Virus genome (UHGV): UHGV-0076424 | Reading direction: 5' to 3' (one strand) | Source of the DNA: a virus | Length of the DNA: 24,387 nucleotides | In this document: positions 1 to 24,387 of the stretch, in pieces | Numbering within the stretch: the first letter of the stretch is position 1 | Layout of the letters: each line of letters opens with the position of its first letter | Notes under the pieces: generated by a model | Told to the model about the DNA's origin: nothing | Databases searched by the model: none | The model's input: the letters and a program-made list of their open reading frames with translations, nothing else | Translations under genes and position numbers: made by a program

Positions 1-18
1 ATGAAGATTCCGACGTTA

Positions 19-243
19 CTAACTGAGTGTTGTATCTAATCGTGGGGGCAGGTCAAGCGCAATATCCTCGTTCTCCTGGTCGCGGCGTTTGATGTATTGC
101 TGGTTTCTTTCCCGTTCATCCAGCAGTTCCAGCACAATCGATGGTGTTACCAATTCATGGAAAAGGTCTGCGTCAAATCCCCAGTCGTCATGCATTGCCT
201 GCTCTGCCGCTTCACGCAGTGCCTGAGAGTTAATTTCGCTCAC
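19..243 (-). CDS. Hypothetical acidic 74-aa protein, distal gene of the early-left (pL) operon
   Basis: Intact ORF co-oriented with exo/bet; its start overlaps the stop of the upstream zinc-finger ORF by 4 nt. No family recognised. Confidence 0.4.
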   Translation of the reverse strand: MSEINSQALREAAEQAMHDDWGFDADLFHELVTPSIVLELLDERERNQQYIKRRDQENEDIALDLPPRLDTTLS

Positions 244-461
244 TTCGAACCTCTCTGTTTACTGATAAGTTCCAGATCCTCCTGGCAACTTGCACAAGTC
301 CGACAACCCTGAACGGCCAAGCGTCTTCGTTCATCTATCGGATCGCCACACTCACAACAATGAGTGGCAGATATAGCCTGGTGGTTCAGGCGGCGCATTT
401 TTATTGCTGTGTTGCGCTGTAATTCTTCAATTTCTGATGCTGAATCAATGATGTCTGCCAT
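240..461 (-). CDS. Small TraR/DksA-like C4 zinc-finger protein
   Basis: 73 aa with two Cys pairs (CCEC ... CRTC) spaced as in C4 zinc fingers; co-oriented in the early-left operon. Confidence 0.5.
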   Translation of the reverse strand: MADIIDSASEIEELQRNTAIKMRRLNHQAISATHCCECGDPIDERRRLAVQGCRTCASCQEDLELISKQRGSK

Positions 462-559
462 CTTTCATTAATCCCTGAATTGTTGGTTAATACGCTTGAG
501 GGTGAATGCGAATAATAAAAAAGGAGCCTGTAGCTCCATGATGATTTTGTTTTTCATGC

Positions 560-775
560 TCACCGTTCCTTAAAGACGCCGTTTAACATGCCGATCGCCA
601 GGCTTAAATGAGTCGGTGTGAATCCCATCAGCGTTACCGTTTCGCGGTGCTTCTTCAGTACGCTACGGCAAATGTCATCGACGTTTTTATCCGGAAACTG
701 CTGTCTGGCTTTTTTGATTTCAGAATTAGCCTGACGGGCAATACTGCGAAGGGCGTTTTCTTGCTGATGTGTCAT
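560..775 (-). CDS. Lambda orf61-like early protein
   Basis: From the internal Met (MTHQQENALRSIARQ...) the product matches lambda orf61 as recalled. The track ORF extends to 841, but that N-terminal extension is probably not translated. Confidence 0.6.
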   Translation of the reverse strand: MTHQQENALRSIARQANSEIKKARQQFPDKNVDDICRSVLKKHRETVTLMGFTPTHLSLAIGMLNGVFKER

Positions 776-851
776 TGAACAAGTCCCATGTCGGCAAGCA
801 TAAGCACACAGAATATGAAGCCCGCTGCCAGAAAAATGCATTCAGTGGTTG

Positions 852-1043
852 TCATACCTGGTCTCTCTCATCTGCTTCTGCTTTCGCCACCATCATTTCC
901 AGCTTTTGTGAAAGGGATGCGGCTAACGTATGAAATTCTTCGTCTGTTTCTACTGGTATTGGCACAAACCTGACTCCAATTTGAGCGAGGCTATGTGCCA
1001 TCTCAATGCTCGTTCTTAACTCAACAGGAGATGCTTTGTGCAT
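852..1043 (-). CDS. Lambda orf63-like early protein
   Basis: Product [23 protein letters not shown]... is near-identical to lambda orf63 as recalled. Confidence 0.65.
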   Translation of the reverse strand: MHKASPVELRTSIEMAHSLAQIGVRFVPIPVETDEEFHTLAASLSQKLEMMVAKAEADERDQV

Positions 1044-1204
1044 ACAGCTCCCCGTTTATTATTTATCTCCTCAGCCAGCCGCTGTGCTTTCAGGGGATTT
1101 CGGGTAACAGAAAGGCCGGGAAATACCCAGCCTCGCTTTGTAACGGAGTAGACGAAAGTGATCGCACCTACCCGGATATTATCGTGAGGATGCTTCATCG
1201 CCAT
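1016..1204 (-). CDS. Lambda orf60a-like early protein
   Basis: Product contains [24 protein letters not shown]..., matching lambda orf60a as recalled; overlaps both neighbours as in lambda. Confidence 0.6.
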
Positions 1205-1875
1205 TGTTCCCCAAATACAAAACCAATTTCAGCCAGTGCCTCGTCCATTTTTTCGATGAACTCCGGCACCATCTCGTCAAAACTCGCCATGTAATTTTCA
1301 TCCCGCTCAACCACGACATAATGCAGGCCTTCACGCTTCATTCGTGGGTCATAGTTGGCAAAGTACCAGGCATCTTTTCGTGTCACCCACATGCTGTACT
1401 GCACCTGGGCCATGTAAGCCGACTTTATGGCCTCGAAACCACCGAGCCGGAACTTCATGAAATCCCGGGAGGTAAACGGGCATTTCAGCTCAAGGCCGTT
1501 GCCGTCACTGCATAAACCATCGGGAGAGCAGGCGGTGCGCATACTTTCGTCGCGATAGATGATCGGGGATTCAGTAACATTCACGCCGGAAGTAAACTCA
1601 AACAGGGCTCTGGCGTCATTCTCGTACTGTTTTCCCCAGGCCAGCGCCTTAGCGTTAACTTCCGGAGCCACACCGGTGCAAATCTCAGCCAGCAGGGTGT
1701 GAAAGTAGGACATTTTCATGTCAGGCCACTTTTTACCGGAGCGGGGTTTTGCTATCACATTGTGAACTTCTGAAGCCGTGATGACGCCGAGTCGTAATTT
1801 GTTCCACGCATCATCTCCCTGTTCGACAGCTCTCACGTCGATCCCGGTACGCTGCAGGATAATGTCCGGTGTCAT
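1195..1875 (-). CDS. exo: Lambda exonuclease (Red-alpha)
   Basis: 226-aa product [24 protein letters not shown]... is near-identical to lambda Exo over its full length as recalled. Confidence 0.95.
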
Positions 1876-2657
1876 GCAGCCACCTTCTGCTCAGAGGCTT
1901 TCTGTTTCAGGAATCCAAGAGCTTTCACTGCTTCGGCCTGTGTCAGTTCTGACGATGCGCGAATGTCGCGGCGAAATATCTGGGAACAGAGCGGCAATAA
2001 GTCGTCATCCCATGTTTTATCCAGGGCAATCAGCAGAGTGTTAATCTCCTGCATGGTTTCATCGTTAACCGGAGTGATGTCGCGTTCCGGCTGACGTTCT
2101 GCAGTGTATGCGGTATTTTCGACAATGCGCTCGGCTTCATCCTTGTCATAGATACCAGCAAATCCGAAGGCCAGACGGGCACACTGAATCATGGCTTTAT
2201 GACGTAACATCCGTTTGGGATGCGACTGCCACGGCCCCGTGATTTCTCTGCCTTCGCGGGTTTTGAATGGTTCGCGGCGGCATTCATCCATCCACTCGGT
2301 AACGCAGATCGGATGATTACGGTCCTTGCGGTAAATCCGGCATGTGCAGGATTCATTGTCCTGCTCAAAGTCCATGCCATCAAACTGCTGGTTTTCATTG
2401 ATGATACGGGACCAGCCATCAACGCCCACCACCGGAACGATGCCGTTCTGCTTATCAGGGAAGGCGTAAATTTCTTTCGTCCACGGATTAAGGCCGTACT
2501 GGTTGGCGACGATCAACAATGCGATGAACTGCGCATCGCTGGCATCACCTTTAAATGCCGTCTGGCGAAGAGTGGTGATCAGTTCCTGTGGGTCGACAGA
2601 ATCCATGCCGACACGTTCAGCCAGCTTCCCTGCCAGCGTTGCGAGTGCTGTACTCAT
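1872..2657 (-). CDS. bet: Lambda Bet single-strand annealing protein (Red-beta)
   Basis: 261-aa product [48 protein letters not shown]... matches lambda Bet; 4-nt overlap with exo. Confidence 0.95.
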
Positions 2658-2662
2658 CCGTT

Positions 2663-2959
2663 TTATACCTCTGAATCAATATCAAACTGGTGGTGAGCAA
2701 TGATTTCAACCATGTACCGGATGTGTTCTGCCATGCGCTCCTGAAACTCAACATCGTCATCAAACGCACGGGTAATGGCTTTTTTGCTGGCCCCGTGGCG
2801 TTGCAAATGATCGATGCATAGCGATTCAAACAGGTGCTGGGGCAGGCCTTTTTCCATGTCGTCTGCCAGTTCTGCCTCTTTCTCTTCACGGGCGATCTGC
2901 TGGTAGTGACGCGCCCAGCTCTGAGCCTCAAGACGATCCTGAATGTAATAAGCGTTCAT
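2663..2959 (-). CDS. gam: Gam, RecBCD inhibitor (short GamS-length form)
   Basis: 98-aa product [21 protein letters not shown]... matches the C-terminal 98 aa of lambda Gam. AGGAG RBS is upstream. The lambda-like sequence upstream stops where the GamL N-terminal extension would be. Confidence 0.9.
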
Positions 2960-3034
2960 GGCTGAACTCCTGAAATAGCTGTGAAAATATCGTCCGCGAA
3001 ATGCCAGGCTGATTAGGAAAACAGGAAAGGGGGG

Positions 3035-3325
3035 TTAGTGATTCAGGCCGTTACCGCGTCCGTCGAGAAAAACTTCCACGAGCAAATCACGGGTATAAGT
3101 GCGCTCGATGCCGCGATGCAGATAAAGCCGTCCGCGTAAATTAGCTGATGCAGTCCAGGTACCATCTTTGTGTTTGACCAGCATTCCTGGCATGACCGCA
3201 CCTCGATTAACGGTCTGCGTTCCGTAATGTTGATGAACCATAAAAACTCCTGCCCGTAAGCTGGGCTGCTGAACATATAAAGACTTCTGCGCGTATTCAG
3301 GCGGTGGATGGCCGCCGGTTGTCAT
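3035..3325 (-). CDS. Hypothetical 96-aa protein in the kil/cIII position (first gene after pL)
   Basis: Intact ORF immediately upstream of gam in transcription order. Not recognisably lambda Kil or cIII and not arginine-rich like N. An alternative overlapping frame exists (3043..3276). Confidence 0.4.
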   Translation of the reverse strand: MTTGGHPPPEYAQKSLYVQQPSLRAGVFMVHQHYGTQTVNRGAVMPGMLVKHKDGTWTASANLRGRLYLHRGIERTYTRDLLVEVFLDGRGNGLNH

Positions 3326-3497
3326 AACTAAGTCGCCTCGTTGAAGCGACTAAGGTATGAAATGTTGAGTTAATTTCAGCTGGTCACACCGACGTTCACG
3401 CGTCCGTTTCACCCCTCGCACTCCCCGGAGCCTGCTGAAATTCAAGCTGCGGATCTAAGCGGTCATCGCAACGGTGAATCAGGTGATTGCCGTATCG

Positions 3498-3600
3498 TTG
3501 TGTTGTTGCGATGAATTCATTTAAAACTATAGTTGTTTTATCGTCAACAACAAAAGTTGTTTTATTGGTTGTTTTAGATATAACTGGTTGTATTTAAGAT
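3498..3600 (-). promoter_or_regulatory. Candidate pL promoter with OL operators
   Basis: Minus strand reads TTGACG, a 17-nt spacer, then TTAAAT (plus 3542-3547 and 3519-3524). The spacer carries AAAACAACTATAGTTTT, which matches the pR spacer operator AAAACAACCATAGTTTT with one change. More GGTTGTT/AACAAC repeats lie at 3545-3593. Confidence 0.5.
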
Positions 3601-3683
3601 GGATTTATTTTGTGACTTGCATCGCATAGCGATAACTGAAGCGAGGTCGTGGTGGTTTTTTGAACGGTTTGTGTGATGAGGGG

Positions 3684-3717
3684 AGGCAAAAGAAAACCCG
3701 GCACTGGGGCCGGGTTT
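3684..3717 (-). terminator. Intrinsic terminator ending the cI-cassette transcript (timm-like)
   Basis: 8-bp GC-rich stem AACCCGGC/GCCGGGTT with a 6-nt loop, followed on the minus strand by TTTTCTTTT; sits just downstream of the 146-aa gene. Confidence 0.55.
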
Positions 3718-3792
3718 AGATGGATAAGAAAGGGTAATAGGGAATGAAAAATCGCTTTGCGTAATGCAAGGTGGCGAGCAGTTTCTTAAGCA

Positions 3793-4233
3793 CTAAAGAA
3801 AAAAGTACATTGATAGCTTATAAAGACCTGTTCCTGCAGCGATGATTGCTGGAACACCAAGCAATACCGCAAGCTTTGCGTCTGAAATCTTTCTATCGAC
3901 AGCATCGATGGAGGGTTTTTTGGCTAGTGAATCTTTTATTGAATCGAGTCGCTCCAGAACAGCGATCATGTTTCTGTCGATAGATTTGACATCTGTCTTA
4001 AGCTCATCAACGTCACGTCGGATATAGGACACATCAGACTCAAGCTTTGCAACTTTCGATTCAAGCACATTATTACTCCCAGAGCCACCGCTACCACTTG
4101 ATTGTAGCATAGGTACATTACCGCCAGACATACCAGCTGATTGAGAAAATGCTGCAGTGTGCAAAGATGATGATCTTGCCGCTTGTTCAAGCTTTTCAGT
4201 TAGGTTTGGAGCTTCGTAATAACCGTGTTTCAT
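3793..4233 (-). CDS. Coiled-coil protein with C-terminal transmembrane anchor (XhlA-like architecture), rexB-position gene
   Basis: 146 aa: Ser/Gly-rich N-terminus, heptad-like segment (VLESKVAKLESDVSYIRRDVDELKTDVKSIDRNMIAVLERLDSIKDSLAKK), hydrophobic C-terminus (LAVLLGVPAIIAAGTGLYKL). Low GC compared with the flanking lambda genes. Confidence 0.6.
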   Translation of the reverse strand: MKHGYYEAPNLTEKLEQAARSSSLHTAAFSQSAGMSGGNVPMLQSSGSGGSGSNNVLESKVAKLESDVSYIRRDVDELKTDVKSIDRNMIAVLERLDSIKDSLAKKPSIDAVDRKISDAKLAVLLGVPAIIAAGTGLYKLSMYFFL

Positions 4234-4241
4234 TGTTAATA

Positions 4242-4511
4242 TTATGACTTATTGGTTTTAGCTCTATCATGCTGATCGCGAATAAAGTCAGCGAGTTTAA
4301 GCATTAAATCTTCCGTCATGCGAATTGTTGCAATGTTGTACTTTACGTTTTCAGTGTCATTACTACCATCAGCGCCCCATTCTGTAACATGCTGAAAGAA
4401 AGATATGGAGCCTAAGCGATCGTCATCTTCCCCAAAAGATGAATATCCAAATGCATCAGCATATGCATCTACACAGTTATTTGATTTTTTTATAAGTTTT
4501 TTATCACTCAT
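4242..4511 (-). CDS. Hypothetical acidic 89-aa protein, rexA-position gene
   Basis: Intact ORF 80 nt downstream of the cI stop and 8 nt upstream of the 146-aa gene; low GC; no family recognised. Confidence 0.55.
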   Translation of the reverse strand: MSDKKLIKKSNNCVDAYADAFGYSSFGEDDDRLGSISFFQHVTEWGADGSNDTENVKYNIATIRMTEDLMLKLADFIRDQHDRAKTNKS

Positions 4512-4590
4512 TTTTGCCTTTCCCGTAATGTTATTTTTATAAAGAATTCTTTCAGCGCATTACCCAAAAGCCTCATCAGCACGCAGCTGA

Positions 4591-5280
4591 TTATCCGTGT
4601 TTCCTATACGTCTGCGGCATACTGCCAATAACCTTCCCGAAAATGAACACCCGGTTCATCTCGTCTTTCTCGATCGGGTCCCACGGTGAGTAGCTCTTGT
4701 TATCAGAGATAACCAGTAGCTTATCTTTCATCATTTGCAGGCGCTTTACATGGGCTGTGTCGTCGTACAGAAACGCATAGATACCATCACCGTCGAAAGA
4801 TTTAACCGTGATATCAACGAACAGCAGATCACCTGGTTCGATCGTTCCTGACATGCTGTCACCACGCACGTTAATGATGCGGATATTTTCCGCCTTCCTG
4901 CCATCGAACATGTGACGAGCATCGTCAAACGAGTACTCAACCGAGCGTAGAACTTCTACAAATTCACGGTTGATGACTCCCGGCCCGGCACTCACTTCTA
5001 TATCAAGAACGTCAATCTTAAAGTATTTGGAATGGCTGACAGTTGATTGTATTGGTTGCACTGTACTGTCTGACATATTTCCAACGCCAGAAGATAACCA
5101 TTCTGCGCGCACACCCAAAGCGTTCGCGATCTCCACGATTTTAGTTGTTTGGTTAGCTTTCCCTGTTTCGATTTTCTGAATAGCAGCTTGGCTAACCCCG
5201 ACCAAATCCCCAAGCGCCTTTTGTGTAAGGCCTCGCGCTAATCTGGCTTCTTTAAGTCTTTCTGAGAGTGTTGTTTTCAT
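4591..5280 (-). CDS. cI-type prophage repressor (HTH plus S24 LexA-like autopeptidase domain)
   Basis: 229 aa from the Met at 5280 (MKTTLSERLKEARLARGLTQKALGDLVGVSQAAIQKIE...). HTH motif, Ala-Gly cleavage site (VSAGPG), GDSM catalytic Ser and a downstream Lys (HVKRL). Divergent to the cro-like gene. Confidence 0.9.
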   Translation of the reverse strand: MKTTLSERLKEARLARGLTQKALGDLVGVSQAAIQKIETGKANQTTKIVEIANALGVRAEWLSSGVGNMSDSTVQPIQSTVSHSKYFKIDVLDIEVSAGPGVINREFVEVLRSVEYSFDDARHMFDGRKAENIRIINVRGDSMSGTIEPGDLLFVDITVKSFDGDGIYAFLYDDTAHVKRLQMMKDKLLVISDNKSYSPWDPIEKDEMNRVFIFGKVIGSMPQTYRKHG

Positions 5281-5384
5281 AGTCCAAATGTACAACCAAG
5301 GTTTTATTCCATCAAACGAAAATGGTTGTTGACTAAAAACAACCATAGTTTTAATCTTGATTCAAATTAACCACGGAGGTTGTT
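5281..5384. promoter_or_regulatory. OR operator region with pR (and presumably pRM)
   Basis: pR: TTGACT (5329-5334), 17-nt spacer, TAATCT (5352-5357), GGAGG RBS, ATG at 5385. Palindromic AACAACCAT/ATGGTTGTT operator motifs are repeated three times. Confidence 0.6.
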
Positions 5385-5615
5385 ATGAATCCAGCTATCA
5401 AAACAGCGATCAATATCGTTGGTTCACAAAAGAAACTGGGCGCTGCCTGCGAAGTTTCACAGCAGGCCGTCTATAAGTGGCTTCACAACAAAGCAAAGGT
5501 ATCCCCTGAACATGTCGGCAGCATTGTTACGGCTACTGGTGGAGTAGTGAAGGCATACCAGATTCGCCCGGATCTTCCGAAGTTGTTTCCACACACCGAA
5601 AAGAACGCAGCTTAA
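5385..5615 (+). CDS. Cro/YdaS-like HTH regulator
   Basis: 76 aa with an HTH (SQKKLGAACEVSQQAVYKWL); first gene rightward from pR, divergent from cI. Confidence 0.75.
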   Translation: MNPAIKTAINIVGSQKKLGAACEVSQQAVYKWLHNKAKVSPEHVGSIVTATGGVVKAYQIRPDLPKLFPHTEKNAA

Positions 5616-5684
5616 ATTTCCATTTCACGCTCTTTAACAATAAGCAATCAACTTAACAGTCAATTCAAACTAAAGGAGTCAATT

Positions 5685-6224
5685 ATGCAACCACTTACAT
5701 ACCAACAGACTAGCGGATTTAGCCCGACTGCGGTGATAAATCGTTCTCAAACAAAACAGGTGCCAGGCCACGAAAAAATCCGTGATGCCGTCCGCGCCTG
5801 GTCGGCTGAAGATAATCAGGATGTCGTTGCCACACTCATTGTGAATGAGTATCGGGAGCAGGGCGGCGGCACTATCGATTTCCCTGATGATGTCAGCCGT
5901 GCACGCCAGAAGCTGTTCCGCTTCCTCGATAACAAATTCGATTCTGAAAAATACCGAAATAACGTGCGTGAACTGACCCCGGCAATTCTGGCGGTACTAC
6001 CGCTGGAATATCGCGGCCACCTGGTTGAGCAGGATAGCTTCATGGCTCGGCTGGCTGAAATGGAAAAGGAACTCTGTGAGGCAAAGCAGGCGGTCATTCT
6101 CAACGCACCACGCCACCAGAAACTGAAGGAGATGAGTGAAGGCATTGTGTCGATGTTTCGAGTGGACCCGGATCTGGCTGGTCCATTGATGGCGATGGTC
6201 ACCACCATGCTGGGGGCAATATGA
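5685..6224 (+). CDS. cII-position protein, possibly YdaT-family (CII-like) regulator
   Basis: 179-aa ORF with AGGAG RBS between cro-like and O; the EYREQGGG segment resembles my recollection of Rac YdaT. Its stop overlaps an in-frame upstream ATG of O (ATGA). Confidence 0.55.
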   Translation: MQPLTYQQTSGFSPTAVINRSQTKQVPGHEKIRDAVRAWSAEDNQDVVATLIVNEYREQGGGTIDFPDDVSRARQKLFRFLDNKFDSEKYRNNVRELTPAILAVLPLEYRGHLVEQDSFMARLAEMEKELCEAKQAVILNAPRHQKLKEMSEGIVSMFRVDPDLAGPLMAMVTTMLGAI

Positions 6225-6310
6225 CAGGTTCAAAAATGGCGAAAGTCGGTCTGCGGGAACAGAACCGACTTTCAGGTGCAAATCGTAACACACTCATTGC
6301 GGGAGGAATT

Positions 6311-7240
6311 ATGGCAAACACTGCTGAGATATTCAATTTTCCTGTGCCGGATGTGGCACAAAAGGAGCGGCGCGTGGCAGATCTCGATGATGGTTATACG
6401 CGCATTGCAAATGAGTTGCTGGAAGCTGTGATGCTGGCCGGATTAACACAGCACCAGCTTCTGGTCTTTCTGGCTGTCATGCGCAAAACATATGGCTTTA
6501 ATAAAAAACTGGATTGGGTTAGCAACGAGCAACTTTCCGAATTAACCGGGATATTGCCGCACAAGTGTTCTGCTGCAAAAAGTGTTCTGGTAAAGCGTGG
6601 GATTTTTATTCAGAGCGGGCGGAATATCGGCATCAATAATGTGGTCAGTGAATGGTCAACATTACCCGAATCGGGTAAGAAAAATAAAGTTTACCTGAAA
6701 GAGGTAAATTTACCTGAATCAGGTAAGAAAAGTTTACCTAAATCAGGTAAAGGCGTTTACCCGAATCAGGTAAACACAAAAGACAAACTAACAAAAGACA
6801 ATATAAAACCTTTTTCGTCCGAGAATTCTGGCGAATCCTCTGACCAACCAGAAAACGATCTTCCTGTGGAGAAACCAGATGCTGCAATTCAGAGCGGCAG
6901 CAGGTGGGGGACAGCAGAAGACCTGACCGCCGCAGAGTGGATGTTTGACATGGTGAAGACCATCGCGCCATCAGCCAGAAAACCGAATTTTGCAGGGTGG
7001 GCTAACGATATCCGCCTGATGCGTGAACGTGACGGACGTAACCACCGCGACATGTGCGTGCTGTTCCGCTGGGCATGCCAGGACAACTTCTGGTCCGGTA
7101 ACGTGCTAAGTCCGGCCAAACTCCGCGACAAGTGGACCCAACTCGAAATCAACCGTAACAAGCAACAGGCTGGTGTGACTGCCAGCAAACCAAAACTCGA
7201 CCTGACGAACACTGACTGGATTTACGGGGTGGAGCTATGA
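6311..7240 (+). CDS. O: Replication initiator O (non-lambda N-terminal domain, lambda-type C-terminal domain)
   Basis: Start chosen at the ATG preceded by GGGAGG (MANTAEIFNF...), aligning with lambda O MTNTAKILNF. C-terminal ~150 aa (SSENSGESSDQPENDL...WIYGVEL) is near-identical to lambda O. The track ORF starts at 6221. Confidence 0.9.
   Translation: MANTAEIFNFPVPDVAQKERRVADLDDGYTRIANELLEAVMLAGLTQHQLLVFLAVMRKTYGFNKKLDWVSNEQLSELTGILPHKCSAAKSVLVKRGIFIQSGRNIGINNVVSEWSTLPESGKKNKVYLKEVNLPESGKKSLPKSGKGVYPNQVNTKDKLTKDNIKPFSSENSGESSDQPENDLPVEKPDAAIQSGSRWGTAEDLTAAEWMFDMVKTIAPSARKPNFAGWANDIRLMRERDGRNHRDMCVLFRWACQDNFWSGNVLSPAKLRDKWTQLEINRNKQQAGVTASKPKLDLTNTDWIYGVEL
6660..6810. repeat. Origin of replication: five palindromic iterons plus AT-rich tract inside O
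   Basis: Five ~19-bp repeats close to TTTACCTGAATCAGGTAAA, followed by the A-rich tract ACAAAAGACAAACTAACAAAAGACAATATAAAACC; same position as ori-lambda within O. Confidence 0.7.
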
Positions 7241-7938
7241 AAAACATCGCCGCACAGATGGTTAACTTTGACTGTGAGCAGATGCGCCGGATCGCCAACA
7301 ACATGCCGGAACAGTACGACGAAAAGCCACAGGTACAGCAGGTAGCGCAGATCATCAACGGTGTGTTAAGCCAGTTACTGGCAACTTTCCCGGCGAGCCT
7401 GGCTAACCGTGACCAGAATGAACTGAACGAAATCCGCCGCCAGTGGGTTCTGGCTTTCCGGGAAAACGGGATCACCACAATGGAACAGGTTAACGCTGGA
7501 ATGCGCGTAGCCCGTCGGCAGAATCGACCATTCCTGCCATCACCCGGGCAGTTTGTCGCCTGGTGCCGGGAAGAAGCATCTGTTAACGCCGGGCTGCCAA
7601 ACGTCAGCGAGCTGGTTGATATGGTTTACGAGTATTGCCGGAAGCGTGGCCTGTATCCGGATGCAGAGTCTTATCCGTGGAAATCGAACGCGCATTACTG
7701 GTTGGTTACCAACTTGTACCAGAACATGCGGGCCAATGCGCTGACTGACGCGGAATTACGGCGCAAGGCTGCCGATGAACTGACCTGTATGACAGCGCGA
7801 ATTAACCGTGGTGAGACGATACCTGAACCAGTAAAACAACTTCCTGTTATGGGCGGTAGACCTCTAAATCGTGCACAGGCTCTGGCGAAGATCGCAGAAA
7901 TTAAAGCTAAGTTCGGACTGAAAGGAGCAAGTGTATGA
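7237..7938 (+). CDS. P: Replication protein P (helicase loader)
   Basis: 233-aa product MKNIAAQMVNFDCEQMRRIANNMPEQYDEKPQVQQ... is near-identical to lambda P; ATGA overlap with O. Confidence 0.95.
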   Translation: MKNIAAQMVNFDCEQMRRIANNMPEQYDEKPQVQQVAQIINGVLSQLLATFPASLANRDQNELNEIRRQWVLAFRENGITTMEQVNAGMRVARRQNRPFLPSPGQFVAWCREEASVNAGLPNVSELVDMVYEYCRKRGLYPDAESYPWKSNAHYWLVTNLYQNMRANALTDAELRRKAADELTCMTARINRGETIPEPVKQLPVMGGRPLNRAQALAKIAEIKAKFGLKGASV

Positions 7939-8237
7939 CGGGCAAAGAGGCAATTATTCATTACCTGGGGACGCATAAGAGCTTCTGTGCACAGGACGTT
8001 GCCGCGGTAACAGGCGCAACCGTAACCAGCATAAATCAGGCTGCGGCTAAAATGGCGCGGGCAGGAATCCTGGTCGTTGATGGTAAGGTCTGGCGAACGG
8101 TGTATTACCGGTTCGCTACCAGAGAAGAACGGGAAGGAAAGGTGAGCACGAATCTGATTTTTAAGGAGTGTCGCCAGAGTGCCGCGATGAAACGGGTATT
8201 GAGGGTATATAAAAGAACATCAATGGGAACACAATGA
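7935..8237 (+). CDS. ren: Ren (Rex exclusion relief protein)
   Basis: Product MTGKEAIIHYLGTH...AAKMARAG...VWRTVYYRFATREEREGK matches lambda Ren as recalled; intact here. Confidence 0.9.
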   Translation: MTGKEAIIHYLGTHKSFCAQDVAAVTGATVTSINQAAAKMARAGILVVDGKVWRTVYYRFATREEREGKVSTNLIFKECRQSAAMKRVLRVYKRTSMGTQ

Positions 8238-8304
8238 TGAAACAGGTGAGTTGAGTTCAAACTGTAGTACAATTCTCTCCAGTTTGAACAGGAAAGAATA
8301 TGCT

Positions 8305-8637
8305 ATGAACCCTTATATTTATCTTGGTGGTGCAATACTTGCAGAGGTCATTGGTACAACCTTAATGAAGTTTTCAGAAGGTTTTACACGGTTATGGCCA
8401 TCTGTTGGTACAATTATTTGTTATTGTGCATCATTCTGGTTATTAGCTCAGACGCTGGCTTATATTCCTACAGGGATTGCTTATGCTATCTGGTCAGGAG
8501 TCGGTATTGTCCTGATTAGTTTACTGTCATGGGGATTTTTCGGCCAACGGCTGGACCTGCCAGCCATTATAGGCATGATGTTGATTTGTGCCGGTGTGTT
8601 GGTTATTAATTTATTGTCACGAAGCACACCACATTAA
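8305..8637 (+). CDS. emrE: EmrE small multidrug resistance efflux transporter
   Basis: 110 aa from MNPYIYLGGAILAEVIGTTLMKFSEGFTRLWPSVG..., matching E. coli EmrE; four hydrophobic helices. Confidence 0.95.
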   Translation: MNPYIYLGGAILAEVIGTTLMKFSEGFTRLWPSVGTIICYCASFWLLAQTLAYIPTGIAYAIWSGVGIVLISLLSWGFFGQRLDLPAIIGMMLICAGVLVINLLSRSTPH

Positions 8638-8665
8638 AATAATTTGTTTCTAAACGACTAAAATA

Positions 8666-8700
8666 TGGAGGCTCTTATATTTATATGAGCCTCGTTTTAT
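8666..8700 (+). terminator. Intrinsic terminator after emrE
   Basis: Stem GGAGGCTC/GAGCCTC with a 12-nt AT loop, followed by GTTTTATGCTTTTTG. Confidence 0.55.
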
Positions 8701-8891
8701 GCTTTTTGTTAATGTCTTTATTTTTTATGTATTCTTTTGTGCTTTCAAGATTATGGCGTAAGAAAATTGCAATACGATTATTGTTGTATATTCAAGATAA
8801 TGTGACCTTAATTGTCTTTTTAAATAAAAATTAAACAAAAATTATATCCCACCACTAAGGTTTATAAAAGCATACGTTAGCAGGTGTCACC

Positions 8892-10418
8892 ATGAAAAAA
8901 GCCATAGCATATATGCGATTTTCATCACCAGGTCAGATGTCTGGTGACTCATTAAACCGACAGAGAAGACTTATTGCTGAATGGTTAAAGGTAAATAGTG
9001 ATTATTATCTTGATACCATAACATATGAAGATTTAGGATTAAGTGCATTCAAAGGAAAGCATGCACAATCAGGAGCTTTTTCGGAATTTTTAGATGCTAT
9101 AGAGCATGGTTATATATTGCCAGGAACTACATTGTTAGTTGAAAGTCTGGACAGACTTTCAAGAGAAAAAGTCGGTGAAGCGATTGAACGTCTGAAATTG
9201 ATTTTGAATCACGGTATTGATGTTATAACTCTTTGCGACAATACAGTCTATAATATTGACTCTTTGAATGAGCCATATTCATTAATAAAAGCCATACTTA
9301 TAGCACAAAGGGCAAATGAAGAAAGCGAGATAAAGTCAAGTCGGGTTAAATTATCATGGAAGAAAAAACGGCAGGATGCAATGGAATCAGGTACGATTAT
9401 GACGGCGTCTTGTCCGAGATGGCTCTCCTTAGATGACAAAAGAACGGCTTTTGTTCCAGACCCCGACAGGGTGAAAACTATTGAGCTAATTTTTAAACTC
9501 AGGATGGAAAGGCGCTCATTGAATGCAATAGCCAAGTATTTAAATGATCATGCTGTAAAGAATTTCTCAGGAAAAGAAAGTGCATGGGGACCTTCTGTAA
9601 TTGAAAAATTATTAGCGAATAAAGCTCTGATAGGTATATGCGTACCTTCATATCGTGCAAGAGGGAAAGGGATAAGTGAAATCGCTGGCTATTATCCCAG
9701 AGTTATATCAGATGATTTGTTTTACGCTGTACAGGAAATTCGGTTGGCACCTTTTGGTATTAGCAATAGTAGCAAGAATCCTATGCTAATAAATCTACTT
9801 CGAACAGTTATGAAGTGTGAGGCTTGTGGTAATACCATGATTGTTCATGCGGTATCTGGAAGTTTGCATGGCTATTATGTTTGTCCGATGAGAAGATTAC
9901 ATCGATGTGACAGGCCATCAATAAAAAGAGATTTGGTTGATTATAATATCATTAATGAATTGCTTTTTAATTGTAGCAAAATTCAACCAGTTGAAAACAA
10001 GAAAGATGCTAATGAAACTTTAGAGTTAAAAATTATTGAGCTTCAGATGAAAATTAATAATTTAATCGTTGCATTGTCTGTCGCGCCTGAAGTTACCGCT
10101 ATAGCAGAGAAAATAAGACTATTAGATAAGGAATTACGAAGGGCTTCGGTATCATTGAAAACTTTGAAGAGTAAAGGTGTAAATTCATTCAGTGATTTTT
10201 ATGCTATTGACTTAACCAGTAAAAATGGACGAGAGTTATGCCGTACACTTGCCTATAAAACATTCGAAAAAATCATAATTAATACGGATAATAAAACCTG
10301 TGATATCTATTTTATGAATGGCATTGTTTTTAAACACTATCCTTTAATGAAAGTAATATCCGCCCAGCAGGCGATAAGTGCTCTCAAATATATGGTTGAT
10401 GGTGAGATTTATTTCTAA
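8892..10418 (+). CDS. ybcK: Large serine recombinase (resolvase/invertase N-domain, recombinase domain, Cys-rich region)
   Basis: 508 aa; N-terminal YMRFSSPGQ matches the serine-recombinase catalytic motif (Y-x-R-x-S-x-x-x-Q). Cys cluster CEACGN...CPMRRLHRC suggests a zinc ribbon. Gene order matches the DLP12 emrE-ybcK-ybcL-ybcM block. Low GC. Confidence 0.85.
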   Translation: MKKAIAYMRFSSPGQMSGDSLNRQRRLIAEWLKVNSDYYLDTITYEDLGLSAFKGKHAQSGAFSEFLDAIEHGYILPGTTLLVESLDRLSREKVGEAIERLKLILNHGIDVITLCDNTVYNIDSLNEPYSLIKAILIAQRANEESEIKSSRVKLSWKKKRQDAMESGTIMTASCPRWLSLDDKRTAFVPDPDRVKTIELIFKLRMERRSLNAIAKYLNDHAVKNFSGKESAWGPSVIEKLLANKALIGICVPSYRARGKGISEIAGYYPRVISDDLFYAVQEIRLAPFGISNSSKNPMLINLLRTVMKCEACGNTMIVHAVSGSLHGYYVCPMRRLHRCDRPSIKRDLVDYNIINELLFNCSKIQPVENKKDANETLELKIIELQMKINNLIVALSVAPEVTAIAEKIRLLDKELRRASVSLKTLKSKGVNSFSDFYAIDLTSKNGRELCRTLAYKTFEKIIINTDNKTCDIYFMNGIVFKHYPLMKVISAQQAISALKYMVDGEIYF

Positions 10419-10882
10419 ATAATGATCTCGGATTTTAAGTTATGCTATGGTGATAAAGTGCAAGACAGAATTAATTATCTTTGACGAAACTTAATGGGTA
10501 ATTACTTTGTTTGCTCCCACAAGCGAGTTTTGTACGGCTGTATTGGGGTAGTAAATGAGCTATACAATCTTAATCATTTGTTAGGTGAGAACTCTTGGTC
10601 GCAGATTCAAATACTGAAAATACGTGACAAATTATTATGAGCAAAATGGTGTATGTCACGTATTTTGAATGGTAGGTTAAAAAATAACACCGACTTTCGT
10701 AGGTATTACTAATAATAAAGCAGAGTTTTTAGATAGTATCAATGTGCTTTGTGTATATTGTGGCAAATAATTGGGTTGGGGGTACAATTGTGATTGCTTT
10801 TGCATAAACATTGCGCCTTTATGCATAATGAGATAAAGGAATATCAAATAAAATAACGATAGGTCATAACAAAGAGGTTTTT

Positions 10883-11434
10883 ATGAAAACACTTATCGTT
10901 TCAACTGTATTGGCATTCATAACATTTTCTGCGCAGGCTGCAGCATTTCAGGTCACTAGTAATGAAATAAAAACAGGAGAGCAACTTACAACGTCTCATG
11001 TCTTTTCTGGATTTGGGTGTGAAGGTGGTAATACATCGCCCTCATTAACCTGGTCTGGTGTTCCTGAAGGTACCAAAAGCTTTGCCGTAACTGTATATGA
11101 TCCAGATGCACCTACAGGCAGTGGTTGGTGGCATTGGACTGTTGTTAATATTCCAGCAACAATAACATATTTGCCCGTTGATGCAGGGAGACGTGATGGA
11201 ACAAAACTGCCGACTGGTGCTGTTCAAGGCCGAAATGATTTTGGCTATGCTGGGTTTGGTGGCGCATGTCCTCCTAAAGGAGATAAACCACATCATTACC
11301 AGTTTAAAGTATGGGCTCTAAAAACTGAAAAGATTCCTGTAGATTCTAACTCCAGCGGAGCGTTAGTTGGTTATATGCTTAATGCTAATAAAATCGCAAC
11401 CGCTGAGATAACACCAGTTTATGAGATAAAGTAG
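10883..11434 (+). CDS. ybcL: Periplasmic PEBP/RKIP-family protein YbcL
   Basis: 183 aa with a signal peptide (MKTLIVSTVLAFITFSAQAAA) and the PEBP motifs DPDAPTGSGWWHW and HHY; paralogous to YbhB at the window end. Confidence 0.9.
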   Translation: MKTLIVSTVLAFITFSAQAAAFQVTSNEIKTGEQLTTSHVFSGFGCEGGNTSPSLTWSGVPEGTKSFAVTVYDPDAPTGSGWWHWTVVNIPATITYLPVDAGRRDGTKLPTGAVQGRNDFGYAGFGGACPPKGDKPHHYQFKVWALKTEKIPVDSNSSGALVGYMLNANKIATAEITPVYEIK

Positions 11435-11443
11435 GGTGAGAGT

Positions 11444-12241
11444 ATGCTGGCAAGAGGTAAGACTAACTTAAAGATCGAAGAAATACGGATGCATAAACAT
11501 CATGAGATTCATAGGGTTAAGCCTCTTATGCCAGCTTTGTGTCGTATCCGTCAGGGAAAGAAAGTTATCAATTGGGAGACGCATACTTTAACTGTTGATA
11601 ATAATCAAATAATATTATTTCCTTGTGGTTATGAATTTTATATTGAGAATTATCCTGAAGCAGGGCTTTATCTTGCAGAAATGCTTTACTTACCCATTGA
11701 TTTAATTGAGAGTTTCCAAAAACTTTATACGGTAACTGATCAAATACGTAACAAAACAAGTTTCTTTTTACCTCAGAATCCTGAGTTAATATATTGTTGG
11801 GAGCAACTAAAAACATCTGTTTCCCGAGGCTTCTCAACTAAAATTCAGGAGCACTTAGCAATGGGCGTTCTACTTTCGTTAGGAGTGAATCATGTTAATC
11901 ATTTACTTTTATCATATAGTAAACAATCATTGATAAGTCGTTGTTATAACCTGCTGCTATCCGAACCCGGCACAAAATGGACAGCAAACAAGGTTGCTCG
12001 ATATCTCTACATTTCTGTTTCTACATTACATCGCCGTCTAGCAAGCGAGGGGGTAAGTTTCCAAAGTATACTGGACGATGTGAGGTTAAATAATGCGTTG
12101 TCTGCTATACAAACGACGGTAAAACCTATAAGCGAGATTGCCAGAGAAAATGGTTATAAGTGTCCTTCTCGTTTTACTGAAAGATTTCATAATCGTTTTA
12201 ATATAACACCAAGAGAGATAAGAAAAGCTTCCAGAGAGTAA
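11444..12241 (+). CDS. ybcM: AraC/XylS-family transcriptional regulator YbcM
   Basis: 265 aa; C-terminal HTH region typical of AraC family ([26 protein letters not shown]...[14 protein letters not shown]). The true start may be the internal Met at 11489. Confidence 0.85.
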
Positions 12242-12455
12242 AAGTGTTTTAAGAAGGAGCAATTCTATCGATTTTGATTTTGGGAAATCAACACGGCATA
12301 ATTATGTCACCGGAGCCTGAACAACTCCGGTGACTTCTGCGCTAAACGGGGACGTTTATGCGCACATACAATCCAAACTCTCTTCTCCCTTCACAGATGC
12401 AGAAATGCACCTGCAATTCTTTGCATCTAGCGTTTGACCTCTGCGGAGGTGAAGC

Positions 12456-12911
12456 GTGAACCTCTCACAAGACGGCATCAAATTACATCGCGGCAACTTC
12501 ACCGCTATCGGTCGGCAGATCCAGCCTTATCTGGAGGAGGGCAAATGCTTTCGCATGGTGCTTAAACCGTGGCGTGAGAAACGCAGTCTTTCCCAGAATG
12601 CACTCAGCCACATGTGGTACAGCGAAATCAGTGAATACCTCATCAGCAGGGGTAAAACGTTCGCCACTCCAGCTTGGGTAAAAGATGCTCTCAAACACAC
12701 ATATCTCGGTTATGAAACCAAAGACCTGGTTGATGTCGTAACCGGTGATATCACCACTATCCAGTCGTTACGCCATACCTCCGATCTTGATACCGGAGAG
12801 ATGTATGTCTTCCTGTGTAAGGTTGAAGCCTGGGCGGTGAATATTGGCTGCCACCTGACTATTCCGCAGAGCTGCGAGTTCCAGCTGCTCCGCGACAAGC
12901 AGGAGGCGTAA
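12456..12911 (+). CDS. ybcN: YbcN, DLP12-type nin-region protein (reported DNA base-flipping protein)
   Basis: GTG start preceded by GGAGGT; 151-aa product [27 protein letters not shown]... matches K-12 YbcN as recalled. Confidence 0.85.
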
Positions 12912-13081
12912 TGGCTACACCGCTTATTCGTGTCATGAACGGACACATCTACAGAGTATCAAATCGTCGTAAGCGTAAGCCTGAGCTGAAGCCATCCGAA
13001 ATACCAACACTGCTCGGATATACCGCTAGCCTGGTTGATAAAAAATGGTTGCGACTGGCAGCAAGGAGGAATCATGGCTGA
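12911..13081 (+). CDS. ninE: NinE
   Basis: Hand-translated 56-aa [59 protein letters not shown]; its start overlaps the ybcN stop (TAATG). Below the ORF-track length cutoff. Confidence 0.8.
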   Translation: MATPLIRVMNGHIYRVSNRRKRKPELKPSEIPTLLGYTASLVDKKWLRLAARRNHG

Positions 13082-13364
13082 TTTGAGAAAAGCAGCGCGT
13101 GGTCGGGAATGCCAGGTAAGAATCCCTGGCGTATGTAATGGCAATTCTGAAACGTCTGTACTGGCACATATCCGGCTGGCTGGATTGTGCGGTACCGGTA
13201 TCAAACCGCCAGACCTGATTGCCACCATTGCATGTTCTGCCTGCCACGACGAAATCGACCGCCGCACACATTTTGTCGATGCTGCATATGCAAAAGAATG
13301 CGCGCTGGAAGGTATGGCGAGAACACAGGTTATCTGGCTGAAAGAGGGGGTTATTAAGGCGTGA
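13074..13364 (+). CDS. ybcO: YbcO, nin-region putative nuclease
   Basis: 96 aa from [24 protein letters not shown]... preceded by AGGAGG; Cys-rich. Overlaps the ninE 3' end and the rusA start. Confidence 0.8.
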
Positions 13365-13723
13365 ATACCTACAGTATCACATTACCCTGGCCTCCGAGCA
13401 ATAATCGCTATTACCGCCATAATCGCGGGCGCACGCACGTCAGTGCAGAGGGGCAGGCATACCGCGATAACGTCGCCCGAATCATTAAAAGCGCAATGCT
13501 GGATATCGGCCTGGCTATGCCTGTGAAAATCCGCATTGAGTGCCACATGCCGGATCGCCGTCGCCGTGACCTGGATAATCTGCAAAAAGCCGCTTTTGAC
13601 GCACTCACTAAAGCAGGTTTCTGGCTGGATGATGCTCAGGTCGTTGATTACCGCGTTGTGAAGATGCCTGTTACCAAAGGTGGGAGGCTGGAACTGACCA
13701 TCACCGAAATGGGGAATGAATGA
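13361..13723 (+). CDS. rusA: RusA Holliday-junction resolvase
   Basis: 120-aa product [37 protein letters not shown]... is near-identical to E. coli RusA. Confidence 0.95.
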
Positions 13724-13860
13724 TGTTTGAGTTTAATATAGCAGAACTTCTTCGCCACCGCTGGGGGCGTCTGCGCTTATATCGTTTCCCCGGTTCTGTT
13801 TTGACCGATTACCGAATACTGAAGAATTACGCCAAAACCCTGACAGGAGCAGGAGTATGA
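13720..13860 (+). CDS. ylcG: YlcG small protein
   Basis: Hand-translated 46-aa [49 protein letters not shown] overlapping the rusA stop; matches K-12 YlcG as recalled. Confidence 0.7.
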
Positions 13861-13945
13861 AGTCAGAGATAACAATCAACTAATACTGTTTTATTGATTT
13901 TTGCTTGTAATTGGCGTTCTGGTCTGATTTTTGTGGAGTAAGTTG

Positions 13946-14329
13946 ATGCGTGATATTCAGATGGTTCTTGAGCGTTGGGGAGCGTGGGCGGCTAATAATC
14001 ATGAAGATGTGACCTGGTCGTCCATTGCCGCCGGTTTTAAGGGATTAATTCCTTCAAAAGTAAAATCTCGCCCGCAATGTTGTGACGATGACGCGATGAT
14101 CATTTGCGGGTGCATGGCCCGTCTGAAAAAGAACAACAGCGATTTGCACGATTTATTAGTAGATTATTATGTAGTCGGTATGACATTCATGTCACTGGCA
14201 GGTAAGCATTGCTGCTCTGATGGTTATATCGGGAAAAGGTTACAGAAGGCTGAGGGCATAATTGAAGGGATGTTAATGGCATTAGATATCCGGTTAGAGA
14301 TGGATATCGTTGTTAATAACTCTAATTAA
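13946..14329 (+). CDS. quuD: Late-gene antiterminator Q (QuuD, phage 82-type)
   Basis: 127 aa from the ATG at 13946 ([26 protein letters not shown]...), preceded by GGAG; matches K-12 QuuD as recalled. Cys-rich zinc-binding region present. Confidence 0.85.
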
Positions 14330-14362
14330 TACGCCAATTATTTACTAAAAGTTATTAAAAAT

Positions 14363-14502
14363 GGGGCGTTGAAACGCCCCCAAAAATAAAGGGTAATATA
14401 TAACAGAAGGTTTGTATAGTTAGAAGCAAGGTTGTGCTTCTAAAGGAAGTGGCTTGAGGGAGCCACTTATATGTTGGGGAGGCAAAGCCTCCCACAACAT
14501 AT
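14363..14502. terminator. Cluster of four stem-loops between convergent Q and nmpC (candidate tR' and nmpC terminators)
   Basis: Hairpins at 14363-14380 (GGGGCGT/ACGCCCC, T-tract on the minus strand), 14421-14442, 14450-14467 and 14470-14502 (long GC stem followed by CTTTT on the plus strand). Confidence 0.4.
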
Positions 14503-14517
14503 CTTTTAGTAATCAAA

Positions 14518-15600
14518 TTAGAACTGGTAAACCATACCTACAGCAACGATATCATCGGTAGCAACGCCAGATGCTTTCGTGAAATCGCTCTTATCAATCA
14601 GGTTGATTTTGTAGTCAACAAAAGTGGACATATTTTTGTTGAAGTAATAGGTTGCACCTACATCAACATATTCAACCAGGTCCTGATCACCCCAAACACC
14701 CAAGTCTTTTCCTTTAGAATGCAGGTAAGCAACGGATGGACGCAGGCCGAAGTCGAACTGATATTGTGCAACAGCTTCGAAGTTTTGTGCTTTGTTGGCA
14801 ATATGGTTATTACCAAAAACAGTCATGTTCTGGGTTTCAGAATAGGTGGTGGCCAGATAGATGTTGTTCGCATCATATTTCAGACCAGCTGCCCATACTT
14901 CAGCATTTTGACCAGAAGCATTCAGACCGTTGTTACCGTAGATAACCTGATTATTAGTGCGATCAGATTTAGCATAGGTTGCACCTACACCGAATCCTTC
15001 ATACTCATAAGTAGTGGAGAAACCGAAACCATCACCATTAGCTTCAGTTACGTCAGTGCGGTCATTTTTACCCTGATACTGAGCAGCAAAGTTCAGACCA
15101 TCAACCAGACCAAAGAAGTCGTTGTTACGATAAGTTGCAACACCAGTGGTGCGACCAGTCATGAACACATCTGTTTGAGTCCAAGTGTCACCACCGAATT
15201 CTGGCAGGACGTCAGTCCACGCACCGATGTCGTATGCTACACCGTAGTTACGGCCGTAATCGATGGAGCCGTAGTCACCGAATTTCAGGCCAGCGAAGGC
15301 AAGACGGGTTTTATCTTTGGAGGAACCTTGAGATTCAGCGCGGTTGCCTTTGAATTCATATTCCCACTGACCGAAACCAGTCAGTTGATCGTTGATTTGG
15401 GTTTCACCTTTGAAGCCAAGACGGGCATAAGTAGTATCACCATCATCTGCATCATTAGAGGAGAAGTAGTGCTTAGCATTAACTTTCCCGTACAGATCCA
15501 GCTTGTTACTGTCTTTATTATAAATTTCAGCTGCCTGAGCAGACATCGCCATCAGTACTGATGCAGCTACAGCAGAAATTGCCACTGTTAATTTTTTCAT
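14518..15600 (-). CDS. nmpC: Outer-membrane general porin NmpC (OmpC/OmpF/PhoE family), intact
   Basis: 360 aa with signal peptide ([23 protein letters not shown]), porin-like beta-strand pattern and C-terminal Phe (GMVYQF); uninterrupted, unlike the K-12 copy. Confidence 0.9.
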
Positions 15601-16189
15601 CGTGAGCCCTTTTTTTTGAACTATTATTAAAAAATGATGTCACTGCGCGATAAATATTCATCTAATCAATGTGATTATTTCAAGATGTAAGTTTTAGTTT
15701 CTCATTTAATTTGTGAAGTAGATCTCTATTTTTATCTGAACTTTTTCTATCGAAACCTATTTATGGCTCTTATTTGAACAAAAATAAACCTATTAGCTAA
15801 TTTATATTAATGGCTGTTATTTATGGGGGGGTCTATAATTCGATGGTTTAATTTAAATTAACTAAAAATAACGCCGGAAATTATTTATTGGTTATTTGTT
15901 GAGGTTTTCTTATGTATTTGTGGTGGTGTTTTGAACACTCGGTAGCATTCTCATAAATATCATTCAGTGGTTTACGTACGTAAAAAATTGGTTATGCTGT
16001 TAAGAGTGGTTACTTCGTCACACAGCTTAAACCCGCCGTCGAGCTGGTTTTTCCATTTTTTGAGTCTCGATATTAGCTGATAACTCAATACCTGAGTTAT
16101 TCACTGACTCCGAGTCTGTTACGTTTCTGCTTTTTTGCGATACGTTGTATTCCCTCAATTTACACCCGCTTTGTCTGCGAGGTGGGGTT

Positions 16190-16405
16190 ATGAAATCCAT
16201 GGATAAGTTAACAACGGGTGTCGCCTATGGCACCTCAGCAGGTAGTGCCGGTTACTGGTTTTTACAGCTGCTCGATAAAGTCACGCCCTCACAGTGGGCA
16301 GCAATAGGTGTGCTGGGTAGCCTGGTATTTGGCCTGCTGACGTACCTGACAAACCTTTATTTCAAGATTAAAGAAGATAAGCGCAAGGCTGCGAGAGGTG
16401 AATAA
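16190..16405 (+). CDS. essD: Class II pinholin (S21-type) with dual-start motif
   Basis: 71 aa from [26 protein letters not shown]...; Met1/Met4 dual start, two TM segments, charged C-terminus. RBS GAGGTGGGG is upstream. Confidence 0.85.
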
Positions 16406-16902
16406 TGCCTCCATCATTACGAAAAGCCGTTGCTGCTGCTATTGGTGGCGGAGCAATTGCTATAGCATCAGTGTTAATCACTGGCCCAAGTGGTAACGAT
16501 GGTCTGGAAGGTGTCAGCTACATACCATACAAAGATATTGTTGGTGTATGGACTGTATGTCACGGGCATACAGGAAAAGACATCATGCTCGGTAAAACGT
16601 ATACCAAAGCAGAATGCAAAGCCCTCCTGAATAAAGACCTTGCCACGGTCGCCAGACAAATTAACCCGTACATAAAAGTTGATATACCGGAAACAACGCG
16701 CGGCGCTCTTTACTCGTTCGTCTACAACGTGGGTGCTGGCAATTTCAGAACATCGACGCTTCTTCGCAAAATAAACCACGGTGATATCAAAGGCGCATGT
16801 GATCAGCTACGGCGCTGGACATACGCTGGCGGTAATCAATGGAAAGGACTGATGACTCGCCGTGAGATTGAGCGTGAAGTCTGTTTGTGGGGGAAACAAT
16901 GA
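16405..16902 (+). CDS. rrrD: SAR endolysin (R21-type lysozyme)
   Basis: 165 aa; Gly/Ala-rich N-terminal signal-anchor-release segment ([20 protein letters not shown]) and an E-x8-D-x5-T catalytic triad ([17 protein letters not shown]). Confidence 0.9.
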
Positions 16903-17366
16903 GCAGAGTAACCGCGATTATCTCCGCTCTGGTTATCTGCATCATCGTCTGCCTGTCATGGGCTGTTAATCATTACCGTGATAACGCCATTACCTACAAA
17001 GCCCAGCGCGACAAAAATGTCAGAGAACTGAAGCTGGCGAACGCGGCAATTACTGACATGCAGATGCGTCAGCGTGATGTTGCTGCGCTCGATGCAAAAT
17101 ACACGAAGGAGTTAGCTGATGCGAAAGCTGAAAATGATGCTCTTCTGCGGAAGCTTGATAATGGTGGCAGGGTGCTCGTCAAAGGAAAATGCCCTGTGCC
17201 ATCCTCTGCCGAAACCTCCAGCGCCTCCGGCATGGGCAATGATGCCACCGTCGAACTCTCTCCAGTTGCTGGACGAAACGTTCTCGATATCCGGGACGGA
17301 ATTATCCGCGACCAAACAGCACTGAGAACGCTTCAGGAATACATTAGGACGCAATGCCTTCGATGA
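16899..17366 (+). CDS. rzpD: Rz i-spanin
   Basis: 155 aa from [23 protein letters not shown]...; N-terminal TM then coiled-coil; ATGA overlap with the endolysin stop. C-terminal third differs from the K-12 RzpD I recall. Confidence 0.8.
17119..17325 (+). CDS. rzoD: Rz1 o-spanin lipoprotein embedded in Rz (+1 frame)
   Basis: 68-aa ORF wholly inside Rz; lipobox LIMVAGC and a proline-rich mature region ([11 protein letters not shown]). Confidence 0.7.
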
Positions 17367-17708
17367 TAGCGATAATTTTACTCATCATCCTTCACATCTG
17401 GCTCTGTAGACAGGGTGGTGATCACTTCTGGAGTAAATCCAGATTAAACATCTCATTGCTGATGCTTGATATTGAGCATCTGGCGCGCAGTAAGGGGCTG
17501 CGTTGAGATAAGAGCCAGTTCATTACAAATACCAGGATTTAGCCTCGCATTCGCGGGGCTTTTTATATCTGAATTTCACAGCGCATCTCACGCGCATATT
17601 AACGAGAGCCTTTCAGTAAGCGAGCCTGAGAAATGCCGTTATAGGTGGCGACCTCTCTCGGGCGGCTTTTCTGTGAGACAGGCTCACTTTCTAAAAGGTA
17701 AAGACGCT

Positions 17709-18233
17709 ATGAATAATCATTCAGTTATTCCAGCCTTCGACTTCCGAGAAATGGTGCAAGCCAAAAACGGAGAGGTCGTTACCACATCCAGAAAAATTGC
17801 CAAGTACTTCGGCAAGCGACACGGTGATGTTCTCAGGAAAATCGAGCAGGTTAAGGCTGATTGCTCGCGTGAGTTTAGCCAACGCAATTTTGCGTCGGCT
17901 GATTATATCGATGAGCAGGGCAAGGTTCGCCCGATGTACAGCCTGACGAAAGATGGCTGGATCATGGTTGTGATGGGGTTCACCGGGAAAGCTGCTGCGG
18001 CAATCAAGGAGAGCTATATCGCAGCATTCAACTGGATGGCAGAACAACTGAGCCGCCGCATGGCAATTGGCGAAGAAATGCAGCACCGCTACGCCATCAA
18101 AGAAACACGCTCAAAGCTGAAAGGTACGATCGGCAGTCGGTTAATGAACGAACGGAAGAAAGAGAAGCGTGTCCTGACTGTCGAGCATGAATACATCTTG
18201 CAGGTGACACAGCCTGAACTGCTGATTAATTGA
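17709..18233 (+). CDS. Rha-family phage regulatory protein (antirepressor-like)
   Basis: 174 aa from the ATG at 17709 preceded by AAGG; MNNHSVIPAFDFREMVQAKNGEVVTTSRKIAKYFGKRHGDVLRKIE resembles the Rha N-terminal domain. The track ORF extends 81 codons further upstream. Confidence 0.65.
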   Translation: MNNHSVIPAFDFREMVQAKNGEVVTTSRKIAKYFGKRHGDVLRKIEQVKADCSREFSQRNFASADYIDEQGKVRPMYSLTKDGWIMVVMGFTGKAAAAIKESYIAAFNWMAEQLSRRMAIGEEMQHRYAIKETRSKLKGTIGSRLMNERKKEKRVLTVEHEYILQVTQPELLIN

Positions 18234-18535
18234 AGATGTCATTACAAAGCCTATCTACGGGGGGCTTGATAATGGCTTATACCCTGCACGGGATAACTTA
18301 ACTGATATCCCTTTTAACGGATAAAGGTATTCAAGCCTGACACATCATGCGCTGTATCGTCGCCGTATTCCCGCATTAACCATGACCGTAGCCCGACGGG
18401 GAATTCCTTCTGCGTGAGTGTGCGGGAATAATCAAAAACGATGCACACCGGGTTATTAACGCGTCAACTGAACGCGGGGTTGCTCTTCATGTCAGCCAGT
18501 CCGGTGCAGGGGTAGAAGAAACCGGACGTTATGGT

Positions 18536-18946
18536 TTAGTGTGGAAACATTTGTGATGTGCTCTGTATGTTTTCAGTAAAGAGTAATGAATTATCAAAGG
18601 TATAGTAATATCTTTTTTGTTCGTGGATATTTGTAACCCACCGAAAAACTCCTGCTTTAGCAAGGTTTCTTCTGTATTCCTGAAATGTGATCTCTCTGGA
18701 TTTCAGCTTATTAGAGGTCGTTTCTATAAGATGCCTATCCTTTGAAAATTTGACAGACACAATGTTTTTTAGGCCCTTTAATAACACTGTATTATCATTT
18801 TTTAATACAATATGAACATTCTCTGTGGCTAAATAGTAAATGTAATGTGAGACATTGTGACGTTTTAGCTCAGAATAAAACCATTGATAGTTTAAATCGT
18901 TTCGAACTTTATCAAATATTTGTTTAAAAATGACTACCTGATCCAT
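18536..18946 (-). CDS. ybcV: YbcV (DUF1398-family protein)
   Basis: 136 aa from the internal Met ([31 protein letters not shown]...), preceded by GGAAGG; matches K-12 YbcV as recalled. Low GC. Confidence 0.8.
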
Positions 18947-19004
18947 AGATAAACCTTCCATGTGATATGAGGGGGGCGTAGTCTGCACGATTATCTAAAT
19001 TGCT

Positions 19005-19238
19005 TCAATCTGGTCTGATCTGTTTTCTGAGCAATTCAGTAATGTCACTCTTTTCTTTGTTTGCTTCAGGAGAAACTCTTTTTTCTGAGCACAGTCTCCG
19101 GCGGCAGGCTTCAATGACCCAGGCTGAGAAATTCCCGGACCCTTTTTGATCAAGAGCGATGTTAATTTGTTCAATCATTTGGTTAGGAAAGCGGATGTTG
19201 CGGGTTGTTGTTCTGCGGGTTCTGTTCTTCGTTGACAT
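19005..19238 (-). CDS. ylcI: YlcI-like small basic protein (possible ribbon-helix-helix DNA binder)
   Basis: 77 aa with a basic N-terminus (KNRTRRTTTRNIRF); position upstream of cos/nohD matches DLP12 ylcI. Symbol assignment is tentative. Confidence 0.5.
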   Translation of the reverse strand: MSTKNRTRRTTTRNIRFPNQMIEQINIALDQKGSGNFSAWVIEACRRRLCSEKRVSPEANKEKSDITELLRKQIRPD

Positions 19239-19399
19239 GAGGTTGTCCCGTATTCAGTGTCGCTGATTTGTATTGTCTGAAGTTGTTTTTACGTTAAGTT
19301 GATGCAGATCAATTAATACGATACCTGCGTCATAATTGATTATTTGACGTGGTTTGATGGCGTAGATGCACGTTGTGACATGCAGATGATAATCATTAT

Positions 19400-19626
19400 C
19401 ATTTTGTGGGTCCTTTCCGGCGATCCGACAGGTTACGGGGCGGCGACCTCGCGGGTTTTCGCTATTTATGAAAATTTTCCGGTTTAAGGCGTTTCCGTTC
19501 TTCTTCGTCGTAACTTAATGTTTTTATTTAAAATACCCCCTGAAAAGAAAGGAAACGACAGGTGCTGAAAACGAACTTTTGGGCCTTTGTCGTTTCCTTT
19601 CTCTGTTTTTGTCCGTGGAATGAACA
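19400..19626 (+). other. cos site: cosQ, cosN (12-nt cohesive end at 19438-19449) and cosB
   Basis: GGGCGGCGACCT followed by CGCGGGTTTTCGCTATTTATGAAAATTTTCCGGTTTAAGGCGTTTCCGTTCTTCTTCG, near-identical to the lambda left end; upstream TCCTTTCCGGCGATCCGACAGGTTACG matches the lambda right end. Confidence 0.85.
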
Positions 19627-20172
19627 ATGGAAGTCAACAAAAAGCAGCTGGCTGACATTTTCGGTGCGAGTATCCGTACCATTCAGAACTGGCAGGAACA
19701 GGGAATGCCCGTTCTGCGAGGCGGTGGCAAGGGTAATGAGGTGCTTTATGACTCTGCCGCCGTTATAAAATGGTATGCCGAAAGGGATGCTGAAATTGAG
19801 AACGAAAAGCTGCGCCGGGAGGTTGAAGAACTGCGGCAGGCCAGCGAGGCAGATCTCCAGCCAGGGACTATTGAGTACGAACGCCATCGACTTACGCGTG
19901 CACAGGCCGACGCACAGGAGCTGAAAAATGCCAGAGACTCCGCTGAAGTGGTGGAAACCGCATTCTGTACTTTCGTGCTGTCGCGGATCGCAGGTGAAAT
20001 TGCCAGTATTCTCGACGGGATCCCCCTGTCGGTGCAGCGGCGTTTTCCGGAACTGGAAAACCGACATGTTGATTTCCTGAAACGGGATATCATCAAAGCC
20101 ATGAACAAAGCAGCCGCGCTGGATGAACTGATACCGGGGTTGCTGAGTGAATATATCGAACAGTCAGGTTAA
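19627..20172 (+). CDS. nohD: Terminase small subunit Nu1
   Basis: 181-aa product [54 protein letters not shown]... is essentially identical to lambda Nu1. Confidence 0.95.
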
Positions 20173-22372
20173 CAGGCTGCGGCATTTTGTCCGCGCCGGG
20201 CTTCGCTCACTGTTCAGGCCGGAGCCACAGACCGCCGTTGAATGGGCGGATGCCAATTATTATCTCCCGAAAGAATCCGCATACCAGGAAGGGCGCTGGG
20301 AAACACTGCCCTTTCAGCGGGCCATCATGAATGCGATGGGCAGTGACTACGTCCGCGAGGTGAATGTGGTGAAGTCTGCCCGTGTTGGTTATTCCAAAAT
20401 GCTGCTGGGTGTTTATGCCTACTTCATAGAGCATAAGCAGCGCAACACCCTTATCTGGTTGCCGACGGATGGTGATGCCGAGAACTTTATGAAAACCCAC
20501 GTTGAGCCGACCATCCGCGATATTCCTTCGCTGCTTGCGCTGGCCCCGTGGTATGGCAAAAAGCACCGGGATAACACGCTCACCATGAAGCGTTTCACCA
20601 ATGGGCGTGGCTTCTGGTGCCTGGGCGGTAAAGCGGCAAAAAACTACCGTGAAAAGTCGGTGGATGTGGCGGGTTATGATGAACTTGCTGCCTTTGATGA
20701 GGATATTGAACAGGAAGGCTCTCCGACGTTCCTTGGCGACAAACGTATTGAAGGCTCGGTCTGGCCAAAGTCCATCCGTGGCTCCACGCCCAAAGTGAGA
20801 GGCACCTGCCAGATTGAGCGTGCAGCCAGTGAATCCCCGCATTTTATGCGTTTTCATGTTGCCTGCCCGCACTGCGGGGAGGAGCAGTACCTTAAATTTG
20901 GCGATAAAGAGACGCCGTTTGGCCTCAAATGGACGCCGGATGATCCCTCCAGCGTGTTTTATCTCTGCGAACATAATGCCTGCGTCATCCGCCAGCAGGA
21001 GCTGGACTTCACTGATGCCCGTTATATCTGCGAAAAGACCGGGATCTGGACCCGTGATGGCATTCTCTGGTTTTCGTCATCCGGTGAAGAGATTGAGCCG
21101 CCGGACAGCGTGACCTTTCACATCTGGACGGCGTACAGCCCGTTCACCACCTGGGTGCAGATTGTCAAAGACTGGATGAAAACGAAAGGGGATACGGGAA
21201 AACGTAAAACCTTCGTAAACACCACGCTCGGTGAGACGTGGGAGGCGAAAATTGGCGAACGTCCGGATGCTGAAGTGATGGCAGAGCGGAAAGAGCATTA
21301 TTCAGCGCCCGTTGCCGCACCGGCAGCGCCGTCGCGGATTGAGCTGACGCCGGGCTATTTTCAGATAACCGCCACGCCGCATCTTGCGGTTTATGATCCG
21401 ACGGTACAGTTTGAGTTCTGGTTCTCGGAAAAGCGGATTGCGGATATCAGGCAGGTTGAAACCACAGCACGCTATCTTGGCACGGCGCTGTACTGGATAG
21501 CCGCCAGTATCAATATCAAACCGGGCCATGATTATTACTTTTATATCCGCAGTGTGAACACCGTTGGCAAATCGGCATTCGTGGAGGCTGTTGGTCAGCC
21601 GAGTGATGATGCATCCGGTTATCTGGATTTTTTCAAAGGCGAGATAGGGAAAACCCATCTGGCTCAGGAGCTGTGGACGCAGATTGATAACGGTCAGCTT
21701 GCGCCTGACCTGGCTGAAATCAGGACGTCCATTACGGATGTCAGCAATGAAATCACGCAGACCGTCAATAAGAAACTGGAAAACCAGAGTGCGGCAATTC
21801 AGCAGATACAGAAGGTTCAGGTTGATACAAATAATAACCTGAACAGCATGTGGGCTGTGAAGCTGCAGCAGATGCAGGACGGACGCCTTTATATCGCGGG
21901 TATTGGTGCCGGTATTGAGAACACCCCTGACGGCATGCAGAGTCAGGTGCTGCTGGCGGCGGACAGGATTGCGATGGTTAATCCTGCGAATGGCAACACA
22001 AAACCGATGTTTGTTGGTCAGGGCGATCAGATATTCATGAACGACGTGTTCCTGAAACGCCTGACGGCCCCCACCATTACCAGCGGTGGCAGTCCTCCGG
22101 TATCGCCGGAAGGGGAGTTTCAGAAGTGGAACGGCACAGCCTGGGTGAAAGATGCAGAAGCAGAAAAACTGTTCCGGATCCGGGAGGCGGAAGAAACAAA
22201 AAACAGCCTGATGCAGGTAGCCAGTGAGCATATTTCGCCACTTCAGGATGCGGTAGATCTGGAGATTGCAACGGAGGAAGAAATATCGTTGCTGACAGCC
22301 TGGAAGAAGTATCGGGTATTGCTGAACCGTGTTGATATTCTTGAGCCAGTTTGGCCTGTGCAACCACAATAA
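20147..22372 (+). pseudogene. Chimeric deletion-scar ORF: terminase large subunit A N-terminus fused in frame to tail-tip J and tail-fibre-assembly (Tfa) C-terminal fragments
   Basis: Residues 1 to ~390 (to KEHYSAPV) match lambda gpA. The product then continues as [34 protein letters not shown]...[20 protein letters not shown] (lambda J C-terminal region) and ends [17 protein letters not shown]...LLNRVD (Tfa C-terminus). Confidence 0.8.
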
Positions 22373-22478
22373 CGGAAGGATTTACTCCTTTTATTATTGC
22401 TGACTTAAAGCCAGTTTCAGGCGTATCGTGGCTGAGACAGATAACCACCCGCTATGCGAGTGGTTATGATTTTAACCT

Positions 22479-23198
22479 TTAACCTTTAACCTTTAATTTG
22501 AGATTTTTTACTTTGCCATAAAGCGTATCTTTTAAAGAAAAAGATGGAACCCAGTTAAAACCAGTGCGCCAGGGGCGTGGACTACCGTGAAAACACACAA
22601 CTGAAACACTGTCAGGTACTTTCCCAGTTGCTGATTTTGATGCCAGGTCTGGATTGTATCCAATCATTGATTTTGTTGCTATATCGCATTTATAACTTTT
22701 AATTGCATCTGGAATAATGTCCTGCCATAAGTCTGGCTTAGTAACACTACCGATAAAACCTTGATCACCCCATTTATCTTCAGTTTTGCATTCTTGCATT
22801 ATTTGTTCAGGATTGGCAGTAAATTCCTCCCATATTTTTGTCTTTGCAGAAACGGGAATCATCATAATTGAGGAGTTAACACGGTCATGATGATTAAACT
22901 CCCTGAGCATGGTAAAATTTTTAGCTTTTGTAAAAATATCCAATTTTCCAGTAATGACAACATCTATGTCAAAATATAAAATGTCATGATTCCCGATTAC
23001 TGGATGGTTTGGGTTAAATAACTCCATTTTTGACCACCAACCAGGCCAATCAAATAACAAAGGTGCAGTATTCACACCATCAATACTTCCAGCATCAGTC
23101 AAGCAGATTGAGGGCATTGAACCAAATTGTTTATGAAGCCATTGTGCATGTTTCGGCGTAAAATCCTTGCCGCAGCGTAGTACAGAAACGATCAACAT
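22479..23198 (-). CDS. Hypothetical 239-aa b-region protein (possible DxD-motif nucleotide-sugar transferase or phosphoesterase-like)
   Basis: Intact low-GC ORF between the tail-gene scar and attR; contains GNHD and YFDIDVV (DxD-like) motifs. No family confidently recognised. Confidence 0.5.
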   Translation of the reverse strand: MLIVSVLRCGKDFTPKHAQWLHKQFGSMPSICLTDAGSIDGVNTAPLLFDWPGWWSKMELFNPNHPVIGNHDILYFDIDVVITGKLDIFTKAKNFTMLREFNHHDRVNSSIMMIPVSAKTKIWEEFTANPEQIMQECKTEDKWGDQGFIGSVTKPDLWQDIIPDAIKSYKCDIATKSMIGYNPDLASKSATGKVPDSVSVVCFHGSPRPWRTGFNWVPSFSLKDTLYGKVKNLKLKVKG

Positions 23199-23471
23199 AG
23201 AAAATCTTTCCTAAACTTTCAGATCTAATTTATACATTAAATAGTTTGAGGTTATGAATACTATCTGAAGTATACAAGTTATTATGTGAAACAACCAGAA
23301 GAGTGACTACAATCCTAAGAAAACAAATTGTGGTAGATGTTGGCGCGAGAATACACAGGCGGAACGATTACCTGTGATGTTGGTGGGTCGAAGTTGTATG
23401 AAAAATTTCCTGCTGGGGATAAATAAAGTCGCGGTATGTCATGTGCGGGAAGGAATAATCATTGGTTTTAT

Positions 23472-23506
23472 GCCGCAGCACGTTGTATGCAATAACGTGC
23501 TGCGGC
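23472..23506. promoter_or_regulatory. Perfect 13-bp inverted repeat, candidate sib-like retroregulator
   Basis: GCCGCAGCACGTT, 9-nt loop, AACGTGCTGCGGC; about 250 bp on the b-region side of the att core, where lambda carries sib. No U-tract follows on either strand. Confidence 0.4.
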
Positions 23507-23612
23507 TGGCTGGTGAACTTCCGATAGTGCGAGTATTGAATGATTTCCAGACGTTACCGATTTTACGACAAAAAATTAGCGCAAGAAGACAAAAATCACC
23601 TTGCGCTAATGC

Positions 23613-23775
23613 TCTGTTACAGGTCACTAATACCATCTAAGTAGTTGATTCATAGTGACTGGATATGTTGTGTTTTGTCGCGTTTTGCAGTCTATTTTTT
23701 AGACTGAATCAATTATAAGTCGTTGATATTAATTGTTTTTACCGTTTCACATTCAACTTTTTTATACTAACTTGA
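23613..23775 (+). other. attR (phage P arm, core, bacterial B' arm)
   Basis: TCTGTTACAGGTCACTAATACCATCTAAGTAGTTGATTCATAGTGACTG matches the start of the lambda attP P arm with arm-type Int sites. Core CTTTTTTATACTAA (23757-23770) is 14/15 to lambda, followed by CTTGAGCGAAACG, the lambda attB B' arm. Confidence 0.8.
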
Positions 23776-23860
23776 GCGAAACGGGAAGGTAAAAAGACAA
23801 AAAGTTGTTTTTAATACCTTTAAGTGATACCAGATGGCATTGCGCCATCTGGCAGAGTGA

Positions 23861-24337
23861 TTAACTAAACATCGCAGTAATCGAGGCGCTTGCCAGAGAG
23901 TGGAAATGAACGTTAAACCCGACCATCGCGCCGCTGGCACCTTCATCGACATCAATACGTTCTATATCCAGCGCGTGAACGGTAAAAATGTAGCGATGAG
24001 TTTCGCCTTTCGGCGGTGCTGCGCCATCGTACCCGGTTTTACCAAAGTCGGTACGCGTCTGCAAAACGCCGTCTGGCATTGCTACCAGACCAGAGCCAAA
24101 CCCTTGCGGTAATACGCGGGTATCAGCGGGTAAGTTAACAACTACCCAGTGCCACCAGCCGGAGCCGGTTGGCGCATCCGGGTCGTAGCAGGTGACAACA
24201 AAACTTTTCGTTCCCGCAGGAACATCATCCCACGCCAGATGCGGTGAAATATTATCGCCATCGTAACCCATGCCGTTAAAGACATGACGATGCGGCAATT
24301 TATCGCCATCGCGCAGATCGTTACTGATGAGTTTCAT
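23861..24337 (-). CDS. ybhB: Host PEBP-family protein YbhB
   Basis: 158-aa product MKLISNDLRDGDKLPHRHVFNGMGYDGDNISPHLAWDDVPAGTKSF... matches E. coli YbhB, the gene flanking att-lambda on the bio side. Confidence 0.9.
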   Translation of the reverse strand: MKLISNDLRDGDKLPHRHVFNGMGYDGDNISPHLAWDDVPAGTKSFVVTCYDPDAPTGSGWWHWVVVNLPADTRVLPQGFGSGLVAMPDGVLQTRTDFGKTGYDGAAPPKGETHRYIFTVHALDIERIDVDEGASGAMVGFNVHFHSLASASITAMFS

Positions 24338-24387
24338 GAACCCTCCTTTCTTGTTTGCAGAAAGTGTAGCCAGAAACCCTCACGCGG

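Follow-up and report, generated by a model that had tools for sequence, protein, structure and literature searches.

Organization of the early-left region

The window, that is, the whole 24,387-nucleotide stretch of virus genome UHGV-0076424 that was analyzed, is a lambda-like, DLP12-like E. coli prophage. A 331-base query covering pL, the leader and the start of kilR (3230-3560) matches the chromosome of strain SW070917 at 100% identity, and the early-left region as a whole is 91-97% identical to the isolated phages 4A7, 4C10, Perceval and PhiR5_1. Phage 4A7, a member of the genus Bievrevirus with a whole genome of 49 kb, provides an intact relative. The immunity region is built around an S24/LexA-type (cI-like) repressor, followed on the same strand by two accessory ORFs; rightward, pR is followed by a YdaS-like cro and, in the cII position, a YdaT-like gene (Table 1). 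Beyond the latter come O, P and ren, then the DLP12 accessory block and a Q-like gene (13931-14329). Leftward, the order is a kilR-like gene, then gam, bet and exo, the names Gam, Bet and Exo being taken from the annotation of relatives. This early-left operon is tightly packed, with a gap of 75 nt between kilR and gam and an overlap between bet and exo.

Table 1. Features of the early-left and immunity regions (window coordinates)
Feature	Position	Strand	Remarks
First good intrinsic terminator downstream of pL	523..537	-	GGAGCUACAGGCUCC then U6; 6-bp stem, -8.6 kcal/mol
kilR-like FtsZ-inhibitor gene, 68 aa	3035..3241	-	Shine-Dalgarno AGGAG 3251-3247; first early-left gene
In-frame extension giving a 96-aa ORF	3242..3325	-	most likely untranslated leader
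5' untranslated leader of the early-left operon	3242..3512	-	about 271 nt; no conserved ORF
Hairpin	3322..3360	-	-16.9 kcal/mol, z = -5.85; 0 of 200 shuffles as stable
Conserved leader core	3326..3478	-	joined to different upstream cassettes at 3512 or 3478
31-aa TTG ORF, arginine-rich (KRTRERR)	3350..3445	-	in frame with kilR; judged non-gene
Predicted 5'-terminal stem-loop	3464..3513	-	-12.5 kcal/mol, z = -3.2
pL	3519..3547	-	-35 TTGACG 3547-3542, spacer 17 nt, -10 TTAAAT 3524-3519
OL operator repeats, two 17-nt copies	3525-3541 and 3549-3565		overlap pL; 88% identity, 24-nt spacing
Conserved block upstream of OL	3603..3640		alignment of five relatives
Intrinsic terminator ending the repressor-side operon	3694..3717	-	9-bp stem, 6 G-C pairs, then T-run
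Two accessory ORFs after the repressor	4242-4511 and 3793-4233	-	
S24/LexA-type (cI-like) repressor	4591-5280/5346	-	immunity region
YdaS-like cro, after pR	5385-5615	rightward	
Near-consensus boxA in the pR transcript	5628..5640	+	CGCTCTTTAACAA; no boxB; 13 nt after the cro stop
YdaT-like gene, cII position	5685-6224	rightward	

Promoter, operators and upstream boundary

The first-pass annotation had placed an operator-bearing pL at about 3519-3547, and this position is borne out. The site reads as a sigma-70 promoter from its -35 and -10 hexamers and is overlapped by the two operator repeats, and its core, AAAACAACTATAGTTTTAAAT, equals that of pR, AAAACAACCATAGTTTTAATC (about 5335-5356), at 19 of 21 positions across the spacer and the -10 element. 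A site similar to the OL repeats is also found in OR (5339-5356). By the position of these elements, transcription from pL should start at the A at approximately 3512. A strong terminator closes the repressor-side operon just upstream of OL and pL, and the region downstream of pL is therefore really a leader. Between this terminator and OL lies a conserved block that is common to relatives with unrelated operator cassettes and reads, on alignment, as the left flank of a swappable immunity cassette.

The first gene and the extent of the leader

The product of the first early-left gene matches PHROG 294 'Kil' with E = 1.2e-38. The NCBIfam model NF008465 aligns to residues 29-96 of the 96-aa ORF (E = 4.4e-17) with 61.9 bits, which is below the curated subfamily cut-off of 92, and the gene is by sequence a KilR homologue, uncertified as the equivalent of Rac KilR. 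The start at 3325 assigned to it in the first-pass annotation (3035..3325) is wrong, as KilR homology begins at Met29, which is the ATG at 3241. The same start is used in RefSeq, where the gene is a 207-nt 'phage encoded cell division inhibitor', and in the 4A7 record, which likewise gives 68 aa from the ATG at 3241. Within kilR, variation comprises 23 synonymous and 8 non-synonymous changes. The extension upstream of Met29 carries few changes, with no third-position excess and no coding pattern, and in two relatives (L160 and L108) it is interrupted by frameshifting deletions of 1 nt and 2 nt. The ATG at 3325 is thus most likely not a gene start. Taken together, the onset of homology, the RefSeq and 4A7 calls, the deletions and the missing coding pattern indicate that the leader runs to 3242.

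By this comparison the leader is about 271 nt long (3512-3242), not the approximately 180 nt that had been proposed. Its description as lacking any ORF of at least 60 aa is correct for both strands between 3511 and 3326, and the statement that no short ORF exceeds three codons holds for ATG starts, the sole ATG ORF in this interval being the 3-codon ATGACCGCTTAG. It does not hold for the 31-aa ORF that opens with TTG. This ORF has no Shine-Dalgarno sequence, its TAG stop is CAG in 67 of 112 variants (about 60%), and its homologues, in a search of 5.8 billion proteins, are solely ORF calls from the same E. coli locus. Its arginine codons coincide with a CGGACG...CGUCGG hairpin. The idea that it is a relic of N was rejected on the grounds of the same-locus matches, the polymorphic stop and this overlap with the hairpin. 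A missing ORF over 186 nt is statistically unremarkable by itself, and the leader is taken as real because it is conserved and behaves as a module, rather than because it is free of ORFs.

Distribution and modularity

Of 5426 complete E. coli genomes, 2210 (41%) carry the leader core (3470-3326), at an identity of at least 90% in every case; nothing is annotated under these matches, and K-12 lacks the core. In 163 of 164 sampled loci the core is followed by kilR, the one exception being a deletion variant. Upstream, the partners differ. Among relatives with unrelated promoter-operator cassettes, homology to the window begins exactly at 3512/3511, and in a further group at 3478, such that the leader has been joined, at +1 or +35, to three or more unrelated cassettes. 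An onset of homology at 3512/3511 fits a module defined by the transcript. An Rfam scan of the leader returned no family at either the gathering or a permissive setting. The control with HK022 was also empty, Rfam having no put model, so that this null result says nothing on put and a separate covariance model was built.

Search for N, nut and put

The absence of an N-like gene, remarked upon from the letters of the sequence, is corroborated by profile scans, translated searches and annotation. Scans of the early-left ORFs against PHROG, Pfam and NCBIfam returned Kil, DksA-like and unknown-function families and no N. The tblastn queries lambda N, phage 21 N and HK022 Nun gave best E-values of 0.18-0.9 against the window and the whole 4A7 genome; in the positive controls the lambda N query recovered its own gene and the phage 21 N query recovered lambda N at 5e-9. 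The complete annotation of 4A7 lists a Q-like antiterminator only and no N.

The leader was also scanned for the elements of a nut site, as the first-pass annotation had proposed, and nothing was found. No boxA (CGCUCUUA / GCUCUUUAACAA) occurs in 3242-3512 with up to 3 mismatches to the 13-mer or up to 1 to the 8-mer, and no boxB-like hairpin appears in the leader folds. A near-consensus boxA does occur in the pR transcript, where it is the sole match in the window with no more than 1 mismatch, and this site too is followed by no boxB-like hairpin. Its core is kept in about 50 loci of the same immunity type and is absent from 4A7. Judged by its sequence, this boxA shows what a Nus site would look like in this prophage, and the pL leader is without one.

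For put, a two-stem RNA of about 70 nt, a covariance model was derived from seven RNAs (HK022 L and R, HK639 L, CobraSix L, phiEt88 L and R, and PdC23 L), with helices imposed from the cryo-EM description (PMC9378689); the pseudoknot was omitted and the E-values are rough. The model recovers real put RNAs at 68-97 bits. Its best match in the window scores 10.5 bits (E = 0.42) and lies inside the O gene, with none in the leader (3512-3242), and nothing was found in 4A7 or Rac. An HK022-type put, offered earlier as the alternative to read-through without antitermination, is accordingly not detected in the leader by this model. The pR operon contains no second copy of the leader, and BLAST of the leader against the whole window yields only a 15-nt match at chance level (5606-5620, E = 1.1). 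This motif, CGCAGCTTRAATTTC, found in the leader and just before the pR boxA, was considered as a paired left and right recognition site and rejected as coincidence, being present in one immunity type only and mismatched in the majority leader allele. On the sequence and structure criteria applied, the leader would be classed neither as a nut site nor as an HK022-type put.

Terminators and read-through

On the minus strand no strong terminator is predicted from pL to the end of exo, the only matches being two weak ones to the consensus inside kilR and bet, and a scan of the leader itself (3242-3512, minus strand) finds no terminator-like site. The first good intrinsic terminator (537-523) lies about 3 kb from pL, beyond exo and small ORFs. 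It is identical in approximately 95 related loci, and the segment around it is 97.8% identical to positions 30582-30852 of phage lambda. In intact relatives the terminator stands upstream of a DksA-like gene, xis and int. In the right operon, the plus strand has no strong predicted terminator from cro to Q. Read-through without antitermination, one of the two possibilities raised in the first-pass annotation, fits this anatomy as far as exo and leaves xis and int, beyond the terminator, unaccounted for. Given that this terminator is conserved, simple read-through gives no account of xis and int expression from pL; the terminator may leak, or it may close the operon.

Folding and sequence variation of the leader

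The fold of the whole leader (3512-3320) is predicted at -60.9 kcal/mol, with z = -2.6. Its most stable element is the hairpin 3360-3322, in which UCAUA pairs with UAUGA and which sequesters both a GAGG (3339-3336) and the in-frame upstream AUG (3325-3323). This is not a canonical terminator, as no U-tract is present. Across 112 unique variants, collected from IMG/VR and phage records, the stem substitutions comprise 8 pair-preserving types and 1 pair-breaking type, and on thermodynamic modelling this hairpin is the sole well-supported structure of the leader. It corresponds to the stem-loop previously said to overlap the ribosome binding site of the first gene, and it does cover the GAGG and the ATG at 3325, but that ATG is probably no real start.

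A second predicted element would form the 5' end of the transcript, where CAUCGCAAC (3513-3505) pairs with GUUGCGAUG (3472-3464) around a 32-nt loop. In two relatives, L081 and L154, both arms of the stem are unchanged and the loop carries substitutions and an 8-nt insertion; in the L110 type the stem is weaker, with 5 bp left. The majority allele disrupts a central long-range helix (3442-3372). Pairing of an anti-Shine-Dalgarno stretch (3371-3367) with the kilR Shine-Dalgarno sequence has an ensemble probability of approximately 0.77, but its duplex energy is no better than that of shuffled sequences (p = 0.145) and a common variant breaks it; it was discarded.

When the leader was aligned across relatives, a check for covariation suggested by the first-pass annotation, no compensatory change was found. 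RNAalifold reports a compensatory double substitution in 0 of 75 pairs in any predicted helix, and a covariation term of -0.87. All copies are at least 90% identical and the family is too young for covariation to be seen. The evidence for the modelled structure of the leader is thermodynamic, together with one-sided changes only.

Sequence variation was compared in 109 unique variants. Segregating sites number 54 of 237 in the leader and extension against 80 of 166 third codon positions of kilR and gam (Fisher p = 1e-7); against the kilR-gam spacer, with 29 of 75, the density in the leader is marginally lower (p = 0.01). Nucleotide diversity (pi) is no lower in the leader, at 0.030 in the core and 0.031 in the kilR-gam spacer. 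These sequence comparisons point to a constraint on the leader that is real but moderate. A stronger contrast obtained at first was dropped, because its sequences had been gathered with an exact 17-mer inside the leader and the comparison was biased by this ascertainment.

Base composition is uneven along the leader. The ratio of C to G reaches 1.5-1.7 both at 3512-3435 and in the 78-nt windows whose starts lie at 3382-3369, and is below 0.7 in the middle of the leader, where the G-rich sequence makes a poor substrate for Rho. Ahead of the hairpin 3360-3322 lies a single-stranded, A/U-rich linker (3380-3361), which tolerates a 5-nt insertion and several substitutions.

Comparison with known systems

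The Rac prophage offers the most direct comparison. It has a related immunity type, with YdaS-like and YdaT-like genes at the cro and cII positions, and a kilR homologue is the first gene of its early-left operon; neither prophage has N. KilS, a small RNA of 98 nt derived from the Rac leader, was identified by Hfq RIL-seq and confirmed by northern blot (PMC8175672), and depletion of NusG turns Rac kilR on through read-through transcription (PMC5793797). The annotated start of KilS lies 273 nt upstream of the kilR ATG, as compared with the leader of approximately 271 nt described here. However, the two leaders do not align, pairwise alignment being essentially random outside kilR, and some 98 nt into the Rac leader there is an intrinsic terminator, made up of a hairpin and a CUUUUU tail, which defines the 3' end of KilS and has no counterpart here. 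By analogy, no known system comes closer in function and layout than the Rac kilR leader (KilS). In Citrobacter, Kluyvera, Silvania and Enterobacter, kilR homologues also lie directly behind a promoter and a leader of 85-190 nt, of different sequence; in kilR-anchored loci from these genera and Pseudocitrobacter the leaders are not reliably alignable with the one in the window.

HK022, HK639 and phiEt88 are likewise lambdoid phages without N that have an RNA element, putL, directly downstream of pL. Their transcripts open with a similar CAUCG... motif, and the pL and operator of phiEt88 are closely similar to those of the window. Pausing and termination are suppressed in cis by the put RNA, whose target is the zinc-binding domain of the beta-prime subunit of RNA polymerase (PMC9378689). 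In contrast to these elements, the leader described here lacks the invariant blocks GAACGGC, GUCGG and GGCGGG, save for an isolated ACGGCAAU, and has no second copy in the manner of putR. The position of kil also differs. In HK639 and CobraSix, which carry putL, kil is found 1.4-2 kb from pL behind other genes, and the HK639 record marks two terminators in the interval, where the window has none.

In lambda the pL-N leader carries nutL and a hairpin in front of N and undergoes RNase III processing. The leader in the window is of comparable length and also places a large hairpin directly before the first AUG, which it occludes, but boxA, boxB and N are all missing and the occluded AUG is probably no real start. 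A further likeness is to the long, Rho-sensitive 5' untranslated regions, in that a long untranslated stretch precedes a toxic, horizontally acquired gene; the bias of C over G is only moderate here and is interrupted by a G-rich segment. Published work on Pas small RNAs and on anti-sRNAs was set aside, as it deals with the late region and not pL.

Interpretation

We regard it as an even proposition that the leader is a kilR-linked regulatory 5' untranslated region of an early-left operon that works independently of N, and that it likely tunes expression of a toxic first gene. Polymerase leaving pL would run straight into kilR-gam-bet-exo, since no strong terminator is predicted between them. 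In lambda, HK022 and HK639, N or put is required because of an immediate-early gene and a tL1-type terminator, both of which would be missing from this lineage; it would be independent of N because nothing has to be antiterminated before the recombination genes. The leader itself may be a conserved cis-regulatory module that travels with kilR. Its 5'-terminal stem-loop may protect the 5' end of the transcript, and the long, untranslated and partly C-rich stretch that follows might expose the transcript to Rho/NusG-dependent attenuation, which would hold the toxic kilR silent while the promoter is weakly active, in the manner of Rac kilR. By burying the upstream in-frame AUG, the hairpin 3360-3322 would restrict synthesis to the 68-aa KilR, translated from its own Shine-Dalgarno sequence.

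Other readings of the same anatomy have to be weighed against this. The leader may be a largely functionless spacer, left by deletion of genes between pL and kil, with its conservation reflecting recent spread and hitch-hiking with kilR. An identity of at least 90% among all copies, which suggests a young family, would agree with this, as would a leader-core pi equal to that of the kilR-gam spacer and the missing covariation; the CAG allele moreover has a stop-free frame of 68 codons into kilR that could be the trace of a decayed ORF. A mere spacer would not, however, be expected to show a density of segregating sites half that of neighboring third codon positions (p = 1e-7), or a hairpin far more stable than chance whose changes preserve pairing, or to stay intact across several independent swaps of promoter cassette, and we hold this origin to be rather unlikely. 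It is also unlikely, in our view, that the leader serves mainly as the source of a trans-acting small RNA derived from the 5' untranslated region, with a 3' end near the hairpin 3360-3322 and released by processing or premature 3'-end formation. KilS, in the positionally equivalent Rac leader, is the precedent, and an A/U-rich linker before a stable hairpin, tolerant of a 5-nt insertion and substitutions, would suit such an RNA; but the hairpin is not followed by a U-tail as in KilS, and the leader has no sequence similarity to KilS.

The reading with the largest consequences takes the leader core (about 3478-3326) for a new kind of antiterminator RNA acting in cis, an analogue of put with an unrelated sequence and fold. 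Such an RNA would stay on the polymerase and carry it past Rho sites and the terminator 537-523, allowing expression of xis and int from pL without N. The lineage is viable without N, nut or put, its lambda-derived left arm keeps a perfectly conserved terminator upstream of xis and int, and the leader, which starts at +1 and is under some sequence constraint, is retained with every immunity cassette. Against this stand the lack of a counterpart in the pR operon, put and nut sites being found as left and right pairs, and the association of the leader with kilR rather than with the operon, other kilR-first lineages having unrelated leaders. No fold shows covariation, and the majority allele does not preserve the central helix; the terminator in question is modest (-8.6 kcal/mol) and may leak or mark the operon end; and no Rfam family matches, though Rfam also lacks put. 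With no left-right pair, no covariation and a linkage to kilR rather than to the operon, we judge an antiterminator of this kind quite improbable. Least probable of all, and by our estimate highly so, is that the leader is translated, either into a longer KilR starting at 3325 or further upstream, or into a short, arginine-rich, N-like RNA-binding peptide. The frame opening at 3445 matches that of kilR and is uninterrupted in the roughly 60% of variants with CAG in place of TAG, KRTRERR resembles an arginine-rich motif, and several phage records annotate longer 'Kil' proteins. The candidate start is nevertheless a TTG devoid of a Shine-Dalgarno sequence, and the AUG at 3325 and its GAGG are buried in the hairpin. 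Relatives carry frameshifting indels, the variation bears no coding signature and KilR homology begins at Met29, and the peptide has neither homologues outside the locus nor a boxB target.

Implications

A puzzle remains in the combination of a lambda-derived left arm and a conserved terminator ahead of xis and int with no N, nut or put. If the leader were to confer resistance to terminators, it would constitute a second, independent RNA solution to processive antitermination, and would replace both N/nut and put in the lineage found in about 40% of complete E. coli genomes. As it stands, the leader looks like a very common but unannotated element of prophages, and like an ordinary conserved untranslated region rather than a demonstrated antitermination device. 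Should this more ordinary reading be right, the result is mainly a correction to annotation, covering the start of kilR and a 271-nt leader that goes unannotated in approximately 41% of complete E. coli genomes. It would also show plainly a lambda-like phage that can do without N, since its delayed-early genes come immediately after pL.

Candidate antitermination elements of the early transcripts

The transcript of the right early promoter, pR, carries a near-consensus boxA in the position of nutR; the phage is without N, and no boxB hairpin lies beside it. The core of this element is kept in approximately 50 related loci of the same immunity type, and is not present in the intact relative phage 4A7. 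It may allow Nus factors to shield the long pR transcript against Rho independently of N.

Features of the early and late regions
Feature	Position	Strand	Description
Intrinsic terminator	523-537	-	GGAGCUACAGGCUCC followed by U6; within the early-left transcription unit
TTG ORF, 31 aa	3350-3445	-	arginine-rich (…GVKRTRERRCDQ…); same frame as kilR
15-nt motif, leader copy	3437-3451	-	CGCAGCTTRAATTTC; one copy per early transcript
Conserved block	3603-3640		TTCAGTTATCGCTATGCGATGCAAGTCACAAAAT; contains small palindrome ATCGC-TAT-GCGAT
Accessory ORF	3793-4233	-	rexAB position, between repressor gene and pL
Accessory ORF	4242-4511	-	as above
15-nt motif, pR copy	5606-5620	+	CGCAGCTTRAATTTC
boxA, rrn-type	5628-5640	+	CGCTCTTTAACAA; nutR position, 13 nt past cro stop
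Fusion ORF, 741 aa, single	20147-22372	+	terminase large subunit, tail-fibre (J-like) and tail-fibre-assembly segments
Rfam IS009 (RF02111)	22146-22344	+	full-length match, 205 bits; within tail-fibre part of fusion ORF

Shortly 5' of boxA, and overlapping the stop codon of cro, is the pR copy of a 15-nt motif that recurs in the leader of the left early promoter, pL. A meaningful left/right pair was considered, and the repeat was judged a coincidence because it is confined to a single immunity type and the leader copy has mismatches in the majority allele. The leader also contains a short arginine-rich ORF, whose TAG stop reads CAG in approximately 60% of variants, giving a 68-codon frame that runs into kilR, the first gene of the operon; homologues of this ORF were found at its own locus and none beyond.

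Early-left terminator and late region

Across approximately 95 related loci the terminator within the early-left unit shows no sequence difference, and the segment around it shares 97.8% identity with phage lambda 30582-30852. Intact relatives have the DksA-like gene, xis and int downstream of it. The terminase large subunit contributes its N-terminal 390 aa to the late-region fusion ORF; this fusion means that most morphogenesis genes have been lost by deletion, leaving a defective prophage. The int gene of the source genome is truncated too, adjoining an IS3 element.

Exchange of the immunity cassette

The conserved block upstream of pL is common to relatives with unrelated operator and promoter cassettes, and together with the leader start it forms the two flanks of a swappable immunity cassette. 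The two accessory ORFs match PHROG 3556 and 4231, families of unknown function, and PADLOC gave no significant match for either; by sequence alone, the 146-aa protein looks coiled-coil-like in its middle and hydrophobic at its C-terminus. Other genes fill the rexAB position in relatives such as 4A7.

A second, unrelated leader family lies approximately 200 nt upstream of kilR homologues in Citrobacter, Kluyvera, Silvania, Enterobacter and Pseudocitrobacter (loci L011-L018), preceded by a TTGATA...TATTAT promoter and with CAUCG again as the transcript start; the Silvania and Enterobacter leaders are a short form of 85 nt without the second half. In Erwinia phage phiEt88, which carries the antiterminator RNA put, the pL/operator (TTGTTGTTGACATGAATACAACTATGGTTTTTAAT, L008 2935-2975) closely resembles the pL of the window, and thus much the same immunity cassette is joined to either putL or the kilR leader.

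Follow-up and report, generated by a model that had tools for sequence, protein, structure and literature searches.

What is the function of two small genes that lie downstream of the repressor gene cI, in the interval with the longest-known example of phage exclusion (rexAB)? The pair is found in the UHGV virus genome UHGV-0076424; the window is the whole stretch of 24,387 nucleotides analysed from this genome, numbered from its first letter. A sequence-only reading of this DNA had proposed a phage-exclusion or abortive-infection cassette in the rexAB position. The locus consists of the following features:

4591–5280, minus strand: cI-type repressor gene, with HTH and S24 peptidase domains (Pfam Peptidase_S24 1.5e-18, HTH_3 6.5e-13)
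4512–4590, minus strand: spacer of 79 nt from the cI stop to the 89-aa gene, with a weak ribosome-binding site (AAGG) 5 nt upstream of the ATG
4242–4511, minus strand: ORF for the 89-aa acidic soluble partner, PHROG 4231, function unknown
3793–4233, minus strand: ORF for the 146-aa coiled-coil membrane protein, long form, PHROG 3556, function unknown (phrog_3556 4.3e-54)
3694–3717, minus strand: intrinsic terminator closing the cI-89-146 unit (9-bp stem with 6 GC pairs, U tract; fold z −3.3)
3521–3565: oL operators and pL, at the left end of the immunity region (inverted/direct repeats I1, I3, I6, D3)

The gene order is cI, spacer, 89-aa gene, an 8-nt gap, 146-aa gene, terminator and oL/pL. 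This matches the lambda map, with the cassette in the position of rexAB as had been proposed, and the cassette is enclosed by an oL–oR immunity region with operator repeats common to oL (3521–3565) and oR (5311–5354). The cI gene is presumed to be the first gene of the operon. Its longest ORF extends to 5346; the likely start is at MKTTLSERL, and RefSeq calls a 229-aa S24 family peptidase for cI in an identical prophage. In the ORF list both following genes lie on the minus strand between cI and the strong terminator, exactly as first read, and their AT-richness is borne out. The GC content is 36.3% for the 89-aa gene and 42.6% for the 146-aa gene, compared with 46–52% for cI, bet, gam, cro and O, and the corresponding GC3 values are 29% and 33% compared with 48–58%. 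The pair has the attributes of a moron: it is self-contained, deviates in base composition, is flanked by a terminator and occupies varied genomic sites. A mosaic boundary is also seen at cI, as two E. coli alleles encode an identical cI protein and the adjoining cassettes are just 75–79% identical.

This layout is suited to co-transcription with cI, as the earlier reading had it. A terminator scan gave no terminator-like site on the minus strand within the spacer between cI and the 89-aa gene, and a terminator follows the 146-aa gene. From the gene layout and this terminator-free spacer we infer that the 89-aa and 146-aa genes are transcribed together with cI, from pRM. A candidate promoter for the 146-aa gene itself at 4270–4241, a pLIT-like position, was given no weight because promoter-like sites were fewer than in shuffled sequence (2 vs 4.5). 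As the N gene is absent here, a put-like antitermination RNA was sought between pL and kil; this interval gave no Rfam match and a fold z of −0.23 vs shuffles.

The 89-aa protein is acidic (pI 4.98) and contains no hydrophobic segment, in agreement with its original description as a soluble protein. Its predicted fold consists of three long β strands followed by a C-terminal helix. Between alleles the gene has a dN/dS of 0.06–0.10, indicating purifying selection. No Pfam or NCBIfam family was found above threshold and there was no PADLOC match; a profile search by sequence against solved structures also gave no match. The structural model has a weak likeness to the nucleic-acid-binding PC4 and Pur-alpha folds. 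This likeness would be in keeping with a cassette that tunes the lysis–lysogeny switch of its own prophage, by stabilizing the lysogen or assisting induction, and does not act on other phages. The target would then be RecA-dependent repressor cleavage, the activity of the repressor or Cro, or early lytic steps. However, a protein of pI 4.98 is a poor fit for DNA binding, and control of the switch needs no membrane anchor of the type found in the second protein.

The 146-aa protein has one hydrophobic segment, which upholds the pairing of a soluble with a membrane protein. The features first described are borne out, with a Ser/Gly stretch at about residues 32–55, a coiled coil and a hydrophobic C-terminus from residue 121, and the gene can be divided as follows:

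4141–4233, minus strand: codons 1–31, variable N-terminal tail (AlphaFold low-confidence helix 10–31; dN/dS 0.27–0.57)
4069–4140, minus strand: codons 32–55, disordered Ser/Gly-rich linker (pLDDT <50 at residues 24–52; alignments)
3922–4068, minus strand: codons 56–104, seven-heptad coiled coil (a/d pattern; AlphaFold helix 55–104)
3796–3873, minus strand: codons 121–146, C-terminal transmembrane anchor, LAVLLGVPAIIAAGTGLYKLSMYFFL (Kyte-Doolittle maximum 1.8 at 119–137)
4076–4080, minus strand: internal Shine-Dalgarno GGGAG, 7 nt before GTG codon 56 (sequence; conservation)
3793–4068, minus strand: predicted 91-aa short form, coiled coil and anchor only (GTG start at 4068–4066, codon 56)

In alignments the linker of other family members is a poly-Gly run. 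The register of the coiled coil is unbroken at residues 57–103 (a positions VVVVMLL, d positions LLILIVI). The anchor is rich in small residues and is the most conserved segment of the family, with L124, L125, G126, V127, P128, T135, Y138 and K139 near-invariant in the family alignment. The AlphaFold model, of low confidence (pLDDT 60), contains helices 55–104 and 109–145. As for its partner, the gene is under purifying selection, with a dN/dS between alleles of 0.19–0.25. The ATG of the long form has no Shine-Dalgarno sequence and lies 8 nt past the stop of the partner, which suggests that the long form may be translationally coupled to the 89-aa protein.

Searches of Pfam, NCBIfam and PADLOC with the 146-aa protein gave no family above threshold and coiled-coil noise alone; in PADLOC-DB v2.0.0 all matches of this kind had E values of at least 0.006. 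Matches of its profile in the PDB to trimeric coiled coils (Lpp, tail needle; E at least 0.009) were treated as compositional. The protein had been called XhlA-like. For the architecture this holds, but not for the Pfam model PF10779, for which the 146-aa protein scores 11.5 bits and the closest sister branch at most 25.2, against a threshold of 34.7. That the protein is suited to membrane disruption was an analogy, which this model does not bear out. These scores also weigh on a further explanation, that the protein is an XhlA-type lysis accessory of the lytic cycle and its place beside cI is incidental. The cytoplasmic coiled coil followed by a C-terminal anchor is the XhlA architecture, the sub-threshold matches extend to PHROG 'hemolysin' families as well as PF10779, and some database entries of the sister branch are named hemolysin XhlA. 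Against such a role, the gene lies within the immunity region, upstream of the terminator and on the repressor strand.

The internal start signal of the 146-aa gene is conserved. A Shine-Dalgarno core of 4–6 nt, located 4–9 nt upstream of an ATG or GTG that encodes the first residue of the coiled coil, is present in 26 of 27 distinct homologous sequences, compared with 10.3 expected from synonymous resampling (maximum 18 in 2000 trials). In neighbouring genes just 6.9% of internal ATGs have such a core. Gene finders have annotated the exact 91-aa product on 243 contigs, and public records give the gene three lengths, 146, 105 or 91 aa. The gene therefore probably has two translation starts, giving 146-aa and 91-aa forms, and the conserved signal bears on how the gene is annotated. 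Holin and antiholin genes are typically dual-start, a point in favour of the lysis accessory.

When 92 related loci were compared, the pair proved to be one member of a family found behind several kinds of repressor. The family is defined by a conserved membrane protein with a Gly-rich linker, a seven-heptad coiled coil and a C-terminal anchor; in every case a small soluble partner is encoded ahead of it. Of the 92 loci, 67 have a cI-type HTH repressor upstream on the same strand, at a distance of no more than 1.5 kb, and 10 have Mnt in this place, although the surveyed loci are related and partly redundant and the counts are not independent. The repressors upstream of the pair include true lambda cI, S24-type and short CI_repr-type proteins. 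P22-like phages, among them UPF_BP1 and a Serratia prophage, carry the pair on the mnt strand, with mnt on one side and gene 16 on the other; in P22 itself this interval is occupied by orf59a and sieA. The pair is also inserted within tail-gene clusters, once on the opposite strand, where it behaves as a self-contained accessory cassette. Four kinds of site are thus seen: after cI, after mnt and two tail-gene sites. The contexts are repressor-linked or tail-gene inserts and none of the surveyed loci has the pair in a lysis cassette, which again argues against a lysis accessory and makes that explanation very improbable. Related DLP12-type prophages keep their lysis genes elsewhere, a further point against this role; candidate ORFs lie at about 16.4–17.4 kb.

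Among 5426 complete E. coli genomes, 201 carry the pair (3.7% for this allele group alone), and the match spans at least 80% of the cassette in 198. Relatives are found in Salmonella, Citrobacter, Klebsiella, Enterobacter, Pantoea, Erwinia and Serratia. Members from named phages are HK544 gp41/gp40, O157 Sakai ECs2991/ECs2992 and epsilon34 gp45/gp44, all annotated as hypothetical. These three resemble the cassette in their order (repressor, partner, coiled-coil/TM protein, oL/pL, N) but differ from it in their partners, which belong to PHROGs 12039 and 5893, and in their N-terminal tails. In HK544 and in lambda-immunity loci carrying the epsilon34-type partner, the membrane core is 27–31% identical to that of the cassette. 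ECs2991, the first gene of the distantly related Sakai pair, has been detected in the lysogen proteome (PMC3936929), and rexAB and bstA are both located in the cI-to-N interval, which is known as a hotspot (PMC8585504).

The range of repressors bears in two ways on the possibility that the cassette tunes its own prophage's switch. Tight linkage to several repressor types, Mnt included, would suit a regulatory partner, and proteins from the same slot are known to act in this manner. The 434 Hex gene follows cI on the pRM transcript, and its product lowers RecA-stimulated cleavage of the repressor (PMC3564112). RexA and RexB aid the switch to lytic growth (bioRxiv 10.1101/2021.04.19.439022). However, the same membrane protein is found behind S24-cleavable cI, short non-S24 CI_repr and Arc/Mnt-type repressors, and with such unrelated types upstream a common regulatory target is hard to see. 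The pair is also present in tail-gene clusters, far from any switch. A role in the switch is therefore regarded as unlikely.

Within the family, the identity of the partner tracks that of the N-terminal tail (Mantel r 0.90) and not that of the coiled-coil/TM core (r 0.29; partial about 0). Comparison of the cassette with UPF_BP1 gives identities of 76% for the partner, 70% for the tail and 32% for the core; comparison with Pantoea/Erwinia-type loci gives 4–7% for the partner and 77–81% for the core. The partners represent several families with no sequence relationship to one another (PHROGs 4231, 5893, 12039 and 4293). A common origin of the 89-aa family and the HK544 gp41 family (PHROG 12039) was sought with hhalign, which gave nothing. 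A singleton partner of 88 aa gave a weak alignment only (probability 6%), and homology is not claimed. The partner gene adjoins the codons of the N-terminal tail, and the co-variation of the two might stem from linkage around a recombination breakpoint within the linker and not from binding.

The exchange of partners is also relevant to whether the pair might be a toxin–antidote or other lysogenic-conversion module that is of use to the prophage or host and does not target phages, the 89-aa protein neutralizing a membrane-active toxin. Post-segregational stabilization of the prophage and altered envelope or stress physiology would be examples. A small acidic protein encoded first and a membrane protein second, tightly coupled, resembles an antitoxin–toxin operon, and the conserved transmembrane helix rich in small residues is similar to those of small membrane toxins. 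A gene for a BamE-like lipoprotein comes after the pair in Citrobacter, a hint of envelope-related cargo in the slot. However, Pfam and NCBIfam scans gave no likeness to known toxin or antitoxin families, and replacement of the whole partner with retention of the core fits changing specificities better than a fixed pair. In addition, the slots held by the pair are those of rexAB and sieA. Such a module appears improbable.

The reading we prefer, with a probability of about one half, is that the cassette would be a lysogen-expressed two-component superinfection-exclusion or abortive-infection module, composed of a swappable sensor and a conserved membrane effector. The gene anatomy, selection, synteny, modular swapping and conserved internal start signal were established directly, and the functional inference for the cassette rests entirely on position and architecture. 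Position enters through an operon anatomy that corresponds to rexA–rexB of lambda, through the order repressor, partner and membrane protein recurring in the 92 loci, and through the occupation of the sieA slot in P22-like phages and the inserts in tail-gene clusters. The cI-to-N hotspot and the presence of ECs2991 protein in a lysogen point in the same direction. Modular swapping of partner and N-terminal tail, the conserved dual start signal, purifying selection on both genes and the mosaic boundary at cI also argue for an exclusion module. On the other side, the pair belongs to no PADLOC v2.0.0 family and, by accession, is absent from the DefensePredictor supplements, and Hex and RexA have non-defence roles in the same slot, so that position by itself is no proof of defence. 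The strongly purifying dN/dS of the 89-aa gene speaks against a sensor, as it is unlike the diversifying pattern of some sensors. Homology to a characterised non-defence family was sought in Pfam, NCBIfam, PHROGs and solved structures, and none was found.

In an exclusion module of this kind, the C-terminal helix of the 146-aa protein would lie in the inner membrane, with the stalk, Ser/Gly linker and N-terminal tail facing the cytoplasm. Translational coupling would match synthesis of the 89-aa protein to that of the long form, and the 89-aa protein may dock on the N-terminal tail, so that partner and tail would together form a swappable specificity or sensor unit, and the coiled coil and small-residue-rich transmembrane helix the common membrane-acting part. 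The 91-aa form, which lacks the tail, could co-assemble via the coiled coil and set or restrain activity, a proposal modelled on Esc for SieB and S107 for S105. When a foreign phage infects the cell, the sensor unit might alter the membrane assembly, leading to a block of entry or collapse of the membrane. More tentatively, the cassette may be the first described member of a widespread immune-module family of Enterobacterales prophages, with conserved dual-start, tail-anchored coiled-coil effectors and plug-in sensor units (each a small soluble protein and the N-terminal docking tail that matches it), that uses the rexAB and sieA slots and in which swaps retarget the module to other phages.

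No functional study of the family was found in the literature by locus tag (ECs2991/2992, ECO26_0580), accession (WP_001280883, WP_023140623) or topic, and Tai (PMC11364771) is unrelated. The cassette family is thus not previously described in the literature found and is a good candidate for a novel system directed against phages. Should it prove to act in defence, it would offer a tractable model for a cytoplasmic signal passed to a membrane effector and a ready set of natural specificity variants, as natural swap variants separate the variable unit from the conserved membrane core. If instead it controls induction, this would matter for how stable many prophages are, among them those of Shiga-toxin-producing strains.

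The cassette can be compared with several known systems. The sequence-only reading had recognised neither protein as RexA/RexB, SieB or another named exclusion protein, and blastp, Pfam, NCBIfam and PADLOC agree in giving no match. XhlA (PF10779), a lysis-associated membrane protein of Bacillus PBSX, is of the same size class and also combines a cytoplasmic coiled coil with a membrane anchor at the C-terminus; the cassette family differs in its Gly-rich linker, variable N-terminal tail and obligatory upstream partner. SieB and Esc of P22 and lambda are similar in that the 146-aa gene, too, is predicted to encode both a complete membrane protein and a form shortened at the N-terminus by an internal start, and in P22 the short form Esc restrains SieB (P22 record annotation). 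The hydrophobic segment of SieB is, however, N-terminal and not C-terminal, and its genomic position differs. P22 SieA is related to the cassette by site, as relatives in P22-like phages hold the orf59a–sieA slot after mnt, but it is a protein of 164 aa with four hydrophobic segments and no coiled coil. No similarity was found by blastp to P22 SieA, P22 SieB, orf59a or lambda SieB (E at least 2.4), or by direct comparison between gp17 and the cassette proteins.

BstA of BTP1 and Hex of 434 are likewise cargo directly downstream of a repressor and expressed in lysogens. They differ from the cassette as single soluble proteins with no membrane component, BstA acting at sites of phage DNA replication and Hex on RecA-dependent cleavage. 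Family scans gave no likeness of the cassette to either, and no record named 434 was among the tblastn matches, which neither shows nor excludes a relationship to Hex.

RexA/RexB of lambda correspond in site and layout. Both cassettes occupy the slot after cI and before the terminator and oL/pL, on the repressor strand, and in both a gene for a soluble protein precedes one for a membrane protein, with pRM presumably driving the two in the lysogen. Comparison with lambda RexA and RexB by blastp gave chance matches only (E at least 1.5), and the Pfam, NCBIfam and PADLOC scans gave no Rex family. The proteins also differ in scale: RexA has 279 aa and RexB four hydrophobic segments, whereas the cassette is much smaller, with an 89-aa protein and a 146-aa protein with a single C-terminal anchor. 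Its swappable partner and N-terminal tail and its internal start have no counterpart described for Rex, but the logic proposed for the two is the same, a cytoplasmic sensor combined with a membrane effector.

The window represents a lambdoid prophage that E. coli Sx181-0-1 carries in identical form, with the gene order int, xis, exo, bet, gam, kil, the pair, cI, cro, a YdaT-domain gene, O, P, ren, emrE and ybcK. This is the layout of a DLP12-type locus. The sequence-only reading had placed two AT-rich genes in the rexAB position behind cI, and both ORFs are found there, arranged as follows:

5311-5354, oR, identified like oL by operator repeats common to both
4591, minus strand, stop of the cI repressor gene (HTH and S24 peptidase)
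4242-4511, minus strand, gene for the 89-aa protein
3793-4233, minus strand, gene for the 146-aa protein
4068-4066, minus strand, predicted internal GTG start in the 146-aa gene, GGGAG upstream at 7-nt spacing
3717-3694, minus strand, terminator hairpin 3' of the 146-aa gene, 9-bp GC-rich stem and U tract
3521-3565, oL

Because the shared operator repeats mark oL and oR, the immunity region contains cI, the pair and the terminator, matching the lambda map (cI, rexA, rexB). No terminator was found in the 79-nt spacer from the cI stop to the 89-aa gene, and 8 nt separate the 89-aa stop from the start of the 146-aa gene. The terminator hairpin folds far better than shuffled sequence (z -3.3). The low GC content also holds, at 36.3% and 42.6% for the 89-aa and 146-aa genes, with GC3 of 29% and 33% against 48-58% in cI, cro, bet, gam and O. 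A promoter-like site (4241-4270, minus strand; ATGATA, 18 nt, CATAAT) sits at the 89-aa gene's 3' end, stops 8 nt before the 146-aa ATG and recalls in position lambda pLIT inside rexA; it is not significant, with fewer sites than in shuffled sequence.

Several further features of the prophage were recorded. The longest cI ORF (251 aa, 4591-5346, minus strand) crosses the oR operators; RefSeq and homologues begin at MKTTLSERL (229 aa, start ~5280). A 179-aa YdaT-domain protein is encoded at 5685-6224 (plus strand), in the cII position after cro as in Rac-type switches, and this arrangement recurs at many related loci. Between pL and kil, separated by ~170 nt of C-rich transcript, there is no N-like ORF of at least 40 aa (3326-3500, minus strand). 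This segment is 87-96% identical to the same region of the lambdoid coliphages IdasGreatGrand, PhiR5_1, 4A7 and Perceval, has no Rfam match and folds no better than shuffled sequence (z -0.23); HK022-like RNA-based antitermination is one possibility for this phage. In alignment with the Sx181-0-1 prophage, positions 1-1042 (minus strand, truncated by the start of the window) correspond to a gene for a DGQHR-domain (DndB/DpdB-like) protein that lies past exo in the early-left region and may be additional defence-related cargo. A full-length match to Rfam RF02111 (IS009) lies at 22146-22344 (plus strand; 205 bits, gathering score 117).

The 146-aa protein opens with a short N-terminal tail, in which a helix at residues 10-31 is predicted at low confidence, and a disordered Ser/Gly stretch up to residue 55. 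An unbroken seven-heptad coiled coil (residues 57-103; a = VVVVMLL, d = LLILIVI) follows, then a short basic segment and finally a hydrophobic helix that spans residue 121 to the C-terminus. Since the protein lacks a signal sequence and its anchor is followed by only a few residues, most of it should lie on the cytoplasmic side. The coiled coil and, most of all, the anchor carry the conservation of the family, with L124, L125, G126, V127, P128, T135, Y138 and K139 almost invariant in the anchor; between subgroups the N-terminal third cannot be aligned. Scans of Pfam, NCBIfam and PADLOC gave no above-threshold match for either protein, and the 89-aa and 146-aa proteins belong to the function-unknown families PHROG 4231 and PHROG 3556. 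All public names found for the two window proteins are either 'hypothetical' or misnomers prompted by the coiled coil, for example 'chromosome segregation ATPase', and some sister-branch homologues are labelled hemolysin XhlA. The XhlA-like architecture proposed earlier stands as a look-alike layout of coiled coil and C-terminal anchor, but not as kinship: with a cut-off of 34.7 bits, the XhlA model scores 11.5 bits here and no more than 25.2 bits in the nearest sister branch. A lysis-accessory role fits this architecture and nothing else, is contradicted by the genomic context, and is very unlikely. Direct comparison with RexA, RexB, SieA, SieB, orf59a and gp17 finds nothing, in agreement with the earlier view that neither protein is a named exclusion protein.

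The coiled coil begins with a nearly invariant methionine, although this residue lies outside the core positions of the heptad. Among 27 distinct homologues spanning all partner types, 26 have ATG (24) or GTG (2) there with a Shine-Dalgarno core (GGAG, GGAGG, AGGAGG or GGAGGT) 4-9 nt upstream; synonymous-codon resampling of the same amino acids puts the expectation at 10.3, and none of 2000 trials exceeded 18, although these sequences are related and the statistics overstate their independence. The cores are made of GGA-GGN glycine codons (GGG-AGT in the window's subgroup). Within the same loci such a core precedes only 6.9% of internal ATGs (254 long ORFs), and GGA makes up only 13.7% of glycine codons preceding another glycine. 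The long-form ATG has no Shine-Dalgarno and would depend on proximity to the partner's stop. Two products are therefore predicted: the long form, its synthesis tied to that of the partner, and an independently made short form of coiled coil and anchor. On 243 contigs gene finders call precisely the 91-aa product, and elsewhere the 146-aa or 105-aa version; public annotations of the gene disagree between 146, 105 and 91 aa.

Enterobacterales hold many relatives of the membrane protein, and a word-indexed search gives 108 clusters; an exhaustive profile search gives 87 representatives at E <=1e-10 and 1258 at 1e-3, a count that coiled-coil proteins inflate. The 89-aa protein has a far narrower spread (15 clusters). 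Neighbours were examined at 92 loci encoding a membrane-protein relative. Wherever upstream sequence is available, a small same-strand ORF precedes the membrane protein, its end overlapping that protein's start or lying only a few bases from it. These partners fall into families with no detectable sequence relation: PHROG 4231 (the window), PHROG 5893 (136-187 aa, three subclusters), PHROG 12039 (HK544 gp41), the Cys-rich PHROG 4293, and singletons.

Among 34 distinct pairs, partner identity follows that of the N-terminal tail (Mantel r 0.90) and hardly that of the coiled-coil/anchor core (r 0.29, partial correlation ~0). The window and UPF_BP1 share 76% identity in the partner, 70% in the tail and 32% in the core, whereas the window and Pantoea/Erwinia-type loci share 4-7% in the partner, an unalignable tail and 77-81% in the core. 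One and the same partner-plus-tail unit occurs with three different cores (the third is of the L052 type), and the recombination break lies in the Gly-rich linker. This proves a recombination module and not binding, because the partner gene and tail codons are adjacent DNA; the covariation would nonetheless be expected of a partner that docks on the tail.

Within 1.5 kb upstream on the same strand, the pair follows a cI-type HTH repressor at 67 of the 92 loci, Mnt at 10, a DUF6246 tail-region gene at 6 and no recognised element at 9, 3 of them contig edges. The repressors vary widely, from the S24 type of the window to a short 155-aa CI_repr type (Salmonella, Citrobacter) and true lambda cI. 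HK544 has gp42 (repressor), gp41, gp40, pL and N, epsilon34 has gp46, gp45, gp44, OL/PL and N, and the Stx1 phage of O157 Sakai also has the repressor-pair arrangement. P22-like phages (UPF_BP1, several IMG/VR contigs, a Serratia prophage) carry the pair between mnt and gene 16, where P22 itself holds orf59a and sieA (P22 map). Two of the sites that the pair occupies are thus classical superinfection-exclusion slots. Elsewhere it lies between lambda-like tail genes on the opposite strand (an Erwinia prophage), or after DUF6246 beside an antirepressor gene inside the tail cluster. Contig IMGVR_UViG_2903019871_000003 carries two different pairs (L060 and L082), one after cI with an HK544-type partner and the other after DUF6246 in the tail region with a Cys-rich partner. 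The pair thus behaves as a self-contained accessory cassette. Other genes in the post-repressor slot, Hex (PMC3564112) and RexA/B (bioRxiv 10.1101/2021.04.19.439022), can tune the prophage's own switch; the same task for this cassette is unlikely, since one membrane core sits behind unrelated repressor types and also in tail clusters. In Citrobacter prophages (L004-L008) a third co-oriented gene (~5474-5854) between the pair and pL encodes a 126-aa protein that weakly resembles BamE (E 9e-4); the slot can therefore hold additional envelope-related cargo.

Comparison of allelic versions gives dN/dS of 0.06-0.10 for the 89-aa gene and 0.19-0.25 for the 146-aa gene; both are evidently real genes. 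Within the 146-aa gene the N-terminal third is less constrained (0.27-0.57) than the tight coiled-coil/anchor part (0.12). The cassette occurs in 201 of 5426 complete E. coli genomes, always chromosomal and single-copy, the match spanning at least 80% of it in 198. Relative to the commonest other allele the cI protein is identical and the adjoining cassette only 75-79% identical, a mosaic boundary that falls sharply where cI ends.

The presumed repressor-linked expression, the rexAB and sieA slots, the deviant composition, the mobility of the unit, the variable unit on a conserved membrane core and the predicted dual start together favour a two-component exclusion or abortive-infection module, at a probability of roughly one half on positional and architectural evidence. 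The cI-to-N interval is a recognised hotspot with rexAB and bstA (PMC8585504), and the first gene of the analogous O157 Sakai pair (ECs2991) was detected in the lysogen proteome (PMC3936929). A toxin-antidote or other conversion role would suit the gene order and the conserved anchor rich in small residues, and is considered improbable. In an exclusion or abortive-infection module, partner and tail would sense or select the target, the coiled-coil/anchor assembly would act at the inner membrane, and the short form would set or restrain activity.

No functional study of either protein or of named homologues was found in the literature. As a kind, prophage cargo that is linked to a repressor and made up of a soluble and a membrane component is already known. 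New are the two proteins, their plug-in construction and the predicted dual start, a layout similar to that of sieB/esc.

Follow-up and report, generated by a model that had tools for sequence, protein, structure and literature searches.

A modular ren-to-nin cargo region in a DLP12-type lambdoid prophage encodes an intact large serine recombinase

Related lambdoid phages hold alternative cargo genes ('morons') in the slot between ren and the nin genes. Lambda itself is cargo-free here, with a ren-ninB gap of 73 bp and a ren-tR2-ninB junction at the same position in the pR operon. In the DLP12 prophage of Escherichia coli K-12, the gene order is emrE-ylcJ-ybcK-ybcL-ybcM-ybcN-ninE-ybcO-rusA-ylcG-quuD-nmpC, and all four cargo genes considered below have already been named in K-12. 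The nin region of phage 82 (X92588) contains orf33, orf151, orf56, orf96, rus, orf45, and Q. The window analysed here, the whole 24,387-nucleotide stretch of UHGV virus genome UHGV-0076424, carries the DLP12 genes of this region in identical order. It shares 99.7% nucleotide identity with K-12 DLP12 over positions 7900–12900, and 5 kb match an E. coli chromosome at 100%, with the annotated order ren-emrE-ylcJ-ybcK-ybcL-ybcM-ybcN. Unlike the cryptic DLP12, this prophage retains exo-bet-gam, the repressor, cro, O, and P, and it adjoins ybhB rather than argU; K-12 strains carry an IS3 insertion in the region that the window lacks. The block also occurs in the inducible phages PhiR70_1 and PhiR34_1, for which the host is given in the records as E. 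coli C and K-12 MG1655. Positions 12262–12470 are 96.7% identical to phage 82, with the same −35 and −10 elements, 29-bp repeat, and orf33; the phage 82 record begins just 5′ of the repeat, and its left-hand cargo is therefore outside the deposited fragment. These matches identify the block as the catalogued emrE-ylcJ-ybcK-ybcL-ybcM cargo region of E. coli K-12 DLP12-type prophages and not a new one.

Base composition and gene position bear out the preliminary description of an AT-rich island between ren and the nin-type genes. The GC fraction is 0.367 for 8238–12455, versus 0.511 for 5684–8201 and 0.488 for 12272–14300, that is, a cargo block of ∼36% GC with flanks of ∼50%. The last backbone gene ahead of the cargo is ren (7935–8237, + strand), labelled 'protein ren' in the E. 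coli record that matches at 100%; its final ∼10 codons, from ∼8202, fall within the variable block. All cargo genes lie on the + strand, and Pfam domains agree with the gene content first proposed (emrE, ybcK, ybcL, and ybcM). emrE (8305–8637) encodes an SMR multidrug efflux transporter (PF00893, E = 2e-35; RefSeq annotation) in the PHROG category 'moron'. ylcJ (8685–8834; RefSeq annotation) is a small hydrophobic ORF of 49 aa and the constant companion of ybcK in E. coli. ybcK (8892–10418) encodes a 508-aa large serine recombinase (LSR) with Resolvase and Recombinase domains plus Zn_ribbon_recom. ybcL (10883–11434) belongs to the PEBP/RKIP family (PF01161, E = 7e-42); its N-terminus, MKTLIVSTVLAFITFSAQAAA, is a putative signal peptide, as judged by eye from the translation rather than by a predictor. 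ybcM (11444–12241) encodes an AraC-family regulator (HTH_18/HTH_AraC), and ybcN (12456–12911, + strand), which corresponds to orf151 of phage 82, is the first nin-type backbone gene. The view that the block is cargo which entered a lambdoid early-right region by horizontal transfer is likewise supported.

Genome comparison places the edges of the block at ∼8202–8228 on the left and 12271/12272 on the right. Homology to prophages with other cargo stops at 8201 and restarts at 12272, and homology to island-less prophages stops at 8201–8210. The left junction zone (8202–8228) is delimited by the comparison locus L002, homologous to 8201, and by the chromosomal emrE module of EcN, homologous from 8229. 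The right edge had been put at 12455, ∼184 bp too far right, and the homology boundaries miss the proposed bounding inverted repeats on both sides. The ren-nin slot of EH41, PhiR30_1, and phi80 is taken up by unrelated cargo; because it carries other cargo in related phages, comparison with them yielded these edges but no empty site or target duplication.

Alignment to the comparison loci gives breakpoints at 8201/8229, 8644/8645, 10459, 10727/10728, and 12271/12272. At least three independently assorting modules make up this mosaic block: emrE (8229–8644), ybcK (8645–10459, + strand), and ybcL-ybcM (10728–12271). The second, whose breakpoints are 8644/8645 relative to EcN and 10459 relative to loci L004–L006, consists of the gene with ∼190–250 bp upstream and ∼40 bp downstream, and is the unit common to every ybcK-bearing E. 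coli prophage. Matches of the O157 type suggested 8704 as its left limit, which we rejected as local divergence, since L005 aligns through this point unbroken. A 268-bp non-coding linker (10460–10727) is confined to the DLP12-type arrangement. emrE-ybcL-ybcM without ybcK occurs at the chromosomal fliE-yedK locus, where there is no prophage; this class, at ∼90–95% identity, accounts for the majority of the 4,527 genomes that match at all. emrE-ybcK, in turn, is found with different cargo or none.

Both of the 10-bp perfect inverted repeats first reported are present at the positions given for them, and they are two of eight perfect hairpin-type repeats of at least 10 bp in the window, compared with 0.58 expected from Markov-simulated sequence; the others include 9139–9162 within ybcK and 10617–10666. 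The left repeat (8255–8289, + strand) has 13-nt arms complementary at 12 of 13 positions; it lies 26–53 bp in from the block edge, and 16 nt separate it from the emrE ATG downstream. At the chromosomal fliE-yedK locus, where it accompanies emrE, it is 100% conserved although its flanks have diverged by ∼5%; its predicted RNA fold is −13.4 kcal/mol (z = −1.0). The left repeat is a hairpin or operator-like element of the emrE leader that moves with emrE. After emrE comes a terminator-like hairpin (8668–8693, + strand, z = −3.1) followed by a T-rich run. The right repeat (12306–12334; −19.3 kcal/mol, z = −4.2) lies 34 bp within conserved backbone, in the nin operon leader (12272–12459, + strand), where homology restarts in all comparison prophages. 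This leader also contains a promoter-like site (−35 at 12274–12279, −10 at 12297–12302) and orf33 (12358–12459, + strand), annotated in X92588. The same record, from 1996, labels the right repeat a 'possible regulator-binding site', the phi80 record annotates IR4 at the equivalent place, and in lambda the tR2 hairpin occupies the equivalent position. The right repeat belongs to this conserved nin leader, which is promoter/operator- or terminator-like, and is not a block edge; it lacks a clear U-tract, and so may be an operator instead of an intrinsic terminator.

The preliminary description raised the possibility that YbcK is the integrase of a nested element. On this model, the whole 4.2-kb block would have been integrated as a unit and the inverted repeats would represent attL and attR. 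An intact LSR inside a compositionally distinct block, with genuine hairpin repeats near each end, is what such an element would look like. However, the repeats are off the homology boundaries: the right one is backbone, shared with phages that hold other cargo and marked as a feature in the phage 82 and phi80 records, while the left one moves with emrE alone, and their sequences are unrelated (GTTCAAACTG versus GTCACCGGAG). Moreover, the block breaks down into modules that are seen in varied combinations, no empty site was found among related phages, and ybcK is in mid-block rather than at an end, >600 bp from both edges. Curated LSR elements were selected by the criterion that the gene lies ≤500 nt from an att site (PMC10083194). 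We consider integration as a single element highly improbable.

YbcK itself is a complete LSR, intact as first proposed, and under selection. R9, S11, D87, R88, R91, and four cysteines are invariant among 18 homologues, covering the catalytic and zinc-binding residues. The AF2 model (pLDDT 79.7) matches full-length serine integrase structures (E = 4e-19), and the predicted fold aligns end to end with solved integrase-att complexes. YbcK is 40% identical to the LSR Ec07; PADLOC returned no match for it. In K-12, a Rho/NusG-dependent terminator in the ybcK leader, tybcK, silences ybcK in the lysogen (PMC4150792). This silencing, together with a negative search for targets (see below), might suggest that an old element left ybcK behind as an inactive relic, retained by hitch-hiking alone. 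That reading is very unlikely, given a dN/dS of 0.06–0.18 among E. coli alleles, full-length orthologues at 40–60% identity that retain all catalytic residues and zinc ligands, and a 90%-identity cluster of 6,144 sequences whose representative is 508 aa long.

Within the window we found neither a repeated att-like site pair nor any segment flanked by long inverted crossover sites, and there is no significant inverted repeat 5′ of ybcK or of 20 orthologues, although LSR att sites may have weak symmetry and repeat-based scans could miss them. Population data point in the same direction. The 5′ part of ybcK occurs in 1,406 genomes at 1,503 places, and the 122 bp upstream of it in 1,405 genomes at 1,494 places. 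Among the matches listed, which were sampled down the whole ranking and are not complete sets, no rearrangement of the block appears in ∼1,400 complete E. coli genomes, a type of data that low-frequency within-population rearrangements escape. These matches are co-linear with the window except for IS insertions or deletions, and the departures from co-linearity that we inspected are IS-associated or truncated copies. Inversion or excision of the block is thus not seen in this survey. The related proposal that YbcK is an invertase flipping a local promoter or gene segment as a phase-variation switch draws on its membership in the serine recombinase superfamily and on a weaker PHROGs match to a 'DNA invertase' family. 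Against this stand its LSR architecture, which is not of the ∼190-aa invertase type, the lack of inverted crossover sites around any segment here or near four orthologue loci scanned (L009, L011, L013, and L016), the co-linearity just described (among the matches listed, barring IS events), and the near-identical counts for gene and upstream region. Such an invertible switch is hardly credible and, like the nested element, is not supported by our results.

The explanation that we favour, with reasonable though not full confidence, is that the block is a mosaic in a moron slot, that the repeats are cis-regulatory hairpins, and that YbcK is a competent stand-alone cargo LSR with sites elsewhere. 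The slot is the ren-to-nin cargo position of a DLP12/phage-82-type lambdoid early-right operon. Low-GC modules (emrE with its leader hairpin, ylcJ-ybcK, ybcL-ybcM, and the 268-bp linker) would have been acquired and exchanged separately, and pieced together at gene boundaries through ordinary mosaic recombination rather than by a single site-specific insertion. YbcK, predicted to be catalytically competent and of integrase type, would be made mainly during antiterminated pR read-through upon infection or induction, as expected from the silencing of the gene by tybcK in the K-12 lysogen. Its recombination sites would be distinct from the flanking repeats and most likely outside the block, and it would act in trans or at sites so far unrecognised. 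We infer that somewhere there is DNA that YbcK still recombines. The lack of any detectable substrate for so strongly conserved an enzyme is unsatisfying, and counts against this explanation.

YbcK orthologues at 40–60% identity are lone cargo genes. Some occupy the post-replication slot of other lambdoid prophages, including one that has a tyrosine integrase as well; others lie at tail-fibre or lom ends or on Pantoea and Duffyella plasmids. The DNA common to these loci reaches no farther than ∼250 bp upstream of the gene and ∼80 bp downstream of it. In Pantoea, a 94%-identical 1.8-kb orthologue module occurs in two unrelated contexts. The EcN copy, which lacks the ybcK module, differs by a fairly clean 2,083-bp indel at its emrE-ybcL junction that leaves only ∼4 bases unaligned. 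This indel and the two-context Pantoea module are compatible with some gene-level mobility, and as such count against the favoured explanation. They would be expected if the ylcJ-ybcK module (∼1.8–2.1 kb) were a minimal self-mobile single-gene element inserted between emrE and ybcL, its relatives having hopped among prophages and plasmids, as would the finding that orthologues form separate low-GC blocks of one gene, in either orientation, across many unrelated contexts. Nonetheless, the module has no terminal inverted or direct repeats or conserved end sequences, and its limits vary by pair, from −18 to −247 upstream and from 0 to +309 downstream. The emrE-ylcJ-ybcK arrangement holds in every copy inspected or among the matches listed in ∼1,400 E. 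coli genomes, with at most 2–3 copies per genome. Classical morons, promoter-gene-terminator units that move by illegitimate or homologous recombination, account for the same pattern, and we consider self-mobility unlikely.

The linker contains a 13-bp perfect palindrome (10617–10629/10654–10666, 24-nt spacer, z = −3.3), present in 675 genomes as one copy each and never split. It lies ∼200 bp 3′ of ybcK and, at ∼50 bp, is of attP-like size, which counts against the favoured explanation of a stand-alone cargo LSR. So does the position of the Atlantibacter orthologue, the gene nearest an intact tmRNA gene 540 bp away, a usual position for an integrase. Both observations, together with the highly non-random nature of the palindrome and the predicted attP of Ec07 directly 5′ of its start codon, could be taken to mean that YbcK and a nearby intact attP-like site provide the phage with a second, integrase-independent route of chromosomal entry. 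The candidate sites would be the 50-bp palindrome (10617–10666) and a weak repeat directly 5′ of ybcK (8805–8861). One YbcK-family member has a computationally assigned attB/attP pair (PMC10083194), which also counts for this route. Its shared core is 26 bp and lies at an RNA-gene-like terminator; other cores read in the same tables span 11–17 bp. Shared cores of 26 bp are more typical of tyrosine integrases. With such a core, the LSR of this family member would be a passenger. The palindrome is missing from about half of ybcK-bearing prophages, the upstream repeat is non-significant (p about 0.4), and neither site is ever split in complete genomes among the matches listed. A second entry route seems quite doubtful.

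The stand-alone cargo reading sets YbcK apart from the recombinases that it most resembles. Like the integrases of Bxb1, PhiC31, and Listeria A118/LI, and like E. coli Ec07 (Durrant et al. 2022), YbcK is built of three domains and has a coiled coil, and it shares their conserved catalytic Ser/Arg/Asp set. Those integrases adjoin their own attP at the edge of an element, whereas YbcK lies in the interior of a prophage whose type has a tyrosine integrase of its own (intD in the DLP12-type record; in this prophage the integrase lies beyond the window). No att site or directionality factor is known for YbcK, and it shows no integration polymorphism in the genomes searched. Pin of e14, Gin of Mu, and Cin of P1 are likewise prophage-encoded and share the serine catalytic domain. 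However, these invertases are ∼190 aa long and lie beside an invertible tail-fibre segment with inverted crossover sites, features that YbcK lacks.

The AT-rich block between ren (7935–8237) and the nin-type genes is best read as cargo of mosaic make-up that fills the ren-nin slot and includes an orphan, functional-looking integrase-type recombinase. The composition, genes and domains given for it in the preliminary description are borne out. GC content is 0.367 in 8238–12455, versus 0.511 in the O-P-ren region (5684–8201) and 0.488 in the nin genes (12272–14300). The five block genes share one orientation: emrE (8305–8637, +), an SMR transporter; ylcJ (8685–8834, +), a 49-aa hydrophobic ORF; ybcK (8892–10418, +), encoding a 508-aa protein with Resolvase and Recombinase domains as well as Zn_ribbon_recom; ybcL (10883–11434, +), of the PEBP family; and ybcM (11444–12241, +), an AraC-type regulator. 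In size and composition the strongly hydrophobic ylcJ product (MSLVLCFLLMSLFFMYSFVLSRLWRKK...) is similar to small membrane toxins; its ORF and the emrE terminator hairpin overlap, and ylcJ is without exception inherited together with ybcK.

The block is already known, having been annotated in a bacterial genome that is among the best studied. Positions 7900–12900 share 99.7% identity with the Escherichia coli K-12 cryptic prophage DLP12, and are 100% identical to one E. coli chromosome annotated ren-emrE-ylcJ-ybcK-ybcL-ybcM-ybcN-ninE-ybcO-rusA-ylcG-quuD-porin. The whole block is present in 668 of 5,426 complete E. coli genomes. The phages PhiR70_1 and PhiR34_1 carry the block and PhiR30_1 lacks it; all three are database entries of complete phage genomes for which a host strain is named. 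The block is thus dispensable for phage growth and is carried by viable phages. With conserved flanks, deviant composition, and alternative or no cargo in relatives, it is a lambdoid cargo (‘moron’) region. EmrE, YbcK, YbcL, YbcM and YbcN match no anti-phage defence model in PADLOC, and an Rfam search across the whole window placed no match within it.

Alignment of six related loci to the window defines the block boundaries and its internal modules. In the EH41 prophage, which carries two hypothetical genes as its cargo, homology stops at 8201 and returns at 12272. The block therefore extends from ∼8202/8229 to 12271, with a left junction zone at 8202–8228 and a right junction at 12271/12272. 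Three prophages that have emrE-ybcK with other or no downstream cargo match to 10459 and again from 12272. We considered a cassette-type insertion hotspot at 10459 and rejected it, since these three prophages share sequence beyond this point, indicating one junction rather than recurrent insertion. An E. coli Nissle-type (EcN) chromosome has a further, prophage-free copy at the fliE-yedK locus (L001 6001–9848) that matches 8229–8644, 10728–12458 and 14231–15930; emrE, ybcL, ybcM and an nmpC-like porin gene are thus present there, and ybcK and the nin genes absent. What this remnant lacks is exactly the ybcK module (8645–10727) and the nin genes (12459–14230). Because it persists without a prophage, the cargo genes evidently outlive their phage, and this EcN-type class, at ∼90–95% identity, makes up most of the 4,527 E. 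coli genomes with any match. A remnant of this kind, ∼91–95% identical, is present in the majority of E. coli genomes. At least three modules assort independently: emrE (8229–8644), ylcJ-ybcK (8645–10459) and ybcL-ybcM (10728–12271). The 268-bp linker between the latter two (10460–10727) is restricted to the DLP12 arrangement.

Judged by its sequence and predicted fold, YbcK is a true and intact member of the large serine recombinases (LSRs). It contains the catalytic domain PF00239 (E = 5e-19) followed by the recombinase and zinc-ribbon domains PF07508 and PF13408, the architecture that identifies an LSR. The catalytic motif had been described as intact, and in an alignment of YbcK with 17 homologues of 32–61% identity R9, S11, D87, R88 and R91 are indeed invariant, as are the zinc-ribbon cysteines C309, C312, C331 and C339. 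Pairwise dN/dS among four E. coli ybcK alleles is 0.06–0.18. The AlphaFold model (AF2; pLDDT 79.7) has long helices at 367–397 and 402–430 that qualify as a coiled coil, and it aligns from end to end with solved structures of serine integrases bound to att DNA. Its top Foldseek matches are the PhiC31, Bxb1 and Listeria (4KIS) integrases (E = 4e-19 to 1e-10). A sequence search of the PDB gave no matches, in contrast to this fold search. Global TM-scores are low (∼0.44), which we attribute to a flexible domain arrangement. YbcK also shares 40% identity with the E. coli LSR Ec07, which the supplement of Durrant et al. 2022 (PMC10083194) lists, with its attP/attB, among LSRs characterised by experiment. 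The ybcK gene is kept silent in K-12 by a Rho/NusG-dependent terminator in its leader (PMC4150792). As ybcK lies within the pR operon, we infer that YbcK is produced once antitermination sets in after infection or induction. The reports found on ybcK are confined to its expression, silencing and tolerance; none of them describes recombination.

Cognate att sites of LSRs are ∼40–50 bp long and centre on a 2-bp crossover flanked by an imperfect dyad. Scans of the window for direct and inverted repeats at long range, together with a mismatch-tolerant search using the arm of the palindrome at 10617–10666, found repeated att-like pairs at chance level only. By analogy with Ec07 we also looked for an attP-like dyad upstream of ybcK, but across ybcK and 20 orthologues the best 11-nt inverted repeat within −130 to 0 never beat shuffled sequence (p at least 0.15 throughout). 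A repeat at 8805–8861 that had been spotted by eye was dropped for this reason.

The preliminary description had offered two explanations for the recombinase: that it is the integrase of a nested mobile element bounded by inverted repeats, or that it is an invertase controlling a local switch. Neither is supported. Comparison with prophages lacking the block, which had been proposed as a check, did yield boundaries (8202–8228 and 12271/12272), but no target duplication or empty site was found among the related loci compared. Both 10-bp perfect inverted repeats do exist as described, in the left (8255–8289) and right (12306–12334) elements; they do not coincide with these boundaries, as att-type repeats of an LSR-mobilised element would, and such a mismatch is among the outcomes that the preliminary description had named as refuting it. 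LSR elements are recognised by a recombinase gene within ∼500 nt of an att site (PMC10083194), whereas ∼660 bp separate the left edge from the start of ybcK and ∼1,850 bp separate its end from the right edge. Nor is the block present or absent as a whole unit with a precise empty site: each sub-module varies on its own, and the slot can hold other cargo, as in PhiR30_1, where an acyltransferase and a lipoprotein gene unrelated to the block fill the interval from ren/P to the nin leader. These comparative sequence data contradict a nested element with the repeats as its ends. As for a switch, the repeat scan found no inverted crossover repeats flanking any window segment, and the block has a single orientation in every complete-genome place among the matches listed.

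The 5′ part of ybcK occurs in 1,406 genomes (1,503 places) and the upstream 122 bp in 1,405 genomes (1,494 places), with ybcK downstream of ylcJ and emrE in every copy inspected or among the matches listed. The departures from the emrE-ylcJ-ybcK order that we examined are IS insertions or deletions; one breakpoint inspected, near 8833, is an IS1-mediated deletion, and another match ends at 8830. The linker, which is non-coding, contains a strong, highly non-random palindrome at 10617–10666, with 13-bp perfect arms AAAATACGTGACA ... TGTCACGTATTTT (10617–10629 and 10654–10666) and a 24-nt spacer. It may be an operator, a terminator or a recombinase site. In 675 genomes the linker, palindrome included, is present once and is nowhere split. 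It occurs only in the DLP12-type arrangement, and the palindrome is not universally linked to ybcK.

Full-length relatives of YbcK (∼505–522 aa, 40–60% identity) are found in Atlantibacter, Yersinia, Citrobacter, Kluyvera, Ewingella, Erwinia and Pantoea, in contexts that are cargo positions. Some follow the replication genes of lambdoid prophages: in Pantoea dispersa, where a tyrosine integrase is also present; in Atlantibacter RC6, between a methylase and DUF1367; and in Candidatus Pantoea alvi, adjoining P. Others lie at the tail-fibre or lom end, adjacent to the host junction (Yersinia, Atlantibacter, Citrobacter and Candidatus Pantoea symbiotica). Gin-like invertible segments beside orthologues that follow tail-fibre genes were considered and rejected, as the scanned loci contain no inverted repeats. 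Still others lie beside a tyrosine integrase, on large plasmids with metabolic genes on both sides, or adjacent to umuDC or SRAP genes. The orthologue directly adjoins umuDC and/or a SRAP (YedK-like) gene in Ewingella, Citrobacter pasteurii and one Enterobacteriaceae genome (L017 8992–13303; L018/L019 8148–11530; L020 9107–11527); its orientation relative to umuDC is not constant across genera. In one Atlantibacter locus (L011 10001–12432) a myovirus-type prophage has the orthologue as its final gene, and 540 bp separate the end of that gene from the 3′ end of an intact tmRNA gene. This is a position that usually belongs to an integrase.

DNA common to different contexts comprises the orthologue gene with at most ∼250 bp upstream and ∼80 bp downstream, which is the pattern of a promoter-gene-terminator ‘moron’. 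Two Pantoea genomes share a 94%-identical module of ∼1.8 kb, running from −223 to about +60/80, in unrelated surroundings (L021 9779–11600 and L031 9780–11600). This indicates a recent transfer of a single-gene unit. That the ybcK gene module moves itself is a minority possibility; the compared orthologue loci have no conserved ends or flanking motifs. A family member of 61% identity (cluster10915, 103 proteins) has been assigned an attB/attP pair with a 26-bp common core at a terminator-like 3′ end, compared with cores of 11–17 bp for other LSRs in the same tables (Durrant supplement, PMC10083194). This core looks more like a tyrosine-integrase site, making its assignment to the LSR doubtful, and the LSR there is probably a passenger too.

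YbcK is a genuine ‘y-gene’ puzzle, an orphan integrase-type enzyme that is a passenger wherever its context is readable. Its gene is under purifying selection, is present in roughly one in four complete E. coli genomes and extends across Enterobacterales; at least some elements carrying YbcK-type LSRs have their own tyrosine integrase. One tentative idea, to which we give a small chance, is that YbcK represents a widespread Enterobacterales clade of solitary LSRs, kept by selection as prophage and plasmid cargo and active in some role that is not integration of the carrier. Such an enzyme could provide a second integration/excision route turned on by antitermination, work in trans on sites that belong to the host or to other mobile elements, or mobilise its own ∼2-kb gene module; the 50-bp palindrome at 10617–10666 would then be a candidate site. 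If active on defined sites, YbcK would add a native E. coli LSR to the genome-engineering toolbox and would show of what use a second recombinase is to a lambdoid phage.

The prophage in the window is defective. In 20147–24387, the match of other genomes to the terminase gpA ORF ends at ∼22101. Beyond it lie the remains of a tail-fibre-assembly gene, a 239-aa ORF without any Pfam match (22479–23198, −) and the host gene ybhB (23861–24337, −), and this junction is common to only one of the 5,426 genomes. YbhB is a PEBP protein 50% identical to YbcL that lacks its signal-peptide-like N-terminus, giving the window two PEBP paralogues. The sole Rfam match, IS009 RNA (RF02111; 22146–22344, +; 205 bits), lies at the junction of terminase and tail-fibre remnant. 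Four iterons of ∼17–23 bp (TTACCYGAATCRGGTAA) at 6662–6774, inside the O-like replication gene, look like a lambdoid origin of replication.

The two inverted repeats themselves are real elements rather than markers peculiar to the block, being two of eight perfect hairpin repeats of at least 10 bp in the window (0.58 expected from Markov simulation, a ∼14-fold excess). The left repeat ends 16 nt upstream of the emrE start codon and is 100% conserved in the fliE-locus emrE copy, where the surrounding DNA is ∼5% diverged; it therefore belongs to emrE and not to an island edge. The right repeat lies 34 bp within the conserved backbone and forms a strong hairpin (−19.3 kcal/mol, z = −4.2). Phage 82 has the same 29-bp element, annotated in 1996 as a ‘possible regulator-binding site’ (X92588), following putative −35/−10 sequences (window 12274–12279 and 12297–12302) and preceding orf33 and orf151 (ybcN). 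Phi80, which carries unrelated cargo between ren/P and the nin leader, has an annotated inverted repeat, IR4, at the same position, and lambda, with no cargo in this slot, carries the tR2 terminator hairpin at the corresponding point between ren and ninB.

Follow-up and report, generated by a model that had tools for sequence, protein, structure and literature searches.

The window, by which we mean the whole stretch of DNA analysed (24,387 nucleotides), carries a lambda-type prophage in which the packaging site cos and the small terminase gene Nu1 are followed by an open reading frame of 741 codons (20147-22372, plus strand). This frame is composed of pieces of three genes, with gpA residues 1-389, J-like residues 390-651 and the C-terminus of Tfa at residues 652-741. 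The coordinates of the features are given in Table 1.

Table 1. Features located in the window, from left to right.
Feature	Position	Strand	Remarks
IS3-family element end (ISSen4-like)	1..55		also the contig end; adjoins truncated ea22 at lambda-equivalent position 30208
Complete lambda-type cos	19381..19618	+	equivalent to lambda 48446-182
cos subsites cosQ, cosN 22-mer and I2	cosQ 19408-19414; cosN 22-mer 19428-19449; I2 19455-19487	+	strings exactly as in lambda
cos R sequences	R3 19490-19505; R2 19542-19557; R1 19591-19606	+	strings exactly as in lambda
Nu1 small terminase subunit, intact, nohD-type	19627..20172	+	181 aa; Pfam Phage_Nu1, 1-164 of 164 profile positions, E = 9e-101
gpA remnant, codons 1-389	20147..21313	+	lambda 711-1877, 97.7%; ATPase domain and first quarter of the nuclease domain
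Junction 1, A (lambda 1877) to J (lambda 17636)	21311..21313	+	in frame; 2-bp microhomology (TT)
Internal J (tail tip) fragment, residues 390-651	21312..22100	+	equivalent to lambda J codons 711-946
Junction 2, J (lambda 18340) to tfa (lambda 22271)	22098..22103	+	in frame
Tfa (tail fibre assembly) C-terminal remnant, residues 652-741	22101..22372	+	Pfam Caudo_TAP at 647-741, profile 35-131 of 131
b-region moron, outside the fusion	22479..23198	-	239 aa; PHROG 1962 "glycosyltransferase", E = 4e-76
attR core ACTTTTTTATACTAA	23756..23770	+	one mismatch vs the lambda core; then bacterial B' arm and ybhB; right end of the prophage

Contents and limits of the prophage

By BLAST against lambda (NC_001416), the homology begins at window position 56. 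Positions 1-22381 correspond with 99.98% identity to positions 603-22982 of an annotated locus (L001), where an IS transposase coding sequence occupies 1-628. In the near-identical copy of Escherichia coli SW070917, the IS stands in place of lambda 28356-30207, a stretch comprising the N-terminus of int, xis, ea8.5 and part of ea22. This leaves int with its C-terminal 181 codons (lambda 27812-28355) and the prophage without xis. The window starts at the same IS/ea22 junction. Since its contig ends in the IS and the left end of the prophage lies outside the window, the loss of int and xis is shown for the SW070917 copy only. On the right, positions 23561-23774 match the P arm of lambda attP (27529-27742, BLAST), and ybhB-bioA are annotated after attR in the contig of the window as well as in the SW070917 locus, where the attL core adjoins ybhC. 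The element is integrated in the chromosome and bounded by att sites, attR being seen in the window and attL in SW070917. From attL to attR it measures about 26.3 kb (about 25.5 kb without IS1), which is about 53% of lambda.

The genes follow the lambdoid order of recombination, immunity, replication, nin, Q, lysis, cos and terminase, as deduced from the PGAP annotation of the 99.98%-identical locus, Pfam on the contig and BLAST to lambda and DLP12. Homologues of intact length are annotated (PGAP, Pfam) for the repressor, cro, O, P, exo, bet, gam, Q, holin, endolysin and Rz, in agreement with the first-pass annotation, which had considered immunity, replication, recombination, lysis and the packaging site as retained; no N-type antiterminator was recognised to the left of the repressor. 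In the replication and repressor modules, which appear intact, the match to viable phages is 97%. The middle section (emrE, ybcK-ybcO, rusA, quuD) is 99.2% identical to DLP12 of K-12, and the section with the nmpC-type porin and essD-rrrD is 92.2% identical to it. Early, replication and lysis modules of such intact appearance are unusual for an old remnant and show that the decay is recent.

The virion genes are what is missing. Nu1, the chimera, the 239-aa moron and one small ORF are all that lies from cos to attR, and neither the contig of the window nor the SW070917 locus has an annotated portal, capsid, tail tube or tape-measure gene in any part of the element. The DNA equivalent to lambda 1878-17635 and 18341-22270 is absent (BLAST), amounting to 15.76 + 3.93 = 19.7 kb, close to the roughly 20 kb of head and tail genes that had been estimated from the letters. 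As the gene to the right of the fusion is the moron, no structural gene follows the fusion; the moron had no match in Pfam or PADLOC, and an 88-aa ORF on the same side had none in Pfam.

The cos region was compared with lambda using the subsite definitions, the roles and the 48446-182 fragment given in PMC4856287. The 238-bp fragment contains cosQ, cosN, I2, R3, R2 and R1, whose spacing is that of lambda up to lambda 137; one base pair is missing between R2 and R1, and a single substitution, at lambda 73, flanks the I1/IHF site. For R1 to R3 the matching was done with strings that we take to be the lambda R sequences. Position 19438 corresponds to the base with which the left cohesive end of lambda begins, and the flanks align with lambda at 95.0% (19076-19437 with 48141-48502) and 97.7% (19438-21313 with 1-1877; BLAST vs NC_001416). 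Nu1, annotated as nohD in SW070917, is identical to lambda Nu1 in 180 of 181 residues. cosN, cosB and Nu1 had been described as lambda-identical. The cos fragment is near-identical: every subsite tested (cosQ, the cosN 22-mer, I2 and R1-R3) is as in lambda, and the 12 differences of the fragment fall in the spacers. Nu1 carries one amino-acid change. A packaging site matched to a helper with lambda-type cos is therefore predicted.

In the fusion, gpA residues 2-389 are identical to lambda at 386 of 388 positions, and Pfam detects GpA_ATPase at 47-285 (E = 1e-50), so the N-terminal region and the ATPase domain are present. GpA_nuclease is found at 322-389 for profile positions 2-72 of 294 only, the endonuclease domain being interrupted and the C-terminal region lost where the frame switches to J at residue 390. 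The J fragment is devoid of the N-terminal 710 codons and of the receptor-binding C-terminus. It is a non-lambda allele of J with an indel, matching lambda J at 91.3% in 21312-21677 (17636-18002) and at 74.4% in 21847-22100 (18087-18340; BLAST), and it contains Pfam Ig_J_second at 394-496 and a truncated Phage_Tail_Tip at 550-647 (profile 1-100 of 139). The last piece, 22101-22337, matches lambda tfa 22271-22507 at 92.4% (BLAST). It was also observed that the Tfa remnant matches the Rfam candidate family IS009 (RF02111) at 22146-22344 with 205 bits. BLAST, Pfam and codon arithmetic agree with the initial description of a terminase frame that turns at about residue 390 into J and afterwards into the Tfa C-terminus. 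In the PGAP annotation of the 99.98%-identical locus the fusion appears as two pseudogene fragments, and scans for promoters and terminators around it gave background levels.

Taking these features together, the fusion region is in all likelihood the late-operon stump of a defective lambdoid prophage, a remnant of the same kind as DLP12 of K-12, and the element very probably is an ordinary decaying cryptic prophage of lambda type at att-lambda of E. coli, between ybhC and ybhB-bioA.

Distribution and origin of the junctions

The window comes from a short-read, metagenome-type contig (NODE_142), and an E. coli genome contains several copies of A, J and tfa segments (at a median of 4 places), so an assembler might join repeated prophage segments and produce both junctions artificially. 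A search for the same junctions in other genomes decides against it. Of 5426 complete E. coli genomes, SW070917 alone had a contiguous match to a 120-bp probe over junction 1. This independent, chromosome-level assembly has both junctions in identical form and is the sole complete genome that has them. The exact 741-aa protein is called on 4 contigs, and the flanks are colinear on either side. The artefact explanation is effectively refuted and the junctions are real, as well as rare. Among phage records, none covers the fusion query beyond the A part (62% of it).

Alignment to lambda A, J and tfa placed the four breakpoints (Table 1), and codon arithmetic indicates that the native frames were kept: A ends after codon 389 and J is entered at codon 711 position 2, then J is left at codon 946 position 1 and Tfa is entered at codon 100 position 2. 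The repeat search found no long direct repeats able to drive the deletions. Illegitimate deletions at the level of microhomology very probably removed two stretches, one running from mid-A to mid-J and the other from the end of J across lom and stf into tfa, although we infer the order of these deletions.

Two deletions had been supposed for the whole rearrangement. The J breakpoint of junction 2 and its flanking SNPs (GGTGGCAGTCC) are, however, common to the Qin remnant of strain EcPF16, and the breakpoint at lambda 18340 with the flanking SNPs is also present in the Qin remnant of KFu022. In EcPF16, J 18340 is joined out of frame to tfa 22100, and the window differs by a 167-bp deletion between GGTAT and GGTTAT. 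Since EcPF16 has the same J breakpoint and SNPs, and since a single join would have occurred without microhomology, a one-step origin of junction 2 was rejected; a two-step origin is favoured on the same grounds. Judging from these alignments, a minimum of three events, together with exchange between remnants, is more likely than two deletions.

Related rearrangements were seen in other strains. ZYB62 has an in-frame A-J fusion, annotated as a normal CDS, with breakpoints at lambda 1890 and 17440, 13 bp and 196 bp from those of the window. It was discarded as the ancestor of junction 1, considering that its A part is 99.9% lambda-like vs 97.7% here and that it belongs to another prophage, at the ompN/uspF locus; by this comparison it is treated as an independent deletion, and there may be a local deletion hotspot near junction 1. 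Window 22101-24387 is colinear with the att-lambda prophage of strain AJ1 (98.8%). Att-lambda relatives with the same b region carry other deletions, with a nohD-to-I junction in AJ1 and an ea-region-to-J junction in GDSC2227PM.

The open frame and the mobility of the element

The preservation of one long frame had been put forward as notable, though perhaps fortuitous. The second part of this judgement holds better than the first, since the chance of keeping frame over two junctions is 1/9, and in-frame fusions exist elsewhere: besides ZYB62, aaaD-tfaD of DLP12 in K-12 is one uninterrupted ORF of 247 codons, A(1-103)-Tfa, adjoining cos-nohD. The remnants of EcPF16 and 20AR0300 are out of frame. 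The open frame would be a by-product, each junction having happened to join native frames, and the A'-J'-'Tfa chimera a non-functional pseudogene. It is presumably unable to cut cos because the nuclease domain is truncated, and to dock on the portal because the C-terminus is gone. Having no more than internal or terminal pieces of the tail proteins, it would neither form a tail tip nor act as a fibre chaperone.

Considering that the 741-codon frame is uninterrupted and that an intact Nu1 immediately precedes it in the late operon, the chimera could be expressed if Q acts. It was then conceivable that it had been domesticated: expressed together with Nu1, it would act as a dominant-negative decoy against lambda-type phages that superinfect the cell, poisoning their terminase. 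Kept at 386/388 identity, the N-terminus of gpA and its ATPase domain are taken by us to include the Nu1-binding residues, and in-frame A fusions recur in K-12 and ZYB62. This conservation of the A part, however, predates the deletion and is silent on later selection, the frame is expected by chance at the rate given above, other remnants are out of frame and the fusion is limited to one lineage. Late genes are moreover silent in a repressed prophage. On the decoy reading, the Q of the invader would trans-activate the resident late promoter, and the chimera would join terminase assemblies as a nuclease-dead, portal-blind subunit and block the packaging of lambda-type invaders, a route that we regard as highly improbable. 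PADLOC found no match in five ORFs, the fusion among them (the library covers defence systems, not satellite genes), and on this basis the idea that the chimera or its neighbours form a defence system was rejected. The decoy function as a whole is extremely doubtful; if it were true, the recurrent in-frame gpA N-terminal fusions, as in DLP12 of K-12 and in ZYB62, would be non-random.

The reading of the chimera as a pseudogene leaves the question of whether the element moves. It had been proposed to be either a decaying cryptic prophage or an element packaged in trans by a helper. In the latter case it would be a helper-dependent mobilisable element, comparable to cosmids, lambda-dgal or cos-type satellites, that kept cos and shed the virion genes. 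The lambda identity of every cos subsite tested, the intact Nu1 and the intact-looking replication and repressor modules (97% match to viable phages) are in favour of it. There are also precedents: in O157 Sakai, defective lambdoid prophages are packaged by co-resident prophages with near-identical cos (PMC2669165), and lambda helpers package cosmid multimers (PMC4856287). Against it, site-specific excision is not expected in SW070917 because xis is gone and int is truncated. The size is also unfavourable, the 25.5-26.3 kb of the element being too small for a lambda head and a dimer (105-109% of lambda) lying at or above the upper limit. The minimum for lambda packaging is about 78% of lambda length. 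SW070917 has one cos-Nu1 place only and no second one of lambda type, the fusion is in no phage record, the lysis genes have been kept and no satellite hallmarks were noticed. Finally, packaging in situ from cos towards bio has no downstream cos at which to terminate (PMC4856287). Packaging by a helper is therefore very unlikely, and of the two proposals it is the decaying cryptic prophage that stands. With xis and half of int taken out by the IS, the element appears locked in the SW070917 chromosome, where it would persist as a passively inherited remnant.

The element documents a further state in the decay of lambdoid prophages, and beyond bookkeeping it matters little. It does illustrate that chance gives rise to long, open, chimeric ORFs in prophage stumps, for which annotation as pseudogenes is appropriate, and that junction patches can be common to different cryptic prophages, in this case Qin-type and att-lambda-type remnants. 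Its realistic role may be that of a recombination reservoir for incoming lambda-type phages and a carrier of morons (emrE, the nmpC-type porin and the gene of the PHROG "glycosyltransferase" family). Remnants or prophages with cos-Nu1 occur in at least 3915 of the 5426 complete E. coli genomes, and the locus could be used as a natural substrate to study the recombination of incoming lambda-type phages with resident cos-Nu1 remnants.

Comparison with known systems

Cos-type satellites (Gram-negative PICIs) have a helper-type cos and no virion genes and are packaged via the helper terminase; they possess their own integrase and excision control, helper-triggered derepression and a small genome, often with packaging-redirection genes. 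The present element has the helper-type cos, but it differs in its full lambdoid early and lysis set, in its length of about 26 kb with holin, endolysin and Rz, where a satellite would have a small genome with interference or redirection genes and no lysis genes, and in its broken int and missing xis, as seen in SW070917 (the left end of the prophage is beyond the window). With cosmids it shares the helper-type cos and the absence of virion genes, and their packaging depends on the helper terminase (PMC4856287). The prophages of O157 Sakai (Sp4, Sp7 and others) are likewise lambdoid, with head, tail or terminase defects and a cos near-identical to that of another prophage. Excision, replication and packaging by co-resident prophages were shown experimentally there (PMC2669165), whereas in SW070917 the excision genes are missing and there is no cognate resident helper.

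The Qin remnants (nohA; the variant of EcPF16 and KFu022) have the same fragment order of TerL', J' and 'Tfa and the identical J breakpoint at lambda 18340 with its SNPs. They differ in the location of the prophage at ydfJ, the small terminase of DUF1441 type, the fragments being out of frame and the entry into Tfa at lambda 22100 instead of 22271. In DLP12, too, cos is of lambda type and the Nu1 homologue is intact; they are followed by an in-frame fusion of the gpA N-terminus with the Tfa C-terminus, all head and tail genes being deleted, and the cos/nu1 region of DLP12 recombines with lambda and is functional there (PMC3945230). DLP12 lies at argU and the present element at att-lambda; in K-12, A 1-103 passes directly to Tfa, while in the window A 1-389 is followed by J 711-946 and Tfa from 100 to the end; and exo-bet-gam, the repressor, cro, O and P, lost in DLP12 of K-12, are kept here.

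Location and gene content of the prophage

The window corresponds to bases 1-24387 of contig NODE_142 (ENA assembly ERZ1742034) and shares 99.98% identity with a locus on the E. coli SW070917 chromosome; the two differ in structure solely by an IS1 just after the fusion ORF in SW070917. This IS1, missing from the window, lies directly after the fusion stop codon with a 9-bp target duplication (window 22373-22381); ybcK is frameshifted in SW070917 and intact in the window (8892-10418, 508 aa). Considering these two differences, the copies are close relatives at slightly different decay stages. The locus is a lambdoid prophage sitting at the lambda attachment site, and in SW070917 the attL core adjoins ybhC.

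By annotation and Pfam, the gene order was lambdoid: ea22', exo, bet, gam, kil and two genes of unknown function, followed by an S24 repressor, cro, a YdaT-domain gene, O, P and ren. A block of the type found in DLP12, the K-12 cryptic prophage at argU, came next (emrE, ybcK-ybcO, rusA, quuD, an nmpC-type porin, essD, rrrD, Rz), and then Rha, DUF1398 and ylcI before cos and Nu1. The two genes after kil (3793-4511, minus strand) encode products of 146 aa (coiled-coil region, hydrophobic C-terminal tail) and 89 aa, and gave nothing significant in PADLOC or Pfam. The flanks of this region recur at 97% in the related viable phages PhiR5_1 and PhiR47_2, which have different cargo within the match (annotated HipA/HipD and GevT/GevA), pointing to a possible variable hotspot for morons or defence genes. 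Inspection of the pL operon from kil to the repressor (window 3241-4591) revealed no gene for an N-type antiterminator; in strain AJ1, N is annotated in a related prophage at att-lambda. A 239-aa ORF of the b region (22479-23198, minus strand) matched PHROG 1962 ('glycosyltransferase', moron category, E = 4e-76), had no Pfam domain and was conserved at att-lambda in only 4/5426 complete genomes.

Anatomy of the fusion ORF and the cos region

Alignment to lambda (NC_001416), Pfam and annotation confirmed the proposal of the first-pass annotation that an in-frame A-J-Tfa fusion stands in place of the head and tail genes. The breakpoints were placed at lambda 1877/17636 (junction 1, A to J) and 18340/22271 (junction 2, J to tfa), which leaves the prophage without 15.76 kb (1878-17635) and 3.93 kb (18341-22270) of lambda-equivalent DNA; elsewhere in it the annotation contains no head-like or tail-like gene. 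By codon arithmetic on BLAST coordinates, native frames are kept at both joins. The J segment is a diverged allele, with 91% and 74% nucleotide identity to lambda and an indel. Only the ATPase domain was whole in Pfam; all other pieces were truncated, with GpA_nuclease covering 72/294 profile positions, Phage_Tail_Tip 100/139, and Caudo_TAP beginning at profile position 35. In SW070917, PGAP splits the fusion into two fragments annotated as pseudogenes. The candidate small-RNA family 'IS009' (Rfam RF02111) also gave a full-length match (22146-22344, plus strand, 205 bits, gathering score 117), wholly inside the Tfa C-terminal coding remnant; what this family models may simply be the 3' portion of prophage tfa genes, which is conserved and multicopy.

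Features of the cos-fusion-att region (positions in the window, residues in the fusion); R3, R2 and R1 were placed by the lambda R strings
Feature	Position	Remarks
cosQ (GGGTCCT)	19408	lambda-identical
cosN, 22 bp	19428	lambda-identical
I2	19455	lambda-identical
R3	19490	lambda-identical
R2	19542	lambda-identical
R1	19591	lambda-identical
Nu1	19627-20172	180/181 identity to lambda Nu1; full Pfam profile
Fusion ORF	20147-22372	741 codons; three parts
gpA part	residues 1-389	386/388 identity to lambda
Internal J segment	residues 390-651	lambda J codons 711-946
Tfa C-terminus	residues 652-741	lambda codon 100 onward
attP P arm and core, one mismatch (ACTTTTTTATACTAA)	23561-23770	then bacterial B' arm, ybhB, bioA

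Lambda base 1 falls at window 19438; the lambda right end occupies 19076-19437 (95%) and lambda 1-1877 occupies 19438-21313 (97.7%). The equivalent of the cos fragment functional in cosmid work, lambda 48446-182 (PMC4856287), had 12 differences, none of them within the tested subsites. The earlier description of cos and Nu1 as lambda-identical thus holds for every tested subsite and is slightly overstated for the whole cos fragment and for Nu1. At 80% coverage or more, the cos-Nu1 segment was present in 3915/5426 complete E. coli genomes.

Origin and reading frame of the junctions

At junction 1 (GCGCCCGTT/GCCGCACC) the A and J parents share a 2-bp microhomology, a length typical of illegitimate recombination. 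A direct J-to-tfa join at the window position would show none. In the Qin remnants of EcPF16 and KFu022 the J fragment ends at lambda 18340, the exact nucleotide of junction 2, and the SNPs just upstream (GGTGGCAGTCC; lambda, GGCGGCAATCC) are common to these remnants and the window. In the remnants the tfa part begins at lambda position 22100 and is out of frame; the window equals their arrangement minus 167 bp, between GGTAT and GGTTAT. Taking these data into account, the most economical history would be an older J-Tfa junction, spread between cryptic prophages by recombination, and then a short deletion mediated by microhomology. Instead of the two deletions first proposed, the junctions would require at least three events, in an order that we infer. 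In another prophage, that of ZYB62 (L007 12713-15352), an independent in-frame gpA(1-393)-J(646-end) fusion has breakpoints close to those at window 21311-21313, at a distance of 13 bp on the A side and 196 bp on the J side; chance or a deletion hotspot at this place may explain the closeness.

The preserved frame had been considered notable, a view that we do not maintain: two random joins both keep frame with a probability of 1/9. In K-12 MG1655, aaaD-tfaD of DLP12 forms one uninterrupted 247-codon ORF beside cos-nohD (L004 18355-19098), with gpA 1-103 fused to Tfa; aaaD (pseudogene) and tfaD (CDS) are annotated separately there, the tfaD start lying inside the gpA-derived part. PGAP calls the ZYB62 fusion an ordinary, intact CDS, named 'terminase gpA endonuclease subunit'; the remnants of EcPF16 and 20AR0300 have lost the frame. 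The in-frame share in this small, unsystematic sample appears compatible with one third.

When 120-bp probes across each junction were searched against 5426 complete E. coli genomes, requiring a contiguous match, both matched only in SW070917 (1/5426). The exact 741-aa protein occurs on four contigs, and no sequenced phage carries the fusion. These junctions are a rare, lineage-restricted variant with no sign of function or selection, and it is most improbable that the chimera acts as a dominant-negative terminase decoy. Among att-lambda prophages with the same b region, AJ1 has nohD joined to tail assembly gene I and retains J, an stf fragment and tfa, and in GDSC2227PM all DNA between the ea region and J is gone; such differences are the expected pattern of independent, lineage-specific decay.

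Mobility and relation to DLP12

Having kept cos, the element was also proposed to be packaged in trans, another phage supplying the virions. Defective O157 prophages are packaged in this way via near-identical cos sites (PMC2669165), and lambda helpers package cosmid multimers (PMC4856287). The evidence from SW070917 is against it: an IS3-family element takes the place of lambda-equivalent 28356-30207, a replacement that removes xis along with half of int, on its N-terminal side. The window starts exactly at the IS/ea22 junction of SW070917, where the contig also ends. From attL to attR there are ~26.3 kb (~25.5 kb without IS1), roughly half the lambda genome; a ~26-kb monomer is below the lambda packaging minimum and a dimer at or above the maximum. 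The single lambda-type cos-Nu1 place in SW070917 implies no cognate resident helper, and in situ packaging from cos would head towards bio, with no termination without a downstream cosQ-cosN. Homologous recombination (marker rescue) at cos-Nu1-A' would be a more realistic interaction with incoming phages, and recombination with an incoming phage at the cos-nu1 region has been shown for DLP12 (PMC3945230).

The alternative reading, a decaying cryptic prophage, was upheld by the loss of the head and tail genes and, in SW070917, of xis and half of int; the element is probably immobile. The DLP12-type block lies here at att-lambda, whereas that of DLP12 lies at argU, and a quuD-porin-essD-rrrD-nohD module is likewise at att-lambda in AJ1; either phage-prophage recombination or a shared ancestor may account for this. 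The element is a recently decayed, DLP12-like cryptic lambdoid prophage; its block has 99.2% identity to K-12 DLP12 over 8024-14559 (emrE, ybcK-ybcO, rusA, quuD) and 92.2% over 14576-17143 (nmpC-type porin, essD-rrrD).

Follow-up and report, generated by a model that had tools for sequence, protein, structure and literature searches.

What does the AT-rich gene beside the attachment site of a decayed lambda-like prophage encode, and on what would its product act? The question is raised by virus genome UHGV-0076424, of which we analysed a stretch of 24,387 nucleotides (the window). A 239-aa open reading frame with an ATG start occupies positions 22479–23198 on the minus strand, exactly as described in a first-pass annotation made from the sequence, and from the sequence a Shine–Dalgarno element AGGAAAG (23206–23212, minus strand) lies 7 nt 5′ of the ATG. 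The GC content of the gene is 0.375 and its GC3 0.30, compared with 0.453 for the whole window and about 0.53 for its neighbours (0.531 for the terminase/tail fusion ORF and 0.524 for ybhB). Its setting between a tail-gene scar and attR had also been recognized correctly. The lambda att common core CTTTTTTATACTAA occurs once in the window (23757–23770, plus strand) where chance predicts 0 copies, and is separated from the gene by 558 bp on the prophage side, the P-arm side of attR (23199–23756). Beyond the core lies the host gene ybhB (23861–24337, PEBP family), encoded on the minus strand like the target gene and followed by bioA, as seen in related genomes. On the other flank the deletion scar forms a single plus-strand ORF of 741 aa (20147–22372), an in-frame fusion of the terminase gpA (ATPase and start of the nuclease), the J Ig-like domain, the tail-tip fibre domain and the C-terminus of the tail fibre assembly protein. 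Because this scar fuses terminase and tail genes, the source prophage, which is decayed and lambda-like, is unable to form virions. The target had been called the only intact gene between scar and attR, but the P-arm also holds an 88-aa ORF (23374–23640, plus strand) that has no family match and is labelled "hypothetical" in RefSeq relatives.

Sequence profiles and a predicted structure strongly support assignment of the protein as a DxD nucleotide-sugar transferase, one of the two enzyme classes initially proposed for it, and place it in the GT8-like GT-A type. Residues 1–225 match positions 1–226 of the 230-position profile PHROG 1962 ("glycosyltransferase") with E = 4e-76, a family of 5,176 clusters at 50% identity to which phage P1 PmgQ and P7 HdmD belong (36% identity to the target, 92% coverage, E = 8e-32). 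The protein carries the motifs D77-x-D79, G144-D145-Q146 and F203-H204-G205-x-P207-R208-P209-W210. Across 36 homologues D77, D79, G144, D145, Q146, F203, H204, G205, P207 and P209 are invariant, while R208 and W210 recur in at least 90%. Searched against PDB sequences, the profile of these 36 homologues reaches the GT8 structures Gat1 (E = 6e-5) and glycogenin (E = 4e-4), and it aligns the DxD motif with D-A-D of glycogenin, the GDQ motif with GGDQGLL and the histidine motif with HFLGQTKPW. An AlphaFold model (pLDDT 96.1, pTM 0.92), the check that the first reading had suggested, predicts a GT-A fold with a single Rossmann-like domain closest to GT8 structures, the best being Gat1, GlyE and glycogenin. 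A Pfam scan of the protein returned no family at E ≤ 10, PF01501 (GT8) included, NCBIfam and PADLOC scans gave no match, and a BLASTP comparison with E. coli WaaJ gave no significant similarity. As PF01501 is silent and only the family profile reaches GT8, we use the name GT8-like for what appears to be an unmodelled sister family, presumably of the retaining, alpha-linking type.

Both motifs first singled out in the protein, GNHD (residues 69–72) and YFDIDVV (residues 75–81), are present and the DxD within the second is conserved, but GNHD falls in a variable loop where homologues show GNRD, GNQD, GDKD, GSED and others. We rejected the second proposed class, a calcineurin-like metallophosphoesterase (PF00149), on this variability together with the silent Pfam scan and the predicted GT-A fold. 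The protein has no transmembrane segment (maximum Kyte–Doolittle 19-residue mean 0.98). A basic C-terminal tail (residues ~219–239, net charge +6) is unique to the enterobacterial stand-alone clade, across which its charge ranges from +5 to +9. The tail does not make a convincing amphipathic membrane helix, as the helical hydrophobic moment reaches only a weak value (≤0.34), and membrane targeting through it stays speculative.

The family match, the size of the family and a dN/dS of 0.05 relative to the copy in the AH19B041 P2-like prophage place the ORF far beyond a chance reading frame, and in silico the gene appears functional and under purifying selection. One viable phage and three remnants at attλ carry the ORF unchanged or with differences of 1–2 nt, and the intact lambdoid phage Chlobot encodes an identical protein in its b region. 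The three remnants are differently decayed and lack structural genes, yet each keeps the gene intact; in one of them the neighbouring tfa has an internal stop. Across a 1.6-kb region the remnants are 2–3% divergent while the target gene is near-identical, which could itself be taken as a sign of selection. We set this reading aside: the differences all fall within 23199–23756, the P-arm, which is 5–6% divergent, and the remainder is identical, a pattern that resembles a mosaic boundary. The argument for selection therefore rests on the dN/dS value against the P2-like copy.

A tblastn search of the target against 50,697 phage records matched 32, among them Chlobot, Chuche, P1/P7-like phages, phiNP and jumbo phages; lambda itself is absent from the organism and host tallies of these 32 records, in agreement with the initial view that the gene is not lambda Ea47, Ea31 or Ea59. 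At attλ the gene is present in only 4 of 5,426 complete E. coli genomes. Elsewhere it occurs as AT-rich cargo at moron hot spots, namely lambdoid b regions, P2-like tail-gene junctions and the ends of other (myovirus-type) prophages. In its deviant GC content and its variable presence at cargo hot spots, the gene behaves as moron-type cargo.

Bacterial relatives of the protein lie in an LPS-core context. The nearest bacterial homologue, from Pectobacterium P0033 (49% identity, E = 9e-82), is the closest outgroup to the query clade in a neighbour-joining tree and is encoded in a waa cluster with the order GT9–GT9–WaaL–GT9–GT4–Kdo kinase–sulfatase–GT8–WaaZ-like–homologue–GT25; a WaaA-type Kdo transferase lies about 9 kb farther, past five transport and metabolic genes. 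Of 80 species-level loci, 10 place a homologue within a waa cluster or beside the WaaL ligase; these are distributed among Klebsiella sp., Raoultella, Morganella, Rosenbergiella, Erwinia and Pectobacterium. These waa-cluster proteins share 36–49% identity with the target, whose own gene lies in a prophage. Acceptor specificity can change at 36–49% identity. The recurrent partner of the family, P1 PmgO/PmgP, is WaaZ/MptE-like and a distant homologue of the KdoIII-transferase WaaZ, and 8 loci encode fusions of PmgQ-type with PmgO/PmgP-type proteins, both orders being represented. Neither the window nor the whole Chlobot genome contains this partner at E ≤ 10. Members of the stand-alone clade are also found singly on chromosomes, surrounded by housekeeping genes and apart from phage genes: in Vitreoscilla, where RNase R lies on one side and tRNA-Met/rpoD/dnaG on the other, in Shimwellia, where a heavy-metal P-type ATPase and a GntR regulator are the neighbours, and in Yokenella and Salmonella. 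Since the closest bacterial relatives lie in LPS-core clusters, the target most likely re-decorates the host surface, and the isolated chromosomal copies, the remnants without structural genes and the missing partner argue that it acts on the cell and not on the virion.

Judged from sequence comparison, the likeliest function is that the enzyme adds a sugar to the LPS core, which would alter the cell surface and its phage receptors, a proposal in which we place about even confidence. The waa-cluster homologues, the WaaZ-like partner, the stand-alone chromosomal copies and survival in remnants lend it genuine though indirect support. Under this LPS-core reading, whose acceptor, donor sugar, stereochemistry, expression from the prophage and phenotype we infer, a soluble, cytoplasmic, Mn2+/DxD-dependent enzyme, carried as single-gene cargo of temperate enterobacterial phages, would add one sugar from a UDP-sugar donor to an acceptor at the cytoplasmic face of the inner membrane, most probably the LPS core or a related lipid-linked envelope glycan. 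Export of the altered LPS would then change the cell surface, where masking or alteration of LPS-core phage receptors could result in superinfection exclusion or a change in host range, and O-antigen ligation or antigenicity might also be affected. The first-pass annotation had likewise inferred surface-modifying lysogenic-conversion cargo: the waa homologues, chromosomal copies and survival in decayed prophages favour this view, but the way the gene is oriented in the intact phage fits an early lytic gene read from pL equally well. Several observations sit less easily with the LPS core as target, as the capsid–connector and adhesin-flanking contexts described below hint at protein acceptors, no promoter is significant or conserved, tail amphipathicity is weak and both PF01501 and WaaJ are silent.

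Of the known systems compared, P1 PmgQ and P7 HdmD are full-length members of the same family with the same invariant DxD, GDQ and FHGxPxPW motifs, and they carry the label "putative morphogenetic function" that RefSeq has now replaced with "glycosyltransferase". PmgQ is encoded in an operon with PmgO, PmgP and the phosphatase Ppp, whereas the window gene stands alone in a lambdoid b region and belongs to a separate enterobacterial clade with the extra basic tail. The gene pmgQ is non-essential for P1 (PMC10695390), and the literature on pmgQ, hdmD, pmgO and Chlobot yielded no functional study, only a P1 essentiality table and a transcriptome mention. Retaining CAZy GT8 enzymes of LPS/LOS synthesis (Neisseria LgtC, E. 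coli WaaJ/WaaO of the WaaR/WaaI/WaaT types and the GT8 domain of Klebsiella WbbM) are longer, at ~310–340 aa versus 239 aa, and match the target with a TM-score of only ~0.55; the target lacks their C-terminal acceptor/membrane-association domain PF08437 and does not match PF01501. Protein-directed GT8 enzymes (glycogenin, the Skp1 alpha-galactosyltransferase Gat1 of Dictyostelium/Toxoplasma and Streptococcus GlyE) share 12–15% identity with the target but differ from its bacterial and phage context, and unlike glycogenin the target gives no sign of self-glucosylation, although the alignment near the acceptor tyrosine is unreliable. By proposed analogy the gene also resembles P22/SfV-type GtrABC systems, O-acetylases and D3 Wzy-beta, temperate cargo at the attachment site that changes LPS and blocks superinfection. 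Gtr systems act on the O-antigen and depend on three components, a flippase, a GT2 bactoprenol glucosyltransferase and a periplasmic membrane glycosyltransferase; by contrast the target is a single soluble enzyme that has no GT2 Pfam match and no gtr-type neighbours, and its suggested substrate is the core. Mycobacteriophage Che8/Corndog-type virion glycosyltransferases are cytoplasmic, sometimes accompanied by methyltransferases and encoded near structural genes, a setting similar to the capsid-proximal one of distant family members, but no homology was established and the window clade persists without virion genes; the concept of virion glycosylation is mentioned in PMC11256854.

More tentatively, the family may form part of a mobile LPS-core remodelling kit shared by unrelated temperate and virulent phages, consisting of a GT8-like hexosyltransferase of the PmgQ family, usually a WaaZ-like, Kdo-type transferase of the PmgO/PmgP family and often sugar methyltransferases. 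Its possible carriers would include P1/P7, lambdoid and P2-like phages and numerous environmental siphovirus-type prophages. Such a kit could rewrite the host LPS core in lysogeny or infection and hide core-dependent receptors, a core-level counterpart to O-antigen seroconversion of which the target gene might be a minimal one-enzyme version. The P1 pmgO, pmgP and pmgQ products might then be receptor-masking enzymes; the receptor of P1 is itself the LPS core. Coliphages that use the LPS core include P1, Mu, T3/T7, T4 on B strains and phiX174-like and Felix O1-like phages, and if the LPS-core reading is true one small prophage gene could shift susceptibility to them, O-antigen ligation and serum or antimicrobial-peptide sensitivity could change, and the gene would bear on host-range prediction for phage therapy and on LPS core typing. 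A large family without a Pfam model would also gain a first function, and with it three P1 genes called "putative morphogenetic function" since the annotation of the P1 genome.

Protein O-glycosylation, which we judge unlikely, would direct the same chemistry elsewhere, either to a structural component of the phage (tail fibre or capsid) or to a protein of the host surface, for example an adhesin, that would be modified in the cytoplasm before assembly or export. In many environmental prophages the family gene lies between the major capsid and head–tail connector genes with the WaaZ/MptE-like partner and sugar-type methyltransferases (FkbM or Methyltransf_24), but the capsid–connector gap is a common moron insertion site as well. 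In enterobacterial phages it usually adjoins tail fibre and tfa genes, yet this adjacency is not universal, since in Chuche the gene comes after gpU. The Pseudescherichia homologue flanks an inverse autotransporter adhesin with Big_1 repeats, the enzymes that match best in structure (Gat1, GlyE and glycogenin) all have proteins or protein-linked glycans as substrates, and Maf flagellin glycosyltransferases belong to the MptE-like/DUF115 domains, all of which count in favour of a protein acceptor. Retention of the query clade in remnants without capsid or tail genes and as single chromosomal genes counts against it, and the text of the P1 virion proteome does not name PmgO, PmgP or PmgQ and contains only "transglycosylase" matches (PMC9024508), which argues against virion glycosylation. 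Were the LPS-core reading false, the protein would still be a well-supported glycosyltransferase, and glycosylation of virion or host proteins in Gram-negative phages is also of interest. That the enzyme glycosylates phage DNA, as a hypermodification protecting it from restriction, is barely conceivable here. Phage GT-A enzymes acting on 5hmC exist, but they are JGT/TarP-like with R...DDD...EDY/F motifs and lie beside C5-methyltransferase/TET or ThyS genes (bioRxiv 10.1101/2023.12.21.572611), whereas the target has a GT8-like fold, a different GT-A class. None of the 30 window ORFs scanned with PHROGs or Pfam is a thymidylate-synthase-like or TET-type gene, Chlobot is annotated with a single small "DNA methyltransferase", its type unspecified, and with no TET-type oxygenase, and the chromosomal and waa-cluster homologues would make no sense for DNA modification. 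Equally little speaks for a phosphoesterase or an inactive, decaying remnant, which we regard as highly improbable: GNHD is present and the prophage is decayed, but the phosphoesterase reading is refuted by the homologues and fold, and an inactive remnant is at odds with invariant catalytic GT8 motifs, the low dN/dS and a near-identical ORF in a viable phage and three remnants.

Expression and control bear on a last alternative, an early enzyme of lytic host takeover or anti-defence that would be transcribed from pL after excision and glycosylate a host protein, a small molecule or a defence component. The gene has no convincing promoter of its own, which fits this alternative: nine promoter-like sites were counted compared with 5.4 ± 3.0 expected, within chance in AT-rich DNA, including a sigma-70-like candidate upstream of the gene at 23281–23309 on the minus strand (TAGTCA, 17-nt spacer, CATAAT; 9 of 12 matches), and alignment of upstream regions from nine contexts revealed no promoter travelling with the gene, the RBS alone being common. 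A GC-rich hairpin (22443–22465) lies where the tail fibre assembly remnant and the glycosyltransferase gene converge; its score as an intrinsic terminator holds for the plus-strand late operon only, and it has no T-run on the glycosyltransferase side. In Chlobot the gene is on the N...exo-bet-gam...xis-int strand, the pL strand, directly downstream of int across attP, and the P1 pmgN-pmgO-pmgP-ppp-pmgQ operon has a C1 operator and also a late promoter upstream; the position after int and the C1-repressed P1 operon argue for lytic-phase over lysogenic expression. An early anti-defence role nevertheless seems very doubtful, as PADLOC found no match, the gene is kept in remnants incapable of lytic growth, and the chromosomal copies and waa-cluster homologues favour a cell-autonomous envelope role. 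LPS remodelling during the lytic cycle, with receptor masking on debris, would fit early timing too, so that timing alone does not discriminate. In the lysogen, transcription might come from read-through out of bioA–ybhB across attR. The position of the gene in Chlobot resembles that of the ea genes of lambda.

The glycosyltransferase ORF (22479-23198, minus strand; ATG start, 239 codons) has a strong ribosome-binding site, AGGAAAG, 7 nt 5′ of its ATG and a GC content of 0.375 (0.30 at third positions), compared with 0.453 for the window, 0.531 for the adjacent fusion ORF and 0.524 for ybhB. The lambda att core CTTTTTTATACTAA occurs once in the window (23757-23770; 0 expected by chance) and is followed by ybhB (23861-24337, minus strand), beyond which related genomes continue with bioA and then bioBFCD. 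The gene therefore sits, as the first-pass annotation had proposed for this low-GC ORF, where a lambdoid prophage integrated at attλ has its b region, 558 bp inward of attR. That annotation also called it the only intact gene between the deletion scar and attR; the gene is intact, but an 88-aa ORF (23374-23640, plus strand) with no family match, "hypothetical" in the annotation of relatives, lies there too. The scar is a 741-aa fusion ORF (20147-22372, plus strand) that keeps a single open frame across at least three junctions. From terminase gpA it takes the ATPase and the beginning of the nuclease; the other three of its five pieces are a J Ig-like domain, a fibre domain of the tail tip and the C-terminal portion of a tail fibre assembly protein. 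The window prophage is defective, and strain SW070917 carries the same scar as pseudogenes in its RefSeq annotation. Other window genes are exo, bet, gam, a cI-like repressor gene, cII, O, P, ninB, rusA, Q and nu1, with genes for a porin, an endolysin, Rz, a Rha-like regulator and a DUF1398 protein. Between the replication gene P and ninB, a low-GC cargo block (0.32-0.43; 8251-12241) encodes an SMR/EmrE-type transporter (8251-8637), a 508-aa large serine recombinase (8892-10418), a PEBP-family protein (10883-11434) and an AraC-type regulator (11444-12241), which corresponds to the emrE-ybcK-ybcL-ybcM set of DLP12, here at attλ. On the strand opposite to Q and the lysis genes, and located between them, is the gene of a 360-aa general porin (14518-15600, minus strand; Pfam Porin_1, E=3e-152). 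This nmpC/lc-like phage porin is a further surface-altering cargo of the same prophage.

Pfam, NCBIfam and PADLOC scans of the 239-aa protein gave no match, and PHROG 1962, "glycosyltransferase", matched over the entire protein (E=4e-76). An identical protein is encoded by the intact lambdoid phage Chlobot, whose gene differs by one synonymous nucleotide and is already labelled "glycosyltransferase" in GenBank. P1 PmgQ and P7 HdmD share 36% identity with the query over 92% of its length (E=8e-32), and further phage relatives include Citrobacter phage phiNP (41%) and several jumbo and marine phages. Residues D77, D79, G144, D145, Q146, F203, H204, G205, P207 and P209 are the same in all 36 diverse homologues that were aligned, and R208 and W210 nearly so. 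A profile of this alignment matches the solved GT8 enzymes Gat1 (E=6e-5) and glycogenin (E=4e-4), and the family motifs DxD, GDQG and FHGxPRPW line up with the matching glycogenin catalytic motifs. Because of this motif conservation, the GT8 profile matches and the lack of any predicted transmembrane segment in the 239-aa protein, we assign it, with high confidence for the enzyme class alone, as a predicted compact, soluble GT8-like GT-A glycosyltransferase. As judged from sequence, its catalytic apparatus is intact at the motif level and it belongs to a sister family out of reach of the Pfam GT8 model. The first-pass annotation had quoted two motifs, GNHD and YFDIDVV, which are indeed present at residues 69-72 and 75-81, and had offered a DxD nucleotide-sugar transferase or a metallophosphoesterase. 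Invariant D77/D79 and the PHROG and GT8 matches bear out the transferase; the metallophosphoesterase reading is excluded because the GNHD positions vary among the 36 homologues. Its view of the enzyme class was largely right, and the lysogenic-conversion role it suggested is plausible.

The clade-specific C-terminal tail is basic (net +5 to +9) and could help association with the anionic membrane, but it does not make a convincing amphipathic helix. Clustering the family at 50% identity gives 5,176 clusters for E≤1e-3 and 1,208 for E≤1e-30, and members are present on at least 579 IMG/VR contigs. Our literature search found no experimental characterization of the PHROG 1962/PmgQ family. P1 pmgQ was non-essential in a CRISPRi screen (PMC10695390), and PmgQ is not named in the P1 virion proteome paper (PMC9024508).

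The gene itself is ordinary cargo, found at attλ in only 4 of 5,426 complete E. coli genomes, where the prophage has decayed in three distinct ways. The terminase-to-tfa fusion is common to the window and SW070917, with an IS1 beside the gene in SW070917; in AJ1, J is frameshifted and the tail fibre truncated; and GDSC2227PM retains a remnant of ~5.5 kb in which the neighbouring tfa has an internal stop. All attλ copies of the ORF are intact and 0-2 nucleotides apart. The surrounding 1.6 kb of these remnants contains 30-42 differences, nearly all in the P-arm segment 23199-23756 (30/30 in AJ1, 36/42 in GDSC2227PM; segment divergence 5-6%), where the 88-aa ORF also lies; the gene and the tfa remnant differ by 2 nt or not at all, which places a sharp mosaic boundary at the gene start. 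Since the P-arm cluster looks like such a boundary, we rejected near-identity at attλ as evidence of selection by itself. Purifying selection on the gene could be shown in silico by comparison with a copy, 85% identical, that strain AH19B041 carries on a P2-like prophage, with 79 synonymous and 25 non-synonymous differences and a dN/dS of 0.05. Members of the same clade (≥50% identity to the query) occupy phage cargo sites in lambdoid b regions, at the end of E. albertii myovirus prophages with P2-type tail genes (after the tail fibre gene and tfa), between tfa and a LexA-like repressor gene in Citrobacter prophages, and after gpU in P2-like phage Chuche and in AH19B041. The clade also occurs as a lone gene amid housekeeping genes without phage genes nearby. 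In Vitreoscilla stercoraria it separates RNase R from tRNA-Met/rpoD/dnaG, in V. massiliensis it adjoins an FMN dehydrogenase gene, and in Shimwellia its two neighbours are a heavy-metal P-type ATPase and a GntR regulator; a sulphur transporter lies next to the Yokenella copy, and flhDC next to one in a Salmonella genome. Two stand-alone-clade copies, with query identities of 73% and 75%, are present in Salmonella enterica strain s1 (CP191473.1; L098, L099): flhDC adjoins one, which has no phage genes nearby, and a tail fibre gene and tfa adjoin the other.

For family context, ORFs were called on 177 fetched loci and clustered, and family members were labelled by HMMs, recovering the glycosyltransferase gene in 69 of 86 first-pass loci and, with forced recovery, in 177/177. 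Outside the query clade, PmgQ-type enzymes usually occur together with a second family, exemplified by P1 PmgO and PmgP; a gene of this second family is present in 40 of the 69 first-pass loci having a called PmgQ-type gene. At eight loci the two are fused in one protein of 402-484 aa, with the PmgQ-type part leading at seven (L003, L047, L049, L053, L059, L068, L073) and the PmgO-type part at one (L060), and BFVD structural matches give the same fusions; these single-protein fusions indicate tight functional coupling of the two activities. No such partner was detected in the window or the complete Chlobot genome at E≤10. Profile comparison shows the partner family to be distantly related to WaaZ, the KdoIII transferase of the E. 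coli/Salmonella LPS inner core: it has weak Pfam MptE-like (PF01973) matches, NCBIfam TIGR04437 matches under the equivalog cut-off (E=7e-19 and 3e-22) and a precomputed PF27901 WaaZ_KDO_III match, and a P1 PmgO-seeded profile matches K-12 WaaZ across residues 13-267 (34 bits). A profile from both PmgO and PmgP (phage P1, L004, 3144-4330) matches E. coli K-12 WaaZ (L178, 7346-8197) over almost its entire length. These two P1 proteins are paralogues labelled "putative morphogenetic function" and, in RefSeq, "alpha-2,3-sialyltransferase"; the P1 receptor is the LPS core. Other recurrent neighbours are FkbM, Methyltransf_24 and further SAM methyltransferases, and in one enterobacterial prophage group (L013-L019, L056, L099) the glycosyltransferase gene is separated from tfa by a hexapeptide-repeat acyltransferase and a 151-aa protein without family match, a layout that suggests glycan O-acetylation alongside glycosylation.

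In bacteria, 10 of 80 species-level loci place the PmgQ-type gene inside a waa (LPS-core) cluster or beside the WaaL ligase gene. The Klebsiella sp./Raoultella order is tdh, kbl, hldD, two GT9 heptosyltransferases, a PmgO-like gene, WaaL, the PmgQ-type gene, an ORF without assignment, GT9, GT4, GT4, GT2, WaaA and GT2, and in Morganella, Rosenbergiella and Erwinia the gene adjoins WaaL. Pectobacterium sp. B1J-3 has GT9, GT9, WaaL, GT9, GT4, a Kdo-kinase family gene, a sulfatase-type transferase, a bona fide Pfam GT8, a WaaZ-like gene, the PmgQ-type gene and GT25, with a WaaA-type Kdo transferase ~9 kb on, past five transport/metabolic genes. Over its full length this Pectobacterium protein shares 49% identity with the window protein (E=9e-82), and it is the nearest outgroup of the query clade in a neighbour-joining tree of 125 non-redundant members without bootstrap values.

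Modification of the LPS core is the most likely explanation of the gene, to which we give about an even chance. Working on the cytoplasmic side of the inner membrane, the enzyme would use a UDP-sugar and Mn2+ to put one sugar, probably alpha-linked, on the LPS core or on a lipid-linked glycan closely related to it. The modified LPS would then reach the cell surface; its adaptive value would lie in core-dependent phage receptors being changed or masked, with O-antigen ligation possibly affected. Its in silico basis is the GT8-like core, purifying selection, persistence where no virion can form, nearest bacterial relatives in LPS-core clusters, and a WaaZ-like partner found elsewhere in the family and absent from this lineage. 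The alpha-hexose outer core is built by GT8 enzymes (WaaO, WaaJ/R, WaaT, LgtC), and outer-core sugars are commonly recognized by P1 S, Mu S and P2 H-type tail fibres with Tfa chaperones; both fit LPS-core modification. WaaZ overexpression, reportedly found by Frirdich et al. in 2003 (cited in PMC4690856) to modify the inner core and truncate the outer core, fits as well.

Glycosylation of a protein or of the virion is an unlikely account that draws on three observations: Gat1, GlyE and glycogenin work on proteins, tail fibre genes are often adjacent, and distant members lie near capsid genes and near an adhesin. In many environmental prophages the module separates the major capsid gene from the head-tail connector genes, and in Pseudescherichia spp. 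(L107, L108, L113, L120, L122) a PmgQ-type and two PmgO-type genes flank a 1,166-aa inverse autotransporter adhesin (IAT_beta and seven Big_1 repeats), which may be an adhesin glycosylation locus; other Big_1/RCC1 proteins are also flanked. Protein or virion glycosylation does not easily explain why copies stand alone in chromosomes or why remnants without structural genes have kept the gene. An early lytic, host-directed role, which we consider improbable, is suggested by orientation in Chlobot, where the gene follows int on the pL strand, and by the P1 operon with its C1 operator and upstream late promoter. DNA glycosylation is very unlikely. For the prophage gene, no significant or conserved promoter was found; read-through from the bio/ybhB side is possible because in the prophage the gene shares the strand of ybhB and runs inward from attR.

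The gene is a fresh member of a recognized phage glycosyltransferase family (PHROG 1962, PmgQ/HdmD). New here are the predicted GT8-like assignment with its catalytic residues, the rejection of the phosphoesterase reading, and the recognition of P1 PmgO/PmgP as WaaZ-like. Bacterial relatives of both families lie in LPS-core clusters and therefore provide a concrete, testable acceptor hypothesis; if confirmed, a phage-borne module for LPS-core remodelling, with three P1 genes of unexplained role among its members, would be a finding of value. A further conserved setting, neither phage nor waa, occurs in Rhizobium spp. (L131, L136, L137, L143, L144, L163), where family members lie by a hybrid histidine kinase, a BetR/response regulator and a neighbour protein of ~1,200-1,370 aa.
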